Below the pieces are notes generated by a model that saw nothing but the letters and a program-made list of their open reading frames with translations, was not told the DNA's origin and made no database searches. A DNA stretch of 64,000 nucleotides from Alkalispirochaeta sp. GTDB taxonomy: Bacteria; Spirochaetota; Spirochaetia; DSM-27196; Alkalispirochaetaceae. How positions within the stretch are numbered: position 1 is the stretch's first letter; every line of letters begins with the position of its first letter. The position numbers were made by a program, and so were the translations under genes. The stretch spans positions 3,552,001 through 3,616,000 of the forward strand of contig OZ271854.1 of the NCBI GenBank assembly GCA_965601925.1, read 5' to 3'. Shown here one piece after another: positions 1 through 64,000 of the stretch.

Positions 1-53
1 TCCCGCAGAAAGGGCAGGTCGTCGCGCGTAGCGACGCGAAGCAAAAATGCCAT
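1..53 (-). CDS. N-terminus of probable GNAT acetyltransferase (runs off window start)
   Basis: GGAGG RBS then ATG at 53; MAFLLRVATRDDLPFLR matches the typical GNAT N-terminal 'IRxATxDDL' pattern. Confidence 0.55.
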   Translation of the reverse strand, partial: MAFLLRVATRDDLPFLR

Positions 54-285
54 CAGATCTCCTCCTTACCGCCTGGAATCGCCGCAGGTGCACCCGATAA
101 CGGCTGCATCCGCGTGGGAACATAGTAATGAAGATCGGCACGCAACGGCTCGGAACTCCTTCCGAGTGTAGCGGGTGCCCACTGACGAAATCATACGATG
201 TATGATGCGCCGTAGCCGCTCTTCCGGAACCGGCGCTTGGAGAGGGGGTATAGCGGAACGAGCTTCGGTGTTGTGGGGAGAAGGC

Positions 286-744
286 TTATTCAATGGACTT
301 GTCGACCCACAGTGTTTTTGATAACTCAAATCCATTTTTTGTATAAAGGTTTTGTGCAGGTATATTTTCGGATCCTGTAATACAAGCGATGTATCGTATG
401 TTTCGTTCTTTTGACCAGTTCTCGATGAATGATACAAGCCTCGAGCCGATGTTCATATTCCTGAAGTTTTCATCTACAAAAAGCTCGTTTAACCAAAGGT
501 AATCGGCGCCTGTCTCAAGCCCTGCGCACACATTCCCAAACGCAAATGCGGCGATGGTGTCATCTTTGAAGCAAAGGAAAAAAACGGCATTCGATGAGTC
601 CCGAGAGGCATTGATTATGGCACGCTTGACGTGATCGGAGTCTTTTTTCGAACCAATCGTTTCCATTTGCTTCAGGATGAGAGAAATCAATGAATCGATA
701 TGCTCTAATGTAGCGCTCTTTTCCACGACTGTTATTTGTTCCAC
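286..744 (-). CDS. GNAT family N-acetyltransferase (cassette-like)
   Basis: WLNELFVDENFRNMNIGSRL (acetyl-CoA motif A), N..AQNLYTKNGF (motif B); AT-rich; preceded by GTTATGT core site at 771-777. Confidence 0.85.
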   Translation of the reverse strand: MEQITVVEKSATLEHIDSLISLILKQMETIGSKKDSDHVKRAIINASRDSSNAVFFLCFKDDTIAAFAFGNVCAGLETGADYLWLNELFVDENFRNMNIGSRLVSFIENWSKERNIRYIACITGSENIPAQNLYTKNGFELSKTLWVDKSIE

Positions 745-770
745 ATTATCTCCCCTGATAAATCATTGTA

Positions 771-786
771 ACATAACGCGTTATGA
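771..786 (-). repeat. Collapsed attC remnant (two core sites back to back)
   Basis: ACATAAC-GC-GTTATGA; same ACATAAC core as the attC sites at 6307, 11460 and 12651, 27 bp upstream of the GNAT start. Confidence 0.45.
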
Positions 787-1009
787 ATGATTGAAGGTCG
801 CGGCACGGCAACTCCATTTAGTGTCTTCCGCTTTGTCGCCGTAACAGCGGCAGATGTTTATCACACCGGTGTAATGCATCCGCATCGCCTATGCTCCAAC
901 GGGAACGTGACGACGAGAGGGCGACCGGTGAATCGTTCATCGCCTTCGGTTTCGTGTTCCACCCCCGGTCGAGTCGGAGGGCGTGCGTAACCTTGAAACG
1001 CTTTTGGGA

Positions 1010-1975
1010 CTACGTGATACCGTGCCGTTCCAGCCACGTTAACATCGCGTGGTTTGTCTCTTCCGGCTTTTCCTGCTGGATCCAATGACCGCAATCCAGA
1101 CTGACTACCTCCGCATTAGGCACAAACTCTGTTAGTCGCTCAAACTTCGGGATCACATCACGGTCGCCATAGATCATGAGTGTAGGCTGGCCGATGATTG
1201 GGTTCGCGTCCGCCAGTAGGTGCCAGTTACGGTCAAGGTTCCGGTACCAGTTTATACTGCCTGTAAACCCCGTCGACTCGAAGGCGGAGACGAAAACGGC
1301 AAGTTCGTCGTCACTCATTATCGGTTCGCCAGGCGGTGTTTCTGCTCTCGCAAGATTAATCATGGCCATACCCGGCTGAGGCGGGGCGGGGGGCACGTTC
1401 TTGCGGAACATATTGCGAAGGAATCGTGAAGTATTTGCTTCCAACACCGCATCCGCGACACCAGGCTGTCGATTGAAGTGGACAAAATAGTAGTCGCCGC
1501 CGAGAAACTCTTCCATGAGCTTGATCCACGGTCTTTCTTCGCGCTCTTGGTACGGCAAGGCCAGATTTATCACGGTATTGACACGGCTCGGATGCAGCAA
1601 GGTCAGTCCCCAAACGACCATTGCACCCCAATCATGGCCGACAAAGGTCGCATCTTCGTACTCGTAGTGATCGAGAAGTGCGACGAGATCACCCGATAAA
1701 TGTTCAATGTCGTAGTCCGTTACTTCGGTCGGACGGGATGAGTTGCCGTAACCCCGCTGGTTTGGGACGATAACATGGTAGCCCGCCTCAGCAAGGGCGG
1801 GCACCTGATGGCGCCAAGAAAAGGCGTGCTCCGGCCAGCCGTGGCATAGTACAATAGGCTTTCCTCTATTGTGTCGACCCGCTTCAAAGACCTCGAGCTC
1901 CACACCGTTGACTGAGACTAAGGTGGGCTTGGGAAAATTGGTTGGATACAGCGGTTTGTTTGTTCCGGTTCTCAT
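1010..1975 (-). CDS. Alpha/beta hydrolase, epoxide-hydrolase-like
   Basis: HGWP oxyanion motif, GHDWGA nucleophile elbow, NWYRN, CGHWIQQE; ATG at 1975 has a GGAGG RBS. Confidence 0.9.
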   Translation of the reverse strand: MRTGTNKPLYPTNFPKPTLVSVNGVELEVFEAGRHNRGKPIVLCHGWPEHAFSWRHQVPALAEAGYHVIVPNQRGYGNSSRPTEVTDYDIEHLSGDLVALLDHYEYEDATFVGHDWGAMVVWGLTLLHPSRVNTVINLALPYQEREERPWIKLMEEFLGGDYYFVHFNRQPGVADAVLEANTSRFLRNMFRKNVPPAPPQPGMAMINLARAETPPGEPIMSDDELAVFVSAFESTGFTGSINWYRNLDRNWHLLADANPIIGQPTLMIYGDRDVIPKFERLTEFVPNAEVVSLDCGHWIQQEKPEETNHAMLTWLERHGIT

Positions 1976-2027
1976 ATTTTCAACCTCCGTTCGGTTCTGC
2001 AAAGATGGTGCAAGCGTAGCACCGAAT

Positions 2028-2046
2028 CATGACATCTCCTGTCGTG
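2028..2046. promoter_or_regulatory. Palindromic operator between divergent hydrolase and WYL regulator
   Basis: CATGACA-TCTCC-TGTCGTG imperfect inverted repeat; TATACT -10 at 2055-2060 just ahead of the WYL ATG. Confidence 0.55.
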
Positions 2047-2068
2047 TATTCCGATATACTCTCTCAAT

Positions 2069-3043
2069 ATGCGTGCCGATCGATTAGTTGCATTGGTTCT
2101 GCTCTTGCGCCGTCGTGGACGACTCTCCGCGTCCGAGCTCGCCGACGAGCTGGAGGTATCCACCCGGACGGTGCTGCGTGACATCGAAGCGCTGTCCATG
2201 GCAGGTGTTCCGGTGTACGCCGAGCGCGGCCGGCACGGCGGGTTCGAGTTACTACCCAGTTTCCGATCCGAACTCACGGGACTGAACCACGAGGAGTCAC
2301 TCGCCCTGCTGGCGGCCGGCTCGCGACGGGGCGCGCAGGTGTTCGGTCTCGGTTCGGCCCTCGCCTCGGCGATGCTAAAAGTGTTCGACGCGCTCCCCAA
2401 AGACGTCCGTGACACTGCCGTCGTTGCGGCGGAACGAATCCTCATCGACCCGGAGATCGATTTGTTCTCGCGCCGGATGGCGCCCGAAGAAGTACCGGAA
2501 TCGATCCTAACTCCAGTTCGACACGCTGTGTTGAATGGACACAAGCTGCGCATCCACTACGCCGCTTTGAACCGACCGGCGCAGTGGCGCGTCGTCGACC
2601 CGCTCGGCCTGGTCGCACTACGTGAGCAGGTGTACCTGTTGGCCACGAGGTCGGGAGCGGATCGAACCTACCGGCTCTCCAGGATGACGGACGCCGAGGA
2701 GCTCGCCGAACCGGCAGAGCGGCCGGAGCGCGTCGATCTTGAGCGGGTGTGGCAGGAACGAAGCACCACCTTCCTCGCCGGCGGCGACCAAGTCACGGTG
2801 CTGGTCCGCGTGAATCCGAAGCACCGAGAAACCTTGGTCAAAACCGCTTTGGCCGTCTTTGCCGAAGAGGTGGGGGGGGATGGGTGGCGCGAACTCAAAG
2901 CGACCTTTCAGGATGCGCGACACGCCGAGTGGGCGCTGTGGCACCTCGCGATGGACGCGGAGGTACTGACGCCGGATTGGTTGCGCACCTCTCTCCGGGA
3001 CCGCGCAGCGGCCGTAGCCTCACGGTATGGTTCAGAACGCTGA
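2069..3043 (+). CDS. HTH-WYL(-WCX) transcriptional regulator, YafY-like
   Basis: wHTH 'SELADELEVSTRTVLRDIEAL...GRHGG', WYL 'R.VDPLGLV....VYLLA......RTYRLSRM', C-terminal 'EVLTP.WLR'. Confidence 0.92.
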   Translation: MRADRLVALVLLLRRRGRLSASELADELEVSTRTVLRDIEALSMAGVPVYAERGRHGGFELLPSFRSELTGLNHEESLALLAAGSRRGAQVFGLGSALASAMLKVFDALPKDVRDTAVVAAERILIDPEIDLFSRRMAPEEVPESILTPVRHAVLNGHKLRIHYAALNRPAQWRVVDPLGLVALREQVYLLATRSGADRTYRLSRMTDAEELAEPAERPERVDLERVWQERSTTFLAGGDQVTVLVRVNPKHRETLVKTALAVFAEEVGGDGWRELKATFQDARHAEWALWHLAMDAEVLTPDWLRTSLRDRAAAVASRYGSER

Positions 3044-3093
3044 CCGCCTCGGGTGTTATGGGGGACGATGAACACAATGTTATATGATATTGA

Positions 3094-4439
3094 TGTCCGT
3101 TCCTGGGATATGGGTAACAGATTATTCTCGAGACATCGGTAACACCTTGGGTCGCTCAAGGGGGTGCGCATACCCATCGGGCACCCGGGAAATGATGTCT
3201 TCCACGACGTTACGTTCTACATCATACCGCCCAATCTGATAGAAGCAGAAGTAGATACCAAAGATGCCGGTGTCTACCTCTTCAAGGCCGACGTAGTGTT
3301 CCTTCAGCGTCGAGGAGAGAAAGAACTGCCGGTTCAACACACGTATCGTCCCGGCGCGACTGACCCGAGGGACCAGGTAGTGCGCGGGATAGTCATAGGT
3401 CGTGAAGCGCTTCGGCATACTCCATGGTGATCGCCGATAAAGATCCGCGGGACGAACCATATCAATATCTTCGTGGGGACGAATCTGATTGAACTCGTCC
3501 CGAAAAGCATCGAAGCGTCGTTGTTGTGCGGCCATACTCGCCTCCGGTGGTATGGCGGTCTCTCGTTTCAGCGTCGAGTGCGTGTGTTCGTGAATACCGT
3601 TCTGCTGGGGACGGCCCGGCTCGATGAGTTCGGGATAGATGCCCAGGGAGATGAACCACACCGACAGTTGCGACAAGCGTGCCAGGGCACTGGAGACGAA
3701 TGGAGCTCCGTTGTCGGTACGAATGCGTTCTGGAAGGCCATAGGTGCGAAACAGATGGGTGAAGAACGCCTTCGATCGTTCGAGTGAGACTGCCTGATGG
3801 CTCTCGACGCCGAGGATGTAGCGCGAGAAGAGGTTACTGACGGTGAGAGGAAAGCAGTAGATGCCGTTCTTCAGGCGGAACTGTCCTTTGTAGTCGGCGG
3901 CCCATACGTCATTCGGTATCTCAGGACGGTGCTTGGGACAGCCTAGATGCCTCCGTTTCCAGCTGCGACTCGTGGGTTTCACCAGTCCGGCTTTCGAGAG
4001 TATCCGCGCGGCGGTTGAGATCGCCGGCAGATGCCAGTCGGGATGCGCCCGTTCGATGAGAGCTAAGAGCTTGCGTGGACCCCATCGTGGATGAGCGGTG
4101 CGAAGACGAATCACTTCGTCGCGTACGGTGTCGCTCATCGCCCATGGACAGCTATGGGGCGTTCGGGATTCCTCTCGCAGCCCATCCTCTCCATGGTGCT
4201 CCCAGCGATGAACCCATTTGTATGCGGTCTTCCGGGATATCGTGAATCGCTGGGCTAACTCGGTGATCGTATAGATATTCAACCGGTAGTCCCGGATGAA
4301 GTTCTTCCGTTGCTCGTGCACGGTAACTCTTTTCCATGACATGAGCTCTCCTCCCCGTAGAGAGTGTTACCCATGTCCTGAGAATTCGTGTTACCGATGT
4401 TGCGAGAATTTCTTGTTACCTATGTCTCCGAACGGTTCA
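3094..4439 (-). mobile_element. IS481-family insertion sequence
   Basis: 26-bp imperfect terminal IRs (TGTCCGTTCCTGGGATATGGGTAACA vs TGAACCGTTCGGAGACATAGGTAACA) with reiterated TGTTACCnATGT subterminal motifs; no flanking duplication seen. Confidence 0.8.
3122..4342 (-). CDS. IS481-family DDE transposase
   Basis: N-terminal HTH (ISRKTAYKWV), WGPRKL, integrase core WAADYKG / RTDNG / PGRPQQNG.HE. Confidence 0.9.
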   Translation of the reverse strand: MSWKRVTVHEQRKNFIRDYRLNIYTITELAQRFTISRKTAYKWVHRWEHHGEDGLREESRTPHSCPWAMSDTVRDEVIRLRTAHPRWGPRKLLALIERAHPDWHLPAISTAARILSKAGLVKPTSRSWKRRHLGCPKHRPEIPNDVWAADYKGQFRLKNGIYCFPLTVSNLFSRYILGVESHQAVSLERSKAFFTHLFRTYGLPERIRTDNGAPFVSSALARLSQLSVWFISLGIYPELIEPGRPQQNGIHEHTHSTLKRETAIPPEASMAAQQRRFDAFRDEFNQIRPHEDIDMVRPADLYRRSPWSMPKRFTTYDYPAHYLVPRVSRAGTIRVLNRQFFLSSTLKEHYVGLEEVDTGIFGIYFCFYQIGRYDVERNVVEDIISRVPDGYAHPLERPKVLPMSRE

Positions 4440-4456
4440 TTCCGTCTGGTTGTGGC

Positions 4457-4747
4457 TTACGCCGAAACCGGCCGAATTGCCTCGATTTCTTTGTGATGGA
4501 CGCTTTCTTCTTCTTCCAAGTCGAAGTCATCCTGCAATCCTAACCAAAAGCGTGGCGATACACCGAAGTACTTTCCTAATCGCAAGGCCGTCTCAGCCGT
4601 TACTCGTCGCTGGGCTCGGATGATCTCAGAAATACGAGTTTGTGACAATCCTGTATCTTTTGCCAAGCGATAGGCCGTTATGCCCATCGGAATCAGAAAC
4701 TCTTCTTTGAGCACTTCACCGGGATGGATGTTTCTTAACTTCTCCAT
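4457..4747 (-). CDS. higA: HigA-family antitoxin (HTH-XRE)
   Basis: IHPGEVLKEEFL...RVTAETALRLGKYFG.SPRFWLGLQ; ATG at 4747 with AGGAG RBS. Confidence 0.92.
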   Translation of the reverse strand: MEKLRNIHPGEVLKEEFLIPMGITAYRLAKDTGLSQTRISEIIRAQRRVTAETALRLGKYFGVSPRFWLGLQDDFDLEEEESVHHKEIEAIRPVSA

Positions 4748-4757
4748 ACTGTTCTCC

Positions 4758-5039
4758 TTAATGGTAGTCGACGATTTCGGCATCGTATACATCGCCATCT
4801 ACCCATCGAAAACAAATGCGCCACTGATCGTTGATCCGAATGCTGTACTGTCCGCTTCGATTTCCCTTTAGTTTCTCCAAGCGATTATTCGGCGGTACGC
4901 GCAATTCAGCGATGTTTGTCGCGTTATTCATCATTCTCAGTTTCCGCCGAGCTGTATTCTGGATATCTGGTGGTAATCGCGGTGTTCGATTTCCTTCCCA
5001 GATATCACGTGTCGCTTGCGATGCAAAACTTCGGATCAC
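4758..5039 (-). CDS. higB: HigB-family (RelE-like) toxin
   Basis: MIRSF...LRVPPNNRLEKLKG.RSGQYSIRINDQWRICFRW...EIVDYH; toxin-before-antitoxin order. Confidence 0.92.
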   Translation of the reverse strand: MIRSFASQATRDIWEGNRTPRLPPDIQNTARRKLRMMNNATNIAELRVPPNNRLEKLKGNRSGQYSIRINDQWRICFRWVDGDVYDAEIVDYH

Positions 5040-5043
5040 TACT

Positions 5044-5074
5044 CAATACTATCGCAATACAGTACTATTGTAAA
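5044..5074 (-). promoter_or_regulatory. higBA sigma70 promoter with overlapping operator
   Basis: TTTACA-N17-TAGTAT on minus strand, -10 ending 6 nt before the GTG start; imperfect IR CAATACTA...TACTATTG. Confidence 0.6.
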
Positions 5075-5172
5075 TCAGAAGTATATCTACTTGTTGTGTT
5101 TCGATAAGAGTTTTACCGAGTGGCTGAAGAACGAAGCCCAACCACCCGGTAATAACTAATGGTAGAAGCCTT

Positions 5173-5439
5173 TTACGAGGCTTTCTCTTGGTGGCGCGTT
5201 AGCTTACCGGCGCGCGCCGCCACTTTGAAAATGCATCCATCACATTGACCCTTCGTACTCTTGCACCGGCAGGCTGCACATACGTCGTAGAGGTCATAGT
5301 CTTCGATTGCATCGAGGATGAGGCGATTCAGTGTCCTTGTCATTGGCTCATTTTTGAACCACGCCATTCGTCTGAGAGCGAAGACCGCATCGCGGCTTAA
5401 TTTCGGGACATACGTACCAGCGCCAATCTTTGTGTGCAT
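5173..5439 (-). CDS. Small hypothetical protein, RHH-like N-terminus and CxxCxC...CxxC tail
   Basis: 88 aa from GAGGTG-RBS ATG; YVPKLSRDAVFALRRMAW....PMTRTL; CAACRC.....CDGC; ORF conserved in the second copy. Confidence 0.7.
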   Translation of the reverse strand: MHTKIGAGTYVPKLSRDAVFALRRMAWFKNEPMTRTLNRLILDAIEDYDLYDVCAACRCKSTKGQCDGCIFKVAARAGKLTRHQEKAS

Positions 5440-5508
5440 TTCCTGCACCTCAGTGAATGATGTATGCGGGAAAGCCATGCTTGGTCCCGCACCGGAGGTG
5501 CGCGCCGC

Positions 5509-5588
5509 TCCTCGTTTTCATGTGTCAAGGTCGAACGAAGTGAGCCCGAAGGGCTTGGCCTTTACACATGGAAAAGAGGACGTACAAT
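5509..5588. promoter_or_regulatory. Long imperfect hairpin containing promoter hexamers
   Basis: Arms TCCTCGTTTTCATGTGTCAAGGTCGA and TTGGCCTTTACACATGGAAAAGAGGA, apical GCCC-GAA-GGGC; TTTACA-N16-TACAAT on + strand, TTGACA on - strand. Confidence 0.6.
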
Positions 5589-5632
5589 GAGAAGACTGCG
5601 GGAGCAGGTTAGGTTGAGGCAGTTTTGGAGCG

Positions 5633-5953
5633 TTACCGGAGGTTTCTTCGGAGCAATATGTCTTCGATGTTTCGACGCCCGTCAATCACTGCGAGAATCA
5701 ATATCCGATCGGATTCTTGCGTATACAACACGCGCCATGGCGCGACGATGATTTCTCGATATTTCGTGATGTTCTGTTGTTCGAGTTCCGGAATGATCCG
5801 TCCGGTTTCCGGAAATTCTGATAATCGCGATACTTCGGAATCAATTTTTTCTGCGATGTTCTTCGCAATCGTCGCCGACGAATGATTAATGATCCAATCA
5901 ATGATTTCTCGGAAGTCTATCGCCGCGCTCGCGGCCCATGTTATTTGTGTCAT
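5633..5953 (-). CDS. RelE/ParE-family toxin
   Basis: I.W...A..D..EI.DWI...L.EFPETGRIIPE......REIIVAPWRVLY......ILAVIDGRR; downstream of a Phd antitoxin. Confidence 0.88.
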   Translation of the reverse strand: MTQITWAASAAIDFREIIDWIINHSSATIAKNIAEKIDSEVSRLSEFPETGRIIPELEQQNITKYREIIVAPWRVLYTQESDRILILAVIDGRRNIEDILLRRNLR

Positions 5954-5959
5954 CGAAAG

Positions 5960-6232
5960 TCAATCAGGAATACGACCATAGATGTCGTCCATGACCGACT
6001 TATGATCGACGGTTCGGTTGTCGGCGATATCTTTTTCACTTTGTGAGATGAGCTTCATCAGTCCAAGGGCATCTTTCATTTCTTGATACGTTTCGGTATC
6101 TAACAATACTGCCCGTGCTTCGCCATTTTGAGTGATTAATATCGGATTATGAGTGTCATTGACCTGCCGCAGCATCTCTGCAGCGTTGCTCTTCACATAC
6201 GAAATAGGGCGAATATCTGAATGAAGATTCAT
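5960..6232 (-). CDS. Phd/YefM-family antitoxin
   Basis: DIRPISYVKSNAAEML......PILITQNGEARAVLLD..TY. Confidence 0.9.
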   Translation of the reverse strand: MNLHSDIRPISYVKSNAAEMLRQVNDTHNPILITQNGEARAVLLDTETYQEMKDALGLMKLISQSEKDIADNRTVDHKSVMDDIYGRIPD

Positions 6233-6248
6233 AACCAGCCTCCCGGTT

Positions 6249-6282
6249 CAAATAACGTACTTTATTTGGTCTGTTTACGCAA
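6249..6282 (-). promoter_or_regulatory. TA promoter and operator
   Basis: TTGCGT-N17-TACGTT with perfect IR CAAATAA-N6-TTATTTG over the -10; identical in copy 2 (~12593-12626). Confidence 0.6.
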
Positions 6283-6306
6283 TTCGTTTGGGATAACGCA
6301 GAAGCA

Positions 6307-6427
6307 ACATAACACCGAGCCGACCTGCGGGCTGCGGCCCGGAGCCGTAGGCGGAGGGATTAGCGCGGCGGTTGCGTACGCGAGCGCCGTGCCAAAGCAG
6401 ATTGACTGGTCCAGCGTTATGTTATGT
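6307..6427 (-). repeat. attC site (intact, 121 bp)
   Basis: Minus strand: R'' ACATAAC, 5-bp spacer, L'' GCTGGACC (one extra base) ... L' GGTCGGC, 5-bp spacer, R' GTTATGT; homologous to the site at 12651. Confidence 0.88.
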
Positions 6428-6576
6428 TGATTCCGATTTTCTATTATAACTCTATTTCTTTATGCTATGTTGCATAGTGTTGTGGAGCTGCCATGTCATT
6501 ATTCGAGAACTATCAGACCTCAATATTCATAGTATATAATCGAAAAAGATGATCATTTGTCGCAGGATATCTAATA

Positions 6577-7083
6577 GTGAGACAAGATTCGCGAATCGAT
6601 TCGCATGACAATCGGCCGTCGCCGGAACGAAGTCGGAACATGGCCTCAGTTCCGAGCAAGAATACTTCGATCGAACTAAAGGTCCGAAGTGGCTTATTCG
6701 CTCGCGGATTCCGATATCGAGTTAATGATTCTCGTCTCCCTGGAAGACCCGATTTAGTCCTCGCCAAGTACAAGGCAGTCGTGTTTGTAAACGGTTGCTT
6801 TTGGCATCTGCATGGTTGTAAACGTTCTGCCCTTCCAAAAACACGAACTGATTGGTGGAGTCACAAGTTACGCCGAAATAAAGAGAGAGACGAGGCAGCA
6901 ATCTCGCAGTTACTGCAGAAAGGTTGGCGGGTCTTGACCATATGGGAGTGCAGTATACGAACAGGGAAGACAAAGGAGAAATCGACGATGAAACAAGTGT
7001 TGGATTTAGCATCAGTCTTTCTACATTCGGATGAGCAGCGAATGGAGATCCCTTTGCTACCTCAGTACATTGCTGGTAAGTGA
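6577..7083 (+). CDS. vsr: Very short patch repair endonuclease
   Basis: RSRNMAS...KNT..E, LPGRPD, VFVNGCFWH.H.C, N.ERD, GWRVLTIWEC. Confidence 0.93.
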   Translation: MRQDSRIDSHDNRPSPERSRNMASVPSKNTSIELKVRSGLFARGFRYRVNDSRLPGRPDLVLAKYKAVVFVNGCFWHLHGCKRSALPKTRTDWWSHKLRRNKERDEAAISQLLQKGWRVLTIWECSIRTGKTKEKSTMKQVLDLASVFLHSDEQRMEIPLLPQYIAGK

Positions 7084-7086
7084 GTT

Positions 7087-9237
7087 ATGGAAGAAAACAA
7101 AAATTTGGAAGTATCAAATCAGGTTAAGTTCAGTATGCACCCGAGGGTCTTTGCTGCCTTGGGAGCAGACCTGGTGACAAACGACGTCGTCGCCGCCATA
7201 GAGGTTGTGAAGAACTCATATGACGCTTTTGCCAAAAATGTCTGGGTCACCTTCGGTACGGACGAAACAATGGGCGACTACCTCGAGATAAAAGATGACG
7301 GCTACGGAATGTCCAAGGCTACAATCGAGAACGTATGGTTTGTGGTAGCTACGCCGTTTAAGAAAGAAAACCCGATTGTGGTAGACGGAAAGAAAACGCG
7401 GCGGGTGTCCGGAGAAAAAGGGTTAGGACGATTATCTGTCGCACGGCTTGGTCACAAGCTGCAAATACTTACACAGGAACTCAACGGGCCTTGCTGGGAG
7501 ATATCAGTCAATTGGTCTGCTCTCGAGAACAACTTAGAGTCAGACGGTGACACTGCGAGCTATTACCGTTATCGGGAAGATTCGCCTTTCAAGGTTTCAG
7601 GCACCATTGTTCGTGTATACGAGCTCAATAATCGTTGGAACAAAGAGCGTGTTGCGGAGTTAGAAGATAACCTGGCAAGAATGATATCGCCTTTTGCAGA
7701 AGTTGGCGATTTCAATATTTTCTTGTCGAACCCATGGAACCGGAATGCGGGGGAGGTGCGAGTAGAGTCTCCCGAGTTTCTTTCGAGCCCGAAGTACAAG
7801 TTATCCGGCAAAGCAGACGAGTCAGGTAGTGTCACGGCAAGTTACCGGTACGCTCCGCTAAACAACAGGAAAAAGAGGTCCGCAGAACTACGCTTGAGCT
7901 GGGAGCAAATCTACGATTCGATGCAGGATGCAGAGAAACACAAATATGAAAGCAGTGCCGCGCACTGCGGTGGTTTTGATTTTGAAATTCGTGCATGGGA
8001 TGTTGGCGCAGAGGACACCGCGGCAATCGCCACACGTTTTGATTTTCGTAAGAGCCAGGTGAGAAAGGCGATAAAGGCGCACAAAGGTATATCCGTATAC
8101 CGCGACGGGATACTTGTTCTGCCGAAGTCTGATAACGCGCGAGACTGGCTGGGATTAGATCTGCGGCGAGTTAGTCGTGTAGGCACCCGGCTTAGCACCA
8201 GCCAAATCGTGGGGTATGTTTCTATCTCTGCTGAAGACAACCCCGAGGTAAACGATACGAGTGATCGAGAAAGACTTGTATCAGGACGTGCAGTTGGGGA
8301 ATTTGAAGAGATTCTCAAAGCAGCGATTGGTCTACTTGAGAATGAGCGCGCCAACGACAAAGAAACTATGAATCCGAGTGAGCCCATGACAGATCTTTTT
8401 GGCGGTTTGTCTGCCGAAGAGGTGCTCGCCGAAGCCATCGCGTTGGTAAATGAAGGCGCTGAAGCGGCCGATGTTATTCCCTTACTACAGTCTTTCAATA
8501 GCAACTTGACCGCAACTCAACAAACGATACGAGAAAGATTCGTTTTTTATAGTCGCTTGGCTACGGTCGGTACAATTGCCCACATGTTGGTTCACGAAAT
8601 CAGGAACAGGACCACTGCGTTGGGTGTGTTTTTGTCTTCTGTACGTGATCGATTCGGACCATTTCATGATGAAGAAGTGTTAGAAGAGTACCGAATGGCG
8701 GTCGCCTCAATAAACTCGCTCGAACGCCTCGCTGATACATTCTCTCCGCTTGCAAATCGCGGTTTTCGACGCGGAAAGCGAACATGCATAGTAGAAGATC
8801 AAATCCGAGACAGTCTCACTCTTCAGCAAACAGAGATTGAGGCGAAGAGGGTCGAATGTCAGGTGCCGGCTACAGACACCAAAGTCACAATCGATCCTGG
8901 AGAGTTGGATAGCGTACTTTTGAATCTTGTTAGTAATGCTCTTTACTGGCTAAGCACTGACAAGTCAAAGGGTCGTCAACTGAAGTTTAGTCTGACGGAT
9001 ATTGATGACGGCAAAAGAGTACGGGTTTGGGTGCATGACAACGGGCCCGGGATTGAGCGCGATGATGTGGAAAAAGTGTTCTGGCCCGGCATCACGCGAA
9101 AGCCGGGCGGCATCGGAATGGGACTTACTGTTGCATCAGAAGTCGTTGCCGCACATGGCGGACATATGACGATCAAGACACCAGGCACACTCGGTGGAGC
9201 GTCTTTCGCATTTGATCTTCCATTAGCAAAGGATTGA
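7087..9237 (+). CDS. MORC/GHKL-type ATPase fused to histidine kinase
   Basis: N-terminal GHKL motifs EVVKNSYDA, DDGYGM, GEKGLGRLS; S5-like YRDG..V; C-terminal H-box LVHEIRN, N-box NLVSNA, G1 DNGPGI, G2 GIGMGL; no TM segments. Confidence 0.88.
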   Translation: MEENKNLEVSNQVKFSMHPRVFAALGADLVTNDVVAAIEVVKNSYDAFAKNVWVTFGTDETMGDYLEIKDDGYGMSKATIENVWFVVATPFKKENPIVVDGKKTRRVSGEKGLGRLSVARLGHKLQILTQELNGPCWEISVNWSALENNLESDGDTASYYRYREDSPFKVSGTIVRVYELNNRWNKERVAELEDNLARMISPFAEVGDFNIFLSNPWNRNAGEVRVESPEFLSSPKYKLSGKADESGSVTASYRYAPLNNRKKRSAELRLSWEQIYDSMQDAEKHKYESSAAHCGGFDFEIRAWDVGAEDTAAIATRFDFRKSQVRKAIKAHKGISVYRDGILVLPKSDNARDWLGLDLRRVSRVGTRLSTSQIVGYVSISAEDNPEVNDTSDRERLVSGRAVGEFEEILKAAIGLLENERANDKETMNPSEPMTDLFGGLSAEEVLAEAIALVNEGAEAADVIPLLQSFNSNLTATQQTIRERFVFYSRLATVGTIAHMLVHEIRNRTTALGVFLSSVRDRFGPFHDEEVLEEYRMAVASINSLERLADTFSPLANRGFRRGKRTCIVEDQIRDSLTLQQTEIEAKRVECQVPATDTKVTIDPGELDSVLLNLVSNALYWLSTDKSKGRQLKFSLTDIDDGKRVRVWVHDNGPGIERDDVEKVFWPGITRKPGGIGMGLTVASEVVAAHGGHMTIKTPGTLGGASFAFDLPLAKD

Positions 9238-9240
9238 AAT

Positions 9241-10371
9241 ATGGCAGAACTTGACCACAGAAGGGTTTTGTTTATCGATGACCAACCAGAAGTAGTTCGG
9301 CCCGCGAGGTTAGCTGCTGAACGGAAAGGAGCGATATGCAAGACTACTTCATTCCCGGACGCCGAATCGGAAATAGGAAACTTTGAGCCCGACGTTGTTG
9401 TGGTTGATCTTTTCAATGGTGAACCCCCAGAGGGGGAACAGGCAGGACAAAACACTATCGAGTTTGTGTGGGATCACCGGTTCTGTCCGATCATTGTGTA
9501 CTCCGCTTTCCCGGATTATGCGGATGATGTTCCGAAAAATCATCCTTTTGTCAAACTTGTCAGAAAGGGAGCAAAGAGTCCTGATGAAGTATGTCAGGCG
9601 CTCAGCGATTACGAACGCCACATCGAATCGATTCACGCCGCCGACATAGACACACGAAAGGCGTTTGCTTTGGCAATTCGTGACGTGGCACCATACGCAT
9701 TCCGTCACTTTGAAACCGAAGAAGCAAGAAATGATGCAATCATTCGCGGCGGAAGACGACGCTTGGCGGCCATGATGGACGAAATGCCTCTTGACAGAGA
9801 ACAGCTCCAAAGCTGGGAGCAATACCTTTGTCCACCTATACGTTCGAGTCTTCAGTTGGGTGACGTGTTGGTCAAGCAAGGTCACAATGACCTTCACGCT
9901 TCAAGTTATCGGATTGTTCTTTCACCGTCGTGTGATCTTGCCACCGACAACGGGCGCACCCCAAAAGTCAAGAATGCTCTCGTTGCTCGCTGTATCGGAT
10001 TTCCGGAAGCATTGGAAAAAATGGAAGTCAGCAAAAAGCCCAAGAAGAACAGGGAGAAGCTCAATAAAATTCTGTCGCAAGGCTACACTGCGGAGCTGCT
10101 TCCCTTACCTGAACTGCAAGGCCGAATTCCACATATGGTCGCCGATCTAAAAGACCTGGAGCTCATAAAACTGACCGATGGTGGAGCGCTTGAGAAGCCA
10201 TATCGACGTATAGCGTCCGTAGATAGTCCATTTCGTGAGCTGGTATCTTGGGCCTACATACAAACGGCCGGACGTCCCGGACTACCCAGCAGAGACACAA
10301 TAAGGTGGACGGAGTCGATCCAAACTTGGATTGACAGTACTACCTCGGACAGTATTGATGAAGGCGATTGA
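9241..10371 (+). CDS. Response-regulator receiver domain fused to uncharacterised C-terminal domain
   Basis: VLFIDD, VVVVDL (phosphoacceptor Asp), PIIVYSA, VRKG; C-terminal LGDVL...IVLSPSCDL. Confidence 0.8.
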   Translation: MAELDHRRVLFIDDQPEVVRPARLAAERKGAICKTTSFPDAESEIGNFEPDVVVVDLFNGEPPEGEQAGQNTIEFVWDHRFCPIIVYSAFPDYADDVPKNHPFVKLVRKGAKSPDEVCQALSDYERHIESIHAADIDTRKAFALAIRDVAPYAFRHFETEEARNDAIIRGGRRRLAAMMDEMPLDREQLQSWEQYLCPPIRSSLQLGDVLVKQGHNDLHASSYRIVLSPSCDLATDNGRTPKVKNALVARCIGFPEALEKMEVSKKPKKNREKLNKILSQGYTAELLPLPELQGRIPHMVADLKDLELIKLTDGGALEKPYRRIASVDSPFRELVSWAYIQTAGRPGLPSRDTIRWTESIQTWIDSTTSDSIDEGD

Positions 10372-11413
10372 TTTTTTTTGCGGGGCTGGAGGTCTCTCGA
10401 GAGGACTTATCGATGCCGGCATCGACGTTGTGGCAGGAATCGATCTCGACGCATCGTGTCGAACTACATACGAACACAATAATCACAAATCAGCGTTTAT
10501 TGAGGCCGACGTCTCAGATTTAGATGAACACTCTCTCTGTAACTATCTAAAAGGAGCTACCTCTAAGGAGTTGCTTTTCGCAGGGTGCGCGCCTTGCCAG
10601 CCTTTCAGTAAGCATACCCGCGGTCCGAGAAAGCGAAAGGATGCAAGGATTCTAAGCCACTTCGGGAGACTGATCGCAGCTTACAAGCCCGGCTTCGTTT
10701 TGATTGAGAATGTACCCGGGATTGCCAAGGTTGGGGGCTACAGTACGTTTAAACGTTTCCTCCAGACACTCGGTACCAATGGCTATCGATATGCATTTGA
10801 AGTACTGGACGCAAAATGGTACGGAGTTCCGCAGAATCGTCGTCGTTTGGTGCTTATTGCGACCTTGGGAATGCCTGCTTCCCTTCCAAGACCTCGGTAC
10901 GGCAAAAATCTGCGGCGCTTTCGCACGGTTCGTGATGCCATTTCGCACTATCCAGCGATAAAGGCCGGTAAGACTGATGAGTCTTTTCCTAATCATGTTG
11001 CCGCGTCGGTCTCTGCTAAGAATCTGGAACGACTCCAAAATACTCCCCACGACGGTGGAGATCGTCGTTCTTGGCCAACACATCTTGAGTTAGCTTGCCA
11101 CTCAGGTGAGCACACAGGACATACGGATGTCTATGGAAGGATGTACTGGCATCGCCCAGCTCCTGCGATCACCGGGCGTTGCAACAGCCTTTCAAATGGG
11201 AGATACGGGCATCCCGAACAAGACAGAGCGATATCTCTACGGGAAGCTGCTGCAATTCAGACCTTTCCTGACCGCTATGTCTTTTTCGGATCTAACAAGA
11301 GTGTTGCGCAGCAAATAGGAAACGCAGTTCCAGTTAGAATGGCAGAGGAAATTGGGCGACACATTCTGAGGTTAGCCACAAAGACACAAGTAGCGGAAAC
11401 TGCAGAATTTTAG
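10358..11413 (+). CDS. DNA (cytosine-5)-methyltransferase
   Basis: Motif I DFFCGAGG, IV APCQPFS, VI ENV, VIII PQNRRR, IX R.ISLREAA.IQTFP, X QIGNAVP; ATG overlaps the upstream gene. Confidence 0.95.
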   Translation: MKAIDFFCGAGGLSRGLIDAGIDVVAGIDLDASCRTTYEHNNHKSAFIEADVSDLDEHSLCNYLKGATSKELLFAGCAPCQPFSKHTRGPRKRKDARILSHFGRLIAAYKPGFVLIENVPGIAKVGGYSTFKRFLQTLGTNGYRYAFEVLDAKWYGVPQNRRRLVLIATLGMPASLPRPRYGKNLRRFRTVRDAISHYPAIKAGKTDESFPNHVAASVSAKNLERLQNTPHDGGDRRSWPTHLELACHSGEHTGHTDVYGRMYWHRPAPAITGRCNSLSNGRYGHPEQDRAISLREAAAIQTFPDRYVFFGSNKSVAQQIGNAVPVRMAEEIGRHILRLATKTQVAETAEF

Positions 11414-11459
11414 AACAGAATGCGGCCGGTAGATTGGAAGGATAGCATGTCCTCATGTG

Positions 11460-11566
11460 ACATAACGCTGAGCGGCGAAGCCGTCCCGAAGCAGAAGGCT
11501 TGGCGCATGTCTTTCGTGAAGCAATGTGTGTGAAACGGTTTTAACGGCTCTAACGTTGTACTAGTT
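11460..11566 (-). repeat. Degenerate attC site
   Basis: Aligns by eye along its length to the attC at 12651 (GCTGAGC..AAGCCG.CCCG.AGCAGA..GGCTTGGCGC...) but lacks the 5-bp spacer, and the GTTATGT box has decayed to ACTAGTT. Confidence 0.7.
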
Positions 11567-11667
11567 TCGGTTTTGTTTTACGTGTCTATCTCGTTCATTG
11601 ATGCCTTTTTACCGAGTGGCTGAAGCACGAAGCCCAACCACCCGGTAGTACTTATTGGAATGAAGCC

Positions 11668-11934
11668 TTACGAGGCTTTTTCTTGGTGGCACGTTTGCTT
11701 GCTGGCGCGTGCCGCCACTTTGAAAATGCATCCATCACATTGACCCTTCGGACTTCTGCACCGGCAGGCGGCACAGACATCATAGAGATCAAAGTCCTTT
11801 ATTGCGTCGAGGATGAGGCGATCCAATGTCTTTGTCATTGGTTCATTCTTGAACCACGCCATTCGCCTAAGCGCAAAGACCGCATCGCGGCTCACCTTTG
11901 GGACATACGTACCGGCAGATTTTGTTGTGTGCAT
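11668..11934 (-). CDS. Second copy of RHH-like Cys-rich small protein
   Basis: 88 aa, same length as 5173-5439 with the same Cys pattern. Confidence 0.65.
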   Translation of the reverse strand: MHTTKSAGTYVPKVSRDAVFALRRMAWFKNEPMTKTLDRLILDAIKDFDLYDVCAACRCRSPKGQCDGCIFKVAARASKQTCHQEKAS

Positions 11935-12301
11935 CTTGTGCACCTCCATACATGATGTATGCGGGAAAGCCGTGCTTGGTCCCGCACCGGAGGTTTCTTC
12001 GGAGCAATATGTCTTCGATATTTCGCCGTCCATCAATCACGGCGAGAATCAGTACTCGATCAGATTCTTGCGTATAAAACACGCGCCATGGCGCGACGAT
12101 GATTTCTCGATATTTCGTGATGTTCTGTTGTTCGAGTTCCGGAATGATCCGTCCGGTATCCGGGAATTCTGACAATCGCGATACTTCAGAATCAATTTTT
12201 TCTGAGATGTTCTTCGCAATCATCGCCGACGAATGGTTGATGATCCAATCAATGATTTCTCGGAAGTCCGTCGCCGCGCTCGCGGCCCATGTCACAATCA
12301 T
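11867..12301 (-). pseudogene. RelE/ParE toxin copy with stop codon lost (C-terminal read-through)
   Basis: Near-identical to 5633-5953 up to ...LRRNLR, then continues 39 aa because of a deletion at ACCGGAGGT (11986-11994). Confidence 0.75.
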
Positions 12302-12304
12302 AAA

Positions 12305-12576
12305 TCAATCAGAAATGCGACCATAGATATCATCCATGACCGACTTATGATCGACAGTTCGGTTGTCTGAAATATCCTTTTCACTTTGCGAGATGAGTTT
12401 CATCAGTCCAAGGGCATCTTTCATTTCCTGATACGTTTCGTGTCTAACAATACTGCCCGTGCTTCGCCATTTTGAGTGATTAATATCGGATTATGAGTGT
12501 CATTGACTTGCCGCAACATTTCCGCCGCGTTGCTCTTCACATACGAAATAGGACGAATATCTGAACGAAGATTCAT
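12305..12576 (-). pseudogene. Frameshifted Phd/YefM antitoxin
   Basis: 272 bp vs 273 bp in copy 1; GTTTCGTGTCT vs GTTTCGGTATCT near 12440. Confidence 0.85.
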
Positions 12577-12650
12577 AACCAGCCTCCCGGTTCAAATAAC
12601 GTACTTTATTTGGTCTGTTTACGCAATTCGTTTGGGGTAACGCAGAAGCA

Positions 12651-12764
12651 ACATAACACCGAGCTGAGCTGCAAAGCCGGCCCGGAGCAGAGCGGAGGGC
12701 TTGGCGCGGGCCTTGCGTACCGCAAGGCGCGTGCCAAAGGCTTTGACTGCTCCAGCGTTATGTT
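12651..12764 (-). repeat. attC site interrupted in its R'' box by IS1182 (remainder at 14427-14433)
   Basis: ACATAAC-ACCGA-GCTGAGC...GCTCCAGC-GTTAT-GTT|IS|GTTATGT. Confidence 0.88.
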
Positions 12765-14426
12765 GAGACTGTCGCACAACGCAGTCGTGGTCTGCTAGCA
12801 TCGTGCCTGGGAGGAGCCAATGCCGAACTACCGAGGAAACGAGGGGCAGGATCTCATGATTCCGGTGTGCCTGGATGATCAGCTGGTGCCGGGTACCATC
12901 GAACACGCCATCACCTGGATCGTCGACCACGAGATCGATACGTCGGTGTTCGATGCAGCCTATCACAACGACCACGGCGGTCGCCCGGCCTGTGATCCGG
13001 CCGCGCTGGTGAAGATCATCTTGTTCGCCTACTCCCGGGGCATCCTCTCCTCACGGAAGATCGAGGAAGCCTGCCGGACCAACATCGTGTTCATGGCCCT
13101 CAGTGGTGATATCCGGCCCGACCACGCCACGATCGCCCGGTTCGTTACCGGCCATCCCGCGGCGGTTCGTCGTGTGTTCCGGGATGTGCTGATGATTGCG
13201 GCACAGGGCGATCTGATCGGTGGGGACGTGTTTGCACTGGACGGCTGCAAGATCAGCTCGAACGCCGCCCGAGAGCACGCGGGGACGCGACGGGAACTGG
13301 AGAAGAAGAGAGCGAAGCTTGAAGCACGTCTTGAGGCGATACTGCTCACTCATCGCGGCGCAGATGAGGCATGCACCTCCGATAACGACGATCAACAGGG
13401 CAGACCCGGTTCAGGGACAGCTGATCGCTACCGGGCGCAGATCGACCGCATCAAAGGATTCCTCGACGCCCATCCACCCCGCACCGGCACCAGCGGACGC
13501 GAGGTGAAATCCAACATCACCGACAATCAGAGTGCCACACTGAAAACCGGGAGTGGCTACATCCAGGGCTATAACGCGCTGGCGATGGTGGATGCGAAGC
13601 ACCAGATCGTGCTACACGCTGAACCGGTCGGTCAGATCCATGAGGCACCGCTGCTGCCACGGATGGTGCGCCGGTCACTGCATACACTGCGCAGGTTCGC
13701 ACATCCCCAGGCCTGCACACCGACCATCCTCGCTGATACCAACTATTTCACCGAATCCAACGCCCGGTTCCTGATCGACTCTGATCTCGACGGCTATATC
13801 CCCGACCATCAGTTCCGGAATCGGGACATGCGATTCGCGGATCGGAGTCGATCGCGCCGGGCGGCACACCGGCGCTTCACCCAAGCCGATTTCCTCTACC
13901 AGAGCGACACCGACAGCTATCGTTGTCCGGCCGGCAAGACGTTGCGACGGCGCACCCGGGAGGTGGTTGCCGGGCGTCGTGGTACGCGCTATGAAGCGAA
14001 GCAATCAGACTGCAGTGCATGCGATCTCACCTCCCGCTGTCTGATCCGTACTGCAACCCGGCGTAGACTCTTCCGCGGTGACGGTCCAGCCGGGACCTAT
14101 GCCCAACAGATGCGTGATCGGATCGACACCGAACGGGGTCGACGGATGTACGCCAGACGCATGGGTATCGTGGAGCCGGTCTTTGCGAACATCACCGCCA
14201 CCAAGGGCATGCGACGATTCACGCTCCGAGGCCGGGCGAAGGTCCGCATTCAATGGCTCCTGTACACGCTGGTGCACAACATCGAAAAGATCGCCACCAC
14301 CGGGCTGATTCATCGGTTAGTCGGAGTTTGATCCGGGTGGGTGGCGGGTTGAAGAATGCCTGGCCACGATCACTGGCCGTGAACTACTCGCTCCGCGTGG
14401 GTTCCCACGCGTTGTGCGACAGCCTC
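12765..14426 (+). mobile_element. IS1182-family insertion sequence (1662 bp)
   Basis: 18-bp terminal IRs GAGACTGTCGCACAACGC / GCGTTGTGCGACAGCCTC (1 mismatch), flanked by a GTT duplication. Confidence 0.92.
12820..14331 (+). CDS. IS1182-family transposase
   Basis: GRPA.DP..LVKIILFAYS.G..SSRKIE, PDH.TI.RF, ALDG.KI..NA, GYN, ADTNY, Y.CP.G..L / C..C....C zinc module, Y.RR...VEPVF. Confidence 0.93.
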   Translation: MPNYRGNEGQDLMIPVCLDDQLVPGTIEHAITWIVDHEIDTSVFDAAYHNDHGGRPACDPAALVKIILFAYSRGILSSRKIEEACRTNIVFMALSGDIRPDHATIARFVTGHPAAVRRVFRDVLMIAAQGDLIGGDVFALDGCKISSNAAREHAGTRRELEKKRAKLEARLEAILLTHRGADEACTSDNDDQQGRPGSGTADRYRAQIDRIKGFLDAHPPRTGTSGREVKSNITDNQSATLKTGSGYIQGYNALAMVDAKHQIVLHAEPVGQIHEAPLLPRMVRRSLHTLRRFAHPQACTPTILADTNYFTESNARFLIDSDLDGYIPDHQFRNRDMRFADRSRSRRAAHRRFTQADFLYQSDTDSYRCPAGKTLRRRTREVVAGRRGTRYEAKQSDCSACDLTSRCLIRTATRRRLFRGDGPAGTYAQQMRDRIDTERGRRMYARRMGIVEPVFANITATKGMRRFTLRGRAKVRIQWLLYTLVHNIEKIATTGLIHRLVGV

Positions 14427-14427
14427 G

Positions 14428-16044
14428 TTATGTGGTTTGCTCCGGGATTTGTGCGACTGTTTTATTTTTCGACACCGTTCGAAACAACCATCCATTACAC
14501 CCAAAGTCATTTTCAATAACGAGCGCGTATAACTCATTGCCCGCTTCACTTAGCGCGACGGACAGCTCAATCGGTCGGTCTGTCAAAATGGTACTGTTTT
14601 CCAATGACAACTTGAGGGTGATTCCAGAAGCGATATTTTTTGTGTGTCCACTGTAACGCTGTGTTGAATACGCCATTTCAAAAATCATGCTTTCCGGGCC
14701 CTGACTAATGTCGAGCTTTGGAGCTCCTTCATTGTTGCAGATCCATGGTTTGCAATAGTCATGTACTTGAGCTGGAAAAAAAAACTTCGAGCCATGTTCA
14801 AGGAAGAAGTTGGATCGCCTTGCCGCTGCTTTCCGGTGCAAAGAAACTGCTTCTAATTCAGCATCGATCGAAGACTGCAAAGCGTATTGTGCATTTCCAA
14901 CATTCTGATGAGTATTTTCCTCCGATTGCGCCCACGATATTAGCTCTCGCGCTTCTTCTTCAAAACCGTTGTTGATGAACAAAAAAGCCAGATTAGCGGC
15001 TGATAGTGTTTCGCCAAGTTTTTCCGCGCGTCTATACTGCTCAACGGATGAGAAAACGTGCCCTAGTTCTTTATAAGTAACTCCAAGATTGTTGTGTGCC
15101 ATATTGTTTTCAGGATCAAGAGTCAATAATTCCTGATAATAATGCAGCTGCACCAAAAGCGATTTTGACTTATACGCTAAATCAAATAGATTAGCTCGCG
15201 ATTTACCACTATAGGCAAGGCTGACCTCACGCGCTAAACTTGAACGATTTGAATCGATATCGTTCAAAATCTCGGCTATTTTGCTGAACAGTAGACCGAT
15301 AGCATCATGTGACGTCAGAGATTGAACGCGGTCAGAGAGATACTGGGTCGCTTTTTCGCTCCCTTCGATCTCACATATGATATCGGCACTAATTGTCGCT
15401 GCTTGCGCCTTCTGCATGTCCGATGTACCGTGATCATAAGAATACTGCAGTGAAGAGAGTGCTTCCGTTTGCCGCCCCCGTTTTAGTAAGAGCCAACCTA
15501 ACAAACGTTTTCCTTTACTCAATAGATCGTCAAACTCTTTTGCGCTTTCTACAGCTGATTCCATTCGAGTCAAAGATGAATCGTGACCGAAATAAACACG
15601 CCAAAATGCGTAGCTCAGTTTGATGTCCACACGTTCGCGATTTCCAGAAAGGCTCTCGATGGTTTTGGAATACAGCTCTTCGGCCTCAGAAGTTTGGGAT
15701 TCTTCTAGCAAAGCAAAAAAACGAGCTTCAAGCTCTGATGGAGACACATATTCCTTGCCCGGCTTTGAATCCTCTACGGAATCTACTTTGGACGACTCTT
15801 GATCCGCGATCGAATTGTCCTTTTTGTGAGGAATGCTATTTGGTGTGTAACCGAAGGTGCTTAAAGCTACAGCCGTTTGGTTCTCTCCTGAACCTTTTGA
15901 GTAGTCGACTGATTGAATACGGTCTATTACAGAAGCAATATTTCTTCTAAAAATCAGAATGAAAAATGTTAAAAATCCAATAATTAGCAGAGCAATTATC
16001 AAAGCTTGAAACTCGACTATCATGTCCAACAATTGCTCCTCCAT
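14428..16044 (-). CDS. Membrane-anchored TPR-repeat protein (first cassette)
   Basis: N-terminal hydrophobic helix; TPR 'LDPENNMAHNNLGVTYKELG'; AT-rich; stop TAA lies within the attC R'' box. Confidence 0.75.
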   Translation of the reverse strand: MEEQLLDMIVEFQALIIALLIIGFLTFFILIFRRNIASVIDRIQSVDYSKGSGENQTAVALSTFGYTPNSIPHKKDNSIADQESSKVDSVEDSKPGKEYVSPSELEARFFALLEESQTSEAEELYSKTIESLSGNRERVDIKLSYAFWRVYFGHDSSLTRMESAVESAKEFDDLLSKGKRLLGWLLLKRGRQTEALSSLQYSYDHGTSDMQKAQAATISADIICEIEGSEKATQYLSDRVQSLTSHDAIGLLFSKIAEILNDIDSNRSSLAREVSLAYSGKSRANLFDLAYKSKSLLVQLHYYQELLTLDPENNMAHNNLGVTYKELGHVFSSVEQYRRAEKLGETLSAANLAFLFINNGFEEEARELISWAQSEENTHQNVGNAQYALQSSIDAELEAVSLHRKAAARRSNFFLEHGSKFFFPAQVHDYCKPWICNNEGAPKLDISQGPESMIFEMAYSTQRYSGHTKNIASGITLKLSLENSTILTDRPIELSVALSEAGNELYALVIENDFGCNGWLFRTVSKNKTVAQIPEQTT

Positions 16045-16209
16045 CGTTTAATCGAAATATTTTAAAAAAAGACGATATTCCTATTTTATTGTATTAGGCC
16101 CAAAGCCGCAAACCTTACCTTATCGATGAGCATAACTCTCCTGATGGAGGTTTGTAGCGAATCACGGCTCTGGCTTCAAACCATATAACATATTCCCCTC
16201 CACACTTTT

Positions 16210-16232
16210 CCACATAACAACCCAATGGCAAC
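16210..16232 (-). other. attI recombination site (core GTTATGT at 16218-16212)
   Basis: Minus-strand GTTATGTGG is the exact complement of the first cassette's R'' end CCACATAAC (14435-14427); lies ~100 bp upstream of intI. Confidence 0.7.
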
Positions 16233-16316
16233 TCGTCTGTAATCGCCGAAAAGCACGGAACCTCACACATCGATGTACTTCTATTGAAAAGGAGTAAACA
16301 CCGGCATGGAGGTGCT

Positions 16317-17585
16317 ATGACTGCAAACGACATTGAGCATTTCAGAGAATACATTACACAAATAGACACGATTTCTCCGCGCGCGCGTCCGCACTATGTC
16401 AGGTGGGTAAAAGAGTATGCGCAGTTTCGTGCCAAGCATTCCGATGAGATTGCGGACGCACAGATGTTGCCGGAGTTCAAAGCTGCACTCTACCGGACGA
16501 GGCGGGAGTGGCAGGTGAATCAGGCAGGCGACGCCGTGGCGATGTTCCTGAGGTTTTTGGACGCAACGCCAGCATCGGTAGAAACAGCGTCACGACAGGC
16601 CCGATCGTGGGAAGAACTACAGGTTCTCCTCATTCACACACTTCGACTCAAGGGCCGCTCACGGGCGACGGAACGGACCTACCTACAATGGTTCCGCACC
16701 TTTCGCTCATACTGCAACTCGCAGCGGCCCCCGACTCTCGATGATTCCCACGTTCGTTCCTTTCTTACGCATCTTGCTATCGACAGGTCCGTAGCGGTTA
16801 GTACTCAACGCCAAGCATTCAACGCTATACTATTCCTGTATCGTAACGTGCTGGAACGAGACATCAATTCGCTTCGCTTCGCAGTGAGTGCCCGTGCAAA
16901 GAAGCGCCTTCCCGTGGTGTTATCGCGCGAGGAGATCACATCAATATGCGGCTACATGAAGCCTCCGTACCTTCTCATGGTACGCCTCATCTATGGCAGT
17001 GGGTTGCGGCTTTCTGAATGTTTGGCGTTGCGTGTAAAGGATCTCAATACGAACGATGGAACAATCATCGTGCGTTCCGGTAAGGGCAACAAGGATCGAC
17101 TAACCGTTCTCCCGAAGTCACTCATTCCGGAGTTGAGAGAGCACGGTCGTTCGGTACGCGCGTTGTTTGATCAAGACCGTGCTCTTGGCAACCCCGGGGT
17201 TCCGTTGCCCGGCGCTTTGGCAACGAAGTATCCGAACGCCGGGACAGAGTGGGGGTGGTTCTGGCTCTTTCCGTCGCAACGTCTCTCCGTCGACAAGCGA
17301 ACGGGCATGTCGGGTCGATATCACGCCTATCCATCGAGTTTACAGCGCGCTTTTCATCGTGCCGTCGCCGCGGCGGGAGTCGCGAAACAGGCGTCGATCC
17401 ACACGCTCCGCCACAGTTTTGCAACGCATTTGATCGAGGCGGGATACGATATCCGTACCGTCCAGGAGTTGCTCGGCCACAACGACGTGAGTACAACCAT
17501 GATTTATACGCACGTGGCCACTCGTAACAATCTGGGTGTTGTTAGCCCTATGGATCGTCTTCGTCGCGTGGACGATCTGCACTGA
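16317..17585 (+). CDS. intI: Integron integrase
   Basis: Tyr-recombinase YGSGLRLSE, GKGNKDR, HTLRHSFATH, LLGH..V.TTMIYTH plus the IntI-specific insertion ALATKYPNAGTEWGWFWLFPS; GGAGGTG RBS. Confidence 0.96.
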   Translation: MTANDIEHFREYITQIDTISPRARPHYVRWVKEYAQFRAKHSDEIADAQMLPEFKAALYRTRREWQVNQAGDAVAMFLRFLDATPASVETASRQARSWEELQVLLIHTLRLKGRSRATERTYLQWFRTFRSYCNSQRPPTLDDSHVRSFLTHLAIDRSVAVSTQRQAFNAILFLYRNVLERDINSLRFAVSARAKKRLPVVLSREEITSICGYMKPPYLLMVRLIYGSGLRLSECLALRVKDLNTNDGTIIVRSGKGNKDRLTVLPKSLIPELREHGRSVRALFDQDRALGNPGVPLPGALATKYPNAGTEWGWFWLFPSQRLSVDKRTGMSGRYHAYPSSLQRAFHRAVAAAGVAKQASIHTLRHSFATHLIEAGYDIRTVQELLGHNDVSTTMIYTHVATRNNLGVVSPMDRLRRVDDLH

Positions 17586-17846
17586 GAGACTCGGATGGAA
17601 TCGACACAAGTGGATGCATTCCGCAGATCGACGGTAGCAGGACGTGCCATCGTACGGTTCGCGAAGCGGGTCGTGAGAGCTCGCTGATGGATATCGGGTC
17701 CTCGGCACGCATGGGACACGCGGTTCGATTCCTCGGTGCGACGGCGTTTCTGGCGTCCGGCGCCCAATGCCTTCCTTTGGGCATCTCGTATACCCTTTTC
17801 GATCGACATCGGATCGATCGGTCAACCGATAATTCCGAAAGCGAGC

Positions 17847-17877
17847 AAAAAAAGACCGCCCCGTCTCGGAGCGGTCT
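17847..17877 (-). terminator. Rho-independent terminator after amt-glnK
   Basis: AGACCGCTCCG-AGA-CGGGGCGGTCT followed by a T run on the minus strand. Confidence 0.8.
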
Positions 17878-17904
17878 ATGCAGAAGAATTGTATGAATCG
17901 ACGG

Positions 17905-18246
17905 TCAGCCGATCGCTTCGGTACCGGTTTCGCCGGTGCGTATGCGAATGACGTCGTCGAGGGGCACGACGAAGATCTTGCCGTCGCCGATCTTACCCGA
18001 GCGCGCACCCTTGACGATTGCGTCGATCGTCGGCTGCACGAACTCGGAGTTGACTGCGATCTCGAGGCGGACCTTCTTGAGCAGGTTTACTTCGATGTCG
18101 ACGCCTCGATAGGTTTCGTGATAGCCCTTTTGCTGTCCGGCGCCCATCGCATTCGTCACCGACAACTTGAACACTTGGGCCTTGTAAAGCTCTTCCTTTA
18201 CATCGTTCAGCTTATGCGGCTGGATGTAGGCAACAATCAATTTCAT
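17905..18246 (-). CDS. glnK: P-II nitrogen regulator
   Basis: T-loop [29 protein letters not shown]; co-transcribed with amt. Confidence 0.93.
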
Positions 18247-18267
18247 AGTGTATAGCCTCCCTCGTCC

Positions 18268-19575
18268 TTACATGTTGGAGAAGATCTGGAAACCGCTGTA
18301 GGACTCCGCACCGTGTTCCGATATGTCGAGGCCGAGCATCTCTTCTTCTTCCGAAACGCGCAACAGGTTGGCGGCTTTCAGAATGCCGAAGAGGATAAAC
18401 GCAGTCACGACGACCCATACGAAGACCGCGGCAATTCCCAACAGTTGCACGCCCACCTGGCCGCCTCGCGAAAGTCCACTGCCGATCTTTTCCAGATCAC
18501 CGAAGAGACCGACCGCAAGAGTACCCCATGCACCGACGACACCGTGAACCGAGATCGCTCCGACCGGATCGTCGATGTGGAGCACCTTATCGAGAAACTC
18601 TACCGACATGACTACGATGACACCGCCGATCAGACCCACGAGAATCGATGCGCCGGGACTGATGACCCACGTTCCGGCGGTGATCGCTACGAGCCCGGCA
18701 AGCGCGCCGTTAAGCGACATCGATGGGTCGGGTTTACCGAACCAGATCCAACTGGTGAACATCGCGGCGATAGCGCCGGCGGAGGCGGCAAGCGTCGTCG
18801 TTGTTGCGACGTATGCGATATCGGTATCCATTCCGGCGAGAGTCGAGCCCGCGTTGAATCCGTACCATCCGAACCACAAGATGAATACACCGAGCGCCGC
18901 TAAGGGCATACTATGGCCCTGAATGGCCTTGACCGTGGTTTGGTCGCCGATCTTCACGTATTTGCCGCGCCGCGCCCCGATGAGAATTGCGCCGACGAGG
19001 GCCGCCCACGCTCCAACGGAGTGTACGACGGTCGAGCCGGCAAAGTCGTGAAATCCCAGACCTGAGAGCCAGCCGCCGTTCCAGATCCAGTGACCGCTGA
19101 TAGGATAAATCAGTCCGCTGATCACGACCGAGTAGAGCAGATACCCCGCGTACTTTGTCCGTTCGGCCATTGCGCCGCTCACGATGGTCGCGGCGGTGGC
19201 GGCGAATACGACTTGAAAAAACCAATCACGGAACGTCGCGCTCTCGGCGCCTGAAAGAAAGAACTGGTCTGAGCCGATGAATCCCCCGACGCTCGATCCG
19301 TACATAAGCCCCCAGCCGATGGCGAAGTAGGCAATCGCTCCAACTGAGAAATCCATCAGATTCTTCATGATGATGTTTCCCGCGTTCTTTGCGCGGGTAA
19401 GCCCCGTTTCCACCATCGCAAAGCCGGCCTGCATGAAGAAGACCAACGCTGCGGCAATGGTAAGCCAGATCATATCGAAAGCGGCAACTACCTCAGGTAG
19501 CACCTCTTGTCCGACGACCTGGCCGACGGCAAGCACGGCAAACAGAGCCGCAGCGATGAATAGTCGACGTTTCAT
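18268..19575 (-). CDS. amt: Ammonium transporter
   Basis: FFMQAGFAM.E.G, DFAGSTVVH, LWFGWYGFN, DDPVGAISVHG. Confidence 0.96.
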   Translation of the reverse strand: MKRRLFIAAALFAVLAVGQVVGQEVLPEVVAAFDMIWLTIAAALVFFMQAGFAMVETGLTRAKNAGNIIMKNLMDFSVGAIAYFAIGWGLMYGSSVGGFIGSDQFFLSGAESATFRDWFFQVVFAATAATIVSGAMAERTKYAGYLLYSVVISGLIYPISGHWIWNGGWLSGLGFHDFAGSTVVHSVGAWAALVGAILIGARRGKYVKIGDQTTVKAIQGHSMPLAALGVFILWFGWYGFNAGSTLAGMDTDIAYVATTTTLAASAGAIAAMFTSWIWFGKPDPSMSLNGALAGLVAITAGTWVISPGASILVGLIGGVIVVMSVEFLDKVLHIDDPVGAISVHGVVGAWGTLAVGLFGDLEKIGSGLSRGGQVGVQLLGIAAVFVWVVVTAFILFGILKAANLLRVSEEEEMLGLDISEHGAESYSGFQIFSNM

Positions 19576-19619
19576 AATACACTCCTCTCGTACGACAAAC
19601 GTAATTCGCTTTCGTAGTA

Positions 19620-19636
19620 AGTAATATCTATGCCAA
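19620..19636 (-). promoter_or_regulatory. Putative sigma54 promoter of amt-glnK
   Basis: TTGGCAT-AGATA-TTACT (-24 GG intact, -12 deviates from TTGC). Confidence 0.5.
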
Positions 19637-19796
19637 CGTCAGTGTTGATTTATGTGTTATCGACTACGTTTCGGTAAGTTTCTTACACAAGAGCATTTAG
19701 ATAGAGCTATATGGTACGAAGTGCTGATTCTTCGTTCAACGTACGCGTAGAGTGTAATTCTTTTTCCTACACAAATGTGGATAAAAAACGTCTTTA

Positions 19797-21359
19797 TTAC
19801 ATCCGTGTACGAAATGCTTTGGGATCGATGTTGTGTTTTTTGATGCGTAGCCCCATGATGCGCTCGGTGACGTCGAGCATTCGCGCGGCTCGCGCCATGT
19901 TCCCCTTCGTCGATTTCAGGGCGTCCATGAGGAGCTCTCGCTCCAAGTTGTCCAGCGCTTCTTGAAGTGAGCCGCGCACCTGGGTGTTGGTGCTCTCGGC
20001 GGACTGCAGACTCGGCGGGAGGTGGTGTGAATGGATGACGCCGTCTACGCTTAGGAGCACCGCCCTTTCAATACAGTTTTCAAGCTCTCGGACGTTTCCG
20101 GGCCAGTGATAGTTCATGAGTAGATCGATGGCCGGCGTCGAGATACGCTGGATCGGCTTGTGGTTGGTCTCACCGTACTTATCCATGAAATGATCACCCA
20201 ACAGCAGGATGTCGTCACGACGTTCCCTGAGAGGCGGAATATGAATCGGGAATACGTTGAGTCGATAATAGAGGTCTTCGCGAAAGCGAGTCTCCTCCAT
20301 GAAGCTCTCCAGATCGCGATTGGTGGCCGCGATAACGCGTACATTGGTGCGGATCGTCTCGTTGCCGCCGACGCGTTCGAACTCCTTCTCCTGGAGGACG
20401 CGCAGCAGTTTCACTTGCGTCATGGGCGAAAGGTCGCCGATTTCGTCCAAAAAGATCGTCCCACCGTTTGCGATCTCGAAACGACCTTTCCGTGTCGTGA
20501 TCGCTCCGGTGAAGGCACCTTTTTCGTGGCCGAACAGTTCGCTTTCGATCACCGTCTCCGGGAGGGCGGCACAGTTAACCTTGATGAGCGGTTTTGCCGC
20601 ACGCGGGCTGTTATAGTGGATCGCCTGGGCGACGAGCTCTTTGCCGGTACCGCTTTCGCCCCGGATAAGCACCGTCGCGTCGCTTTTGGAGACTTGAGCC
20701 ACCATATCGAAGACGTGCTGCATCGCCTTACTGTTACCGATGATGTTCGACGGTCGGAAACGTTCCTCGAGCTCACGATGGAGGCGGCTGTTCTCCTCCA
20801 GAAGTTGCTCGCGCTCCTCCATGACGTTCTGACGTATCTTGACCGCCTGGGCGATCATGGACGCCACGACGGTGAGAATGCGAACGTCATCCTGGAGCTT
20901 GCTCTCGCCGATGAACTCGCGGTCGACGCTGAAAGCGCCGACCGTCTCGTTGCCGATCTTGATGGGGACGCAGATAAATGAGATGTCCTGATACTGGCGG
21001 CCTCTACGCGCGCCGGTCTTGTTGAGAAAGTCGGGCTCCTCGCTGATTCGCGGAATCACTTTGGACTGGCCGCTCTGGACGACCTTACCGGTTATGCCTT
21101 CTCCGAGCTTATACCGCCCTCTCTGTCGTTCCGTGGGCGTGAGACCGTAGGCCGCTTCGATCAATATCTCTCCCGTCTTGCGGTTCAGGAGCGTGATCGT
21201 CCCGCGCAGCATGCCCAGGTGATCGGTAACCGCAGTCAGGACCGGCTGGATTACCTGCTTCAGGTCCAAGCTCTGATCGAGAATTTGGCTAATTTCAAAT
21301 AGCAAAGAGAGTTCTTCGATTTTTCCGCGGTAGCCGCTGTCTTCGTATGTGGAGTTCAT
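19797..21359 (-). CDS. NifA-like sigma54 enhancer-binding protein (GAF-AAA+-HTH)
   Basis: GAF domain, [37 protein letters not shown], Fis-type HTH; start may extend to 21401. Confidence 0.92.
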
Positions 21360-21648
21360 CACCAAGCTCTGATGAAAAGCTACCTCATTGTATGAAAACA
21401 CACAAGGGAGGGAATAAGGTGGGAATCATACCGGGATGTAGGCCGCTCGTGCGACAAACGTCCAAGACGTGTTGAGTGACGACGGCGGCGCGGGCACATC
21501 AGACGCTCGACGGCCGACACAACACACGCCACATACTCGGCGCTCAGCCGCTGAGCCTCAATAGCAGCGCCCCGGCGTGCTGAGTGCCCGGCGACGCCGC
21601 CATCCTACGCTTCGAGTTACCACACGCGTCGGCACAAGACGCGCCGCC

Positions 21649-23430
21649 TTATGTGTCCAGATAGCCCTCGTAGACGATTTTCTCTTCGCCGTCCAGGCTG
21701 ATACTCTGATTGTGTTCGAACTGTCGATACGCATCGCGCACATCGGAAACGAAGACGAGCTCGGGATTGATCGACCGTATCTCTTCGACGTTGAGCTCCG
21801 GTTTGTTCTCGACGATGACGCCGCGCACGTGGCGCAGGAGCGGTCTATACTCGTCGGTCAGATTGGGAACGAGAAGGATCTCCGCCCCGTTGAGCTTGAG
21901 ACGTTGTTTGGCCTGCTCGTAGTTCTTGGCCTTGACGATGTTACCGCTGCAGATCGCCCCAAAGCCGCGTTGGCCACGATTGAGGATGTTCCCCATGAAG
22001 TGCACTTTGATGGTGTTCATCATGATGGGGCTGTTGAGGGGAATACCCGCGGCGGTAACGACTTTGTCATTGCGGCGAACATATCCCTTCTGGAGCGCGA
22101 GGCGCAGCGCATTCTGGATCATACTGTCCGAATCGTTTACGTACTCGGCGAGAATAGGGTAGATGCCCCAGTGAAGCAGGAGCTGGCGATAGACGATCTC
22201 CGAGGTCGTTACCGCAATCACCGGTTGTATCGGGCGATACTTGGACAACAGGCGAGGGCTGTTTCCCCGTAGACTCGGCGCGACGATCGCCGCCGCCTCC
22301 ACATCGGTAGCGACGACGTATGCCGCCTTTGTGATCGCGTCGGCGATGTCGTTGCTCGACTTATGAAAGTAGAAGTACTGCTTGCTGCGTTCGATGTACT
22401 CCTGCGAGCGCTCCACCTCGACGGCGATGCGGTGCAGCGTACGTACCGACTCGACGGGATACTTCCCGCCGGCGGTCTCGCCCGAGAGCATGACCGCATC
22501 GGTGCCGTCGAAGATAGCGTTTGCCACGTCGGTGAGCTCCGCGCGCGTCGGCTTCGGGTTGTTGATCATCGAATCGAGCATTTGCGTCGCGGTGATGACC
22601 GGTTTGTTCTGTTGATTGCACTCGCGAATAATGCGCTTTTGAGCGAGCGGTATTTGTTCGGTTTCCAATTGGACGCCCAAGTCGCCGCGGGCGACCATAA
22701 CTCCCGATGAGAGGCGCGCAATCTCGCGAATGTTGTGCAACCCCTCCTCATCTTCGATTTTGGAGATGATGCGGATCGGCGCCTTCGCGCGATCGACGAT
22801 TTGCTGAACGGTCTGCACATCCTTCGGTTTACGAATAAAGGATGCTGCGATGAAGTCCATGCCCATCGTGACGCCGAACTCGATGTCCGCGACATCCTTC
22901 TCCGTTACCGCCGGGAGCGCCGTCTTGACGCCCGGGACGTTGACGTTCTTGCGGCTGCCGATCGTCCCGCCGTTGCGGACGACGCAATGAATGCGGTTAT
23001 CGCGGATGTCGGTCACTTCCAGGTCGACCAGTCCGTCGGCGACGAATACGTGTCCGCCTACCTGAACTTCATACGGGAGGTTGTGGTAGCTCACCGCGAT
23101 CATGTGCTCGTCGCCCTCGATCGCATCGGTCGTCAAGATGATAGGCTCGCCGCGAACGAGCGTGATCGTTCCGCCGCCCTTTATGAGGCCTGTGCGAATC
23201 TCCGGCCCCTTTGTATCCAGCAGGAGCGCCACAGGTAGCCCCGTCTCGCGACTCGCCTGCTGCAGCATCTCGATACGCCCTTTCTGTTCTTCATGTGTTC
23301 CGTGACTAAAGTTGAAACGGGCGATATTGAGTCCCGCTACAATGAGATCCTTCATCGTTTCCAGATTGTCGACGGCGGGTCCCATAGTCGCGACGATTTT
23401 CGTTTTTCTCAGCATAGACATCATGTACAC
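21649..23430 (-). CDS. pyk: Pyruvate kinase with C-terminal PEP-utiliser-like extension
   Basis: RKTKIVAT.GP, RFNFSHG, DTKGPEIR, MVARGDLG, ATQMLDSM, MLSGETA; exact start among several nearby Met codons uncertain. Confidence 0.95.
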   Translation of the reverse strand: MYMMSMLRKTKIVATMGPAVDNLETMKDLIVAGLNIARFNFSHGTHEEQKGRIEMLQQASRETGLPVALLLDTKGPEIRTGLIKGGGTITLVRGEPIILTTDAIEGDEHMIAVSYHNLPYEVQVGGHVFVADGLVDLEVTDIRDNRIHCVVRNGGTIGSRKNVNVPGVKTALPAVTEKDVADIEFGVTMGMDFIAASFIRKPKDVQTVQQIVDRAKAPIRIISKIEDEEGLHNIREIARLSSGVMVARGDLGVQLETEQIPLAQKRIIRECNQQNKPVITATQMLDSMINNPKPTRAELTDVANAIFDGTDAVMLSGETAGGKYPVESVRTLHRIAVEVERSQEYIERSKQYFYFHKSSNDIADAITKAAYVVATDVEAAAIVAPSLRGNSPRLLSKYRPIQPVIAVTTSEIVYRQLLLHWGIYPILAEYVNDSDSMIQNALRLALQKGYVRRNDKVVTAAGIPLNSPIMMNTIKVHFMGNILNRGQRGFGAICSGNIVKAKNYEQAKQRLKLNGAEILLVPNLTDEYRPLLRHVRGVIVENKPELNVEEIRSINPELVFVSDVRDAYRQFEHNQSISLDGEEKIVYEGYLDT

Positions 23431-23490
23431 TATTGGAAAACGGTACGCCTTTCCAGCCCCGCCGTGCGGTCCGCCGGACCCGGTTCGGCG

Positions 23491-23970
23491 TTACGGGAGA
23501 GACTCTTCGGCTTCCTCGCCCGCCGTTTCGGCATCGGCAAGGAGAAATCCGTACTCCCTGGAGGAGACGACATCTACCGTCTCCTCCTCAAGCTCCTCTT
23601 GATCGAGCATCGCGTCGATCTCCCGGAGGACATGGTTGTGGGCATGGAGCGTACTATCGAGCTTGTCGTGATAGGCGGACAGCGAGTCGGAGAAGCCCGC
23701 TCCTTCCACGGAGACGGTCTCGAGAAACTCGGTAAACGCGGTAACGGTTCTTCGAAGGGAGCGTAGATACGCCGAGCGATTAATGAGATACGTATTATCT
23801 TTGAGGGACGAGAACGTCCGCATGAGAATCGCGTCGATAAAGAAGATGTCCTCGACGATCTTATCTTTGAAGTATTCGGGATCAATATCGAGTTTCAGAC
23901 CCGCGGCAACGGTACGTAGGATTGAATGGATAAAGAAGAGGTTGTCGTCGTAGTGCACTTTCGACGCCAT
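23491..23970 (-). CDS. Conserved-looking hypothetical protein
   Basis: 159-aa ORF with AGGAG RBS, host-like codon usage, acidic tail. Confidence 0.7.
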   Translation of the reverse strand: MASKVHYDDNLFFIHSILRTVAAGLKLDIDPEYFKDKIVEDIFFIDAILMRTFSSLKDNTYLINRSAYLRSLRRTVTAFTEFLETVSVEGAGFSDSLSAYHDKLDSTLHAHNHVLREIDAMLDQEELEEETVDVVSSREYGFLLADAETAGEEAEESLP

Positions 23971-23990
23971 CGATACTCCTGCTATCTACC

Positions 23991-24019
23991 TTGACATACG
24001 CGGTGCCGTGTGGTACCGT
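23991..24019 (+). promoter_or_regulatory. sigma70 promoter of the rpsF operon
   Basis: TTGACA-N17-TACCGT with TG extension. Confidence 0.6.
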
Positions 24020-24026
24020 CGCGCGA

Positions 24027-24082
24027 CCTTCTTGCTATCATCGAATGGTATCAGAATGGTAGTCGCAAGTCCATAAGGAGGG
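24027..24082 (+). ncRNA. Putative S6:S18 ribosomal-protein leader
   Basis: CCTT-CTTGC...GCAAG-TCCAT-AAGG stem with a CC-containing internal bulge sequestering the AAGGAGG RBS of rpsF. Confidence 0.5.
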
Positions 24083-24086
24083 ACAT

Positions 24087-24368
24087 TTGAGAACTTATGA
24101 AGCGATGTGCGTGTTTCGTGCGGGTCAAGAGGCCTTCAATGCCGGTGTCGAGACCGTACGAGCCGAACTCGTCAAACTGGAAGCACAGATCGAAAAAGAG
24201 GAAGACATGGGGATACGACCCCTCGCTTTTCCGATCAAGAAGCAACTTCAAGCACATTACTATTATTACGTCTGTAAGTTGGAACCGGAAAAGGCCCATC
24301 AGATCGAGAACGCGGTTCGTCTCAAGGATGAGTTGTTGCGTTTTCTGATGGTGCGCCGAGACGACTAA
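24087..24368 (+). CDS. rpsF: 30S ribosomal protein S6
   Basis: MRTYE...MG.R.LAFPIKK...AHY...LLRFL; TTG start; precedes ssb-rpsR. Confidence 0.93.
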   Translation: MRTYEAMCVFRAGQEAFNAGVETVRAELVKLEAQIEKEEDMGIRPLAFPIKKQLQAHYYYYVCKLEPEKAHQIENAVRLKDELLRFLMVRRDD

Positions 24369-24385
24369 TAGGGAGATTACCCGAC

Positions 24386-24832
24386 ATGGCAGACATCAAC
24401 CACGTCGTACTGGTGGGACGACTCGTTCGAGACGCTCAGTTGAAATACACCAATAGCGGACTTGCGATCTGTGAGTTCTCGATAGCGATTAACAACCGCC
24501 GTAAGCAAGGCGACGAATGGGTAGATGAGCCGAATTTTTTTGACGTGACGCTATTCGGTAGACAGGGTGAGGCGATCCAACGCTATTTGACGCAGGGCAA
24601 GCAGGTCGGCGTCGACGGTCAGCTTCGGCAAGATCGCTGGCAAACCCCGGAAGGCCAGAATAGAAGCAAGGTGAGTGTCGTCGCCAACAACGTCATGCTT
24701 CTGGGCAGCCGTGAAGGAGGCTCGGGAGGAGGGCAGGCGAGGACGCAGGATACGCGTCCCGGCCGCGCAAGCGGTTCGAAGAGTGACGACGGATTCGGGG
24801 GGGACGATTTTCCCGACGGGATTCCGTTTTAG
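24386..24832 (+). CDS. ssb: Single-stranded DNA-binding protein
   Basis: N.V.LVGRL.RD, OB fold, Gly-rich linker, C-terminal D.IPF. Confidence 0.96.
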   Translation: MADINHVVLVGRLVRDAQLKYTNSGLAICEFSIAINNRRKQGDEWVDEPNFFDVTLFGRQGEAIQRYLTQGKQVGVDGQLRQDRWQTPEGQNRSKVSVVANNVMLLGSREGGSGGGQARTQDTRPGRASGSKSDDGFGGDDFPDGIPF

Positions 24833-24874
24833 CTCCTACAACGACAATCACGTGAGAACACAAGGAGGATAGAG

Positions 24875-25171
24875 ATGTCCGACGAGAATAGAGGTAGAGG
24901 TTACGACGACGACAGAGGTGGGCGCGATGATCGCGACGGCGGACGCGGATTCCGTCCCCGCGGTCGCTCCCACTTTCGCAAGAAAGTCGATAAGATAAAG
25001 ACACAGAATCTTATCGTTGACTACAAACATCCCGAGATACTACGCCGCTTCCTCACCGAGAGCGGGAAGGTGTTGCCGCGTCGCATTACCGGCACTTCGG
25101 CCAAGAATCAACGCCGGCTGGTCCGGGAGATAAAAAAAGCACGGTACCTCGGCCTGTTGCCGATGGGTTGA
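24875..25171 (+). CDS. rpsR: 30S ribosomal protein S18
   Basis: DYK....[22 protein letters not shown]...IK.AR..GLLP. Confidence 0.95.
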
Positions 25172-25184
25172 TGCACCTACGCGC

Positions 25185-26138
25185 ATGAACGAGGCCGGAA
25201 AACTATACCGGAGGGCGGCTCCCCTATTGGTTTCGGCGATCGGGAGCGCCGTGCTGTTTTATTCCGGCATCTTTGCGTTTTTGTTTGCCGTGCCGGTGCA
25301 GGTAGCGTATACGCGCCGCGGTCCGCTCTACGGTGCCGTAAGCGCCGCTACCACCGCAGCGGTGATTATCACCGTGCATCTGGTGCAGGTGTTGCGCTTT
25401 GAGGCCGTCGGCGCCGAGATGGTTCGGGTGCTTTTTTTGGATTCGTTGATGCCCGTCGGACTTTTGGCGGGTCTAAGCGTGTTCAACGTGTACAAAGGTC
25501 GTCCGTGGTGGGCGCGCCTGCTCGCGGGGAGCGCCGTGGCGATCGTGGCCACGATTCCTTCTTTGAGAATTCTGGCGCAGGTTTCGGCAGGTGACGGACC
25601 GTTTTCCGATCAATTGGAGGCCCTGCTTGAGGTAGTCGGCTTCTCCGGCGATCCGGCGATGTGGATTTCGGCGGTGTACGACATCGTCCTCAACACGATC
25701 GGCCTCGGCATTACCGCCGCCATTGCCGCTAACTGGTGGATCGGGCGTGGCATCGTCTTTCGCGGGTACGGCATCGCCCAAAGCTTGCGGACGGCGCGCG
25801 TACCCGATTCATTGATTTGGGTCGTCATCGGCGGGCTCGCAATCGTCACCGTGACGTGGTTGGCGGGTCCCGAGTGGGCGGCACCGATAGGCTGGAACGC
25901 CGTTTTGATAGGGGCGTTTCTCTTCGGTATCCAAGGAACGGGGTTGACGCAGCACCTGTTGCGTCGCCGCGGAATGGGAGTACGGGGAGAGCGGTGGGTC
26001 CTGACGATCGCCATGGCGATGCTGTTTTTGCCGGGGCTCAACGTCGTTGCCGGAATCGGGCTCCCGCTCTTGGGTATGAGCGAATTATGGATAGACTACA
26101 AAAGGGGAGAGGAATATGAAGGTCATTCTGAACAGTGA
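25185..26138 (+). CDS. DUF2232/YybS-like membrane protein
   Basis: Multiple TM helices; conserved position between rpsR and rplI. Confidence 0.75.
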   Translation: MNEAGKLYRRAAPLLVSAIGSAVLFYSGIFAFLFAVPVQVAYTRRGPLYGAVSAATTAAVIITVHLVQVLRFEAVGAEMVRVLFLDSLMPVGLLAGLSVFNVYKGRPWWARLLAGSAVAIVATIPSLRILAQVSAGDGPFSDQLEALLEVVGFSGDPAMWISAVYDIVLNTIGLGITAAIAANWWIGRGIVFRGYGIAQSLRTARVPDSLIWVVIGGLAIVTVTWLAGPEWAAPIGWNAVLIGAFLFGIQGTGLTQHLLRRRGMGVRGERWVLTIAMAMLFLPGLNVVAGIGLPLLGMSELWIDYKRGEEYEGHSEQ

Positions 26139-26766
26139 TGTCGCAAACCTCGGGGAAGAGGGAGACATCTGCACGGTCGCTCCGGGATATGCTCGGAACT
26201 ATCTGCTGCCGCAGGGGCTGGTGCTCGAGTACAATGATCACAACGCGGCGATCATCGAGTCGCGCCGCGCCGAGATCGAGGCCAAGAAAGAAGACAAGCG
26301 TCGTCAGGCGGCGTCGATAAAGGACAAGATCGAGTCGGAGCCGGTGGTGATTCGCATGACCGCCGGAGCTAACGGAAAGCTCTTCGGGTCGGTAACCAGC
26401 GCCACGATCGTGGAGCAGCTTGCGGCCAAGGGTGTCGATGTCGAGCGTAAGAAGATTGAGATTCCCGAGAATAGCCTCAAGGCGACCGGTAACTACAAGG
26501 TGCGTATTCGCCTGTACGGCGACGGCGAGGCGACCTTGATGGTCACGGTAGAAGCGGAGAACGCCAAAGAGATCGAAGAGGCGAAGAAGAACGAAGCTGA
26601 GGCCGCCCAGACGGAAACGGCCGACGATGTCGCTGCCGACGACGAGGCTCAGATCGAAGAGAGCGCCGACGAGTCCGGAGACGCGGAGGAAGAGATCCTC
26701 GACCCGGAAGTCATGGCGATGCGGGCTGCGGCTGAAGAGGAAGCTGCCGAGACCGACGAGGAGTAA
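26116..26766 (+). CDS. rplI: 50S ribosomal protein L9 with acidic tail
   Basis: MKVIL..DV.NLG..GD...V.PGYARNYLLP, GKLFGSVT. Confidence 0.96.
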   Translation: MKVILNSDVANLGEEGDICTVAPGYARNYLLPQGLVLEYNDHNAAIIESRRAEIEAKKEDKRRQAASIKDKIESEPVVIRMTAGANGKLFGSVTSATIVEQLAAKGVDVERKKIEIPENSLKATGNYKVRIRLYGDGEATLMVTVEAENAKEIEEAKKNEAEAAQTETADDVAADDEAQIEESADESGDAEEEILDPEVMAMRAAAEEEAAETDEE

Positions 26767-26775
26767 TCCGCCCCG

Positions 26776-28104
26776 ATGGAAGGGCGGCTGCCCCCCCACA
26801 ACATCGAAGCCGAGGTTGCGACACTCGGCTCAATCCTACTCGATGCGCCGGCGATCGTTCGGGTGGTCGACTACGTTCGACCCGACGATTTCTATCGACG
26901 TGTCCACGGACTCATCTTCGAGGCGGTACTCAAGCTCTGGGATCGAGGTGAGAGTATCGACCTTATTACGCTCACCAACGAGTTGCAGTCGGGCGGCCAG
27001 TTGGAGAAGGTCGGCGGTGCGTCCTACATTTCGTCCCTGACCACCGCGGTGCCGACGAGCGCCAATGTCGAGTACTACGCGCAGATCGTCCAACAGACCA
27101 GCATGCGTCGCCGCCTCATCACGCTCGCCGCGGAGATTACCGAGAGTTGTTTCGACGATACGATACCCACACGACAAGTATTGGAGGATGCCGAACGGCG
27201 CATCTTCGAGCTTGCGGAGACGACCCAGGTACGCGGGTTCCAACCGGCGAAGGAGGTCGTCAAACGCACCGTCGCCGCGATCGAGAAGTTGTACCACAAT
27301 CAAGAGGACTTTACCGGTGTGCCGACGGGACTGCATGCCCTCGATAACTTGACCAGCGGGTTTCAAAATAGCGAGTTCATTATCGTCGGCGCACGACCGT
27401 CGGTCGGAAAGACGGCCCTCGCCCTCTCGATGGCGGCTAACATGGCGATCGGTCACAAGATTCCCGTCGGGTTTTTCACGTTGGAGATGAGCGATATGGC
27501 GCTCATGCAGCGACTGGTGGCCAGCGAGGCGAAAATACCGAGTCAGACGATCCGGACCGGGATGCTGCGACCCGCCGATTTTGCCAACTTGACCAACGCC
27601 GCGGGGCACATATACGAGGCGCCGTTGTGGATATCGGACACCCCCGGCATGCGCCTTTTGGACCTTCGCGCCCAGGCCAGGCGTATGGTAAGTCAGCACG
27701 CTATTCGAATCATCTTCATCGACTACATTACGTTGATCACCAACGAGAACGCCGAGCTCGCCCGGCACGAGCAGATCGCCGACATTTCGCGATCTCTCAA
27801 GGCCCTGGCGCGGGAGCTCGACATCCCCGTAGTTGCACTCTCTCAGGTGTCGCGCGATACTGAAGGAAAACGCCCCTTGCTTTCCAACATTCGAGAATCG
27901 GGGAGCATTGAGCAGGACGCCGACGTGGTGTTGTTTCTACACCGCGATCGAAACGTCGAGCGCGATACGACCGAGGCGTTGAACGTCATCGAGACCGAGT
28001 TAATCGTGGCAAAACAGCGCAACGGTCCGGTCGGAACGATAAAGATCGCCTTTGTACCGCGCTACACGAAGTTCGAGAATCTTGCAGAAGACGATGTAGG
28101 ATAG
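26776..28104 (+). CDS. dnaB: Replicative DNA helicase
   Basis: PPHNIEAE, GARPSVGKT, FTLEM, IDY, LSQ.SR, RESGSIEQDAD, KQRNGP. Confidence 0.97.
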   Translation: MEGRLPPHNIEAEVATLGSILLDAPAIVRVVDYVRPDDFYRRVHGLIFEAVLKLWDRGESIDLITLTNELQSGGQLEKVGGASYISSLTTAVPTSANVEYYAQIVQQTSMRRRLITLAAEITESCFDDTIPTRQVLEDAERRIFELAETTQVRGFQPAKEVVKRTVAAIEKLYHNQEDFTGVPTGLHALDNLTSGFQNSEFIIVGARPSVGKTALALSMAANMAIGHKIPVGFFTLEMSDMALMQRLVASEAKIPSQTIRTGMLRPADFANLTNAAGHIYEAPLWISDTPGMRLLDLRAQARRMVSQHAIRIIFIDYITLITNENAELARHEQIADISRSLKALARELDIPVVALSQVSRDTEGKRPLLSNIRESGSIEQDADVVLFLHRDRNVERDTTEALNVIETELIVAKQRNGPVGTIKIAFVPRYTKFENLAEDDVG

Positions 28105-28119
28105 GGAGGCCCCACAGAA

Positions 28120-28404
28120 ATGGACGTTACGAAGATGTTTAACTTTGACGAGCTCACCAACGGCGCCGAGCAACTGGTACTCGATGAGCTCGGCCGACAG
28201 CTCGAAGAACGTGACGACGACGCGTGCATTTCCGAGGACAGCGTAATGGACATGGCGACCTACGCCCTCAATCACGTGCGACCGATGTACCGCGTCAACC
28301 TCTTGGGGCGTCTCTATGCCGATACGCTTATGGAGGAGCACGGCGACGAGGTACGCTCCGCGGTGCGCGAGGCGATCGAAAAAATCTGCTCGGACTACCG
28401 CTAG
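28120..28404 (+). CDS. ComFB-family protein
   Basis: N..EQLV......C.....D...YALN...P.Y.V pattern of ComFB. Confidence 0.75.
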   Translation: MDVTKMFNFDELTNGAEQLVLDELGRQLEERDDDACISEDSVMDMATYALNHVRPMYRVNLLGRLYADTLMEEHGDEVRSAVREAIEKICSDYR

Positions 28405-28414
28405 CCGCGTCGTA

Positions 28415-30604
28415 TCACGACGACGGCGCCGGCTCGCCGCTTAACGGGTCGAAGGTGCGGCTCTCGTCACTCAGATCTCCCTCGTCCGCGCTGCGGAGGC
28501 GGTCCGTCGTCGGCGAGCGCTGCCGCCCGGACTCGGGGAGCGCGCTCGACTCCGAGACGAGCCGGTAATCGCGCAGCACGGTCGCATCGCTGTTCACGCT
28601 CAAGTAACGCGGCGTGGCAATTTCGTCTGTGGAGGCGAAGAACCGGCCGTCTTCGCGCAACGCGAGCCACGCTCCGCTTTCCATTACGTACAAATCGAGG
28701 ATGCGCGTGCCCTCGCGGCGATCGATCACCGAAACCGTGCCGTCTTGGTTGAGCGTGTATAGAAACGTCCCCTGGAGAAAAATGCGACGTGGAATGTGGG
28801 CGCGATTACGAAGCAGCTCGGTGACGCGTCTTCCGTCCCACCGAAGAATCCCACCGCGATCGTCGAGGGTGGTGTAGGCGGCGCCGGTAACCGGATCGAG
28901 CACCAACTCGGCCCTCGGATACTCACCCGGCACTTCTAAGATCGTCCGACGGCGGTTGAGATTGAACCCTTCGAACACTTCTATGACGGTCGACGGAACT
29001 CCGGAGCGATTATCGCGGACGCCGATAGCGAAGAGGCGACCACGCTGCTCATCGAAGGCGAGGAAAAACACGAGGCGACTCTCGGTTTCCAATGGGACGG
29101 TCTCCTGCGTATGGGGGTTGAGGCGGAGAATCGCCGAGTCGAGCGCGTCCTGACGCGCATTGCCGACAAAGATTCCGCGTGACGTACGAATAGCCGTTTG
29201 AAGTCCGCGCCCCCGGTAGGAAAAGAGGAGATCACCCGAGGTTTGCCGACGGAGCTCTACCGTCCCTCCACGGGTGAGCGATAAAATCTCATCTTGATAT
29301 GCGTGTATCGATAAGAGGCCGCTATCGAGCGTCCAGGCCAGGGGTGTGAGTTCCGACGTGTCGATGTGATAGCTCTTGATACGCCCGTCGCGACTTTCCG
29401 GTGTCCAGAGTAGAAGATCGTCCTCGGCGACGATAAAACGACTGCGTCCCCCCGCAGCGACCGAGGTCTCGCCGAAGGAGACGTAGCTGGTCTCCTCACC
29501 GTCGCGCGTCTGGGCGTCGAAGAAATCGCTCGCGATGGAGATGACGCGGTCACTGGTAAGCATGTGGAGACGGTTTTCCACCGCGTACAGATCGCTGACG
29601 GGAGTAATTTGATTCTCTGCAAACGATAGTGGGCGAGACGCGAAGGCCGGCCAGCGGAGAATTTCACCGTTCCGCGTGCCCGCAAAGAGCGTATCGTCGG
29701 CGAAGGTCTGCGACACGACCGACGCGGAAAACTCCCGACGCGTCGCATACCGTTGTTGGATTGCATCGCCGGTAAAACGGTAGCGGCGTACCGTTCGATT
29801 GCGGTCGCCTCGAATCACGGCGATGATGTCGCCGTTCCCCGCATCGGTCTGAATCGACTCGATATCCCCGACATCCGTCTCGGCGACTTGATTGCCGCTC
29901 AAGAGGTCGATCACCACCAGCCGCCCCGCCCCCGAGCGCGCCGCGGCAAAACGGCGTGTACTGAGGAGGGTGGGTAGCGAGAGATTCCGAGGTCCTTGGA
30001 ACGAGCCGGCAATTCTGCCGTTCGTCACGGTTCGATACGCTATCTCGCCGGTCGCCGGCGCGTAGGTCATGACGCGTTCCTCGCTGTCGGCGACGACCAT
30101 CCATGACACGATACCGGTGTTTTGACGCAGAAACGGAAGCGTTCTCCCGTTGTCACCGTCGATGACCCGTACGCTTCGTAGCGACGGGATCGAGTACATG
30201 ATGTACGAGCCCTGCGGCGAAGGCACCATCCACAGTACCGCGTCCTCGGGTGTGTGGAGAAACGAGCGCGTTCCTTCGCGCCAGTCCCAGACGGTAATGC
30301 GGTGCCGCTGTCCGTCAGACGAGTATACGGCGATGCGCTGCAGGTCGGGATAGAGCGCTATTCTCTGCAAAGGTATCTGATCGATGCGGATGCTCTGTAC
30401 GAGGCGCTCCTCGCGAGTGTCCCATACCAATAATTTCCCATCCTCGCCCGCGGTAAACAAGAGGTCCTCGTCGGTTTCGTAAATCATGTCGTGGATTTGC
30501 GAAGAGTGGCTCGAACGTACGGTGATGAGCGGCAAGGCGGCGAGGCCCGACGAGACGAGTGTAAAAACAACGATACAGATCGAAAGACGAGACGGTCTCA
30601 TCAC
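28415..30604 (-). CDS. Secreted WD40/beta-propeller protein
   Basis: Signal peptide; SHSS.I....LFTAGEDG.L.VWD; repeated beta-rich units. Confidence 0.75.
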   Translation of the reverse strand: MMRPSRLSICIVVFTLVSSGLAALPLITVRSSHSSQIHDMIYETDEDLLFTAGEDGKLLVWDTREERLVQSIRIDQIPLQRIALYPDLQRIAVYSSDGQRHRITVWDWREGTRSFLHTPEDAVLWMVPSPQGSYIMYSIPSLRSVRVIDGDNGRTLPFLRQNTGIVSWMVVADSEERVMTYAPATGEIAYRTVTNGRIAGSFQGPRNLSLPTLLSTRRFAAARSGAGRLVVIDLLSGNQVAETDVGDIESIQTDAGNGDIIAVIRGDRNRTVRRYRFTGDAIQQRYATRREFSASVVSQTFADDTLFAGTRNGEILRWPAFASRPLSFAENQITPVSDLYAVENRLHMLTSDRVISIASDFFDAQTRDGEETSYVSFGETSVAAGGRSRFIVAEDDLLLWTPESRDGRIKSYHIDTSELTPLAWTLDSGLLSIHAYQDEILSLTRGGTVELRRQTSGDLLFSYRGRGLQTAIRTSRGIFVGNARQDALDSAILRLNPHTQETVPLETESRLVFFLAFDEQRGRLFAIGVRDNRSGVPSTVIEVFEGFNLNRRRTILEVPGEYPRAELVLDPVTGAAYTTLDDRGGILRWDGRRVTELLRNRAHIPRRIFLQGTFLYTLNQDGTVSVIDRREGTRILDLYVMESGAWLALREDGRFFASTDEIATPRYLSVNSDATVLRDYRLVSESSALPESGRQRSPTTDRLRSADEGDLSDESRTFDPLSGEPAPSS

Positions 30605-32026
30605 TTACCCCCTGGCAAAGAAGAGGATGTCGTTAAAGAATGCAAAGAACATCAACCCGATTATGATCACGCTTCCCACCACCTGCAAACGATATATGAC
30701 GCGCGGGTTGAGCGGTTTTCGACGCATCATCTCCACGACCGTGAGAAGGATTTGTCCGCCGTCCAGAACCGGTATGGGAAGAAGATTCATGAAAAAGAGC
30801 GTAACGCTGATGAAGCTCAAGAAGTTGAAAAAAGAGAGAATGCCGCGTCCGATTCCCGACGCCAATCCCGCGGTGGCGACCTCTCCCACGAGATAGGTGA
30901 TTCGCACCGGCCCCATGACCGCCTGGTTTACGTCGACGCCCGAGAAGAGGAGTCCGATGCCGCGAATCGAAAGATAGAGCGTCTGCGTCGCCTGACGGAA
31001 CCCTTCCACGGCGCCGCCTATGATGCCGTACTCCGGCGGCGCAACCTCTATCGTCTCATAGGAGATACCGAGTCGCACAACTCCGTTCTCGTCGACCTCC
31101 GGCACCACGACAAACTCTCGCATCCGTCCATCTCGGTCCGCTCGTACGGAGACTCTCCGATTGCCGGCGTTCATGACCGCGTGCTCAACCGCGATCGAGT
31201 GGGGAACGGCAATCTCATCGACCTCGGTCGTCGTAACCGAGACGGTCGCGTTCTCCCGCGACTGGGGTTCCGGCGATTCCAGTCGTACCGCCACGATTCT
31301 GTCGCCCGCTTGAATGCCCGCGATCGCCGCCGGCGTGTCTTCGCCGACGGCGGCGACGACCGGCTCTACCCACGGGTACACGCCGATAAAGCCGATACCC
31401 GTAGCCGGGTCCAACTCGGGAGTGAGCGAAATCCGACGCTCCTCGCCGTTACGCAGTACGGTGAGCATAAGCTCGCGATCCGCCGACTGGCCGATCATCG
31501 TCTGCAGGTCGCGGAAGGTCTCCACGGACTCTCCGTCGATCGCCACGACACGATCCCCCGTCTCGAGGCCGGCGCGCGTGGCCACACTTGCCGGCGCGTC
31601 GTAGTCGCTTGCCAATACGATGCGGTTGGGAAACGTTTGGATCGACTGGCCGATGATCGTCGCTACCGCAAACACGATGACGGCGAATATGAAGTTTACC
31701 GCGGGGCCGGCGATGAGAATGATGATTCGCTTCCACGGACGGGCCGCGTAAAAATCGCCCTCTTGGACGTCGATCTGCGCGCTCCGTTCCTGCCACGCGC
31801 GATTGAGGGCCTGGTCTCCCTGCATCTTGCAGTAGCCGCCGATGGGCAACCAACTGATCCGATATTCGGTGCCGCCGCGGGTAAACGACCATATTTTTCG
31901 ACCCCAACCGACGCTGAACGCTTCTACGTTCACGCCGGCCCACTTTGCCGCAACGAGATGACCTAACTCGTGGATGAAGACGACCAGTCCGAGGCCGATG
32001 AGTCCGATGAGGACATTAACCATCAC
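30605..32026 (-). CDS. rseP: RIP metalloprotease RseP with PDZ domains
   Basis: HELGH, PIGGYC, AGP..N, two PDZ, NLLPIPVLDGG. Confidence 0.95.
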   Translation of the reverse strand: MMVNVLIGLIGLGLVVFIHELGHLVAAKWAGVNVEAFSVGWGRKIWSFTRGGTEYRISWLPIGGYCKMQGDQALNRAWQERSAQIDVQEGDFYAARPWKRIIILIAGPAVNFIFAVIVFAVATIIGQSIQTFPNRIVLASDYDAPASVATRAGLETGDRVVAIDGESVETFRDLQTMIGQSADRELMLTVLRNGEERRISLTPELDPATGIGFIGVYPWVEPVVAAVGEDTPAAIAGIQAGDRIVAVRLESPEPQSRENATVSVTTTEVDEIAVPHSIAVEHAVMNAGNRRVSVRADRDGRMREFVVVPEVDENGVVRLGISYETIEVAPPEYGIIGGAVEGFRQATQTLYLSIRGIGLLFSGVDVNQAVMGPVRITYLVGEVATAGLASGIGRGILSFFNFLSFISVTLFFMNLLPIPVLDGGQILLTVVEMMRRKPLNPRVIYRLQVVGSVIIIGLMFFAFFNDILFFARG

Positions 32027-32033
32027 GCAACTC

Positions 32034-32930
32034 CTAAATGCTATACAGTATCACGTAGCCGTAAAAAAAGAATGGTGCCGTAAACAGCGGTGAGTCAATC
32101 GAATCGAGCAAACCTCCGCGTCCCGGAATGAGATTACCCGAGTCTTTTACGGCCGCCGAGCGCTTGAACGCCGATTCCACCAAGTCTCCGACGATGGCGC
32201 TCGCTCCTACCAGTGCACCGAACGCAAGACGCATCCATAGTGGACCGGGAACGAGCGCGCTGTTCCACTCTCCGGCTAACACGAGCACCGCAACACTCGC
32301 CGAAAAGCCGCCGACGAACCCGATAACCGACTTATTGGGGCTTACGGCGACCGGCGGCGGGCTCCCGGGACGCGTGGTCGCTCTCCCGAAGAGCCGCCCG
32401 AATACCCACGCCATGCTATCGTTGAGATAGATGGACAGCAAAAAGAGGAGAATGAGTTCCGAGTTGAGCTCAAAGCCCACCAGTCGTACCACGTGCCAGG
32501 CAAACAGGCCCGGGTAGATCATGAGAAAGAGGTGCGAGGAGACGATGAGAACGATTCGGTTGAACTCGACGACGCGTCGCTTGAGCACTTGTACCGCCAT
32601 GATAACGGCCGAAAGCAGTACGAGGGTCGAGATGACCGTCGCCGACGGGGTCGCTCCGCGAAATCCGATGCCGACGTCCGCCGCGACGGATGCGTATCCT
32701 ACGATCGGCATCGCGGCGCCGAGAAAGGGAATAACGATGCGGCTTCCCGGATACTCTCGCATCGCGGCGGGAAAAAAAAACGCCGCCTCCCAGGCGGCCA
32801 GCGCTGACGCGGCTATGACAAGCATCCCGAAGACCGGCAACCCGTAGTTGCGTCCTACGAAGGCGCTTACGGCGAGAGCCGGTATACCTACGAAGAACAA
32901 TAGCAATCGTTGGAGCGTGTTGTTGCTCAT
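32034..32930 (-). CDS. cdsA: Phosphatidate cytidylyltransferase
   Basis: SPNKS..G..GG, GDLVES..KR...VKDSG.LIPG.GG.LD..DS; ATGA overlap with uppS. Confidence 0.93.
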   Translation of the reverse strand: MSNNTLQRLLLFFVGIPALAVSAFVGRNYGLPVFGMLVIAASALAAWEAAFFFPAAMREYPGSRIVIPFLGAAMPIVGYASVAADVGIGFRGATPSATVISTLVLLSAVIMAVQVLKRRVVEFNRIVLIVSSHLFLMIYPGLFAWHVVRLVGFELNSELILLFLLSIYLNDSMAWVFGRLFGRATTRPGSPPPVAVSPNKSVIGFVGGFSASVAVLVLAGEWNSALVPGPLWMRLAFGALVGASAIVGDLVESAFKRSAAVKDSGNLIPGRGGLLDSIDSPLFTAPFFFYGYVILYSI

Positions 32931-33643
32931 CGCATCCCTCCGTAGTTGCGCTTTCGATGCTGAAAGGCCTCTATCGCCGCCCTGAGGTCTTCGCCGTTCC
33001 ACTCCGGCCAGAGGCGCTCGCTGAAGTAGAGCTCGGCGTATGCCGAACCCCACAATAGGAAGTTGCTTATCCGTTGCTCGCCGCCGGTCCTGATGATGAG
33101 GTCGGGATCGGGAAAGTAGGGAAGATCGAGATGGGCGTGTAAATCGGCCTCATTCAAGTCGGCGGGTGCTTCGCCGTCTCCGTGCTCCTTGAGCCACCGA
33201 TTGACGGCCCGTACGATTTCGTTGCGCCCGCCGTAATTAACCGCGAGATTGATCGTAATCGCGTCGTACTCCTTGGTCTCTTCGGTTACGACTGCGATCT
33301 CCCGTTGCACGGCCGCGGGGAGTCCCGAAAGGTCGCCGCTATGGCGGACTCGTACCCGATTTTCGCGGTAGAAGTCGTATTGGTCACGAAGATTGCGGGC
33401 GACGAGGCCCATAATGAACGAAACCTCCTCCTCCGCGCGTCTCCAGTTCTCGGTGGAGAAGGCGTACAGCGAAAGAAATTCAATCCCCTGAGCGATCGCC
33501 TCACGGACGACGCGTTTTGCGGCCTCGACACCCTCTCGGTGCCCGCGGGTACGACGCATATTGCGCCTCGTTGCCCATCTGCCGTTGCCGTCCATGATGA
33601 TACCGATGTGTTTCGGCGTGCCAATCGGCTGCATCGTGGCCAT
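32927..33643 (-). CDS. uppS: Undecaprenyl diphosphate synthase
   Basis: HIGIIMDGNGRWA, AFSTENW.R, NYGGR.EI, IRTGGE.RISNFLLW. Confidence 0.96.
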   Translation of the reverse strand: MATMQPIGTPKHIGIIMDGNGRWATRRNMRRTRGHREGVEAAKRVVREAIAQGIEFLSLYAFSTENWRRAEEEVSFIMGLVARNLRDQYDFYRENRVRVRHSGDLSGLPAAVQREIAVVTEETKEYDAITINLAVNYGGRNEIVRAVNRWLKEHGDGEAPADLNEADLHAHLDLPYFPDPDLIIRTGGEQRISNFLLWGSAYAELYFSERLWPEWNGEDLRAAIEAFQHRKRNYGGMR

Positions 33644-34197
33644 TAGATTTCCAGAATCTCGCTCTCCTTGGCCGATAGCGCAGCATTTATCGCCTCGATA
33701 TGTTGATCGGTGAGCTTTTGAATCTTTTCCTCGCCGCGCTTGAGATCGTCTTCACTGATGTCGCCGCCCTTTTCAGCTCTTTTCAGCTCGTCATTGGCAT
33801 CGCGGCGTATGTTGCGGATCGCGACGCGGCCCTGTTCGGCCGTGTTCTTGGCAAGTTTCACGATCTCCTTGCGTCGCTCTTCGGTAAGGGGCGGTATGTT
33901 GATTCGAATGACCTTGCCGTCGTTATTCGGGTTCAGCGAGAGTTCCGACGCCTGAATCGCTTTTTCTATTTCGCCGAGGAGCGCCTTGTCCCAGGGCTGT
34001 ATCACGACCAATCGTGACTCGGGGATGCTGACACTGGCGACCTGGCTGAGCGGGGTAGGCGTCCCGTAATACTCCACGCGGATCTTGTCGAACATCGCCG
34101 CCGACGCGCGGCCCGTTCTCAGGCCCGCAAGCTCCTCCTCGAGAGAGGCGACACTCTTACCCATTCTCGTTTCGGCATCTTTTATTATCGCATCCAT
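33643..34197 (-). CDS. frr: Ribosome recycling factor
   Basis: LRTGRA, YYG..TPL, PPLTEERRKE, AIRNIRRDAN. Confidence 0.96.
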   Translation of the reverse strand: MDAIIKDAETRMGKSVASLEEELAGLRTGRASAAMFDKIRVEYYGTPTPLSQVASVSIPESRLVVIQPWDKALLGEIEKAIQASELSLNPNNDGKVIRINIPPLTEERRKEIVKLAKNTAEQGRVAIRNIRRDANDELKRAEKGGDISEDDLKRGEEKIQKLTDQHIEAINAALSAKESEILEI

Positions 34198-34257
34198 GGA
34201 TATCTCCCCATACAAAATGCCCCCGCTCGGAAGGTCCGGGCGGGGTGCCGTTCGTCG

Positions 34258-35103
34258 TTATATCTCTTCGCCGACCGAATATACGAGATAGTCGGCCACG
34301 GTGATCGTCCCGCCGACCGCTTTGCTCACCTCTTTGGCGACGTCATTGACGGACTTTTTTTCATCCTTAACGAAGCCCTGCTCGAGGAGACAAATCTCCG
34401 CAAGATGCTTGCGAAGTTTACCCTGGGCGATACCTTGGAGCACCTTCTCGGGCTTGTCCATATTTCGCGCCTGGGTAAGAAAAATCTCCTCTTGCTCCTT
34501 GCGATAGCCTTCGTCGACCGTAGCGGCGGAAAGAAACGTCGGACGGAAGGCGGCGGCATGGAGCGCCACGTCAAAAGCAAAGTCTTTCACTTCTTGTCGC
34601 TCCAGAAGATCGCTCTTGTCCGCCTCCACGACCACCGCGCCGCCGATGCGGCCGCTATCGCCGTGAACATAGGAGGAGAAGATCTGATTGTCTTTCTTCT
34701 GAAGCACTCCGAATCGACGCAAGCTCATGTTCTCTTTGATCGTGGAGATCGCGTCCTTTACTTTGGTTGCGAGCTCATCGTCGGCCTCGCTCAGGTTGCG
34801 GGCGAGAATATCGCGCGTGAGATCCTCGCCCAAGGCGACGAAGCTCTCGTTGCGCGCTACGAAGTCGGTCTCGCATGCGAGCTCCAAAACGACGGCGCGG
34901 TCACCTTCGGTTGCGACGAAAATGCGACCCTCGTTGGTCGCGCGCCCGCTACGCTTTTCCGCGGCGGCCTTACCCAGCTCCTTGAGAATGCGCTCCGCCT
35001 TCTCGAAGTCGCCACCGGCCTCCTCGAGCGCCTTTTTACAATCCATCATACCTGCGCCGGTCTTCTCGCGCAGCTTTTTCACATCTGCGGCTGTAATTGC
35101 CAT
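34258..35103 (-). CDS. tsf: Elongation factor Ts
   Basis: VK.LREKTGAGMMDCKKAL, CETDFVA. Confidence 0.97.
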   Translation of the reverse strand: MAITAADVKKLREKTGAGMMDCKKALEEAGGDFEKAERILKELGKAAAEKRSGRATNEGRIFVATEGDRAVVLELACETDFVARNESFVALGEDLTRDILARNLSEADDELATKVKDAISTIKENMSLRRFGVLQKKDNQIFSSYVHGDSGRIGGAVVVEADKSDLLERQEVKDFAFDVALHAAAFRPTFLSAATVDEGYRKEQEEIFLTQARNMDKPEKVLQGIAQGKLRKHLAEICLLEQGFVKDEKKSVNDVAKEVSKAVGGTITVADYLVYSVGEEI

Positions 35104-35215
35104 GTGTATCCTCCTCGTTCAGTATCTTCCTCGAATCCGGCGAGCGAGTGTTCGGACCCGCATCGATGCGCTACCGAAACTGGCGTGCTCGCTCGCCTCC
35201 TTCGTTTCCGGAAGA

Positions 35216-36175
35216 TCAGTCTTGGTACAGCGTCTCCTCGTCCAGACCGGCTTCTTTCGCAACGGCCTCTTCGGGAGTCGTCTCGTCGGCGGGAAGCTCA
35301 TGGTCGGCACCGGGCTCGTAGTCGGAGTAGTCCTCGGCGGTGAATCCGGCCTCTTCCTCGCTGTCCGCGCCGACCGCAGCGGCCAGCTTTACCGTCTCGA
35401 CATCCTCGTCCTCGTCCTCGCGTTCCGCGGCGGTACCGGCGTAGTTCTCGTCCTCTTCGTCGTCTTGAAGGTTTTCGATGACCTCAAGCCCAATCTCGTT
35501 GTCGGCCTCGATGACCGCCTTCGAGATGATCTGGGTGAAGAGCGTGATGGCACGAATGGCGTCGTCGTTGCCGGGAATCGGATAGTCGATGCCCGTCGGA
35601 TCGCAGTTGGTGTCGACGACCGCCACGATGGGAATGCCCATGCGACTCGCCTCGGCGACCGCGATCGCCTCCTTGCGGGTATCGATCACGAAGATCGCGC
35701 CGGGGAGCTCCTTCATCTCCTTGATACCGCCGAGGTTCTTCTCCAAACGTTGCTTCTCTTTGAGCAGTTTGGCGACCTCTTTCTTGGTCAGGCTGTCGAA
35801 GGTGCCGTCTATTTCCATCTTTTCGAGCTTCTTAAGACGGAGTAATGATTTCTTGATCGTTGAAAAGTTGGTGAGCATGCCGCCGAGCCAACGGTTGTTG
35901 ACGTAATGCATGCCGCAGGCAAGCGCCTCTTTTTCAATGGCTTGCTGTGCCTGTTTTTTTGTGCCGACAAACAGAATCGACTTACCCTGCAATACCGTGC
36001 CGCGGATCATCTCGTATGCATCCTTGATCGCCACGATCGTCTTCTGCAGATCGATGATGTGAATGCCGTTGCGTTCCGCGAAGATATACCTCTTCATTCG
36101 CGGATCCCATCTCTTGGTCTGATGGCCGAAGTGCACACCGGACTCAAGCAGGTTCTTCATCGTAACTACTGCCAC
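35216..36175 (-). CDS. rpsB: 30S ribosomal protein S2 with acidic tail
   Basis: [41 protein letters not shown]. Confidence 0.97.
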
Positions 36176-36318
36176 GATTCCTCCTCTGTGTGAGTTTCGT
36201 ACTCACCCCTTCGCTTTTGTCTCGTCCGTCTTCTCCTCTGAGAAGGCGGCGGAAGATTATGATGTTTCGGCCGACGACATAAATCTCTATCGCATATCGA
36301 GTTCGTCGAACAGGCGAC

Positions 36319-37038
36319 CTACGATTCGGGACCGAAAAATCGAGTGATCATAGAATATACGGTCTGTATTGGCAAGCCCATGACCGCGCTGTGGCTTCCG
36401 TCGATACGACTCACGAATGCCGCTGCGAGTCCTTGAATACGGTACGCTCCGGCGACGCCACGCCACTGGCCGCTCTCGAGATAGCGTCCGATTTCGCCGT
36501 CGGTAAGCGTGATAAACGACACCGCACTCGTCGACACCTCCTCGATGTGTGCGTCGTGAGGTCTTCCCGTCGCGCGAATATCGATCGAGGCGGGCGGGGT
36601 GATGGACTCAAGGCGGGCTTGAGACGCGGGGACGAGGACCACTGCGGTATGGACGAGATGAGTTCGCCCGGAGAGAAGCCGCAGCATCCGCTCGGCGTCT
36701 GAACGGTCCGACGGCTTGTCGAGTATCTCGTCGTCGATCGCGACGACCGTGTCGGCGGCGAGGAGCCCCACCGTGTCTTCCGCTCGCGTTCCGTGAAGCG
36801 CCTTGAGACGTGCGCGGCGCAGGCACACCTCGACGGCCGCCGTCTCCGGCGCAACTCCCTCGGAGATAACCGTTGCGCGACTGATCGCCTTTTCGTCGGC
36901 ATCCACCGGGCGCACCTCGTGCGCAACGCCGATTTGGTGGAGGAGCTCACGGCGGCGGGGACTGGCGCTCGCGAGGGTGATGCGATGCGGTACAAACGGG
37001 GCGGCTTGCTCGTTCGCGGGCGGGGAATCTTGGTCCAT
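36319..37038 (-). CDS. maf: Maf-family nucleotide pyrophosphatase
   Basis: LASASPRRRELL, AADTVV, KP....A..ML..LSG..H, AGAY.IQG, VMGLP. Confidence 0.92.
   Translation of the reverse strand: MDQDSPPANEQAAPFVPHRITLASASPRRRELLHQIGVAHEVRPVDADEKAISRATVISEGVAPETAAVEVCLRRARLKALHGTRAEDTVGLLAADTVVAIDDEILDKPSDRSDAERMLRLLSGRTHLVHTAVVLVPASQARLESITPPASIDIRATGRPHDAHIEEVSTSAVSFITLTDGEIGRYLESGQWRGVAGAYRIQGLAAAFVSRIDGSHSAVMGLPIQTVYSMITRFFGPES
36347..36375 (-). promoter_or_regulatory. Putative rpsB-tsf promoter inside the 3' end of maf
   Basis: TTGCCA-N17-TATGAT on minus strand. Confidence 0.5.
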
Positions 37039-37311
37039 GGCGCGACCGTACCACGGAGGTCGACGACTCTCAACTACCAACGAGCGTCGTGCGCGGTTGG
37101 GATGCACGAATGCACGATGACGCGTTTGTTTTTTTATAACCCCGATATCGTTGGGCGCGATCCATCGCCGCCGGCCGCACGCTTCATTGACATTTCCGCG
37201 GCCTATGCGGAGGGTTAGTGTAAGACGGCATGAAGGCGTCATGCACCCGCGTTTTGCGAATACTCGCCCGTCGGTCGACCGAGTATTACCATCGTTCGTA
37301 AGGAGGCATCC

Positions 37312-38007
37312 ATGTTTTCGATACGGAATGGAGCGAGTCGGAGAATCCGCTATATGACGACGGTGTTAACGGTGCTGCTCTTGGCCGGATGTTTTGAGGT
37401 GAATCACCACCTTACCGTCGATGAACGGGACCGTGTCGTCTCTTTCTTCAGTTTTCGTATGGAGAAGGCGTTGTTCGAGCTCGCCGCTGAGTTCGGTGGA
37501 GAGGGGATAGACTACGGCGAGTTTCTACGTGAGGCCGATATGAACGAGGAGCGCTTTCGAACCGTCGTGGGCGATGCGGTCGAGGTGGATTATGCACTCA
37601 CCGAAACCGATGGCCATTTCGGATTCACCTCGCGAGCGACGATGCCGCGTGCCGAGGTCGACCTGCCGGGGTGGTCGATTCAAGAACCGCTCCCCGCCGG
37701 CGCATTACAGGAGCGTCTTTTTGTTCCCTTCGTGACCGACGAGGGCGTAGTGATACCGTTGGAACCCTTCGGCGACGACGCACCCGACGACGAGGCGGCG
37801 GCCTTCTTGTCGGGGGCCTTGTACTCGTTGACGGTCGGCAAGGCCCTTCTTCCGACGCTCACGCGAGCGCGCGTGGTGGGTGTGGGATCGACCATCGCGG
37901 CGGTTGAGGTCCCGGTGGTTGATCTCGTAGATTTTTTCCTCATAGAGATTCCGCTGACGACCTTGTCTCTTAGGGGCGATCGTATCGCCATCGTGCTCGA
38001 ACGGTAG
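37312..38007 (+). CDS. Hypothetical lipoprotein
   Basis: AAGGAGG RBS; lipobox LLAGC. Confidence 0.7.
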   Translation: MFSIRNGASRRIRYMTTVLTVLLLAGCFEVNHHLTVDERDRVVSFFSFRMEKALFELAAEFGGEGIDYGEFLREADMNEERFRTVVGDAVEVDYALTETDGHFGFTSRATMPRAEVDLPGWSIQEPLPAGALQERLFVPFVTDEGVVIPLEPFGDDAPDDEAAAFLSGALYSLTVGKALLPTLTRARVVGVGSTIAAVEVPVVDLVDFFLIEIPLTTLSLRGDRIAIVLER

Positions 38008-38091
38008 CGGTGGGCGTTGCTCGGTTGTGGACCTCACGGTGGACGTCCCACGGTACACGAGATACCATTGAGCGGCCGTGCGGGGTCTCCG

Positions 38092-38120
38092 TTGACTTTT
38101 TAGGGGTGGCTCACTATCAT
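38092..38120 (+). promoter_or_regulatory. tRNA promoter
   Basis: TTGACT-N17-TATCAT. Confidence 0.65.
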
Positions 38121-38133
38121 CGACCACCTGTTC

Positions 38134-38207
38134 GGTCACGTAGCTCAGCTGGATAGAGCGTCGGCCTCCGGAGCCGAAGGTCGTGGGTTCGAATCCCGCC
38201 GTGATCG
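38134..38207 (+). tRNA. tRNA-Arg(CCG)
   Basis: Acceptor GGTCACG/CGTGATC, D-arm GCTC..GAGC, anticodon stem TCGGC-CT-CCG-GA-GCCGA, T-loop GTTCGAAT; CCA not encoded. Confidence 0.96.
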
Positions 38208-38239
38208 TTTTTCAATGGTTACACGATTGGAATGCTGGT

Positions 38240-38267
38240 AGGCCTCTCGCAGAGAGAGGCCTTTTTT
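38240..38267 (+). terminator. Rho-independent terminator after tRNA
   Basis: AGGCCTCTC-GCAGA-GAGAGGCCT-TTTTT. Confidence 0.85.
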
Positions 38268-38370
38268 ATATACCGCTAAGATTCGTAGGTAGAAGAGAAC
38301 AAACATGAACGACGCTCCGCGACGCGTTTTTGGGCGTCGGGAGAGCGTGTATCCGTTGAGATACGTTTGT

Positions 38371-38877
38371 TTAGCCGTTCTCCATATGTGCCCGGAAAGC
38401 TCGGCGCAGAGCCTCCGCGCTTTGTACGCCGCTTTGCACATCTACCAGCTCACCGTCGCCGTCGAGAAACAGGAGGGTTACGCGACGCTCCGCGGTATAG
38501 CGGCGGGCGAAAGCGCTTCCTTCGGTGGTGCTGATGTCGGCAATCCGTATCAACAACTCATCGTCGGAGAACTCGTCATCGATGCGATTCACATTGGAGC
38601 GCAGCTCGCTACACAACGGGCATGTTGCGTCGTGGACCTGTACGACCGCCGGTACACCGGTCCCGACGAGGGAAAGGTCGCGAATGTGGTTTTCGCGCTG
38701 GTTATACGCGTACAAAGCCCCGCTGCCGACGGCGACGACGAGCGCAACGACCGCACCGACGCGGACAAGGCGTTGCCGCCGTCGGCGTTGTGCACGAAGG
38801 GCCTTTTCCGCGCGCTTCTTTTCAAGGGTCTGCGGCGACCCGGAGTGTGACGTTTTATGTGCTTTCTTCTTCGCCAT
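38371..38877 (-). CDS. Membrane-anchored thioredoxin-like protein
   Basis: Basic N-terminus, one TM helix, CPLC motif, TLLFLDGDG. Confidence 0.75.
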   Translation of the reverse strand: MAKKKAHKTSHSGSPQTLEKKRAEKALRAQRRRRQRLVRVGAVVALVVAVGSGALYAYNQRENHIRDLSLVGTGVPAVVQVHDATCPLCSELRSNVNRIDDEFSDDELLIRIADISTTEGSAFARRYTAERRVTLLFLDGDGELVDVQSGVQSAEALRRAFRAHMENG

Positions 38878-39123
38878 ATTACCAAACCTTACCGTAAAAG
38901 TATGCTTTCTTGAACATAACAGTCCGTATGGGGCGACGCCAAGTGGACGCATGCAATGGTGTGCTTTTCGCACCTCCCCCCCAACCGCGCGAGTCCGCGA
39001 TGGAGCGCAATCGTCATCGTAAATCGTCGGCACCGCGTGGACGGTCTGCTGCGCCGCGTCGTTGTTTCGTCATTGCCTCTCCGGTGCGCCGCTGCTATCG
39101 TGGTGTGCGGAGGACAAGCTCGG

Positions 39124-40515
39124 ATGAATGCGCCGGAGACGACCGTTATCACCGATGTCTCGACGATTGACGCCGACGGGACCGTGACGGTGGGGCGCCG
39201 CGTCGTGCTCGCCGACGGTGTGATAGCGGCTGTGGAGGCCGAAGCCGACGCGGGAAACGACCGCGGACCGACCGCCGCCGCCGGCGCCGAGATGGTCGAC
39301 GGGCGCGGATGCTTTCTCTCTCCCGCCCTAGTCAATCTTCACACCCATACTCCGATGAGCATTTTTAAGGGGATTGCCGAAGACGTCGATGCCGACGACT
39401 GGTTCAATCACGAGATTTGGCCGTACGAAAGCGTGATGGACGAGGCCGATGTCGCGCTCGGAGTAGACCTCGCCATAGCCGAATCGATTCAATGCGGCGT
39501 CTCCCTCCTCGCCGACCACTACTTCCACGCGTCGGTCGTCTGCGCCCACGTGGCGGACGCCGGTTTGCGCCTGGATATGGCGCCGACGCTCTTTGGACAG
39601 GCCGGCGATTATACGGGGCAATTGGATCGCGCGGAGGACATTGTTCGCGCATGGCACGGATACGAAGGGCGTATCCACATCCGGTTGGGACCGCACGCGC
39701 CCTATACATGCGGACCTCGGGAACTGTGCGAAACCGCCGAACGGGCGCGCGAGCTCGGCGTCGGCGTCCATATCCACATGTCCGAGACCTCCGAACAGGT
39801 GAAGGCGAGCATTGCCGAGCACGGCAAGGCACCCCTGGAAGTGGCCCACGAGGCGGGTCTTCTGGACGTACCGATTTTGCTGGCCCACGGAGTCTTCTTC
39901 ACCGAGCGGGAGCTGACTCTTATCGAAGACATTCTCGGCACGAGCGGGGTGACTCGAAGCACCAATGACCGACCCTTAGGCTTAGAGGCTTCGCCGCGCC
40001 TCGCCATGGTGCTGTGTCCGAAAACGTATCAAAAGTTGGGCACCGGCATGGGGCGCGTTCTCGACGATTTGCGGCGATGGCCCGTCGCAATCGGCACCGA
40101 CGGCGCGGCGAGCTCCAACACGCTCAATCCGATCGAGCAGGCGCGTCTGCTGGGGCTGTGGGCCAAGGAGCGCACCGCCTCCGGCGCAACGCTACCGGCC
40201 CGTGAGTTGTGGCGTATCGTCATGGGCGCCCACCGCGTTCCGGGGTTTGGTACGGGACGGCTCGATGTCGGCGCGCCCGCCGATCTCGTATTGTGGGACT
40301 TGGACGATCCCGCGACACAGCCGAACTACGATCCGGTTACTACCATCCTTTACTCGTCTCACCCCGGCAATGTTCGTTTCCTCTGGGTCGCCGGGCGCGT
40401 CCTCAAGCGCGACGGTGCGGTCGACATGGATCTACCCGCCCTCTTCGCCGAGGCGCGTCGTCGGGTGCCAAGGCTCGTGTCGCGGGGCAAGGGGAGGAGC
40501 CGACTCGTCTATTGA
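39124..40515 (+). CDS. Amidohydrolase, MTA/SAH-deaminase-like
   Basis: N.HTH, GPHAPYTC, HIHMSET, AHG, GTDGAASSN, G.PADLV. Confidence 0.88.
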   Translation: MNAPETTVITDVSTIDADGTVTVGRRVVLADGVIAAVEAEADAGNDRGPTAAAGAEMVDGRGCFLSPALVNLHTHTPMSIFKGIAEDVDADDWFNHEIWPYESVMDEADVALGVDLAIAESIQCGVSLLADHYFHASVVCAHVADAGLRLDMAPTLFGQAGDYTGQLDRAEDIVRAWHGYEGRIHIRLGPHAPYTCGPRELCETAERARELGVGVHIHMSETSEQVKASIAEHGKAPLEVAHEAGLLDVPILLAHGVFFTERELTLIEDILGTSGVTRSTNDRPLGLEASPRLAMVLCPKTYQKLGTGMGRVLDDLRRWPVAIGTDGAASSNTLNPIEQARLLGLWAKERTASGATLPARELWRIVMGAHRVPGFGTGRLDVGAPADLVLWDLDDPATQPNYDPVTTILYSSHPGNVRFLWVAGRVLKRDGAVDMDLPALFAEARRRVPRLVSRGKGRSRLVY

Positions 40516-41018
40516 GAGCGTTCGATCTGCTTCTCGAAGTAGCGGAACGTGCCTTTGCGGAGGCGCACCCGACCGGCGGGCCGGTATCCCAGCCGTTCGT
40601 ACAACGCCAGCGCTCCCGGATTCCCCTCGTACGCGTCGAGTCGTATGACATCATACCCTTGTGAAGCGATTTCCGCCTCGGCAAAGCGCACCAAACGTGA
40701 GGCGATTCCCCGCCGTTGAAACGCCGGATGTATCGTCAAGCGGTGAATGGCCGATGCGCGGCCCCGATAGCGCCACGGCACGTCGACGTACTCATCGGCT
40801 TGACGGTCGTCGAGTACGATGATCCCGGCGACGGAGCGTCCGACCTCGATAAGATACATGGCCCGTCGATCGATGTCGGCGGCGACGACCGTACGCGAGG
40901 GATAGACCTCGTCCCACTGCTCGATGCCGTCGCGGCGCATCGCCGAGATTGCGGCTTGGATCAGGTCGAGTACGGCGTCCAAGTCGTGTACGGTCGCAGG
41001 ACGTATCGTCTGCATCAT
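40509..41018 (-). CDS. GNAT acetyltransferase
   Basis: IRPAT..DL, QWDE.YP, RL.IHP.FQRRGIA, N..A..LYERLGY. Confidence 0.88.
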   Translation of the reverse strand: MMQTIRPATVHDLDAVLDLIQAAISAMRRDGIEQWDEVYPSRTVVAADIDRRAMYLIEVGRSVAGIIVLDDRQADEYVDVPWRYRGRASAIHRLTIHPAFQRRGIASRLVRFAEAEIASQGYDVIRLDAYEGNPGALALYERLGYRPAGRVRLRKGTFRYFEKQIERSQ

Positions 41019-41270
41019 GTACTTCGTAGCGCGTGTGCGATGGTCATACCGGGTAACTCCTCATGCGGGCGACCCCTCATGATTCTGCGGACGCCCTCCA
41101 TATAGCATTGAATACCGTGCCGGAAACCATTTCGACCGCTAAGTGCGTGCCGTTTCCTCTCCCGAGGTGGTATAGTGCCGTCGATATACCGGATTGAAAA
41201 GGCGACATGCACTTGATAAGCACGCGCCACACGGACGACTCGGCGGAGACACGCCGGTATCACGGGGTCC

Positions 41271-41708
41271 GTGGATCGCGCGAAGGGGCGCCGTGATAGC
41301 GTCCCTTACCGAACTTCTCGCCCGATCCGAGTTTGCCGAATGTGCGGGCTCGGCGCACCCGTGGAACGACGCGGGCACCGATACACCGATCTGTTTGTCA
41401 TTACGGACCCGGTCCATGGCGACCTTCTCGTGAAGATCCGGCGCGCCGATGAGTGTCATATCGAACGATCGCTGCAGTGTCTGGCCGGTACTCGTGATCG
41501 CGAAGGGCTCATCGGGAAGCGTGTGTACGCCGAGCGAGTCGGTGCACCGGGTGCGAGTCGTCTGAGGGCCAATGATCAGATTCGGGCGGTCGAACTGCTA
41601 TCGGTGCGGCGCGCCGATACGTATCGCGCGTTCACGGGTACCGCTTCGGACGCCGGGGCTATCAAGGAGCATATCGATACGGTGTTGACCGCCGGAGATA
41701 TCGTATAG
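41271..41708 (+). CDS. Possible hypothetical protein (start uncertain)
   Basis: Only sizeable ORF filling the gap; 3' part has host-like codon usage; no motif recognised. Confidence 0.35.
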   Translation: MDRAKGRRDSVPYRTSRPIRVCRMCGLGAPVERRGHRYTDLFVITDPVHGDLLVKIRRADECHIERSLQCLAGTRDREGLIGKRVYAERVGAPGASRLRANDQIRAVELLSVRRADTYRAFTGTASDAGAIKEHIDTVLTAGDIV

Positions 41709-41753
41709 ATCGCGAATGACACGAGCCGAGCAACGGCGGGGCGTGGACCCGGC

Positions 41754-42950
41754 TTACCTGAGCATCTCCTGCCCGCCGGTGACGGGAAGAGCCTGTCCCG
41801 TCTCGTACCGCTGTTCCACGACGTACATAATGGCTCGCACCACATCTGCGCCGGAGCACCCTCTCCCCATGGGAACTTTCGCCTCGTAGGCGCGTCTCAC
41901 ATCCTGAACCGTGTGTGCGCCGGGAACCTTCCCGGTCCGCAGGTACTGAACGAAGAGACCTCGCTCCGGATCGCTCCACAGCGGGCCGTCGAAGAAGTTG
42001 CCGGGGCAGATCGCGTTGACTTTGATGTTGTCGGCGATCAACTCCAGGGCAAAGCTCTGCACTAATCCGATGCCGCCGAATTTGCTACCGGCGTAGGCGC
42101 CGTTTTTGTTACTCCCGGCAAGGCCGCTCTTGGAGTTGATCTCGATGATGTCGGAGTACATCGGTCGGTCGGGCGATAGGGCGTGCGCCGCGGCGTTTTG
42201 GACGGCCAGCAGGCGTGCGGCGTGTTTACTCACCAAAAAGAATCCGCGATAGTTGACGCGCGTCACAAAATCGAAGTCGGAGGCCGACATCTCTTTGACG
42301 CTACCGGCCTTGAGCACACCCGCGTTGCTGACGACGATATCGACGCCGCCGTAGCGTCGTGCGAGCTCTCCCGCCATCGCTTCCACCGATGCTTCGTCGG
42401 TGACGTCGACTCGGAACGCGGCGTGGACCCCGGGGGCGGGGGAGACGGCATCCAGACGAGCAGCCGCTTTGCGCGCGCCGTCAAGATTGACATCGGCGAT
42501 CATCACCTGGGCGCCCGCGGCGGCCAACCCGCGGGCGATTTCATAGCCGAACCCTTGCGCACCGCCGGTCACCACCACAACGCGATGCATCACGACGTTC
42601 GCCCGCTCCTCGCCGACGGCTACCGTCGGATCGACTGCGCCGCGGTCCGTCCGTTCGTCGGGAGCCGTCGACGTAGCCGGCGCCGCGGCCGTGGCCGCCG
42701 CACGCACCACCGTATCGCCGATACGGATGTGCGAGGGGTGTCTGCCGGTGTGCGCCAATCGATCGCGATACGCCTGCGCGATCGCGGCGACCGTGACCGC
42801 AGCGTCGGGGAGGATAAACTCGTCGTACGAGGGGGGCGTCGCCTCCTTCGCGACGGCCCTGTCGACGATACGCAGGGTACGGGCCGTGTGCCCGTCCCAG
42901 GTACAGCCGCGGAGGGCCGCGATGCGCTCCTCGAGCGACAGGGGGCTCAC
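41754..42950 (-). CDS. SDR oxidoreductase, sorbitol-6-phosphate dehydrogenase-like, with N-terminal extension
   Basis: [39 protein letters not shown] overlap with the upstream E1 gene. Confidence 0.85.
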
Positions 42951-45406
42951 ACACCCTCCCGGTAGCGCCTCAGTACTTCGCCGTTCGTCTGGACGGTGGT
43001 GACGGTGTGGCCCGGAAGCGGGACGATGTGCTCGTGGATCGCGTCGACGATCCACTCGGGTTGCGGGAAAAAGGTGTCCTCCAGCTCGACAGCCGGGGTG
43101 ATCCAGTTGCGCGACCCGACGACCACCGGTGGCGCATCGAGATAGTCGAAGGCGAGGCGCGTTACGTTTCCGGCGATCGTATGGAGGAAGCTCCCCCGTT
43201 CCACCGCGTCGGAGGCGAGTACCAAACGGCCGGTCTTCTTGACCGACTCGACGATCGGCTCCAGATCCAACGGGTTGATGAAGCGCGCGTCGATCACCTC
43301 CGCCGAGAGCCCGTAGCGCTCCTGGAGTATGTCGGCCGCCTCTATCGCTTTGTAAAGGGTTGCGCCGATCGTGAGAAGCGTTACGTCGTTCCCGGTACGC
43401 TTCACGTCGGGCATTCCCTCGGGCACTTCGTAGTAATCGGTCGGTACGCCGGGAGTATGGAAGAGCTCGCCGATGTCGTAGATGCGCTGGCTCTCGAAGA
43501 AGACGACCGGATCGGTTCCGGACAGGGCGAGGTTGAGCATTCCCTTGGCGTCGTAAGGGGTGGCCGGAAAGTAGACTTTGAGACCCGGGATGTGGGCGGT
43601 AATGCTCGACCAGTCCTGGGAGTGCTGCGCGCCGTACTTGCTCCCCACCGAAACGCGCACTACCAACGGCATCCGGAGGACGCCGGCGCTCATCGACTGC
43701 CACTTGGCCATCTGGTTGAAGATCTCATCGCCGGCGCGCCCCATGAAGTCGTTGTACATGAGCTCTACCACTGCGCGCCCACCGGACAACGCGTAGCCGA
43801 CGCCGGTGCCGACGATCGCGCCCTCGGAGATCGGGGAGTTGAAGAGGCGATGGTACGGCAGCGCCTCGGTGAGGCCGCGGTAGACGGCGAAGGCGCCCCC
43901 CCAATCGCGATTCTCCTCGCCGTAGGCGACCATCGTGGGGTCGACGGCGAAGCGGTGGAGCATCGCCTCGAAGAGGGCGTCGCGCAGAGCAAAGGCTTTC
44001 ACCTTCGATACCGGTTTACCCGTCTTGTCCAGACCGAAGCGCTCTTTTTTGGCCAGCTGTTGCACCCGTGGGTTCTCCGCCGCCGATAGGTTCATCTCCG
44101 CCTCACGGTCGTCCAGGCGCTCCGCAGTGCGATTACTGAACATGTAGCCGCCGATGCGCTCTCCGGCCATGCGCGGACTCGCCTCGGGGTCGATCGCGAG
44201 GGTCATGGTGCGCTTGAGTGCCGCATTGATCCGGGAGTCCATATCGTCGAGTTCGCTCTTTGAGGCGACCTTATTCTCGACGAGGTACCGTCTGTAGGAG
44301 GCGAGGGCGTCGGCGTCCTTCCACAGTTCTATTTCCTCCTTCGTACGATACGAAGAGGCGTCGGAAGGAGAGTGGCCGCTGACACGGTAGGTGATCGTAT
44401 CGAGGAGCACCGGACCGGTGCCCGCCTCGAGGATCTCGCGCTTGCGTGCGATTGCGTCGGCCACGGCCAAGGGATTGTAGCCGTCGACGCGCTCCGCGTG
44501 CATGTTTTCCGGATTCACGCCGGCGCCCATGCGCGCGAGGATACGGAAGCCCATCGTCTCGCCGACCGTCTGGCCGCCCATACCGTAGAAGTTGTTGAAG
44601 AAGTTGAAGACTACCGGGGGGGCGCCGCCGAGTTCACCATCCCAGAGCGTGCGGTATTGCTCCATGGAGGCGATCATCATCGCCTCCCATACAGGGCCGC
44701 ATCCCGCCGAGGCGTCGCCGATATTGGCCACGACGATACCCGGTTTACGGTTGATCCGCTTGAACATCGCCGCACCGGCGGCGATGTCGGCGCTTCCTCC
44801 GACGATCGCATTGTTGGGCATGCTTCCGAACGGCGCAAAAAAGGCGTGCATCGATCCGCCCAGGCCACGGTTGAAGCCGTCGTTGCGCGCGAAGATCTCG
44901 GCGAGTGTGCCGTAGAGGATGAACTGTTCAGCCAACTCGGTGATCGACGAGGCGGCACCTCCCTTCTCGACCGTGCGCAGCGTATCGCCGTCTAAGTACT
45001 GCTCCATAGTGCGTTGCAGCGTCTCCTCGTCGAGTTTCGCGATCGCGCTGAGACACTTTGCCAAAATTTCGCCGTGGCTGCGGTGGCTGCCGAATATGAA
45101 GTCGTCGGCCGTCATGGTGAGAGCGAGCCCGACTGCAGCGCTCTCTTGTCCGATGGAAAGGTGCGCCGGCCCGGCGTGGGTGTAGGCGATGCCTTCCCAT
45201 TCGCCGGTCATTTTGATGCTGTTGAGCATGTTCTCAAACTCGCGGATGAGCGCCATGTCGTAGTAGACGCGCCCCAGCACCTCATCGCCGTAGGTTTTGC
45301 GCTCCTCTTTTATGTCCGGCGTATATTGGTTGACCGGAATCGGCGCGATTTCGATCCGGTCGGCTTTGCGTACGGCGGTCGGGTCGACAATCAGTGTTTT
45401 CGGCAT
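42947..45406 (-). CDS. TPP-dependent dehydrogenase E1 alpha/beta fusion
   Basis: [25 protein letters not shown] motif, YR..GHS.SD; beta part YGEE, PISE..IVG, GAQHSQ, FFE. Confidence 0.92.
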
Positions 45407-45436
45407 CGCTTTACTCCCTCTTTCGGTACGAGTGTT

Positions 45437-46840
45437 CTATAGCTCTAGTGCCCACGCGGCGTCGCGGAGCGCCTCTCCCACCGTAGGGTGCGGAAAGACG
45501 ATCTCCCGAATGTCGCGGATTCGCAGTTCTTGTTCGATCATGACTGCTGCGCTGTGAATGATCTCACCGACACCGCTGCCGAGCATGCGTACGCCCACAA
45601 GGCGCCCCGTCGCCCGTTCGGCGACGACGGTAACCGAGCCGCGTTCGGCCGGATGTTCGGCGAGATAGCGGCCGCTCACGCGCAACGGAAGCTGTACGCT
45701 CGTCACCTCGATTCCCGCGTCCTCCGCCTCACGTGCGTCCATACCGCAACCGGCGACCTCGGGGGAGGTGAAGACGACCCACGGAACGGCGTGGTATCGC
45801 ATGCGGTTGGGCCATACGGCGCGTCCCGCCGCTCCGCCGTCGGTGGGACGAAACATGTGCGACACGGCAACTTCGCCCATACGATAGGCGGCGTGGGCGA
45901 GGAGCATGCGGCCCGTGATATCTCCCGCCGCATACACGCCCGGTAGATTGGTTTGCATGTATTCGTCGACGCGCACGCCGTTGCGCTCAACATCCAGCCC
46001 CGCCTCGCGGAGACCCGCGCCGTCCACGTGAGGTACGCGGCCGGTGGCGAGGAGGACGACATCGGCCTCGATACGTGCGACATCGCCCCCATTCGCCGGT
46101 ACAACGCGGACGAGCGCCCCGTCGGTACGGTCCTCGATCGCCTCGACGCGGTGTCCCAGTCGATAGTCAATCGCCGGAAGCTGTTTGCGCAACTCTCGCG
46201 CGGTCGTCGGATCGAGCATGGGAATGATCTCGTCGGTCATCTCGACGACGGTGACTTGAACGCCGACGGCGGCGAAATAGGTGGCGAACTCCATGCCGAT
46301 GTAGCCGCCGCCGATCACAACCAACCGTTCGGGCAGGGCGGAAACGGTGAGAATCTCGCGGCTGGTAAGGACGTGTGGACTCTCGGCAAGCCCCGGGATC
46401 GGCGGGCGTGCCGACGTTCCTCCGGTGGCAAGCAGCACATAGTCGGAACGTACTTCCTCGCCCTCGACCTCCACTCGACCGGGTCCCAGAAGACGCGCGG
46501 TAGCGGTGCGTACCTCGACGTGGTGTCGCTTCATCTGCGAGAGAATGCCCTTTTGTAAGGTCTCAATCGTCTTCGCCTTGTGCGCCATAGCGGCGGCGAG
46601 ATCGTAGCGCGCTCCGGTGACGGTGACGCCGAAGCGCTCCGATTCGTTGGCCTCGCGATACAGCTTAGCGCCGTGGAGGAGCGTCTTGGTTGGGATGCAC
46701 CCCTCGTTGAGACAAACTCCGCCGATCGCGCGTTCCTCGATCAACAGAACCGACTTTCCGAGGCTCCCGGCGCGTTCCGCGGCGATGTATCCTGCGGGCC
46801 CACCGCCGACGATAATCAGGTCGTAGTGCTTCATCGTCAT
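45437..46840 (-). CDS. lpdA: Dihydrolipoamide dehydrogenase (E3)
   Basis: GGGPAG, GGVCLNEGCIPTK, GGGYIG.E, HPT.GE. Confidence 0.93.
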   Translation of the reverse strand: MTMKHYDLIIVGGGPAGYIAAERAGSLGKSVLLIEERAIGGVCLNEGCIPTKTLLHGAKLYREANESERFGVTVTGARYDLAAAMAHKAKTIETLQKGILSQMKRHHVEVRTATARLLGPGRVEVEGEEVRSDYVLLATGGTSARPPIPGLAESPHVLTSREILTVSALPERLVVIGGGYIGMEFATYFAAVGVQVTVVEMTDEIIPMLDPTTARELRKQLPAIDYRLGHRVEAIEDRTDGALVRVVPANGGDVARIEADVVLLATGRVPHVDGAGLREAGLDVERNGVRVDEYMQTNLPGVYAAGDITGRMLLAHAAYRMGEVAVSHMFRPTDGGAAGRAVWPNRMRYHAVPWVVFTSPEVAGCGMDAREAEDAGIEVTSVQLPLRVSGRYLAEHPAERGSVTVVAERATGRLVGVRMLGSGVGEIIHSAAVMIEQELRIRDIREIVFPHPTVGEALRDAAWALEL

Positions 46841-46844
46841 GATC

Positions 46845-48197
46845 CTACAAGGCCAACAACAGATCGAACTGCGCGATACCGCGACTCAACGCCTGCAGGA
46901 ATCGCGCGCCCGGTGCGCCGTCCACCGCTTGGTGGTCGATGGTGAGAGAGAGTCCGATATGAGGAATGTGTTCCACCTCCCCGCCGGGCGTCTCTACCGC
47001 TTTGAGCGTAATTGAGCCGACACCGACGATCGCCACCTGCGGCGGATTCAGCACCGGGGTGAAGCGCTCGATACCGAACGCACCCAGATTCGTTACGGTG
47101 AGAGTCGCGGGAGCCAGATCCGCAGGTCGTGCTTTACCGTCAACGGCGCGCTGGGCGAGTTCCTTGGCCGTCCGGCTGAGCTCCGCAAGGGAGAGGCCGT
47201 GCGCACCTCGGATCGTGGGAACGAGGAGTCCGCGCGATGTGTCGACGGCATACCCCAGATCGACTCCGGCAAAGCGTCTAATCGTCTCTCCGGTGAAGTG
47301 TGCGTTTACCGCTCCGAAATCCGCGGCCGTACGCGCCACGGCGTACATCACCATATCGTTGATCGTCACCCCGCGGAGGCCCAACGCCTCGCCGTCCGCC
47401 TTAAAGTGCGCACGCATTCGGCGCAGAGCGCGCGCGTCGGCGCTCCCGTGAAGGGTGAGTTGAGCGGTTGTGGCGAGTGAGCTGTGCATGCGCTCGGCGA
47501 TCGTCTTGCGTATCCCCGTTACGGCGATCTGTTCGGCGACGACCGCCTGTCCGACCGGCGGCGTCGTCGGCGGTGCAGGGAGAGCGGCGGTCGCAATATC
47601 GGCGGTGGTGACTCGCGCGCCGATCCCGCGTCCCACCGCATCCGCCCGCCCGGTCGCCTTCGCCGCAGCGGCGGTCGCCGGATGGTCCTCGGCGGCAGCG
47701 GTCACGTCGCGTTCGATGATCCGACCGCCGGGACCGGTGCCCACGAGTGAGGCGACGTCGATACCCGTTGCCTCGGCCCGCATCCGGGCGCGCGGGCTTA
47801 CCGGGCGCGACCCGCCCACTGAGTCGTGGGGATGTCCGGTCGTCGGGAGCGAGGTGGTCGACGCCGCGGGCTTCGGAGTCGCATCGGCGCTCGTCGCCTC
47901 CGTCCGATCGTACGCTTCGCCGTCTCGATCCGCAGTACCGAAGGACGATACGTCTTCGCCCGGCTCACCGACCACGACGATCGGCGTCTTTACCGGAATC
48001 TCGTCTCCCGTATCGGCGAGAAGAGCCAACACCGTGCCGCTCTCCGTCGATTCGACCTCCATCGTCGCCTTATCGGTCTCGACTTCACACAACGCATCGC
48101 CGGTCGACACCGTATCGCCCACGGCGACCTTCCATTCGAGAAGGACCACGCTTTCCACCGAGTTCCCCTGTTGGGGAAGCACGACCGTTTCCGCCAT
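46845..48197 (-). CDS. Dihydrolipoamide acyltransferase (E2)
   Basis: Lipoyl ETDKA, E3-binding SPRAR...GTGPGGRI...DV, catalytic DHQAVDG. Confidence 0.93.
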   Translation of the reverse strand: MAETVVLPQQGNSVESVVLLEWKVAVGDTVSTGDALCEVETDKATMEVESTESGTVLALLADTGDEIPVKTPIVVVGEPGEDVSSFGTADRDGEAYDRTEATSADATPKPAASTTSLPTTGHPHDSVGGSRPVSPRARMRAEATGIDVASLVGTGPGGRIIERDVTAAAEDHPATAAAAKATGRADAVGRGIGARVTTADIATAALPAPPTTPPVGQAVVAEQIAVTGIRKTIAERMHSSLATTAQLTLHGSADARALRRMRAHFKADGEALGLRGVTINDMVMYAVARTAADFGAVNAHFTGETIRRFAGVDLGYAVDTSRGLLVPTIRGAHGLSLAELSRTAKELAQRAVDGKARPADLAPATLTVTNLGAFGIERFTPVLNPPQVAIVGVGSITLKAVETPGGEVEHIPHIGLSLTIDHQAVDGAPGARFLQALSRGIAQFDLLLAL

Positions 48198-48215
48198 TAT
48201 CTCCTCCGTATGCTC

Positions 48216-48980
48216 TTACTGCGTCGCGACGCACACGACACGTACGCCGGTCTCTTCCAACTCCGACCGCCCCCCCTCGGGAAGAGCATCGTCGGTGACG
48301 ATGATATCGATCCGATGTAAGGGCAGGACGCGCACGAACCCGGTCCTGCCGAACTTTCCGCTGTCGGCCAATACGACGACTCTGTCGGCCTGGGAGGCCA
48401 TGCGGCGTACTATCTCCGCCCCCTCGACTAAGTGCGTCGAGAGCCCGTTGGCTACCGAAAAGCCGTCGGTTCCCACGAAGGCGGTCTTCACATGGAACTG
48501 CGCCAGCGTATCCAGGGCCAACGGGCCGACGATGCTCTCATTGGCGGGACGAAACTCACCGCCCACCACATTAACGCGCAACCCCGGATTACCGCGAGCG
48601 TGGGCGAGTGCGAGGGAGTTATTGGTGACCACACTGACGTCACGCTTGCCCAACAGAAAGCGTGCAACCATCGCGGTGGTCGTTCCCGCCTCGATCATGA
48701 TCGTATCGCCGTCGTCCACCATGGAGGCGGCATACTCGGCGATGGCCCGCTTCTCGCGTTGTTTCGTCTGCTCGCGTTCGACGATCTCGGGATGAATCGT
48801 GGGGATGGCGCCGCCGCGTACTCGGTACAGGTAGCCCTTCTCGGCCAGCGCGTTGAGATACGAGCGCATCGTCACCGACGAGACCGACAACTCCTTGGCG
48901 AGGTCCGCGACTCCCAAGTTCGGATCCTTGACCAAAAAAGTGAGAACCTGCTGTTCTTTTTCGTTAAGCCGTGGGATCAT
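48216..48980 (-). CDS. DeoR/GlpR-family transcriptional regulator
   Basis: HTH VS..T.R..L..L, R.RGGA, EAGTTT, VVTN, LADSGKFG. Confidence 0.92.
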   Translation of the reverse strand: MIPRLNEKEQQVLTFLVKDPNLGVADLAKELSVSSVTMRSYLNALAEKGYLYRVRGGAIPTIHPEIVEREQTKQREKRAIAEYAASMVDDGDTIMIEAGTTTAMVARFLLGKRDVSVVTNNSLALAHARGNPGLRVNVVGGEFRPANESIVGPLALDTLAQFHVKTAFVGTDGFSVANGLSTHLVEGAEIVRRMASQADRVVVLADSGKFGRTGFVRVLPLHRIDIIVTDDALPEGGRSELEETGVRVVCVATQ

Positions 48981-49008
48981 TGGTTTATTGCAAGCCTTTC
49001 AAAAGACT

Positions 49009-49037
49009 ATGATAAGGAAAAGAAAAGAATTACGCAA
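49009..49037 (-). promoter_or_regulatory. Promoter of the DeoR-dehydrogenase operon
   Basis: TTGCGT-N17-TATCAT with TTTC repeats in the spacer. Confidence 0.55.
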
Positions 49038-49143
49038 GATATATTTATGAATCACGAGTACACGCGGAACGACGCGCGTCCATCGTACCCAGAGCAGAGG
49101 TGCGGTACGTCGGTATCCGGCGCAGCTTCGGAGGACGGTGTAT

Positions 49144-50433
49144 TTACCGCGCGGTTCGGGCTACGCGCATGAGAAGCAGCGCGGCGAGGCCTGAGGCGGC
49201 AGAGGTTGCGAGCCACACGGTACGCGTGGTGGTTGTTTGGATTAGAGCGCCGGCGAGAATGGGGCTCAACATCGAACCCGCGGAAAATATCGCCGGCAGC
49301 GCGCTCACGTATCGACCGCGCATCGAAGCCGGAGCGCGGGAGACGATAAAAACGCTGATGTGGATAGCGTTGAGAATCTCTCCGATCGTCCACACGACCG
49401 TGGAGAGGAGGTACAAAGGATAGGTGTGTACCAGCGGAAGCATCCCGAAGCCGACGAGCATGCATACGGTACCGAGAATGATACTTCGAATGGCGGTCAG
49501 ACGCTTGGTAACCGCGGTAAGGATGGGCGTGAGGACGATAACCACACCGGCGTTAAGAGCCATGATCGTCGCGAACCGCGAGGTACCGGCGGCGCCGAAG
49601 TCCTCGATGAGCTGTAGGGGGAGGGCAAAGTCGTGTTGCGCATAGGTCAGCTGTGCCAGAATCGCCGCTACGACAAACAATAGGATCGAACGATCGCCGA
49701 GGAACGTAGAGAGGAAGCGTCCCCCGGTTGCGCCGTCGACGCGCGATTCGGCGGCCGGTGGGTCGGGATCGTCGTCGGCGGTGCGAGCGGCAACGGCCCG
49801 TCCGCGACCGACGAACACGGACGCCAGCGCGCCGGTTCCGACGAGTACGACCGCAGCCGACAGCACCGAACTCACCGCATCTCCGCCGAATACGAGACGC
49901 GGATTGGTGGCGAAGAGCCAACCGGCGGCGATGGGAGCGGCGATGTAGCCGATGTTATGCACGAGATACAACAACGAGAAGGCTACTGCGTGGTGCTCCG
50001 GATCGGTCTCTTCCCCGGCGATTGAGGCCATTGACGGGCGCCACGCACCGTGAAAAAAGTAGCCCGCTACCAAGGCTATGCCGACTATGTGTTCCACCTC
50101 GGTCACGGAGCCGACGGCAAAGGCGAGAGCGTTAAGAAGCAACGTCCCACCCAAAATCCACACTTTGGACCAACGATCCAGGAGCGCACCGGCGCCGATC
50201 GTGCCCGCTAAGAACGCGGCGCGACACGCAAAGAGCCATATCCCCGCCTCGACGGGGCTCATCCCCAAGTGTTGAATCAACAGCGGCGTGGCGAGAAGCA
50301 CTACGAAGCTGCCCATGGAGTTGAGAAGCCGGCCGAAGGCGACGATCAGTACCGTCGGCGGCAAACGAAGGTAGTCTCTCAGAATGGTAACCATGCTACG
50401 GCGTCCGCCTCCAACGTTTGTATCTTCCGACAT
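49144..50433 (-). CDS. MFS transporter
   Basis: ~12 TM helices, motif A G.LLDRW, RGRY in the C-half; start may be 50394. Confidence 0.88.
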   Translation of the reverse strand: MSEDTNVGGGRRSMVTILRDYLRLPPTVLIVAFGRLLNSMGSFVVLLATPLLIQHLGMSPVEAGIWLFACRAAFLAGTIGAGALLDRWSKVWILGGTLLLNALAFAVGSVTEVEHIVGIALVAGYFFHGAWRPSMASIAGEETDPEHHAVAFSLLYLVHNIGYIAAPIAAGWLFATNPRLVFGGDAVSSVLSAAVVLVGTGALASVFVGRGRAVAARTADDDPDPPAAESRVDGATGGRFLSTFLGDRSILLFVVAAILAQLTYAQHDFALPLQLIEDFGAAGTSRFATIMALNAGVVIVLTPILTAVTKRLTAIRSIILGTVCMLVGFGMLPLVHTYPLYLLSTVVWTIGEILNAIHISVFIVSRAPASMRGRYVSALPAIFSAGSMLSPILAGALIQTTTTRTVWLATSAASGLAALLLMRVARTAR

Positions 50434-50605
50434 ATGTTCCACGATTTCGTAATCGTGAAATCGTAAGGAATGTATACTTGGACTGAGCCGCAGGTCAACA
50501 CGAGATAAGAGAAATCGAACGAATGCAACGATATGTTGCGCGACGCCGTTCCAAAGACGGTACGTCGCACTGTTTTTCCATCCCGAAGATGAGTAGGATA
50601 AGGGT

Positions 50606-51388
50606 ATGGAGCGCATGAGATGTCTGCACGCCGCGACCCGTATCGCGACGATGATCGGAGCGATCGTCGTCCTCGGCGCGTGCGACTGGGATTTGATAGG
50701 AGAGTCGGAAGAGTACGAGGAGGCCGAGGTGATGTTCTATAACGCCGTCGGTTCGTACGGTGAGGAGGCCGCGATAGACGTCGCCGTTTCGTATCACGAC
50801 GACGATGATAGTTTCTTTCTCCTGACCGAGATCGACTATGCCGAACGGGGCGGCTACTACGGGCTTATCGCCGACACGCGAGAGTTTCGCATATACGAGG
50901 ACGGCACCGATCGCGAGCTTACGCGCGGAACCGTCGAGTTAACCGCGGATGAGTACTACAGCGTCATCGCCTACTCGCGAGATCTTTCGGTGGAAGGTCA
51001 GTTGCTGATCGTCCGGGACGGACCTCCGGAGGACGGATCCAACCTGCCCATGGTTCGCGTGGCCTACGTCCCCGGGGACGTCGACGCGGCGACCGCTGAG
51101 TTTGCGATCAATACCGGATCCGGCGGCACACCCGTTTGGAGCGTCTTCGACGGGCTGGATGATCTGGACCGCGGCGAGGTGACGCAGTACGTCGCGTTAG
51201 ATAGCGGAACGTTCGAAGTGGAATTACGGGAGGTCGATGGGGGCGCGGTCCTCGCCGCCCAGAGTGCTACGATTGATACGGGGTTACACTACATGATCAT
51301 CGTATCGGGCTATATCGATGCGACCCGATTTCGAAGCGGCGGCAACGCCGACAATCCGGAACTCCGAATCGACGTGTATCGCGAGTAG
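50606..51388 (+). CDS. Lipoprotein, DUF4397-like beta-sandwich repeats
   Basis: Lipobox VLGAC; two repeats ending 'L....YYSVIA' and 'I..G.HYMIIVSG'. Confidence 0.65.
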   Translation: MERMRCLHAATRIATMIGAIVVLGACDWDLIGESEEYEEAEVMFYNAVGSYGEEAAIDVAVSYHDDDDSFFLLTEIDYAERGGYYGLIADTREFRIYEDGTDRELTRGTVELTADEYYSVIAYSRDLSVEGQLLIVRDGPPEDGSNLPMVRVAYVPGDVDAATAEFAINTGSGGTPVWSVFDGLDDLDRGEVTQYVALDSGTFEVELREVDGGAVLAAQSATIDTGLHYMIIVSGYIDATRFRSGGNADNPELRIDVYRE

Positions 51389-51405
51389 CGCCGCCGATAG
51401 CCGCC

Positions 51406-52713
51406 TTACGCGCCTACGTCGCCGGCGTACGTGTCGGCCGCCACAGGGGTGCGGATGATCCAGGTGGTAAACGGATTGCGGCACAGCGAAAGCGTCGCGT
51501 TAATCTGGTCCGCGAGGGCCTTCACGATACGCAGTCCGCCGGAATCGAGTCTGTCGATCTCGACCGACTCGGGGATGCCGATACCGTGGTCTTCCACCGT
51601 AGCCGTGAGCCACCCCTCCTGATACGTGAGAAAAACCCAGATCGGACGTTCGGGCAGATCCTCCGCATAGGCGTGCTGAACGACATTGGAGAAGAGTTCG
51701 TTAATGATGAGGCCCAGGGGAATCGCAACATCCATCTCCACCGCGATGCCCTTGATGGCGTCTGTTTCGATATAGAGCGAGGTTATGAGTCCGCTGCGGA
51801 GATAACTCTCGGTAATCGCCCTGACAAATTGTTCGACACCGACAATAGAGACCCCGTCGCTGTCGTGAAACATCTCATGCGTTTTCGCCATCGTCCGTAC
51901 CCTCCGCTCGGCCTCGTCGAGAATCTCGTCGACCGACTTTTCCGTATCTTGTTTTCCCCGTTGCAGGGACAGCAGACTTGCCACGATTTGTAAATTGTTT
52001 TTGGTGCGATGATGGATCTCTTTAAGCAGCATTGCGTTGCGGCGTTGTAACGCTTCGGACTGCTCTAGAGCTTTCGCCAACGCCTCGGTTCGGAGGCGAA
52101 TTTGTTCTTCGAGGTGTGCTTTGCGGTGTTTTATCTCTTGCCACGCCGCGTTTCCTATGGCCCAAAAAATGACACAAATCATTGTTGCGCCAGTGATCCA
52201 AAGCAAGATAAAAACCGTAGGTTGATCTGTCCATCGACCGATACTAATGACCACGGCCGTGAAGTACGACAGGAACACGGGACCAAGAGTTAGAATTGGA
52301 CGGCCGGTGAACTTGTCGTAAGCTAGTCCGAGCGCCAGTCCGATACCAAGAAAAAGTAGACTGGTCAGATCCCCTTGATCCGCTGTGATAGCCGAGGTAA
52401 ATGCAACAGCGAATGGGGCATATGTTTGAATCCATTGGGCTAATGGATTTCTAGAAAAGGCAGTGTAGAAACCAACAGATATCCAAATTGAAGTGAACCA
52501 AACGTTGTAGTGGCGTAATGCTTCAAGATGAGATTGTTCGAAGACAGTCGTTAGGTAGTAAAAAGAAAGCGACACGGAACCGATCGACCCCATCGCAATC
52601 GCAAGTCCAACTGTTTTCTGGAGCTTGCGCACTACCGCATTTGTCGATGACTGCGTGTATATGATTGCTTCGTCGAGCGGTGACTTTGCTAAGTCACCGC
52701 TATCGTTCTTCAA
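51406..52713 (-). CDS. Membrane sensor histidine kinase (HisKA_2 type)
   Basis: 5-6 N-terminal TM helices, coiled coil, LLKEIHHRTKNNLQIVASLL, LIINEL.SN..QHA, D.GIG, GL.IV..L; TTG start 1 bp after the upstream stop. Confidence 0.9.
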   Translation of the reverse strand: MKNDSGDLAKSPLDEAIIYTQSSTNAVVRKLQKTVGLAIAMGSIGSVSLSFYYLTTVFEQSHLEALRHYNVWFTSIWISVGFYTAFSRNPLAQWIQTYAPFAVAFTSAITADQGDLTSLLFLGIGLALGLAYDKFTGRPILTLGPVFLSYFTAVVISIGRWTDQPTVFILLWITGATMICVIFWAIGNAAWQEIKHRKAHLEEQIRLRTEALAKALEQSEALQRRNAMLLKEIHHRTKNNLQIVASLLSLQRGKQDTEKSVDEILDEAERRVRTMAKTHEMFHDSDGVSIVGVEQFVRAITESYLRSGLITSLYIETDAIKGIAVEMDVAIPLGLIINELFSNVVQHAYAEDLPERPIWVFLTYQEGWLTATVEDHGIGIPESVEIDRLDSGGLRIVKALADQINATLSLCRNPFTTWIIRTPVAADTYAGDVGA

Positions 52714-52714
52714 A

Positions 52715-53278
52715 TCAATCGCCTCCCCAGGGGCCCCTGACTATCGGGCCTATTTCATCGTATTTGTCTACGGCTACCGTACAACCAGCCTCAATCCGGC
52801 GTATCAGTTCCGTGCGAACGGCCTCGTAGTCGAACGCGCCGGAAGCGACGGGATTGTATTTACCCAAAGCGGCATCGATTTGAACGTCGCGCTTGTAATC
52901 ATCAAGCATATTGAGTGCGAGCAACGCCATCCCCCGGTCGATAACCGCCGCGTCGCCGCCGCGAAAGTTCATGATCAGCCGTAGCCGGTCGAGGATATCG
53001 CCGTCGTCGGTGGTATCGGCGTTGAAGAAGGGCTTGGTCTCGCGGATCGAGAGTAGGTATGTGCCGAGGTGCGCTACGGCGGTACGGGCGGGCTGATCGC
53101 ATCCGGCGAGAAAGGGAATCGCCGCGATGAGCTTGGCAACCGGCTTCTTCCGGAGCCACTCGAGCTCCTTCGTATCCATGCGAAAGGCGCTACCGACAGC
53201 CTCTGCGATCTCCGGCCACTGTTCCGAGAAGCCGCGCGACGATTGAACAACGGTGTTGGTGGAAGCGTGATGTGACAT
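52715..53278 (-). CDS. Hypothetical all-alpha protein with Asp-rich motifs and C-terminal Trp peptide
   Basis: GGAGG RBS; 187 aa; DTTDDGD and DDYKRDVQID..LGKYN motifs; ends GPIVRGPWGGD. Confidence 0.8.
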   Translation of the reverse strand: MSHHASTNTVVQSSRGFSEQWPEIAEAVGSAFRMDTKELEWLRKKPVAKLIAAIPFLAGCDQPARTAVAHLGTYLLSIRETKPFFNADTTDDGDILDRLRLIMNFRGGDAAVIDRGMALLALNMLDDYKRDVQIDAALGKYNPVASGAFDYEAVRTELIRRIEAGCTVAVDKYDEIGPIVRGPWGGD

Positions 53279-53344
53279 TGAGTAAATACCTCCGGAAAGC
53301 AATGATGTAGTGTGGTGAGAAACTTTGATGATAAACGCGATCTA

Positions 53345-53373
53345 ACAGTAATAGACGTAGCTGGCCAAGTCAA
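53345..53373 (-). promoter_or_regulatory. Putative sigma70 promoter of the 53278-51406 operon
   Basis: TTGACT-N17-TACTGT in an AT-rich intergenic region. Confidence 0.5.
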
Positions 53374-53526
53374 TGAGAAATAGTAGCATTGGATACCCGT
53401 TATGGATATTCATAATTGTGTGGACTCACGACGTGTGCGATTGTCTATCGTGCGATATCGATCTTTGTGATACGGTAGTATAGATTCCAACGTGTGGGTT
53501 GCGTAGGAAACCAGGGAAAAGTGCAG

Positions 53527-54075
53527 ATGAACATGGCGAAGGTCCCATACGGAGCGATCATTGGAGTCGTCCTCTTGATCGCATCGGCCGGGTGCGACAC
53601 GGGAAACGATGGGAACGGTGGATCGGCTTACGAGTTCATCGAGCGCGAGCTCCAGGGTGTGCACTCAGCAACGGCGTGGGTACTCGCTTCGGGATACGCC
53701 GAGGATTGGGTGGGAGCACAGTGGTCAATTCGGCTGTATGATATCGAGCCGACCGACGGGATCGATCCGTGGGCTCTCGGCGCGTATCCGTTTAGTGGGT
53801 ATCGCAACGTCTTTTTCGATGTTCCCAAAGAACCCGACACCGGTTTGTACGAGTTGAGCTTCAGTTTTTCCGACGACGACTTCACGGTGACCTTTTACGA
53901 TCCGGCGGAAAATCTGAACGTGATTGCGGACGAAGGTGCGGTTGAGATACTCGAAATCGACACCGTCGGCGGCACGATCCGCGGGCGTATGCACGTCTGG
54001 GCAAGCGCCGACCGCTCCGGGTACACGATAAACGGCAACTTCTCGGTTTCCATCAACCCCGACGATCTTCCGTAG
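53527..54075 (+). CDS. Hypothetical lipoprotein
   Basis: Hydrophobic signal followed by SAGC lipobox; beta-rich acidic body. Confidence 0.7.
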   Translation: MNMAKVPYGAIIGVVLLIASAGCDTGNDGNGGSAYEFIERELQGVHSATAWVLASGYAEDWVGAQWSIRLYDIEPTDGIDPWALGAYPFSGYRNVFFDVPKEPDTGLYELSFSFSDDDFTVTFYDPAENLNVIADEGAVEILEIDTVGGTIRGRMHVWASADRSGYTINGNFSVSINPDDLP

Positions 54076-54434
54076 CGACCGTTATTACACGGCGCTCTCT
54101 ACCGGTCCGTGCATCATAGTCGATAGACGCCTGTCCCCGTTCTTTGTCGCGCGCCGTTGCGTAATCACCGGATCGGCGCATCGCGCAAACGAGCGCGAGG
54201 GATTGGCGGGAGCGTGAAGCGCGTCTCGCGGACGGCGAGACCGGAGTGGCGCACGGCGTTCGCATATCGCGGCCTCCCGGGCGGAGTGTGAATTGAGTAG
54301 ACCGCCGGTTCAGCCGCGGAGCCTTGGAAAGCCCGGTCCCCGCCTCCCCGCGATCTCGGCATACGGCTTACCGTGGCGGGAACGCTGCGGCCGTCGGGCC
54401 GGCCGCACGAGAAGAAGGACGGGGAAGAGCCGCG

Positions 54435-56075
54435 CTATTCCTTCGCGCTCTCCCTCACCACGGCGTTGTAGTAGAACTCGATCGAATCGATGAGCGCCTC
54501 CCAACTCGCCTCGACGATGTTCTCGTTGACGCCCACGGTATCCCAGCTCCGTTCGTGGTCGCTGAAGGTGACGAAGACGCGTACTTTGGCTCCGGCGCCG
54601 CTCTCCGGGTTGAGGACGCGGACGCGATAGTCGGTGAGGGTAATCTTTTCGAGCCACGGAAAGACCGGTGCCAGCGCATCGCGCAGTGCGTGGTCGAGCG
54701 TGTCTACCGGTCCCACACAGACCGCGGCGCCCATGAGCTCGCGCTCGTCGGACCGCAAGAAGATCCTGCCGACCGTCTTTGAGGGTGCGTCGGCGCTCTT
54801 ATAACTCTCCAGGTGGTAGTTTCTGAGCGCTACGAGGGGCGTGTAGAGTTTGAGGGCGCGGCGGACTAACAGATCGAAGCTCGCTTCGGCCGCCTCGTAC
54901 TCGTACCCGTCGTTTTCCTTTTGCTTGAGGAGCATGGTCAGCTCGTCGACCACCGCCGAGCTCTTCGTGAAGTCGCCGTACTCGCGCAGTTTCTCCACGA
55001 CCGTTGATTTGCCGGCGAGCTCCGAGAGTACGATGTGGCGCTCGTTACCCACCAAGCTTCCGTCGATATGCTCCATGAGGTGGGCCGCCTTCGTGATGAC
55101 GTCGGCGTGCTGTCCCGCCTTATGGCTGAACGCCGCGTCACCGACGTACGGCTGGCGCCGGTCGGGGATGATGTTGGCCTTCTCCGCGACGAACCGCGAG
55201 AGGTGGGTGAGGTGACTCACTTGATCCCGACAGTGAACGCGATAGCGCGTCTTGAGGGCGATGTTGGGAATGAAGGTGCATAGGTTGGCGTTGCCGCAGC
55301 GCTCGCCCCATCCGTTGATCGTGCCTTGAATGTGCATCGCACCGCCGTCGACGGCGACCATGCTGTTGGCGACCGCTACACCGCAATCGTTGTGGAAGTG
55401 ACCGCCCAAGGGGGCAAGGTCGGCTTGGGGCAGTCCCTCGACGATCCCGGCGACCTCTTGGGGGAGCGTGCCGCCGTTGGTGTCGCAGAGGATCAGGCAA
55501 TCGGCCCCCGCTTCGCTTCCCGCTTGAAGCACGCGTAGCGCGTAGGCCGGATCGTCCTTGTAACCGTCGAAAAAGTGTTCCAGATCGAAAAAAACCTCGC
55601 GATCCTGAGACTTCAAAAAGCGGATCGAGTCGTAGATCATGCGGAGGTTCTCCTCCTCGTCGGTTCTGAGCACCTTGTCGACGTGCGCTTTCCACGTTTT
55701 ACCGACTACGATGACCGTCGGGGTCTCGGCGTCCAACAGTGCGCGGATCATGGGGTCGGTATGCGCCTCTCCTCCCGGTTTGCGGGTCGAGCCGAACGCG
55801 ACTACTCGGGCGTGATGGAGCGTTTCGGTGCGCATCTGCTTGAAGAATGCCGCCTCTTTCTCATTTGAGAGGGGGAACCCGCCTTCGATGTAATCGATCT
55901 TCATGTCGTCGAGGGCGTGGGCGATCTTGATTTTGTCGTCGAGCGTATAGTTGACCTGGATCCCCTGCATCCCGTCGCGTAGCGTCGTGTCGTACACAAC
56001 GATCGTTCGCCCCTCGTCGCCGACCGACGGGACTGCGTCGCCCCGCGCTCCGCTCGCTGCTTTTCGGTTACTCAT
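54435..56075 (-). CDS. cimA: Citramalate synthase
   Basis: YDTTLRDG.Q, YIEGG, AFGST, EHFFDG, LCDTNGG, HFHND, GTING.GERCGNANL, SELAGK, regulatory domain GPV..LD.ALR. Confidence 0.92.
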   Translation of the reverse strand: MSNRKAASGARGDAVPSVGDEGRTIVVYDTTLRDGMQGIQVNYTLDDKIKIAHALDDMKIDYIEGGFPLSNEKEAAFFKQMRTETLHHARVVAFGSTRKPGGEAHTDPMIRALLDAETPTVIVVGKTWKAHVDKVLRTDEEENLRMIYDSIRFLKSQDREVFFDLEHFFDGYKDDPAYALRVLQAGSEAGADCLILCDTNGGTLPQEVAGIVEGLPQADLAPLGGHFHNDCGVAVANSMVAVDGGAMHIQGTINGWGERCGNANLCTFIPNIALKTRYRVHCRDQVSHLTHLSRFVAEKANIIPDRRQPYVGDAAFSHKAGQHADVITKAAHLMEHIDGSLVGNERHIVLSELAGKSTVVEKLREYGDFTKSSAVVDELTMLLKQKENDGYEYEAAEASFDLLVRRALKLYTPLVALRNYHLESYKSADAPSKTVGRIFLRSDERELMGAAVCVGPVDTLDHALRDALAPVFPWLEKITLTDYRVRVLNPESGAGAKVRVFVTFSDHERSWDTVGVNENIVEASWEALIDSIEFYYNAVVRESAKE

Positions 56076-56131
56076 TGGTGGACCTCCTCCTCTTGTCTCT
56101 CTCTCGCCTGCGTCATCAAACCGTACGAGAT

Positions 56132-56167
56132 AAAAAAAAGCCGTCCTCCCTGCGGAAGGACGGCTTC
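56132..56167 (-). terminator. Attenuator terminator upstream of cimA
   Basis: AAGCCGTCCTTCC-GCA-GGGAGGACGGC-TTTTTTTT on minus strand. Confidence 0.88.
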
Positions 56168-56188
56168 TTCTCCGACTGTATGTACAGC

Positions 56189-56281
56189 CTATCCTTCCGT
56201 GTGCACGTATGGCGCTCCAATAATAATGAACAGGCCGAGAATGGTTATAATGATGAGTCTTACGGTCGGAAACATCCGCAT
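56189..56281 (-). CDS. Ile-rich leader peptide of cimA
   Basis: MRMFPTVRLIIITILGLFIIIGAPYVHTEG*; 7 Ile codons; followed by antiterminator/terminator. Confidence 0.85.
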   Translation of the reverse strand: MRMFPTVRLIIITILGLFIIIGAPYVHTEG

Positions 56282-56451
56282 ATCCGGAATAGAATCGGGA
56301 ATCGGACACGATATGTCAAGTCCGAATCGTCGCGAATCGGTGATTTGCCACCCTTTCTCCACGATTGCGATGGATGTTACGCCAAAAAGTGTGCCCGATC
56401 GCGACCATTTACACCAAATTGCCGCTTTTTCCGATATATTTGGATGTAGCT

Positions 56452-58176
56452 ATGGATCGTTCCGCCGTGTTTGATCGGTTGAGTGAACAGCTCGCCGACG
56501 AAGATCGCCGACATATGCTCGCCTCGATTCGAAAGTCGATGGAGAGCGAGGCGGCGCCCCTCGCCCCCGAGTCGGAACCCGATCCGCTACCGGTTGAGAA
56601 TCAAATCGAGTTGCTCGGATTCTGGAAGCGCTTTCTACTCATTCTTGCGCAACTGTTCATCGGCCGCGACCGGGAGGAGACGGTAAAGCAATGGATGCTT
56701 CGCGATCTCGAGCAGCAGATTCAAAGGACCGGAGGGGATGCGGTCGATGTCCGCCGCCGTGCCTTTCGCGAATCCTTTGCGGTCGATCTTGAGGCGCTCG
56801 CCGAGTGTTCGGCGGCTCTGGAGCCGGTGATGCGCAACGTTATCCGCCGGAGAACGGAACTCGTCTTGACTCTGGCGATGTACTTTTTCCCCGGGATTCA
56901 CCGTGAGCTGTTACATCGCACCGGCGAAGGCTACATCGCGTCCCTCAACGAGGAGAGCGAGCGGTATCTCAAGCGGCGCCTCTCGGATTATCTCGACGAT
57001 GCGATGAACGACATTCCCCCGGAACATCGCTCGGCCATGAGAAACGCCCTTGCTCAAGCGGACATGCTCATGCGCTTGCTTTCGTTCTCTTATCGTTCGA
57101 TGCTGAACTCCTTCGACGATATGGCCGATCCCACCGCCAGGCAGTGCGCATTTGACTATCTCAGTCGCAGTCTGGTCGATTTATACGAGACGCTTTCGGC
57201 GTTTCACGCTCCCCTCGATCTGACCTTGCTCGAAACGATCGTATTGTTTGCCAACGAAGACGAACGACGCGACGAGGGCCCGGTCGAAGAGGAGGAGTTT
57301 CAGGAAGCGGTGCGGTCGGGGTTGGAGGAACTGCTGGATGGGTTGCGAACGTTCCGTAGCTTTGCCGCTCGCTATCCGCTGCTCAAAGTGATTCGGCTTG
57401 TCCGCGAGGATCCGTGGTGGAACCACCACGTCGAGTCGGGCGGGGAGGATTGGTTCGCTCTGTATCGCGCCTTTTTCGTAGATCGCATCCAGCGGCAAGT
57501 CCTGCGCGTCTCCCTCCACAACCAGTTGCGCAAGTATCTCTCCGATCTCAGCGAGTTGTGCGGCCCGACGCTACGGCCGCTGGAAGGGTTGCCCGCCGGC
57601 GACATGGGAAGCCGGACCTACCACTGGTATCTCGGCCTTGCGCTCAGAACCTTCGTCTCCACCATCTGGACGTCGGTGTTACCCCATTTACGCATTATTC
57701 TCACCAGCGGAGAGTTCTATAAGAGTTCCAATCGCGCGCAGTTCAACGACGCCTACAACGAGTTTGAGCAAATTCCCGATCGCATTGAGAACCTCGAACG
57801 GAGCCTGGAGCCCGACCAAGCGTGGGGGATCGCCCTCAGTGGCGGACAGGACGCGATGCATCGCGAGAAGATGGCGCGGCGGATCGATCAGGAGCTACAG
57901 CAGATCGCCAAGGAGGCGCGTATCACACTCGAGTCTCTCGTCAATCTCTTGGGTGGTATTCTCTACGCACGGCCCGGTAGCTCCTACGACACCATCGCCA
58001 ATTTCGGCCAGATCGGCGGTAGGCGCAATGCAGAACTCGTCGACGAGCTGAAGGAGAGTCACCATCGCTTGGCCGGGTTCCTCGGCGTGATGGGCGAGAT
58101 CGACGCCGTTGAGCGACGCGCCATCGAACACAATATCAGTGTGGAACTGGGTCTCCGCTCTCCCACCGCGACATAA
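56452..58176 (+). CDS. Conserved spirochaete-type hypothetical protein (DUF5312-like)
   Basis: Long helical ORF, GGEDW and GEFYK..NR..F.DAY motifs; family name from recollection, not searched. Confidence 0.65.
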   Translation: MDRSAVFDRLSEQLADEDRRHMLASIRKSMESEAAPLAPESEPDPLPVENQIELLGFWKRFLLILAQLFIGRDREETVKQWMLRDLEQQIQRTGGDAVDVRRRAFRESFAVDLEALAECSAALEPVMRNVIRRRTELVLTLAMYFFPGIHRELLHRTGEGYIASLNEESERYLKRRLSDYLDDAMNDIPPEHRSAMRNALAQADMLMRLLSFSYRSMLNSFDDMADPTARQCAFDYLSRSLVDLYETLSAFHAPLDLTLLETIVLFANEDERRDEGPVEEEEFQEAVRSGLEELLDGLRTFRSFAARYPLLKVIRLVREDPWWNHHVESGGEDWFALYRAFFVDRIQRQVLRVSLHNQLRKYLSDLSELCGPTLRPLEGLPAGDMGSRTYHWYLGLALRTFVSTIWTSVLPHLRIILTSGEFYKSSNRAQFNDAYNEFEQIPDRIENLERSLEPDQAWGIALSGGQDAMHREKMARRIDQELQQIAKEARITLESLVNLLGGILYARPGSSYDTIANFGQIGGRRNAELVDELKESHHRLAGFLGVMGEIDAVERRAIEHNISVELGLRSPTAT

Positions 58177-58250
58177 CGCCGCGTCATCGGATCGATCGTT
58201 TACTCTAATGGGCTGACGAGGGGGCGCGTCATAGGCTATCGTGCCAGTCT

Positions 58251-59993
58251 ATGAAGCAGCACTGGACTTTTTGGAAGCCACTGGTAATCGCCGCCCTCGC
58301 CGAAGTGGCGGGAAACGCGGCTGATCGCGATACACTGGTGTCGGCGCTTCTTGTAGAGACGCCCCCGGATACGACGAAGGGCGACATCGCCTTTCCGCTA
58401 TTTCCCTTTGCCCGCTTACTCAAGCGTAACCCGACCCAGATTGCAGCCGCGGTAGCCGAGCGACTCTCCGAGAACGAGGCGATAGGCGACGCGCGCGTCG
58501 AGGCGGCCGGCCCGTATGTGAACGTCTTTCTCGATCGTGGTCGCGTCGCCGCGGAGATCATAAATGCCGTCCTCGCGGCCGAGGACTCCTACGGTAACGG
58601 CTCGGCCCTCGCCGGGCAGCGTGTCATGATCGAGTTCAGCGGCCCCAACACCAACAAACCTCTCCATCTCGGTCACTTGCGCAACGACGCGCTGGGCGAG
58701 AGCGTCTCACGACTCTTGCACGCCGCCGGCGCCGAGGTGCGGAAGGTTAACATCGTCAACGATCGCGGTATCCATATATGTAAGTCGATGCTCGCCTACA
58801 AGCGCTTCGGTAATGGAAGTACTCCGGAGAGCGAAGGGAAGAAACCCGACCATTTCGTCGGCGACTACTATGTGCGCTATGCGCAGTGGGAGAAGGAGGA
58901 ACCCGGCGCCGAGGCTGAAGCGCGCGCAATGCTCGAGGCGTGGGAGGCCGGCGACGCGGAGACGCAGGAGCTGTGGCGGCGCATGAACGACTGGGCGGTT
59001 ACCGGCATCAAAGAGACGTATCGGCGCACCGGCGTCTCCTTCGACGATACGTACTACGAGAGTAAGACGTACGCATTGGGCCGAGAGGAGGTCCTGAAAG
59101 GGCTGGAACAAGGGGTTTTTTTCCGCGACGAGAAGGAGACTGTGTGGGTCGATCTCACCGATATCGAACTCGACAAGAAGGTGCTTCTCCGCGGCGACGG
59201 CACATCGCTGTACCTAACGCAGGATATCGGTACCGCCATCCGGCGTTACGAGGACTGGCCCTTCGACGCGCTTATCTACATTGTGGGGTCTGAGCAGCGT
59301 TACCACTTCCAGGTACTTTTCGAGGTGCTGAAGAGACTCGGTAAGAAATGGGCGGGTAACCTGTATCACCTCGCCTACGGCATGGTAAATCTTCCGGACG
59401 GGAAGATGAAATCGCGTGAGGGCACCATCGTCGACGCCGACGATCTCGTCGATAGCTTGGCCGCCATGGCGGAGGAGGAGATCCGCTCCAAGGGGCGCGA
59501 AGAGCACGTAGAGGACGTGGTCGGCACGGCGGAGAAAATCGCGCTCGCAGCGCTGCATTACTATCTCCTACAGACCGGACCGGTTAAGGACATGGTATTC
59601 AATCCCAAGGAGTCGCTGTCGTTCTCGGGCAATACGGGACCCTATCTTCAATACGTCGGGGCGCGCATCTCCAGTATGCTTCGTAAGGAGAGGGCCCCCG
59701 ATACCGCCTCGCCGCGTCGTCCCGACTCGGAGGAGGAGTGGCAGCTCATTCATCGTCTCGCGGAGTATCCGCACGTCGTGGTGGACGCCGCGGTGAATCG
59801 CAATCCGTCGATGGTGGCGGGATTCTTGTACGAGACCGCAAAGACCTTCTCTCGTTTTTATCACGACCATCCGATCGCCGTCGCAGAGGACGCATCGCAG
59901 AGAGAGTTCCGCCTCGCTTTGTCCCGTGCCGTGGTCAATGTCATGCAAAATGGGCTCTATCTCCTCAACATGCCGTTTGTAGAGGCTATGTAA
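58251..59993 (+). CDS. argS: Arginine--tRNA ligase
   Basis: EFSGPNTNKPLHLGHLRN, DG...Y.TQD, GKMKSREG, GNTGPYLQY, ends M. Confidence 0.97.
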   Translation: MKQHWTFWKPLVIAALAEVAGNAADRDTLVSALLVETPPDTTKGDIAFPLFPFARLLKRNPTQIAAAVAERLSENEAIGDARVEAAGPYVNVFLDRGRVAAEIINAVLAAEDSYGNGSALAGQRVMIEFSGPNTNKPLHLGHLRNDALGESVSRLLHAAGAEVRKVNIVNDRGIHICKSMLAYKRFGNGSTPESEGKKPDHFVGDYYVRYAQWEKEEPGAEAEARAMLEAWEAGDAETQELWRRMNDWAVTGIKETYRRTGVSFDDTYYESKTYALGREEVLKGLEQGVFFRDEKETVWVDLTDIELDKKVLLRGDGTSLYLTQDIGTAIRRYEDWPFDALIYIVGSEQRYHFQVLFEVLKRLGKKWAGNLYHLAYGMVNLPDGKMKSREGTIVDADDLVDSLAAMAEEEIRSKGREEHVEDVVGTAEKIALAALHYYLLQTGPVKDMVFNPKESLSFSGNTGPYLQYVGARISSMLRKERAPDTASPRRPDSEEEWQLIHRLAEYPHVVVDAAVNRNPSMVAGFLYETAKTFSRFYHDHPIAVAEDASQREFRLALSRAVVNVMQNGLYLLNMPFVEAM

Positions 59994-60114
59994 TACGAAA
60001 ATGTAGTACGAAACGGTAGGTTATCCTACCAAAATGTATTTCTTACATTTTGGTTGTGTGAGTAATACTAAAATAAGTAGTTCTCCGATAGCAACTTACG
60101 TTTTTTTTATTATA

Positions 60115-60131
60115 TTGGTACGAAGATTGCA
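60115..60131 (+). promoter_or_regulatory. sigma54 promoter of gltB
   Basis: TTGGTAC-GAAGA-TTGCA (-24 GG / -12 GC). Confidence 0.8.
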
Positions 60132-60166
60132 TAGTGATAGAGAGCGTAAGTGCGCAAGGAGAGTTC

Positions 60167-63100
60167 ATGCTACGGAAGGTTAGGCCCGGAAAACAACTTC
60201 TCTACGATCCGCAGTTCGAGCACGATTCGTGCGGCGTCGGGTTTGTCGCCCATCTAAAGGGTGCGGCGAGTCACGACCTGATACCCAAGGCGCGGGAAAT
60301 ACTGGTCAACATGACCCACCGCGGCGCCGTGGGCGCGGAGAAAGACACCGGGGACGGGGCGGGCATTCTCACTGCGCTTCCCCACGCTCTTCTGGAGCGT
60401 ATCGCCGAGAAGGAGCTCGGAACGGACCTCCCCGAACGCGGGCGATTCGCCGCGGGTCTCTTTTTTCTACCCCAGGATAAGAGTGAGCGCACACACTGCG
60501 AGGCGGCGTTCGAGCGTATCGTGGCCGAGGAGGGACAACGCTTTCTGGGATGGCGCGACGTACCGCGGGACGGATCCGGAATCGGCCCGAGCGCGCGTGC
60601 CGCCGAGCCGGTCATTCGCCAGGCCTTCGTCGCCGCCGGGAACTCGGTCGATTCCGAGCAGTTTGAGCGAAAACTGTACGTCATTCGTAAACGAGCTACC
60701 CACACGATTCGAGGTGGGCGCCACGACGGGTCGCACTTTTTTTACATCTGTAGTCTGAGCACTCGCAACATCGTATACAAAGGAATGCTCACACCGGACC
60801 AGCTCTTTCGCTACTATCTCGATCTTTCGGACCCGCTCTACGACACGCACCTCGCCATGGTCCATAGCCGTTTCTCGACCAACACCTTTCCCAGCTGGGA
60901 CCGGGCGCAACCCTTGCGGTTCATGAGTCACAACGGGGAGATCAACACGCTCCGAGGCAATGTGAACAAGATGCGTGCTCGGGAGGGAACCCTCGAGAGC
61001 GAGCTCTTCGGCGCGGATATCAAGAAAATAATGCCGGTCATCGAGCCGGACCTCTCGGACTCGGGAAGTTTCGACAACGTGTTGGAGCTGCTGCTCCAAA
61101 GCGGGCGAGAGCTCCCGGAGGCGGTCATGATGATGGTTCCCGAGGCGTGGCAGAACCACCGCCACATGCCGGACGTCGGAAGCGCCATGTACGAGTTCAT
61201 GAGCGCCCAAATGGAACCGTGGGACGGCCCGGCGTCCATTACCTTTACCGATGGGAAGGTCATCGGTGCCGTTCTGGACCGCAACGGATTGCGACCGAGC
61301 CGGTACTATCTCACCAGCGATGACCTGGTCATCATGGCGAGTGAGGTCGGGGTGCTGCCCGTCGATCCGGCGACGGTGGTGCAGAAGGGGCGCCTGCAGC
61401 CCGGCCGTATGTTTTTAGTCGACTTCGATGAGGGGCGGATTGCCGACGATGTGGAACTCAAGAACGGCTTCGCCGCGCGGCACCCCTTCCGGCGGTGGCT
61501 CGACGAGCAACGCATCTCGATGGCATCACTCCCGGAGCCCTCGCACATCCACGGCCTTGAGAGCTCGACGATTCTCGATCGAATGCGCGCCTTCGGATTT
61601 ACGTTGGAGCACCTGAAACTGATCCTCGCTCCCATGGCGGAGAACGCCGTAGAGCCTCTCGGTTCCATGGGAAACGATACTCCGTTGGCGGTCCTTTCCG
61701 ACCGACCGCGGCTGATCTACGACTATTTCAAACAGCTGTTCGCTCAGGTCACCAACCCCCCGATCGACTCTATTCGCGAAGAGGTGATCATGAGCCTCGG
61801 TTCGTACATCGGACCGGAGGGCAACCTCCTCGTTCACAGTCCCGAAGATGCTCACCGCCTGTGGCTCGACCATCCGATTCTCAGTAACGGCCGGACGGCG
61901 CAGCTGAAGGAGATGGACCACCGGGGATGGCGGTCGAAGATCGTCGATATCACCTACCCGGTGGAGGCGGGAGAGGCGGGGCTGCAAGAGGCTCTGGAGC
62001 GCATCGCCGACGAAGTGGAAGCGGCGATAGGCGAGGGATTCAGCCTCGCGGTCCTCTCCGATCGTGCCGTGGGTGTGGAGCGCGTTCCCGTCTCGGCGCT
62101 GCTTGCCACCGGTACGGTGCACCACAGGCTCGTACGGAACCATAGTCGCACGCGGATCGGCATCGTTGTGGAGAGCGGCGAACCTCGAGAGGTGCACCAC
62201 TTCTGCACGTTGGTGGGATACGGCGCCGATGCGATCAACCCGTATCTTGCGTACGAGGCGATGTGGCACTTGAGGCGGGACGGCGAGATTCGTGACGACC
62301 TCACCGACGAGGCGATCGTGGAGGCGTACCAGTACGCGATTCAGAAGGGCATGCGTAAGGTCTTCGGCAAGATGGGGATCAGCACCTTGGAGAGCTACAA
62401 GGGAGCGCAGATCTTCGAGGCCGTCGGTCTCGCCGAGGAGGTGGTGGATTACGCCTTCGTCGGTACCTCGAGCCGTATCCAAGGCGTGGGATTTCGCCAG
62501 TTGGCCTCCGAGGCGTTGCGGCGTCATGAACTCGGATGGCCCGTCGGCAATCGAGCGATCGGCGCGGAGTATCTCAATCCCGGCGACTACCAGTGGCGCT
62601 TCGGCGGAGAGAAGCATATGTGGGACCCCGAGTCGATCGCCGACCTGCAACGGGCGGCGCGCCAGGGCGATAGGGAGGCGTTCGGCCGTTTCAGTGCCCG
62701 ACAAAACCGGCGCAGCGTCGAGCAGGCGACGCTCCGGGGACTTCTCGCGTTCAAGAAGGGGAGTGCCGTTCCGATCGACGAGGTCGAACCGGTGGAGGCG
62801 ATCATGCGACGCTTCGTCACCGGGGCGATGAGTTACGGCTCTATCAGCCTGGAGGCGCACGAGACGCTTGCCCTGGCGATGAACCGCATCGGAGGCAAGT
62901 CCAACACCGGCGAGGGTGGCGAGATCCGCGCGCGCTACACGCCCCTGGCCGACGGAAGCAGCAAGCGGTCGGCGATCAAGCAGGTCGCCTCGGGGCGTTT
63001 CGGCGTCACGATCGAGTACCTCACCAACTCCGACGAGATGCAGATCAAGATGGCCCAGGGCGCCAAGCCCGGCGAGGGCGGAGAGCTTCCGGGGCACAAG

Positions 63101-64000
63101 GTCTTCGATTCGATCGCCGCCACGCGATACTCGACCCCCGGCGTGGGATTGATCAGTCCACCGCCGCACCACGATATCTATTCGATCGAGGATCTCGCGC
63201 AGTTGATATTCGACCTCAAGAATGCCAACCCTTCCGCGCGGGTGAGTGTAAAACTGGTGAGCGAAGTGGGCGTCGGAACGATCGCCGCGGGGGTCGCCAA
63301 GGCGCACGCCGACCACATCCTCATCTCGGGCCACGACGGCGGCACCGGCGCGAGTCCCCTCACGGGCATCAAAAACGCCGGATTGCCGTGGGAGCTCGGC
63401 ATCGCCGAGACGCATCAGACCTTAGTGATGAACGACTTGCGCAGCCGCGTGGTTCTACAGACCGACGGGCAGATCAAAACGGGGCGCGATGTGGTCATCG
63501 CCGCGATGCTCGGCGCTGAGGAGGTCGGCTTTGCCACCGGCGCCTTGGTGGCTATGGGGTGCATCATGATGCGGAAGTGCGAGAAGAACACCTGCCCGGT
63601 GGGAATCGCCACTCAGGACGAACGGTTGCGCAAGAAGTTCACCGGCGAGGCCGAGCACGTCGTGAACCTAATGCGTTTCATCGCCGAAGAGGTGCGCGAG
63701 ATCATGGCGAATCTCGGACTTCGCACCTGGGACGAGTTGGTCGGTCGCGTCGATATGCTGACGGTCGACGAGGCGGTACGCAACTGGAAGAGTGAGGGCA
63801 TCGACCTGTCGGCGCTTCTTACGCCGGTCACGGTACCGCGGGGGCACAGCGGCATCTTCTGCTGCATTCCCCAGGACCACGGCATCGAGAGCATCTTGGA
63901 TCGAACGCTCATTGAGGCTGCCGGTCCCCTCTTTGAACGGGGCGACGCCGTCTCGGTCGAGCTTCCCATCCAGAACACGGACCGAACGACCGGCGGCATG
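60167..64000 (+). CDS. gltB: Glutamate synthase large subunit (partial, runs off window end)
   Basis: My translation from ATG 60167: [93 protein letters not shown]....CP.G. Confidence 0.97.

Follow-up and report, generated by a model that had tools for sequence, protein, structure and literature searches.

An operon that joins a Vsr endonuclease and a C5 cytosine DNA methyltransferase to a histidine kinase and a receiver protein, with no recognisable restriction endonuclease, raises the question of what its signalling pair switches on. Such an operon lies within the window, a 64,000-nt stretch of Alkalispirochaeta sp. DNA, and a sequence-only reading had proposed it as a candidate anti-phage system. 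All four genes are found on the + strand where that reading had placed them, with intact catalytic motifs:

6428..6576, + strand: AT-rich leader, probably with the operon's own promoter
6577..7083, + strand: Vsr very-short-patch T:G mismatch endonuclease, 168 aa (PF03852, E 1e-28; TIGR00632 above cut-off)
7087..9237, + strand: GHKL ATPase, middle domain and histidine kinase, 716 aa (HATPase_c_3 at residues 35-151, HATPase_c at 603-714)
9241..10371, + strand: response protein, 376 aa
9241..9780, + strand: receiver domain (about residues 7-129) and helical linker (125-180) of this protein, model pLDDT 88.9
9844..10281, + strand: its C-terminal output domain (about residues 202-347), predicted MazF/PemK/CcdB/ToxN fold, model pLDDT 90.2
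10358..11413, + strand: C5 cytosine DNA methyltransferase, 351 aa from ATG (PF00145, E 1.5e-56; TIGR00675)

Gaps of 3 nt separate the genes at the first two junctions; at the third there is a 14-nt overlap. The upstream region, described earlier as AT-rich, indeed has 32% GC (6428-6576); the operon has 49% and the genome 60%. It contains TATAAT at position 6535 and lacks a consensus -35 element; a strict sigma-70 promoter scan yields 0 sites. Vsr has its conserved positions across 28 sequences. The GHKL ATPase part of the kinase covers about residues 15-215 and the middle domain is probably S5-like; E39, N43, D70, K111, H503, E504, and N617 are kept in 44/44 homologues, and position 507 (H+4) is N or T in 42/44. 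A transmembrane-like stretch is absent, in agreement with the kinase having been called soluble. Its N-terminal 423 residues have no match in a PDB sequence search. The methyltransferase, which also matches PADLOC MTase_II (E 2e-89), has the PC, ENV, and QxRxR motifs in 59/59 homologues. Palindrome avoidance, examined over 219 coding sequences and the genome, was uninformative as to its target; GTCGAC, tried as a guess, is not depleted (69 seen vs 77.5 expected). The receiver domain superimposes on solved receiver domains with a structural Z of about 15, and D14, D56, S/T88, and K109 are conserved in 96-100% of 136 diverse sequences. The three residues singled out earlier for mutation are all intact: the kinase His of the HEIRN box (H503, codon 8593-8595; 44/44 homologues), the receiver Asp of VVVDL (D56, the phospho-acceptor, codon 9406-9408; 136/136), and the methyltransferase Cys of PC (C89, codon 10595-10597; 59/59).

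The response protein has no Pfam match, and among 120 receiver homologues a weak match to PF00072 is seen in 68. Since the whole-protein fold search returned only receiver domains, the C-terminal tail was folded alone. When the isolated tail was compared with 48,161 chains by VIA-align, ranks 1-15 were all MazF, Kid, CcdB, CptN, ToxN, or AbiQ-type toxins, and the first unrelated fold followed at Z 3.7. The match to MazF-mt3 has Z 9.6 (rmsd 3.0, 103 residues aligned) and that to CcdB Z 9.1 (rmsd 2.4, 95 of 95 aligned); the tail's Z values of 8-9.6 are only modestly above the best-hit background of 7-8 stated for VIA-align. In Foldseek against PDB all 30 matches listed are MazF or Kid-family proteins (best E 7.8e-4), and in a viral structure library the name is PemK-like, MazF, or endoribonuclease for 11 of the first 14 matches. 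DNase folds (PD-(D/E)XK, HNH, or other) are absent among the structural matches listed. The link to MazF is structural only, with sequence identities of 3-17%: profile-profile comparison with 11 PemK sequences gives a probability of 0.4%, the PF02452 profile does not match the tail, and the tail profile finds nothing below E 0.25 among PDB sequences. A homodimer prediction for the tail (score 0.24, mark 0.42) was counted neither way, and the only ESM Atlas clusters obtained, named "hypothetical protein" (118-199 aa; 0.89-0.91), serve as leads only. The output domain is thus predicted from the models to have a MazF/PemK/CcdB-type fold, a newly identified effector fold.

Residues invariant in the tail are C231-D232 (9931-9936), SxDSPFRE (326-333), and R345. 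SaMazF Arg24 and Thr47 are the two essential catalytic residues of MazF; the corresponding positions of the tail, mapped by eye from the PemK alignment to column frequencies, hold S/A/D and C/V/E, and both catalytic residues thus appear to be missing. R224, two positions on, is present in 94/136 sequences. The MazF/CcdB fold serves both a gyrase poison and an RNase, hence the fold does not fix the function. For the chemistry of the toxin, an RNase with a non-canonical active site is the best single guess, with somewhat less than an even chance; a CcdB-like protein-binding poison is possible and less probable, and any other chemistry is unlikely.

The operon had been called nuclease-free. This holds for restriction endonucleases and fails in the wider sense, since Vsr is itself a nuclease and the predicted fold of the receiver tail is typical of ribonuclease toxins. 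The PADLOC REase_II match covers only the ATPase part of the kinase (residues 22-148), and no cognate restriction endonuclease was found. We surveyed 71 non-redundant homologous loci, 21 of them fully flanked. The kinase adjoins and precedes the receiver in 60/60 loci; the methylase directly follows the receiver in 60/65, and in 4 of the remaining 5 it is found at another place in the locus, so that a C5 methylase is present in 64/65 loci with a visible downstream side; and Vsr is present in 17/21. No restriction-type nuclease is matched in 12 of the 21 fully flanked loci, and a stand-alone same-strand HNH gene is seen in 2. This refutes a loss of the restriction enzyme only here, the outcome that had been set against the sequence-only reading in the form that homologous operons always include such an enzyme. 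As far as sequences can tell, the lack of a conserved restriction enzyme is a trait of the family. The loci also hold no conserved extra ORF that could encode a cognate antitoxin.

PADLOC defence matches lie near 11/21 loci and no accepted match at 10/21, a raw count without background control; locus L083 adjoins a phage terminase. The distribution of the module is sporadic. The full-length receiver occurs in 0/60 relatives; among 400 other genomes of the phylum, the tail profile matches in one; and no match was found among 72,556 plasmids or 50,697 phage records. A single-sequence scan of the genome contigs gives only one true locus.

The operon forms the third cassette of an integron array and spans about 6313-11465. 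The sites that define the array are:

6307..6422, - strand: left attC, closing the cassette (crossover core 6307-6313, inner core 6416-6422)
11460..11561, - strand: right attC at the cassette start, degenerate (E 1.6e-7 to the attC at 12651)
16212..16218, - strand: probable attI core at the array start (GTTATGT just upstream of intI)
16284..17585, + strand: integron integrase (TIGR02249 401 bits, cut-off 265)

From the position and strand of the integrase, the reading direction of the array is that of the - strand, which makes the operon antisense to it, as claimed. The proposal that complementary cores bound the operon is upheld by the integrase and by att cores at both ends, with a correction to the left core: GTTATGT at 6416-6422, not 6421, aligns with the intact attC at 12651-12763, and 6421-6427 is an overlapping repeat. 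ACATAAC occurs at 771, 6307, 11460, 12651, and 16212, with about 0.3 occurrences expected per 17.6 kb; the 7-mer pair marks the whole array well and is not independent evidence for the operon cassette alone. The left attC is near-intact with pairing cores, but its folding is modest (z -1.43); about ten homologous attC-like repeats occur in the genome. The right attC has lost 5 nt beside the core, its outer core is changed, and it folds no better than shuffled sequences (z 0.30), compared with z -5.9 for the attC at 12651-12763. Four sequencing runs of one sample are on record, and the contigs show no excision junction for the cassette; the 6426-to-16196 joint is explained by a second array with similar attC and attI copies. 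The array neighbours of the operon are toxin-antitoxin cassettes, which together with the degenerate attC suggests that the cassette is now locked in. Four genes in 5.15 kb are large for an array cassette.

Carriage as a single integron cassette is accordingly borne out by the att cores at both ends, with the reservation that the right site is degenerate, and the system as such is not tied to integrons. Among the fully flanked homologues, 0/21 have an attC-like hairpin, and the five recombinases near homologous loci all score below the integron-integrase cut-off. This rules out integron carriage as a defining trait and makes it incidental.

It had been held that similar gene groupings were noted computationally, with no mechanism known for them. 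The first part stands, in that a sister family, the two-component-like elements HEF_HK (PF19191) and Response_reg_2 (PF19192), was predicted by Bellieny-Rabelo et al. 2021 (PMC8011034); the second makes the grouping look less explored than it is, as two phosphorelay defences, Detocs and Ambrosia, have already been tested. The sister family likewise has a soluble HATPase_c_3, His-box, and HATPase_c kinase next to a receiver, with a C5 methylase and often Vsr. The receiver tails appear homologous, with moderate support (hhalign 76%, E 2.2e-5, 140 columns; 5/6 PF19192 proteins), and have the motifs G-x-[IL], PxCD, and RxG in common. The proteins here are shorter (716 and 376 aa vs 947-1001 and 533-616 aa in six loci), the order is kinase-receiver-methylase rather than methylase-kinase-receiver, and the HEIRN box has N/T at H+4. 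Membership in PF19191/PF19192 is rejected, with neither protein matching: the kinase has no PF19191 match in a library in which the control protein L144 matches at E 9e-27, and PF19192 matches 0/120 receiver homologues and nothing in genome G000. The available part of PMC8011034 does not identify the output domain of Response_reg_2 proteins. Response_reg_2 loci include those of E. coli, Salmonella, Acinetobacter, and Vibrio.

Ambrosia (AbrRABCD; bioRxiv 10.1101/2025.09.30.679545) similarly has a methylase, a HATPase histidine kinase, and a receiver in one operon. It acts against phages and needs the receiver Asp. Its methylase is an N6-adenine enzyme, its receiver carries a winged helix, and the operon also encodes an XRE repressor and an HNH nuclease. 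The cassette here has no XRE or HNH ORF; its methylase is of the C5 type, Vsr accompanies it, and the receiver tail is modelled as a beta-rich MazF/CcdB-like barrel. Membership in Ambrosia is rejected. Methylation did not protect phage DNA in Ambrosia, a caution for any step in which unmethylated DNA is the signal for the kinase. Host toxicity was not observed there either, and both points count against the reading preferred below.

In Detocs (DtcABC; bioRxiv 10.1101/2023.01.24.525353), a toxic domain that is fused to a receiver becomes active only upon His-to-Asp transfer, and abortive infection follows. The response protein here is a receiver fused to a predicted toxin-like fold, and Detocs is the best functional model for the module. 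Detocs combines a TPR sensor with a stand-alone buffer receiver (DtcB) and mostly PNP effectors, whereas the present unit has a GHKL ATPase sensor, no buffer receiver, and a methylase; with TPR-sensor kinase, stand-alone receiver, and PNP effector all absent, it is not a member of Detocs. Methylases and MazF-type effectors are not mentioned in the available part of the Detocs report.

Two further comparisons concern single domains. With MazF/PemK/Kid/CcdB and ToxN/AbiQ/CptN the tail has the predicted fold in common, differing by several insertions and by fusion to a receiver; unlike MazF-type toxins it has no profile match and no antitoxin gene, and the catalytic Arg/Thr are apparently replaced. 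With the paraMORC and BbrUII/HgiDII-type restriction systems (Iyer et al. 2008, PMC2292703; NCBIfam NF050001) the operon has in common that a GHKL ATPase is combined with a C5 methylase and Vsr in an R-M-like, mobile context. This triad recurs in a BbrUII-type R-M locus (methylase 41%, Vsr 51%, GHKL 24% identical), and kinase residues 15-213 match the BbrUII/HgiDII restriction-enzyme model at E 6e-22, below cut-off. The likeness is limited to the ATPase domain: a histidine kinase replaces the C-terminal nuclease, and output passes via the receiver.

Sequence and conservation establish the gene set and its order, intact motifs in the ATPase, the kinase, the receiver, and the methylase, and the lack of both a conserved restriction enzyme and a separate antitoxin gene. 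The reading that we prefer, and to which we give an even chance, is a toxin gated by methylation and switched by phosphorylation, resulting in abortive defence and addiction. The methylase likely sets 5mC as the mark of self DNA, and Vsr would repair 5mC deamination. The GHKL clamp likely detects unmarked DNA: it would read target sites that lack methylation, a role presumed also for the corresponding part of BbrUII/HgiDII-type restriction enzymes. The kinase would then pass the signal from H503 to D56; N/T at H+4 may let it double as a phosphatase that keeps the toxin off, and the receiver with its helical linker may stand in for an antitoxin. Phosphorylation would free the toxin domain and arrest the infected cell, giving abortive infection and, if the methylase is lost, addiction.

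A doubtful alternative keeps the same toxin and has the GHKL-kinase guard methylation or restriction against phage attack; its trigger would be a DNA mimic, an inhibitor of the methylase, a depleted SAM pool, or DNA ends, and not unmethylated sites. It accords with the failure of the Ambrosia methylase to protect phage DNA and with several copies that directly abut type I, III, IIG, or Hma systems (L012, L026, L041, L063, L064); many other copies, however, have no other R-M system alongside, and the module nearly always brings its own methylase (64/65) and usually Vsr (17/21).

The pair might instead be a non-toxic regulator of the expression or activity of an orphan methylase, with the tail as a nucleic-acid-binding or dimerisation module. 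Non-conserved MazF catalytic positions, the absence of antitoxin and buffer-receiver genes, the control of R-M systems proposed in the available part of PMC8011034, and the proposal of the Ambrosia receiver as a transcription factor are consistent with this. We nevertheless think it unlikely: there is no helix-turn-helix output and no conserved nuclease to control, every significant structural match is a toxin, and the invariant C231, D232, E333, and R345 are partly common to the distant PF19192 family, so that they look like an active or binding site.

Direct restriction, in which the GHKL-kinase would bring the tail, a new DNA cutter built on a MazF scaffold, to unmethylated sites, would amount to a phosphorelay-gated restriction enzyme. 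It would complete the methylase, Vsr, and GHKL triad as in BbrUII-type systems and would fit conserved residues that differ from those of RNase MazF, but it is quite improbable given that solved members of the MazF/CcdB fold act on RNA or gyrase and that the structural matches listed include no DNase fold. An incomplete system, with its nuclease in trans or lost and the four genes as its remnant or an accessory to it, is very improbable, despite same-strand HNH genes adjoining the operon in L034, L043, and L044, an MvaI/BcnI nuclease after it in L059, and frequent HNH neighbours in the sister family, given the loci free of restriction-type nucleases (some, e.g., L031, amid housekeeping genes), the strong conservation of all motifs, and an att-bounded cassette that leaves no room for a further gene.

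The module with its candidate phosphorylation-switched toxin is therefore a variant of the methylase-linked two-component defence known from the 2021 prediction, Ambrosia, and Detocs, and its output fold is the new part. Tentatively, one may go further and see an R-M-like system whose restriction enzyme is replaced by a circuit: a MORC-like clamp that reads 5mC, a His-to-Asp relay, and an antitoxin-free MazF/CcdB-fold toxin whose Cys-Asp active site would be new. Hundreds of Response_reg_2 loci might then share this output. The integron setting is of smaller interest. As the 2021 prediction, in its available part, gave no output for methylase-linked kinase-receiver modules, the predicted fold names a candidate one. 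If the preferred reading is true, phosphorylation instead of an antitoxin would control a MazF-family toxin, the methylation state of DNA would be tied directly to abortive infection, and a bacterial MORC-like kinase would gain its first mechanism.

The four tightly coupled ORFs of the module are all found, packed as the sequence-only reading had described them:

6577-7083, vsr, the first of the four
7087-9237, GHKL-ATPase/histidine-kinase fusion (716 aa)
9241-10371, receiver protein (376 aa), without Pfam or NCBIfam match
10358-11413, C5 methyltransferase

The PADLOC check proposed there recognizes Vsr and the methylase; in the kinase, the match is confined to the ATPase part. The motifs of the proposed kinase-to-receiver relay are kept. 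E39, N43, D70, K111, H503 (the kinase His), E504, and N617 are invariant in 44 full-length kinases, with Asn or Thr at position 507 in 42 of them; D14, D56 (the phospho-acceptor), S/T88, and K109 are conserved at 96–100% in 136 diverse receiver sequences, and the receiver superposes on solved receiver domains (Z about 15). Judging by these residues, the phosphorelay looks intact. Thr or Asn at H+4 is tied to phosphatase activity and is reported to be lacking in PF19191 (10.64898/2026.02.27.708494).

Among 8,000 scored candidates, 420 are relatives of the receiver protein, and a search of 1.84 billion with its profile retrieves 321 representatives with E no higher than 1e-30; weaker matches probably include plain receiver domains. 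Source names of the relatives comprise Planctomycetes, Nitrospina, Blastocatellia, Caldilineaceae, Desulfobacterium, Spirochaetales, and Bacteroidetes. The distribution is sporadic: 60 related genomes all lack the full-length receiver gene, and of 400 other genomes in the phylum one matches the tail profile. The 71 non-redundant loci compared were drawn from the best 80 of 178 metagenome matches together with one viral contig and one genome locus. In this set the kinase is immediately 5' of the receiver in 60/60 loci with a visible upstream side, and the methylase immediately 3' in 60 of 65. Of the five exceptions, four carry the methylase at another place in the locus; the fifth, L046, shows none. 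Among the 21 loci with both flanks longer than 900 bp, 17 have Vsr. On a viral contig (L083, 2686-10198), a phage terminase large subunit is encoded about 1.3 kb upstream of a kinase–receiver–methylase module, and a Shedu-like gene lies beyond the module. Downstream of a divergent homologue (L150, G149:C218; 24–26% identical) there is an HhH-GPD glycosylase gene, and the contig stops before any methylase would show.

Neighbor genes of the homologous loci are heterogeneous. Within 2.6 kb, 140 of 163 flanking ORFs were scanned with Pfam and the remaining 23 with NCBIfam (13 of these with Pfam too); for the 21 fully flanked loci, 150 of 152 ORFs were scanned with PADLOC. A restriction-type nuclease match is seen in 9 of these 21 loci and none in 12. 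In seven of the nine, the nuclease sits in a fusion protein, in a gene on the opposite strand, or within a type I, III, or IIG system; the other two (L043, L044) have a stand-alone HNH on the same strand. Outside the 21 loci, an HNH occurs in L034, and in L059 a second methylase accompanies an MvaI/BcnI nuclease. Nucleases could be hidden among unannotated neighbor ORFs, which show no recurrence across independent loci. In these scans no restriction enzyme is conserved with the module; the absence of a recognizable one extends to homologues, and homologous operons do not always include one. PADLOC matches (E up to 1e-10) occur in 11 of the 21 loci, a raw count uncorrected for background, with a partial PglW match in L066 left out. 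BbrUII-type restriction loci have the same methylase–Vsr–GHKL triad, but the likeness to the module's kinase ends after the ATPase. A guard of methylation or restriction is an unlikely role for the module.

The C-terminal tail of the receiver protein (about residues 202–347) is the putative output domain. Residues 183–364, folded from a 72-row alignment, gave a model with pLDDT 90.2. Against 48,161 solved chains, ranks 1–15 of the predicted tail are all MazF, Kid, CcdB, CptN, ToxN, or AbiQ-type toxins, with Z between 9.6 and 4.3 (no lower than 6.9 in twelve of them) against 3.7 for the next fold; Foldseek agrees for the PDB and a viral library. The Z values are moderate, and sequence-level support for MazF/CcdB likeness is absent. 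Essential catalytic residues of SaMazF are Arg24 and Thr47 (PMC4041440); their equivalents, mapped by eye, are not kept in the tail family, where C231, D232, S326-D328-S329-P330-F331-R332-E333, and R345 are fixed. CcdB and Kid have a common fold, different targets, and hardly detectable sequence similarity (PMC3460896), hence, the modeled fold suggests a toxin rather than a particular chemistry. A non-toxic regulator is rather improbable, and a direct DNase distinctly more so. ESM Atlas clusters of 118–199 aa (scores 0.89–0.91), annotated only as hypothetical, are possible stand-alone relatives of the tail.

Six Response_reg_2 loci in 301 genomes of another phylum all show the order methylase, kinase, receiver. 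Five of their six tails align with the module tail (probability 76%, E 2.2e-5, 140 columns); the sixth, without the filter motif, was left out. Unlike a control pair, the module proteins match neither PF19191 nor PF19192. The two are sister families and probably have the output fold in common. No published description of a methylase operon whose receiver carries a MazF/PemK/CcdB domain was found in a search that covered little subscription literature, and the available Ambrosia text contains no occurrence of "MazF" (10.1101/2025.09.30.679545); the module could appear in the supplements on Ambrosia (over 500 candidate clusters) or on Detocs (effector types).

The operon is antisense to the integron array, as stated earlier; the array reads on the - strand from the attI core:

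16284-17585, integron integrase, above model cut-off
near 16212, probable attI core
14428-16044, - strand, cassette of a 538-aa protein with hydrophobic N-terminal stretch and TPR repeats
12764-14426, IS, beside intact attC 12651-12763
11607-12657, Phd/ParE cassette
11460-11561, degenerate attC
about 6313-11465, four-gene module
6307-6422, attC
5111-6313, second Phd/ParE copy
4457-5039, HigBA
3122-4342, IS481-like element
within 286-5039, WYL regulator with alpha/beta hydrolase
following an isolated ACATAAC core (771), GNAT gene

The last four are in the distal region (286-5039), where no intact attC was detected. The module arrived as a cassette; of the 5-kb cassette between complementary cores, this entry stands, but the right-hand attC is degenerate. 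It lacks 5 nt beside the core and folds no better than shuffled sequence, hence, the module may no longer excise alone. No excision junction was found in the contigs of four runs of one sample, which is not evidence of absence. The earlier interpretation is upheld in part: it keeps its relay residues and its lack of a restriction enzyme, but a heuristic recovering two attC sites of the window found no attC-like hairpin beside the 21 homologues. Defense systems in integron cassettes are usually small (10.1101/2024.07.02.601686). The TPR protein, without PADLOC match, is possibly an uncharacterized defense gene.

The IS carries a DUF772 + DDE_Tnp_1_6 transposase and is presumably IS1182-like. 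In all five identical copies (genome C1, the source genome's contig: 2185134, 2188362, 2193961, 3564764, 3738604) the start lies on the outer edge of an attC, and the copy in the window has a GTTATGT direct repeat on either side. It looks like an attC-targeting IS; such targeting is familiar from IS1111-type elements and group II introns. The Phd/ParE cassette, with copies on both sides of the module, exists in three full copies, 84–95% identical, and one partial (the two listed; C1 2198468-2199669, 2186853-2187216), with a small downstream ORF (101–122 aa) of unknown family and without Pfam match. The same attC family occurs in more arrays (C1 about 2.16–2.20 Mb and 3.73–3.74 Mb), and an attI-like copy at C1 2201282-2201424 has no integron integrase match to go with it.

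That the system is incomplete is very improbable. The best reading, with about an even chance, is that the methylase would mark self DNA, Vsr would keep down the mutational cost of the mark, and the GHKL-kinase would sense unmarked DNA and phosphorylate D56, freeing the MazF-fold domain for cell arrest. For the sensing step, the chief caution comes from Ambrosia, where methylation is reported not to have protected phage (10.1101/2025.09.30.679545); Detocs illustrates that such a relay is able to turn on a receiver-fused toxin (10.1101/2023.01.24.525353). The new element is the predicted MazF/CcdB-fold output of the receiver, which is testable.

Follow-up and report, generated by a model that had tools for sequence, protein, structure and literature searches.

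A conserved spirochaetal gene pair joining an isoprenoid-synthase-like protein with a C-terminal tryptophan tail to a membrane sensor: a possible self-prenylating signal

What does a small helical protein with a near-terminal tryptophan do directly upstream of a membrane kinase in a spirochaete? The question is raised by two adjoining genes within a 64,000-nucleotide stretch of an Alkalispirochaeta genome (the window), which an initial annotation had proposed to be a fused "ComQ-ComX" that modifies itself and releases its tail as a pheromone for the kinase next door. The pair and its control elements are arranged as follows.

53369 to 53380, minus strand: 12-mer ending in TTGAC, with exactly two occurrences in the genome, one before each gene-1 copy
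53289 to 53293, minus strand: GGAGG ribosome-binding site of gene 1 (from sequence), 10 nt before the ATG
52715 to 53278, minus strand: gene 1 (P0001), a 187-residue all-helical protein with a predicted minimal class I isoprenoid-synthase fold and a C-terminal Trp tail
52722 to 52726, minus strand: GGAGG (from sequence) inside the Gly185-Gly186 codons of gene 1, 8 nt upstream of the gene 2 start codon TTG
51406 to 52713, minus strand: gene 2, a 435-residue sensor kinase

Gene 1 starts with an ATG at 53278 and gene 2 with a TTG, and a single base lies between the stop codon of gene 1 and gene 2, in agreement with the proposed two-gene unit. The first reading of gene 1 is likewise exact in its 187 residues, in DTTDDGD and LDDYKRDVQIDAALGKYN, and in the ending ...DEIGPIVRGPWGGD. 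The operon had been given as 51406 to 53373; the gene 2 end is correct, and the right end falls in non-coding DNA upstream of gene 1. Judged by its placement, the GGAGG at 52722 to 52726 is likely the ribosome-binding site of gene 2 and would couple the translation of both genes. The TTGAC of the 12-mer is likely the -35 box of gene 1; a promoter scan did not detect the 12-mer, and its presence before both gene-1 copies may be a mere trace of duplication. Contigs from two sequencing runs of one study, which may be the source sample itself, cover the locus with 0 differences. The operon is flanked by genes for a DUF4397 protein (window 50606-51388, plus strand) and a 193-residue protein without a Pfam match (53494-54075, plus strand); both have lipoprotein-like N-termini by eye, and neither was seen as a recurring neighbor. 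Neighbor clustering across loci found no recurring third gene beside the pair and no linked protease or exporter gene. Its top clusters are antisense frames of the pair and one 9-locus cluster, which is represented by a REC-PAS-HisKA_2 protein and was probably grouped via the kinase domain. As had been stated, no response regulator is adjacent: there is none in the 64-kb window, and none recurs beside the pair across loci.

Gene 1 has zero matches in Pfam, NCBIfam, and PDB sequences. A word-based search yielded 153 relatives (120 among the matches listed) and a profile search of 1.84 billion representatives 336 matches at E <= 0.001 (150 among the matches listed). All 36 GTDB loci are from Spirochaetota, in a search seeded with patterns from close relatives, and the three of 30 distant representatives that have a taxon name are all spirochaetes. 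The gene occurs in 14 of 401 genomes sampled across the phylum, in 15 of 17 from its own genus, and in 19 of 41 around genome G110. Family members are chains of 165-190 residues with identities down to ~24%, and the conservation and tail counts below refer to 319 non-redundant members of 150-230 residues. None of 117 members matches PF00348 (polyprenyl_synt), PF05952 (ComX), or PF01040 (UbiA). DUF5685 (PF18937) weakly matches seven of these 117 below the family cut-off (best E 0.006), and no DUF5685 was found in the Alkalispirochaeta genome. In one low-GC genus (g28; L039-L046, L054-L060), all seven genomes carry a DUF5685 gene together with a very distant gene-1 operon, and a D-x3-D-x3-D-like motif is common to both proteins. 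Degraded copies also occur: gene 1 is frameshifted in genome G305 (L053/L064), where the following membrane-LuxR gene is intact, and in L037 and L038 gene-1 remnants are followed by an ABC-type solute-binding protein gene in place of the sensor.

Two regions of gene 1 stand out by conservation.

52985 to 53008, minus strand: D91-D92 ... R98, set off by conservation and co-variation, with a putative role
52838 to 52900, minus strand: conserved motif D127-x3-D131-x3-D135-x3-GKYNP-x3-G147, the predicted Mg2+/diphosphate site

The Asp-rich motifs first picked out by eye do not hold as DDxxD motifs. Neither is a conserved DDxxD, because D88 is present in only 28 of 319 members and D126 lies outside the five commonest residues of its column; the 319-member alignment contains no DDxxD column pattern that could serve as a first Asp-rich motif. 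What is conserved instead reads [D/G/N][Y/H]xxDxxxD, within D127-Y128-x2-D131-x3-D135-x3-G-K-Y-N-P-x3-G. Position 127 is Asp in 240, Asn in 15, and Gly in 54 members, D131 is kept in 297, D135 in 313, and N142 and P143 in 312 each; at position 124, 269 members have Met and 5 have Gln. Further upstream, D91 is present in 280 of 319 and R98 in 318 of 319, and R98, from its conservation, is the Arg that likely binds the diphosphate. D91, which co-varies with R65, likely has a structural role. P55, C60, R65, H/N70, G108, and M124 are also conserved, and D127, D131, K140, K82, and S77 co-vary as one site. One subfamily from the own genus (L268-L281), which is paired with a HisKA-like kinase, has Gly at 127, often Ser/Thr at 131, and a more conserved tail (…ALRG-x-W); it may perform other chemistry or be inactive.

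The isoprenoid-synthase-like fold that had been suggested is supported by comparison of the predicted fold, as an all-alpha match of moderate Z. MoeN5 is the top match, terpene cyclases are also found, and the first half of UbiA homologs, with four helices, superposes on residues ~90-188. In pairwise comparisons, the UbiA, phytoene synthase, and DUF5685 profiles each align to the motif at 52838 to 52900, though weakly (P 0.02-0.09). The match could be a chance helical arrangement with non-isoprenoid chemistry. This is very improbable, as in both structure models 30-46 members of one superfamily rank above any unrelated fold, and the three independent family profiles place the Asp motif on the same 20-30 residues. 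It is also improbable, though somewhat less so, that the core has lost all catalytic activity and acts as a scaffold or leader, with a tail that is released unmodified or modified by another enzyme and still serves as the sensor ligand. The lost first Asp motif, the Gly at 127 in some members, and the helices missing relative to synthases of 260-330 residues would fit such a scaffold. However, R98, D135, D131, N142, and P143 are 93-99% conserved among members down to ~24% identity, and the five co-varying residues behave as in a working diphosphate/metal site.

The second part of the protein is its C-terminus.

52718 to 52759, minus strand: variable tail, residues 174-187, with the W184 codon at 52727-52729; candidate pheromone core

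The terminal column of the alignment is Trp in 311 of 319 members. In 251 of the 311 this Trp is 1-4 residues away from the C-terminus, and it usually follows F, Y, or W. The terminal Trp exceeds chance, since only 3.9% of 3606 long reading frames in this genome have a Trp among their last 4 residues. The nine residues before it diverge at a much higher rate than the core does (they share 24% identity where cores are 60-70% identical), so that the alignment of homologs has the predicted form of a conserved Trp in a variable tail. An (M/L/I)D-x-I helix of moderate conservation connects core and tail; since it co-varies with L57 and R115, it likely packs on the core. In the best structure model the tail is ordered and is predicted to fold back on the core. 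In one clade (L009, L071, L072, and about 18 proteins) the family Trp is found at -10, with another Trp at -3 (…LPWEF).

An ordered tail is also what would be expected if gene 1 were a miniature terpene synthase or small-molecule prenyltransferase, with W184 and the tail acting as a pocket lid that sets the shape of a diffusible hydrophobic autoinducer, in a LuxI/LuxR-like circuit with a membrane receptor. The terpene cyclases among the fold matches, the Ser/Thr at 131 in some members, which resembles an NSE/DTE motif (PMC7839719), and the co-variation of the motif-bearing helix with the sensor point the same way, and no protease or exporter, of which none is linked, would be needed. We nevertheless regard this explanation as unlikely. 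The DDxxD that cyclases usually pair with NSE/DTE for ionization is absent, and the tails vary very strongly for a lid that shapes a product. Moreover, the Trp is kept within four residues of the end, and the ~20 members with the Trp at -10 mostly carry the second one at -3, as if its distance from the terminus were under selection.

The reading that we favor, in which the tail itself becomes the signal, depends on the partner encoded by gene 2.

52150 to 52623, minus strand: membrane sensor domain with six helices, not assigned to a known family, common to LuxR-type and HisKA-type receptors elsewhere
51445 to 52020, minus strand: HisKA_2 (residues 232-306) and HATPase_c (331-423) output, from Pfam

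Gene 2 was correctly recognized as a membrane HisKA_2 kinase without a PAS or periplasmic family (HisKA_2 at E 2e-20, plus HATPase_c). The sensor has six hydrophobic segments, and its Lys/Arg placement puts both ends inside the cell. The conserved polar residues are mostly on the outer face, with a few inside (Q80, E115-Y116 at the cytoplasmic face). Linkage was assessed on 158 loci that represent 127 distinct gene-1 reading frames, 103 of which are closed and followed by at least 500 nt. A multi-helix membrane protein comes next in 100 of the 103, as expected from the proposed linkage to membrane sensors, and the three misses are partial genes. The outputs of these 100 sensors are HisKA_2 in 43, LuxR in 32, and other in 14 (mostly HisKA/GHKL-like), while 11 run off the contig. 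Kinase-type and LuxR-type proteins have homologous membrane domains; 33 of these same receptors went into the sensor HMM.

Such tight pairing might also be expected if gene 1 prenylated itself or bound a prenyl diphosphate and stayed whole inside the cell, where the lipidated protein would dock on the inner membrane and switch the sensor, reporting the isoprenoid-diphosphate pool and not cell density. The translational coupling, the lack of a linked export or processing gene, and the cytoplasmic-face residues Q80 and E115-Y116 are compatible with this, as is the co-variation of tail and sensor, which would fit direct contact of any kind. It is rather improbable all the same: several sensors with differing membrane domains per gene-1 copy and sensors without gene 1 nearby better suit listening to other cells, and internal metabolic sensing offers no cause for rapid tail diversification.

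The observations on which this comparison turns begin with the tails. Among 34 HisKA_2 pairs, tail similarity tracks the sensor domain (r 0.30, p 0.001, core and kinase identity removed), and no such correlation is seen for the kinase domain (r 0.03). Among 38 core windows the highest r is 0.28, and kin among the 34 pairs are not independent. The motif-bearing helix of gene 1 co-varies with the sensor too. The same genome also holds a second locus.

C1:2941403-2946216 of G000, minus strand, outside the window: second gene-1 copy and three tandem sensor kinases (L002/L047)

This gene-1 copy (C1:2945662-2946216) is 69% identical to the first, has a quite different tail, and is followed by the three sensors. 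The four sensor domains of the genome are 54-59% identical. As assembled, the second and third tandem sensors have 635 identical bases in common in the kinase region, against 54% identity in the membrane domain, a pattern that would point to recent duplication or conversion. A similar sensor array is found in L124, and membrane-LuxR homologs occur without a gene 1 in the fetched flanks. Elsewhere in the genome, a 437-residue membrane protein (G000:C1:2881044-2882357, plus strand) with a weak sensor-profile match (E 2e-5) and no gene 1 nearby is possibly an unpaired receptor.

The LuxR-type branch adds a DNA element. Of 29 LuxR-type operons, 11 are preceded by the palindrome GTAGAY-N4-RTCTAC; of 52 kinase-type operons, 0 are. 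It is found in all nine LuxR-type operons with an ESTVRN recognition helix and is absent in three with a nearly identical helix. Of 19 genomes that carry gene 1, 7 contain its strict form, against 0 of 22 that lack the gene (Fisher p 0.002, inflated by kinship). The loci with the palindrome upstream of gene 1, often twice, are L027, L031, L033, L036, L048, L121, L230, L231, L233, L235, L236, and L244. In several Rectinemataceae-like genomes, more sites lie ahead of a REC-sigma54 activator gene that itself comes after a WecG/TagA gene, and others follow a second sigma54 activator gene. Palindrome and sites are a candidate operator and regulon. Two kinase-type genomes also contain sites, and both carry unpaired LuxR-type proteins; the Alkalispirochaeta genome has no palindrome. 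More LuxR-domain proteins with the ESTVRN helix, some in tandem, are encoded in system-carrying genomes (L252, L253, L255, L256). The tail variation is pherotype-like and, with the sensor arrays, the LuxR-type outputs, and the palindrome, further supports the signaling reading. The gene pair is very probably a dedicated signal-and-receptor unit.

How does this unit compare with known systems? LuxI/LuxR is a synthase-receptor pair with an acyl-homoserine lactone ligand, and LuxR solos are its unpaired receptors. The spirochaetal system resembles it in the synthase-receptor pairing, the operon-upstream palindrome of one clade, and the unpaired receptors, but its receptor is membrane-embedded and its ligand probably a lipopeptide. 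A class I terpene cyclase was rejected as an assignment: the DDxxD and NSE/DTE set is absent, and across the 319 members the second-motif-like triad alone is conserved. UbiA prenyltransferases share the spacing N/D-x3-D-x3-D ... P-x-x-S-G and an upstream Arg, as in UbiA motif I (local match at P of about 0.02, not significant at the sequence level). They have 8-9 membrane helices, two Asp motifs, and PF01040, whereas gene 1 is soluble, half the size, and has one motif and its own tail as the putative acceptor.

The closest functional likeness is to Bacillus ComQXPA, PalQ/PalX/PalP, and StheQ/StheX, which combine an isoprenoid-synthase-fold protein with an adjacent polytopic sensor, have a Trp 1-4 residues from the C-terminus of a variable peptide, and lack a known dedicated protease, according to excerpts of PMC10853753. 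The ComX168 ending quoted at the outset, ADPITRQWGD, agrees with the part of PMC13731918 that covers it. The identity of gene 1 as ComQ fused to ComX is ruled out by the missing DDxxD, the lack of a polyprenyl_synt or ComX Pfam match, and the non-ComP sensor. ComQ, a Mg2+-dependent Trp prenyltransferase, keeps the first Asp-rich motif and gene 1 a second-like one; ComQ additionally has a pseudo second motif, NDxxx, directly preceded by Gln, a feature absent from gene 1, where the putatively equivalent position 124 is Met. ComQ-type systems use an enzyme of ~300 residues (ComQ: ~290-310, PF00348) and a separate precursor of 52-73 residues (ComX: PF05952) in place of one chain, and the 1-bp gap here leaves no room for such a gene; a genome-wide PF05952 search carries no weight, as it has no match in any control genome. 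The linked regulator ComA has no counterpart beside the pair. ComP carries PF07730 (excerpts of PMC4008528), and the sensor here belongs to a different six-helix family with three output kinds (PF07568, HisKA-like, or LuxR), a distinction drawn from output domains. A further difference is that the spirochaete host has an outer membrane, and the consulted part of a 2014 census reports no ComQXPA outside Firmicutes (PMC4008528). Of the self-modifying fusion with a kinase, the fold, the conserved Trp, and the sensor linkage stand, and the ComQ/ComX identity and the ComP-like sensor do not. The pair likely works in the manner of ComQ-ComX-ComP, but its first motif, its length, the lack of a separate precursor, the kinase type, and the missing linked regulator place it outside that system.

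A precedent for enzyme and substrate on one chain is the fused borosin OphMA, which modifies its own C-terminal peptide before later release; it differs in its SAM-dependent backbone N-methylation, fungal origin, toxin product, and linked protease OphP (both from excerpts of PMC9811515). There is no homology to gene 1, and the architecture alone is in common. The anatomy of gene 1 would fit such an arrangement of enzyme and core peptide, with the tail as substrate.

On balance, gene 1 may be a precursor that prenylates itself and gives up its tail as a lipopeptide pheromone for the adjacent sensor, a reading we hold at slightly under even confidence. Mg2+ and a prenyl diphosphate would be bound at D127/D131/D135, R98, and K140, and the predicted minimal prenyltransferase would alkylate the indole of its own tail Trp, in cis or across a dimer. 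An unlinked protease would cleave the tail after the (M/L/I)D-x-I helix, the released tail would be exported, and the six-helix sensor next door would read it from the periplasmic side and start a phosphorelay to an unlinked response regulator in the Alkalispirochaeta genome. If each signal costs one polypeptide, a small gene 1 would be expected. Prenyl donors are likely available, since the genome carries three polyprenyl synthases and one squalene/phytoene synthase-family gene. The missing linked protease is weak evidence against release, because ComX is cut by unknown proteases (excerpts of PMC10853753) and ComQ plus ComX suffice in E. coli (excerpts of PMC4008528). With the same tentative, not quite even confidence, we propose a Spirochaetota-specific quorum-sensing class with a single-use self-prenylating precursor, the smallest prenyltransferase of the isoprenoid-synthase fold, dozens of pherotypes, a new six-helix receptor family wired interchangeably to two kinds of kinase or a membrane-bound LuxR, and spare receptor arrays that eavesdrop.

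Searches of the full-text literature, with few subscription journals covered, showed no fused or self-prenylating Trp system and none in spirochaetes, in line with the earlier statement that it is undescribed there; the available part of a 2026 review of peptide prenylation has no match to "spiroch" (PMC13290415). As far as found, the gene pair is real, conserved, and apparently undescribed, and it would be prenyl-Trp peptide signaling of a new form if the chemistry holds. Under the alternatives too, a synthase-like protein and receptor family of such spread would be one for which no description was found. If the favored reading is true, ~160 residues and a single metal motif would be enough for a working isoprenoid-synthase fold, enzymes that act on their own tails, a rare class, would gain a second chemistry, prenyl-Trp pheromones would reach a bacterium with an outer membrane, and free-living and anaerobic-digester spirochaetes would have a cell-to-cell language of their own.
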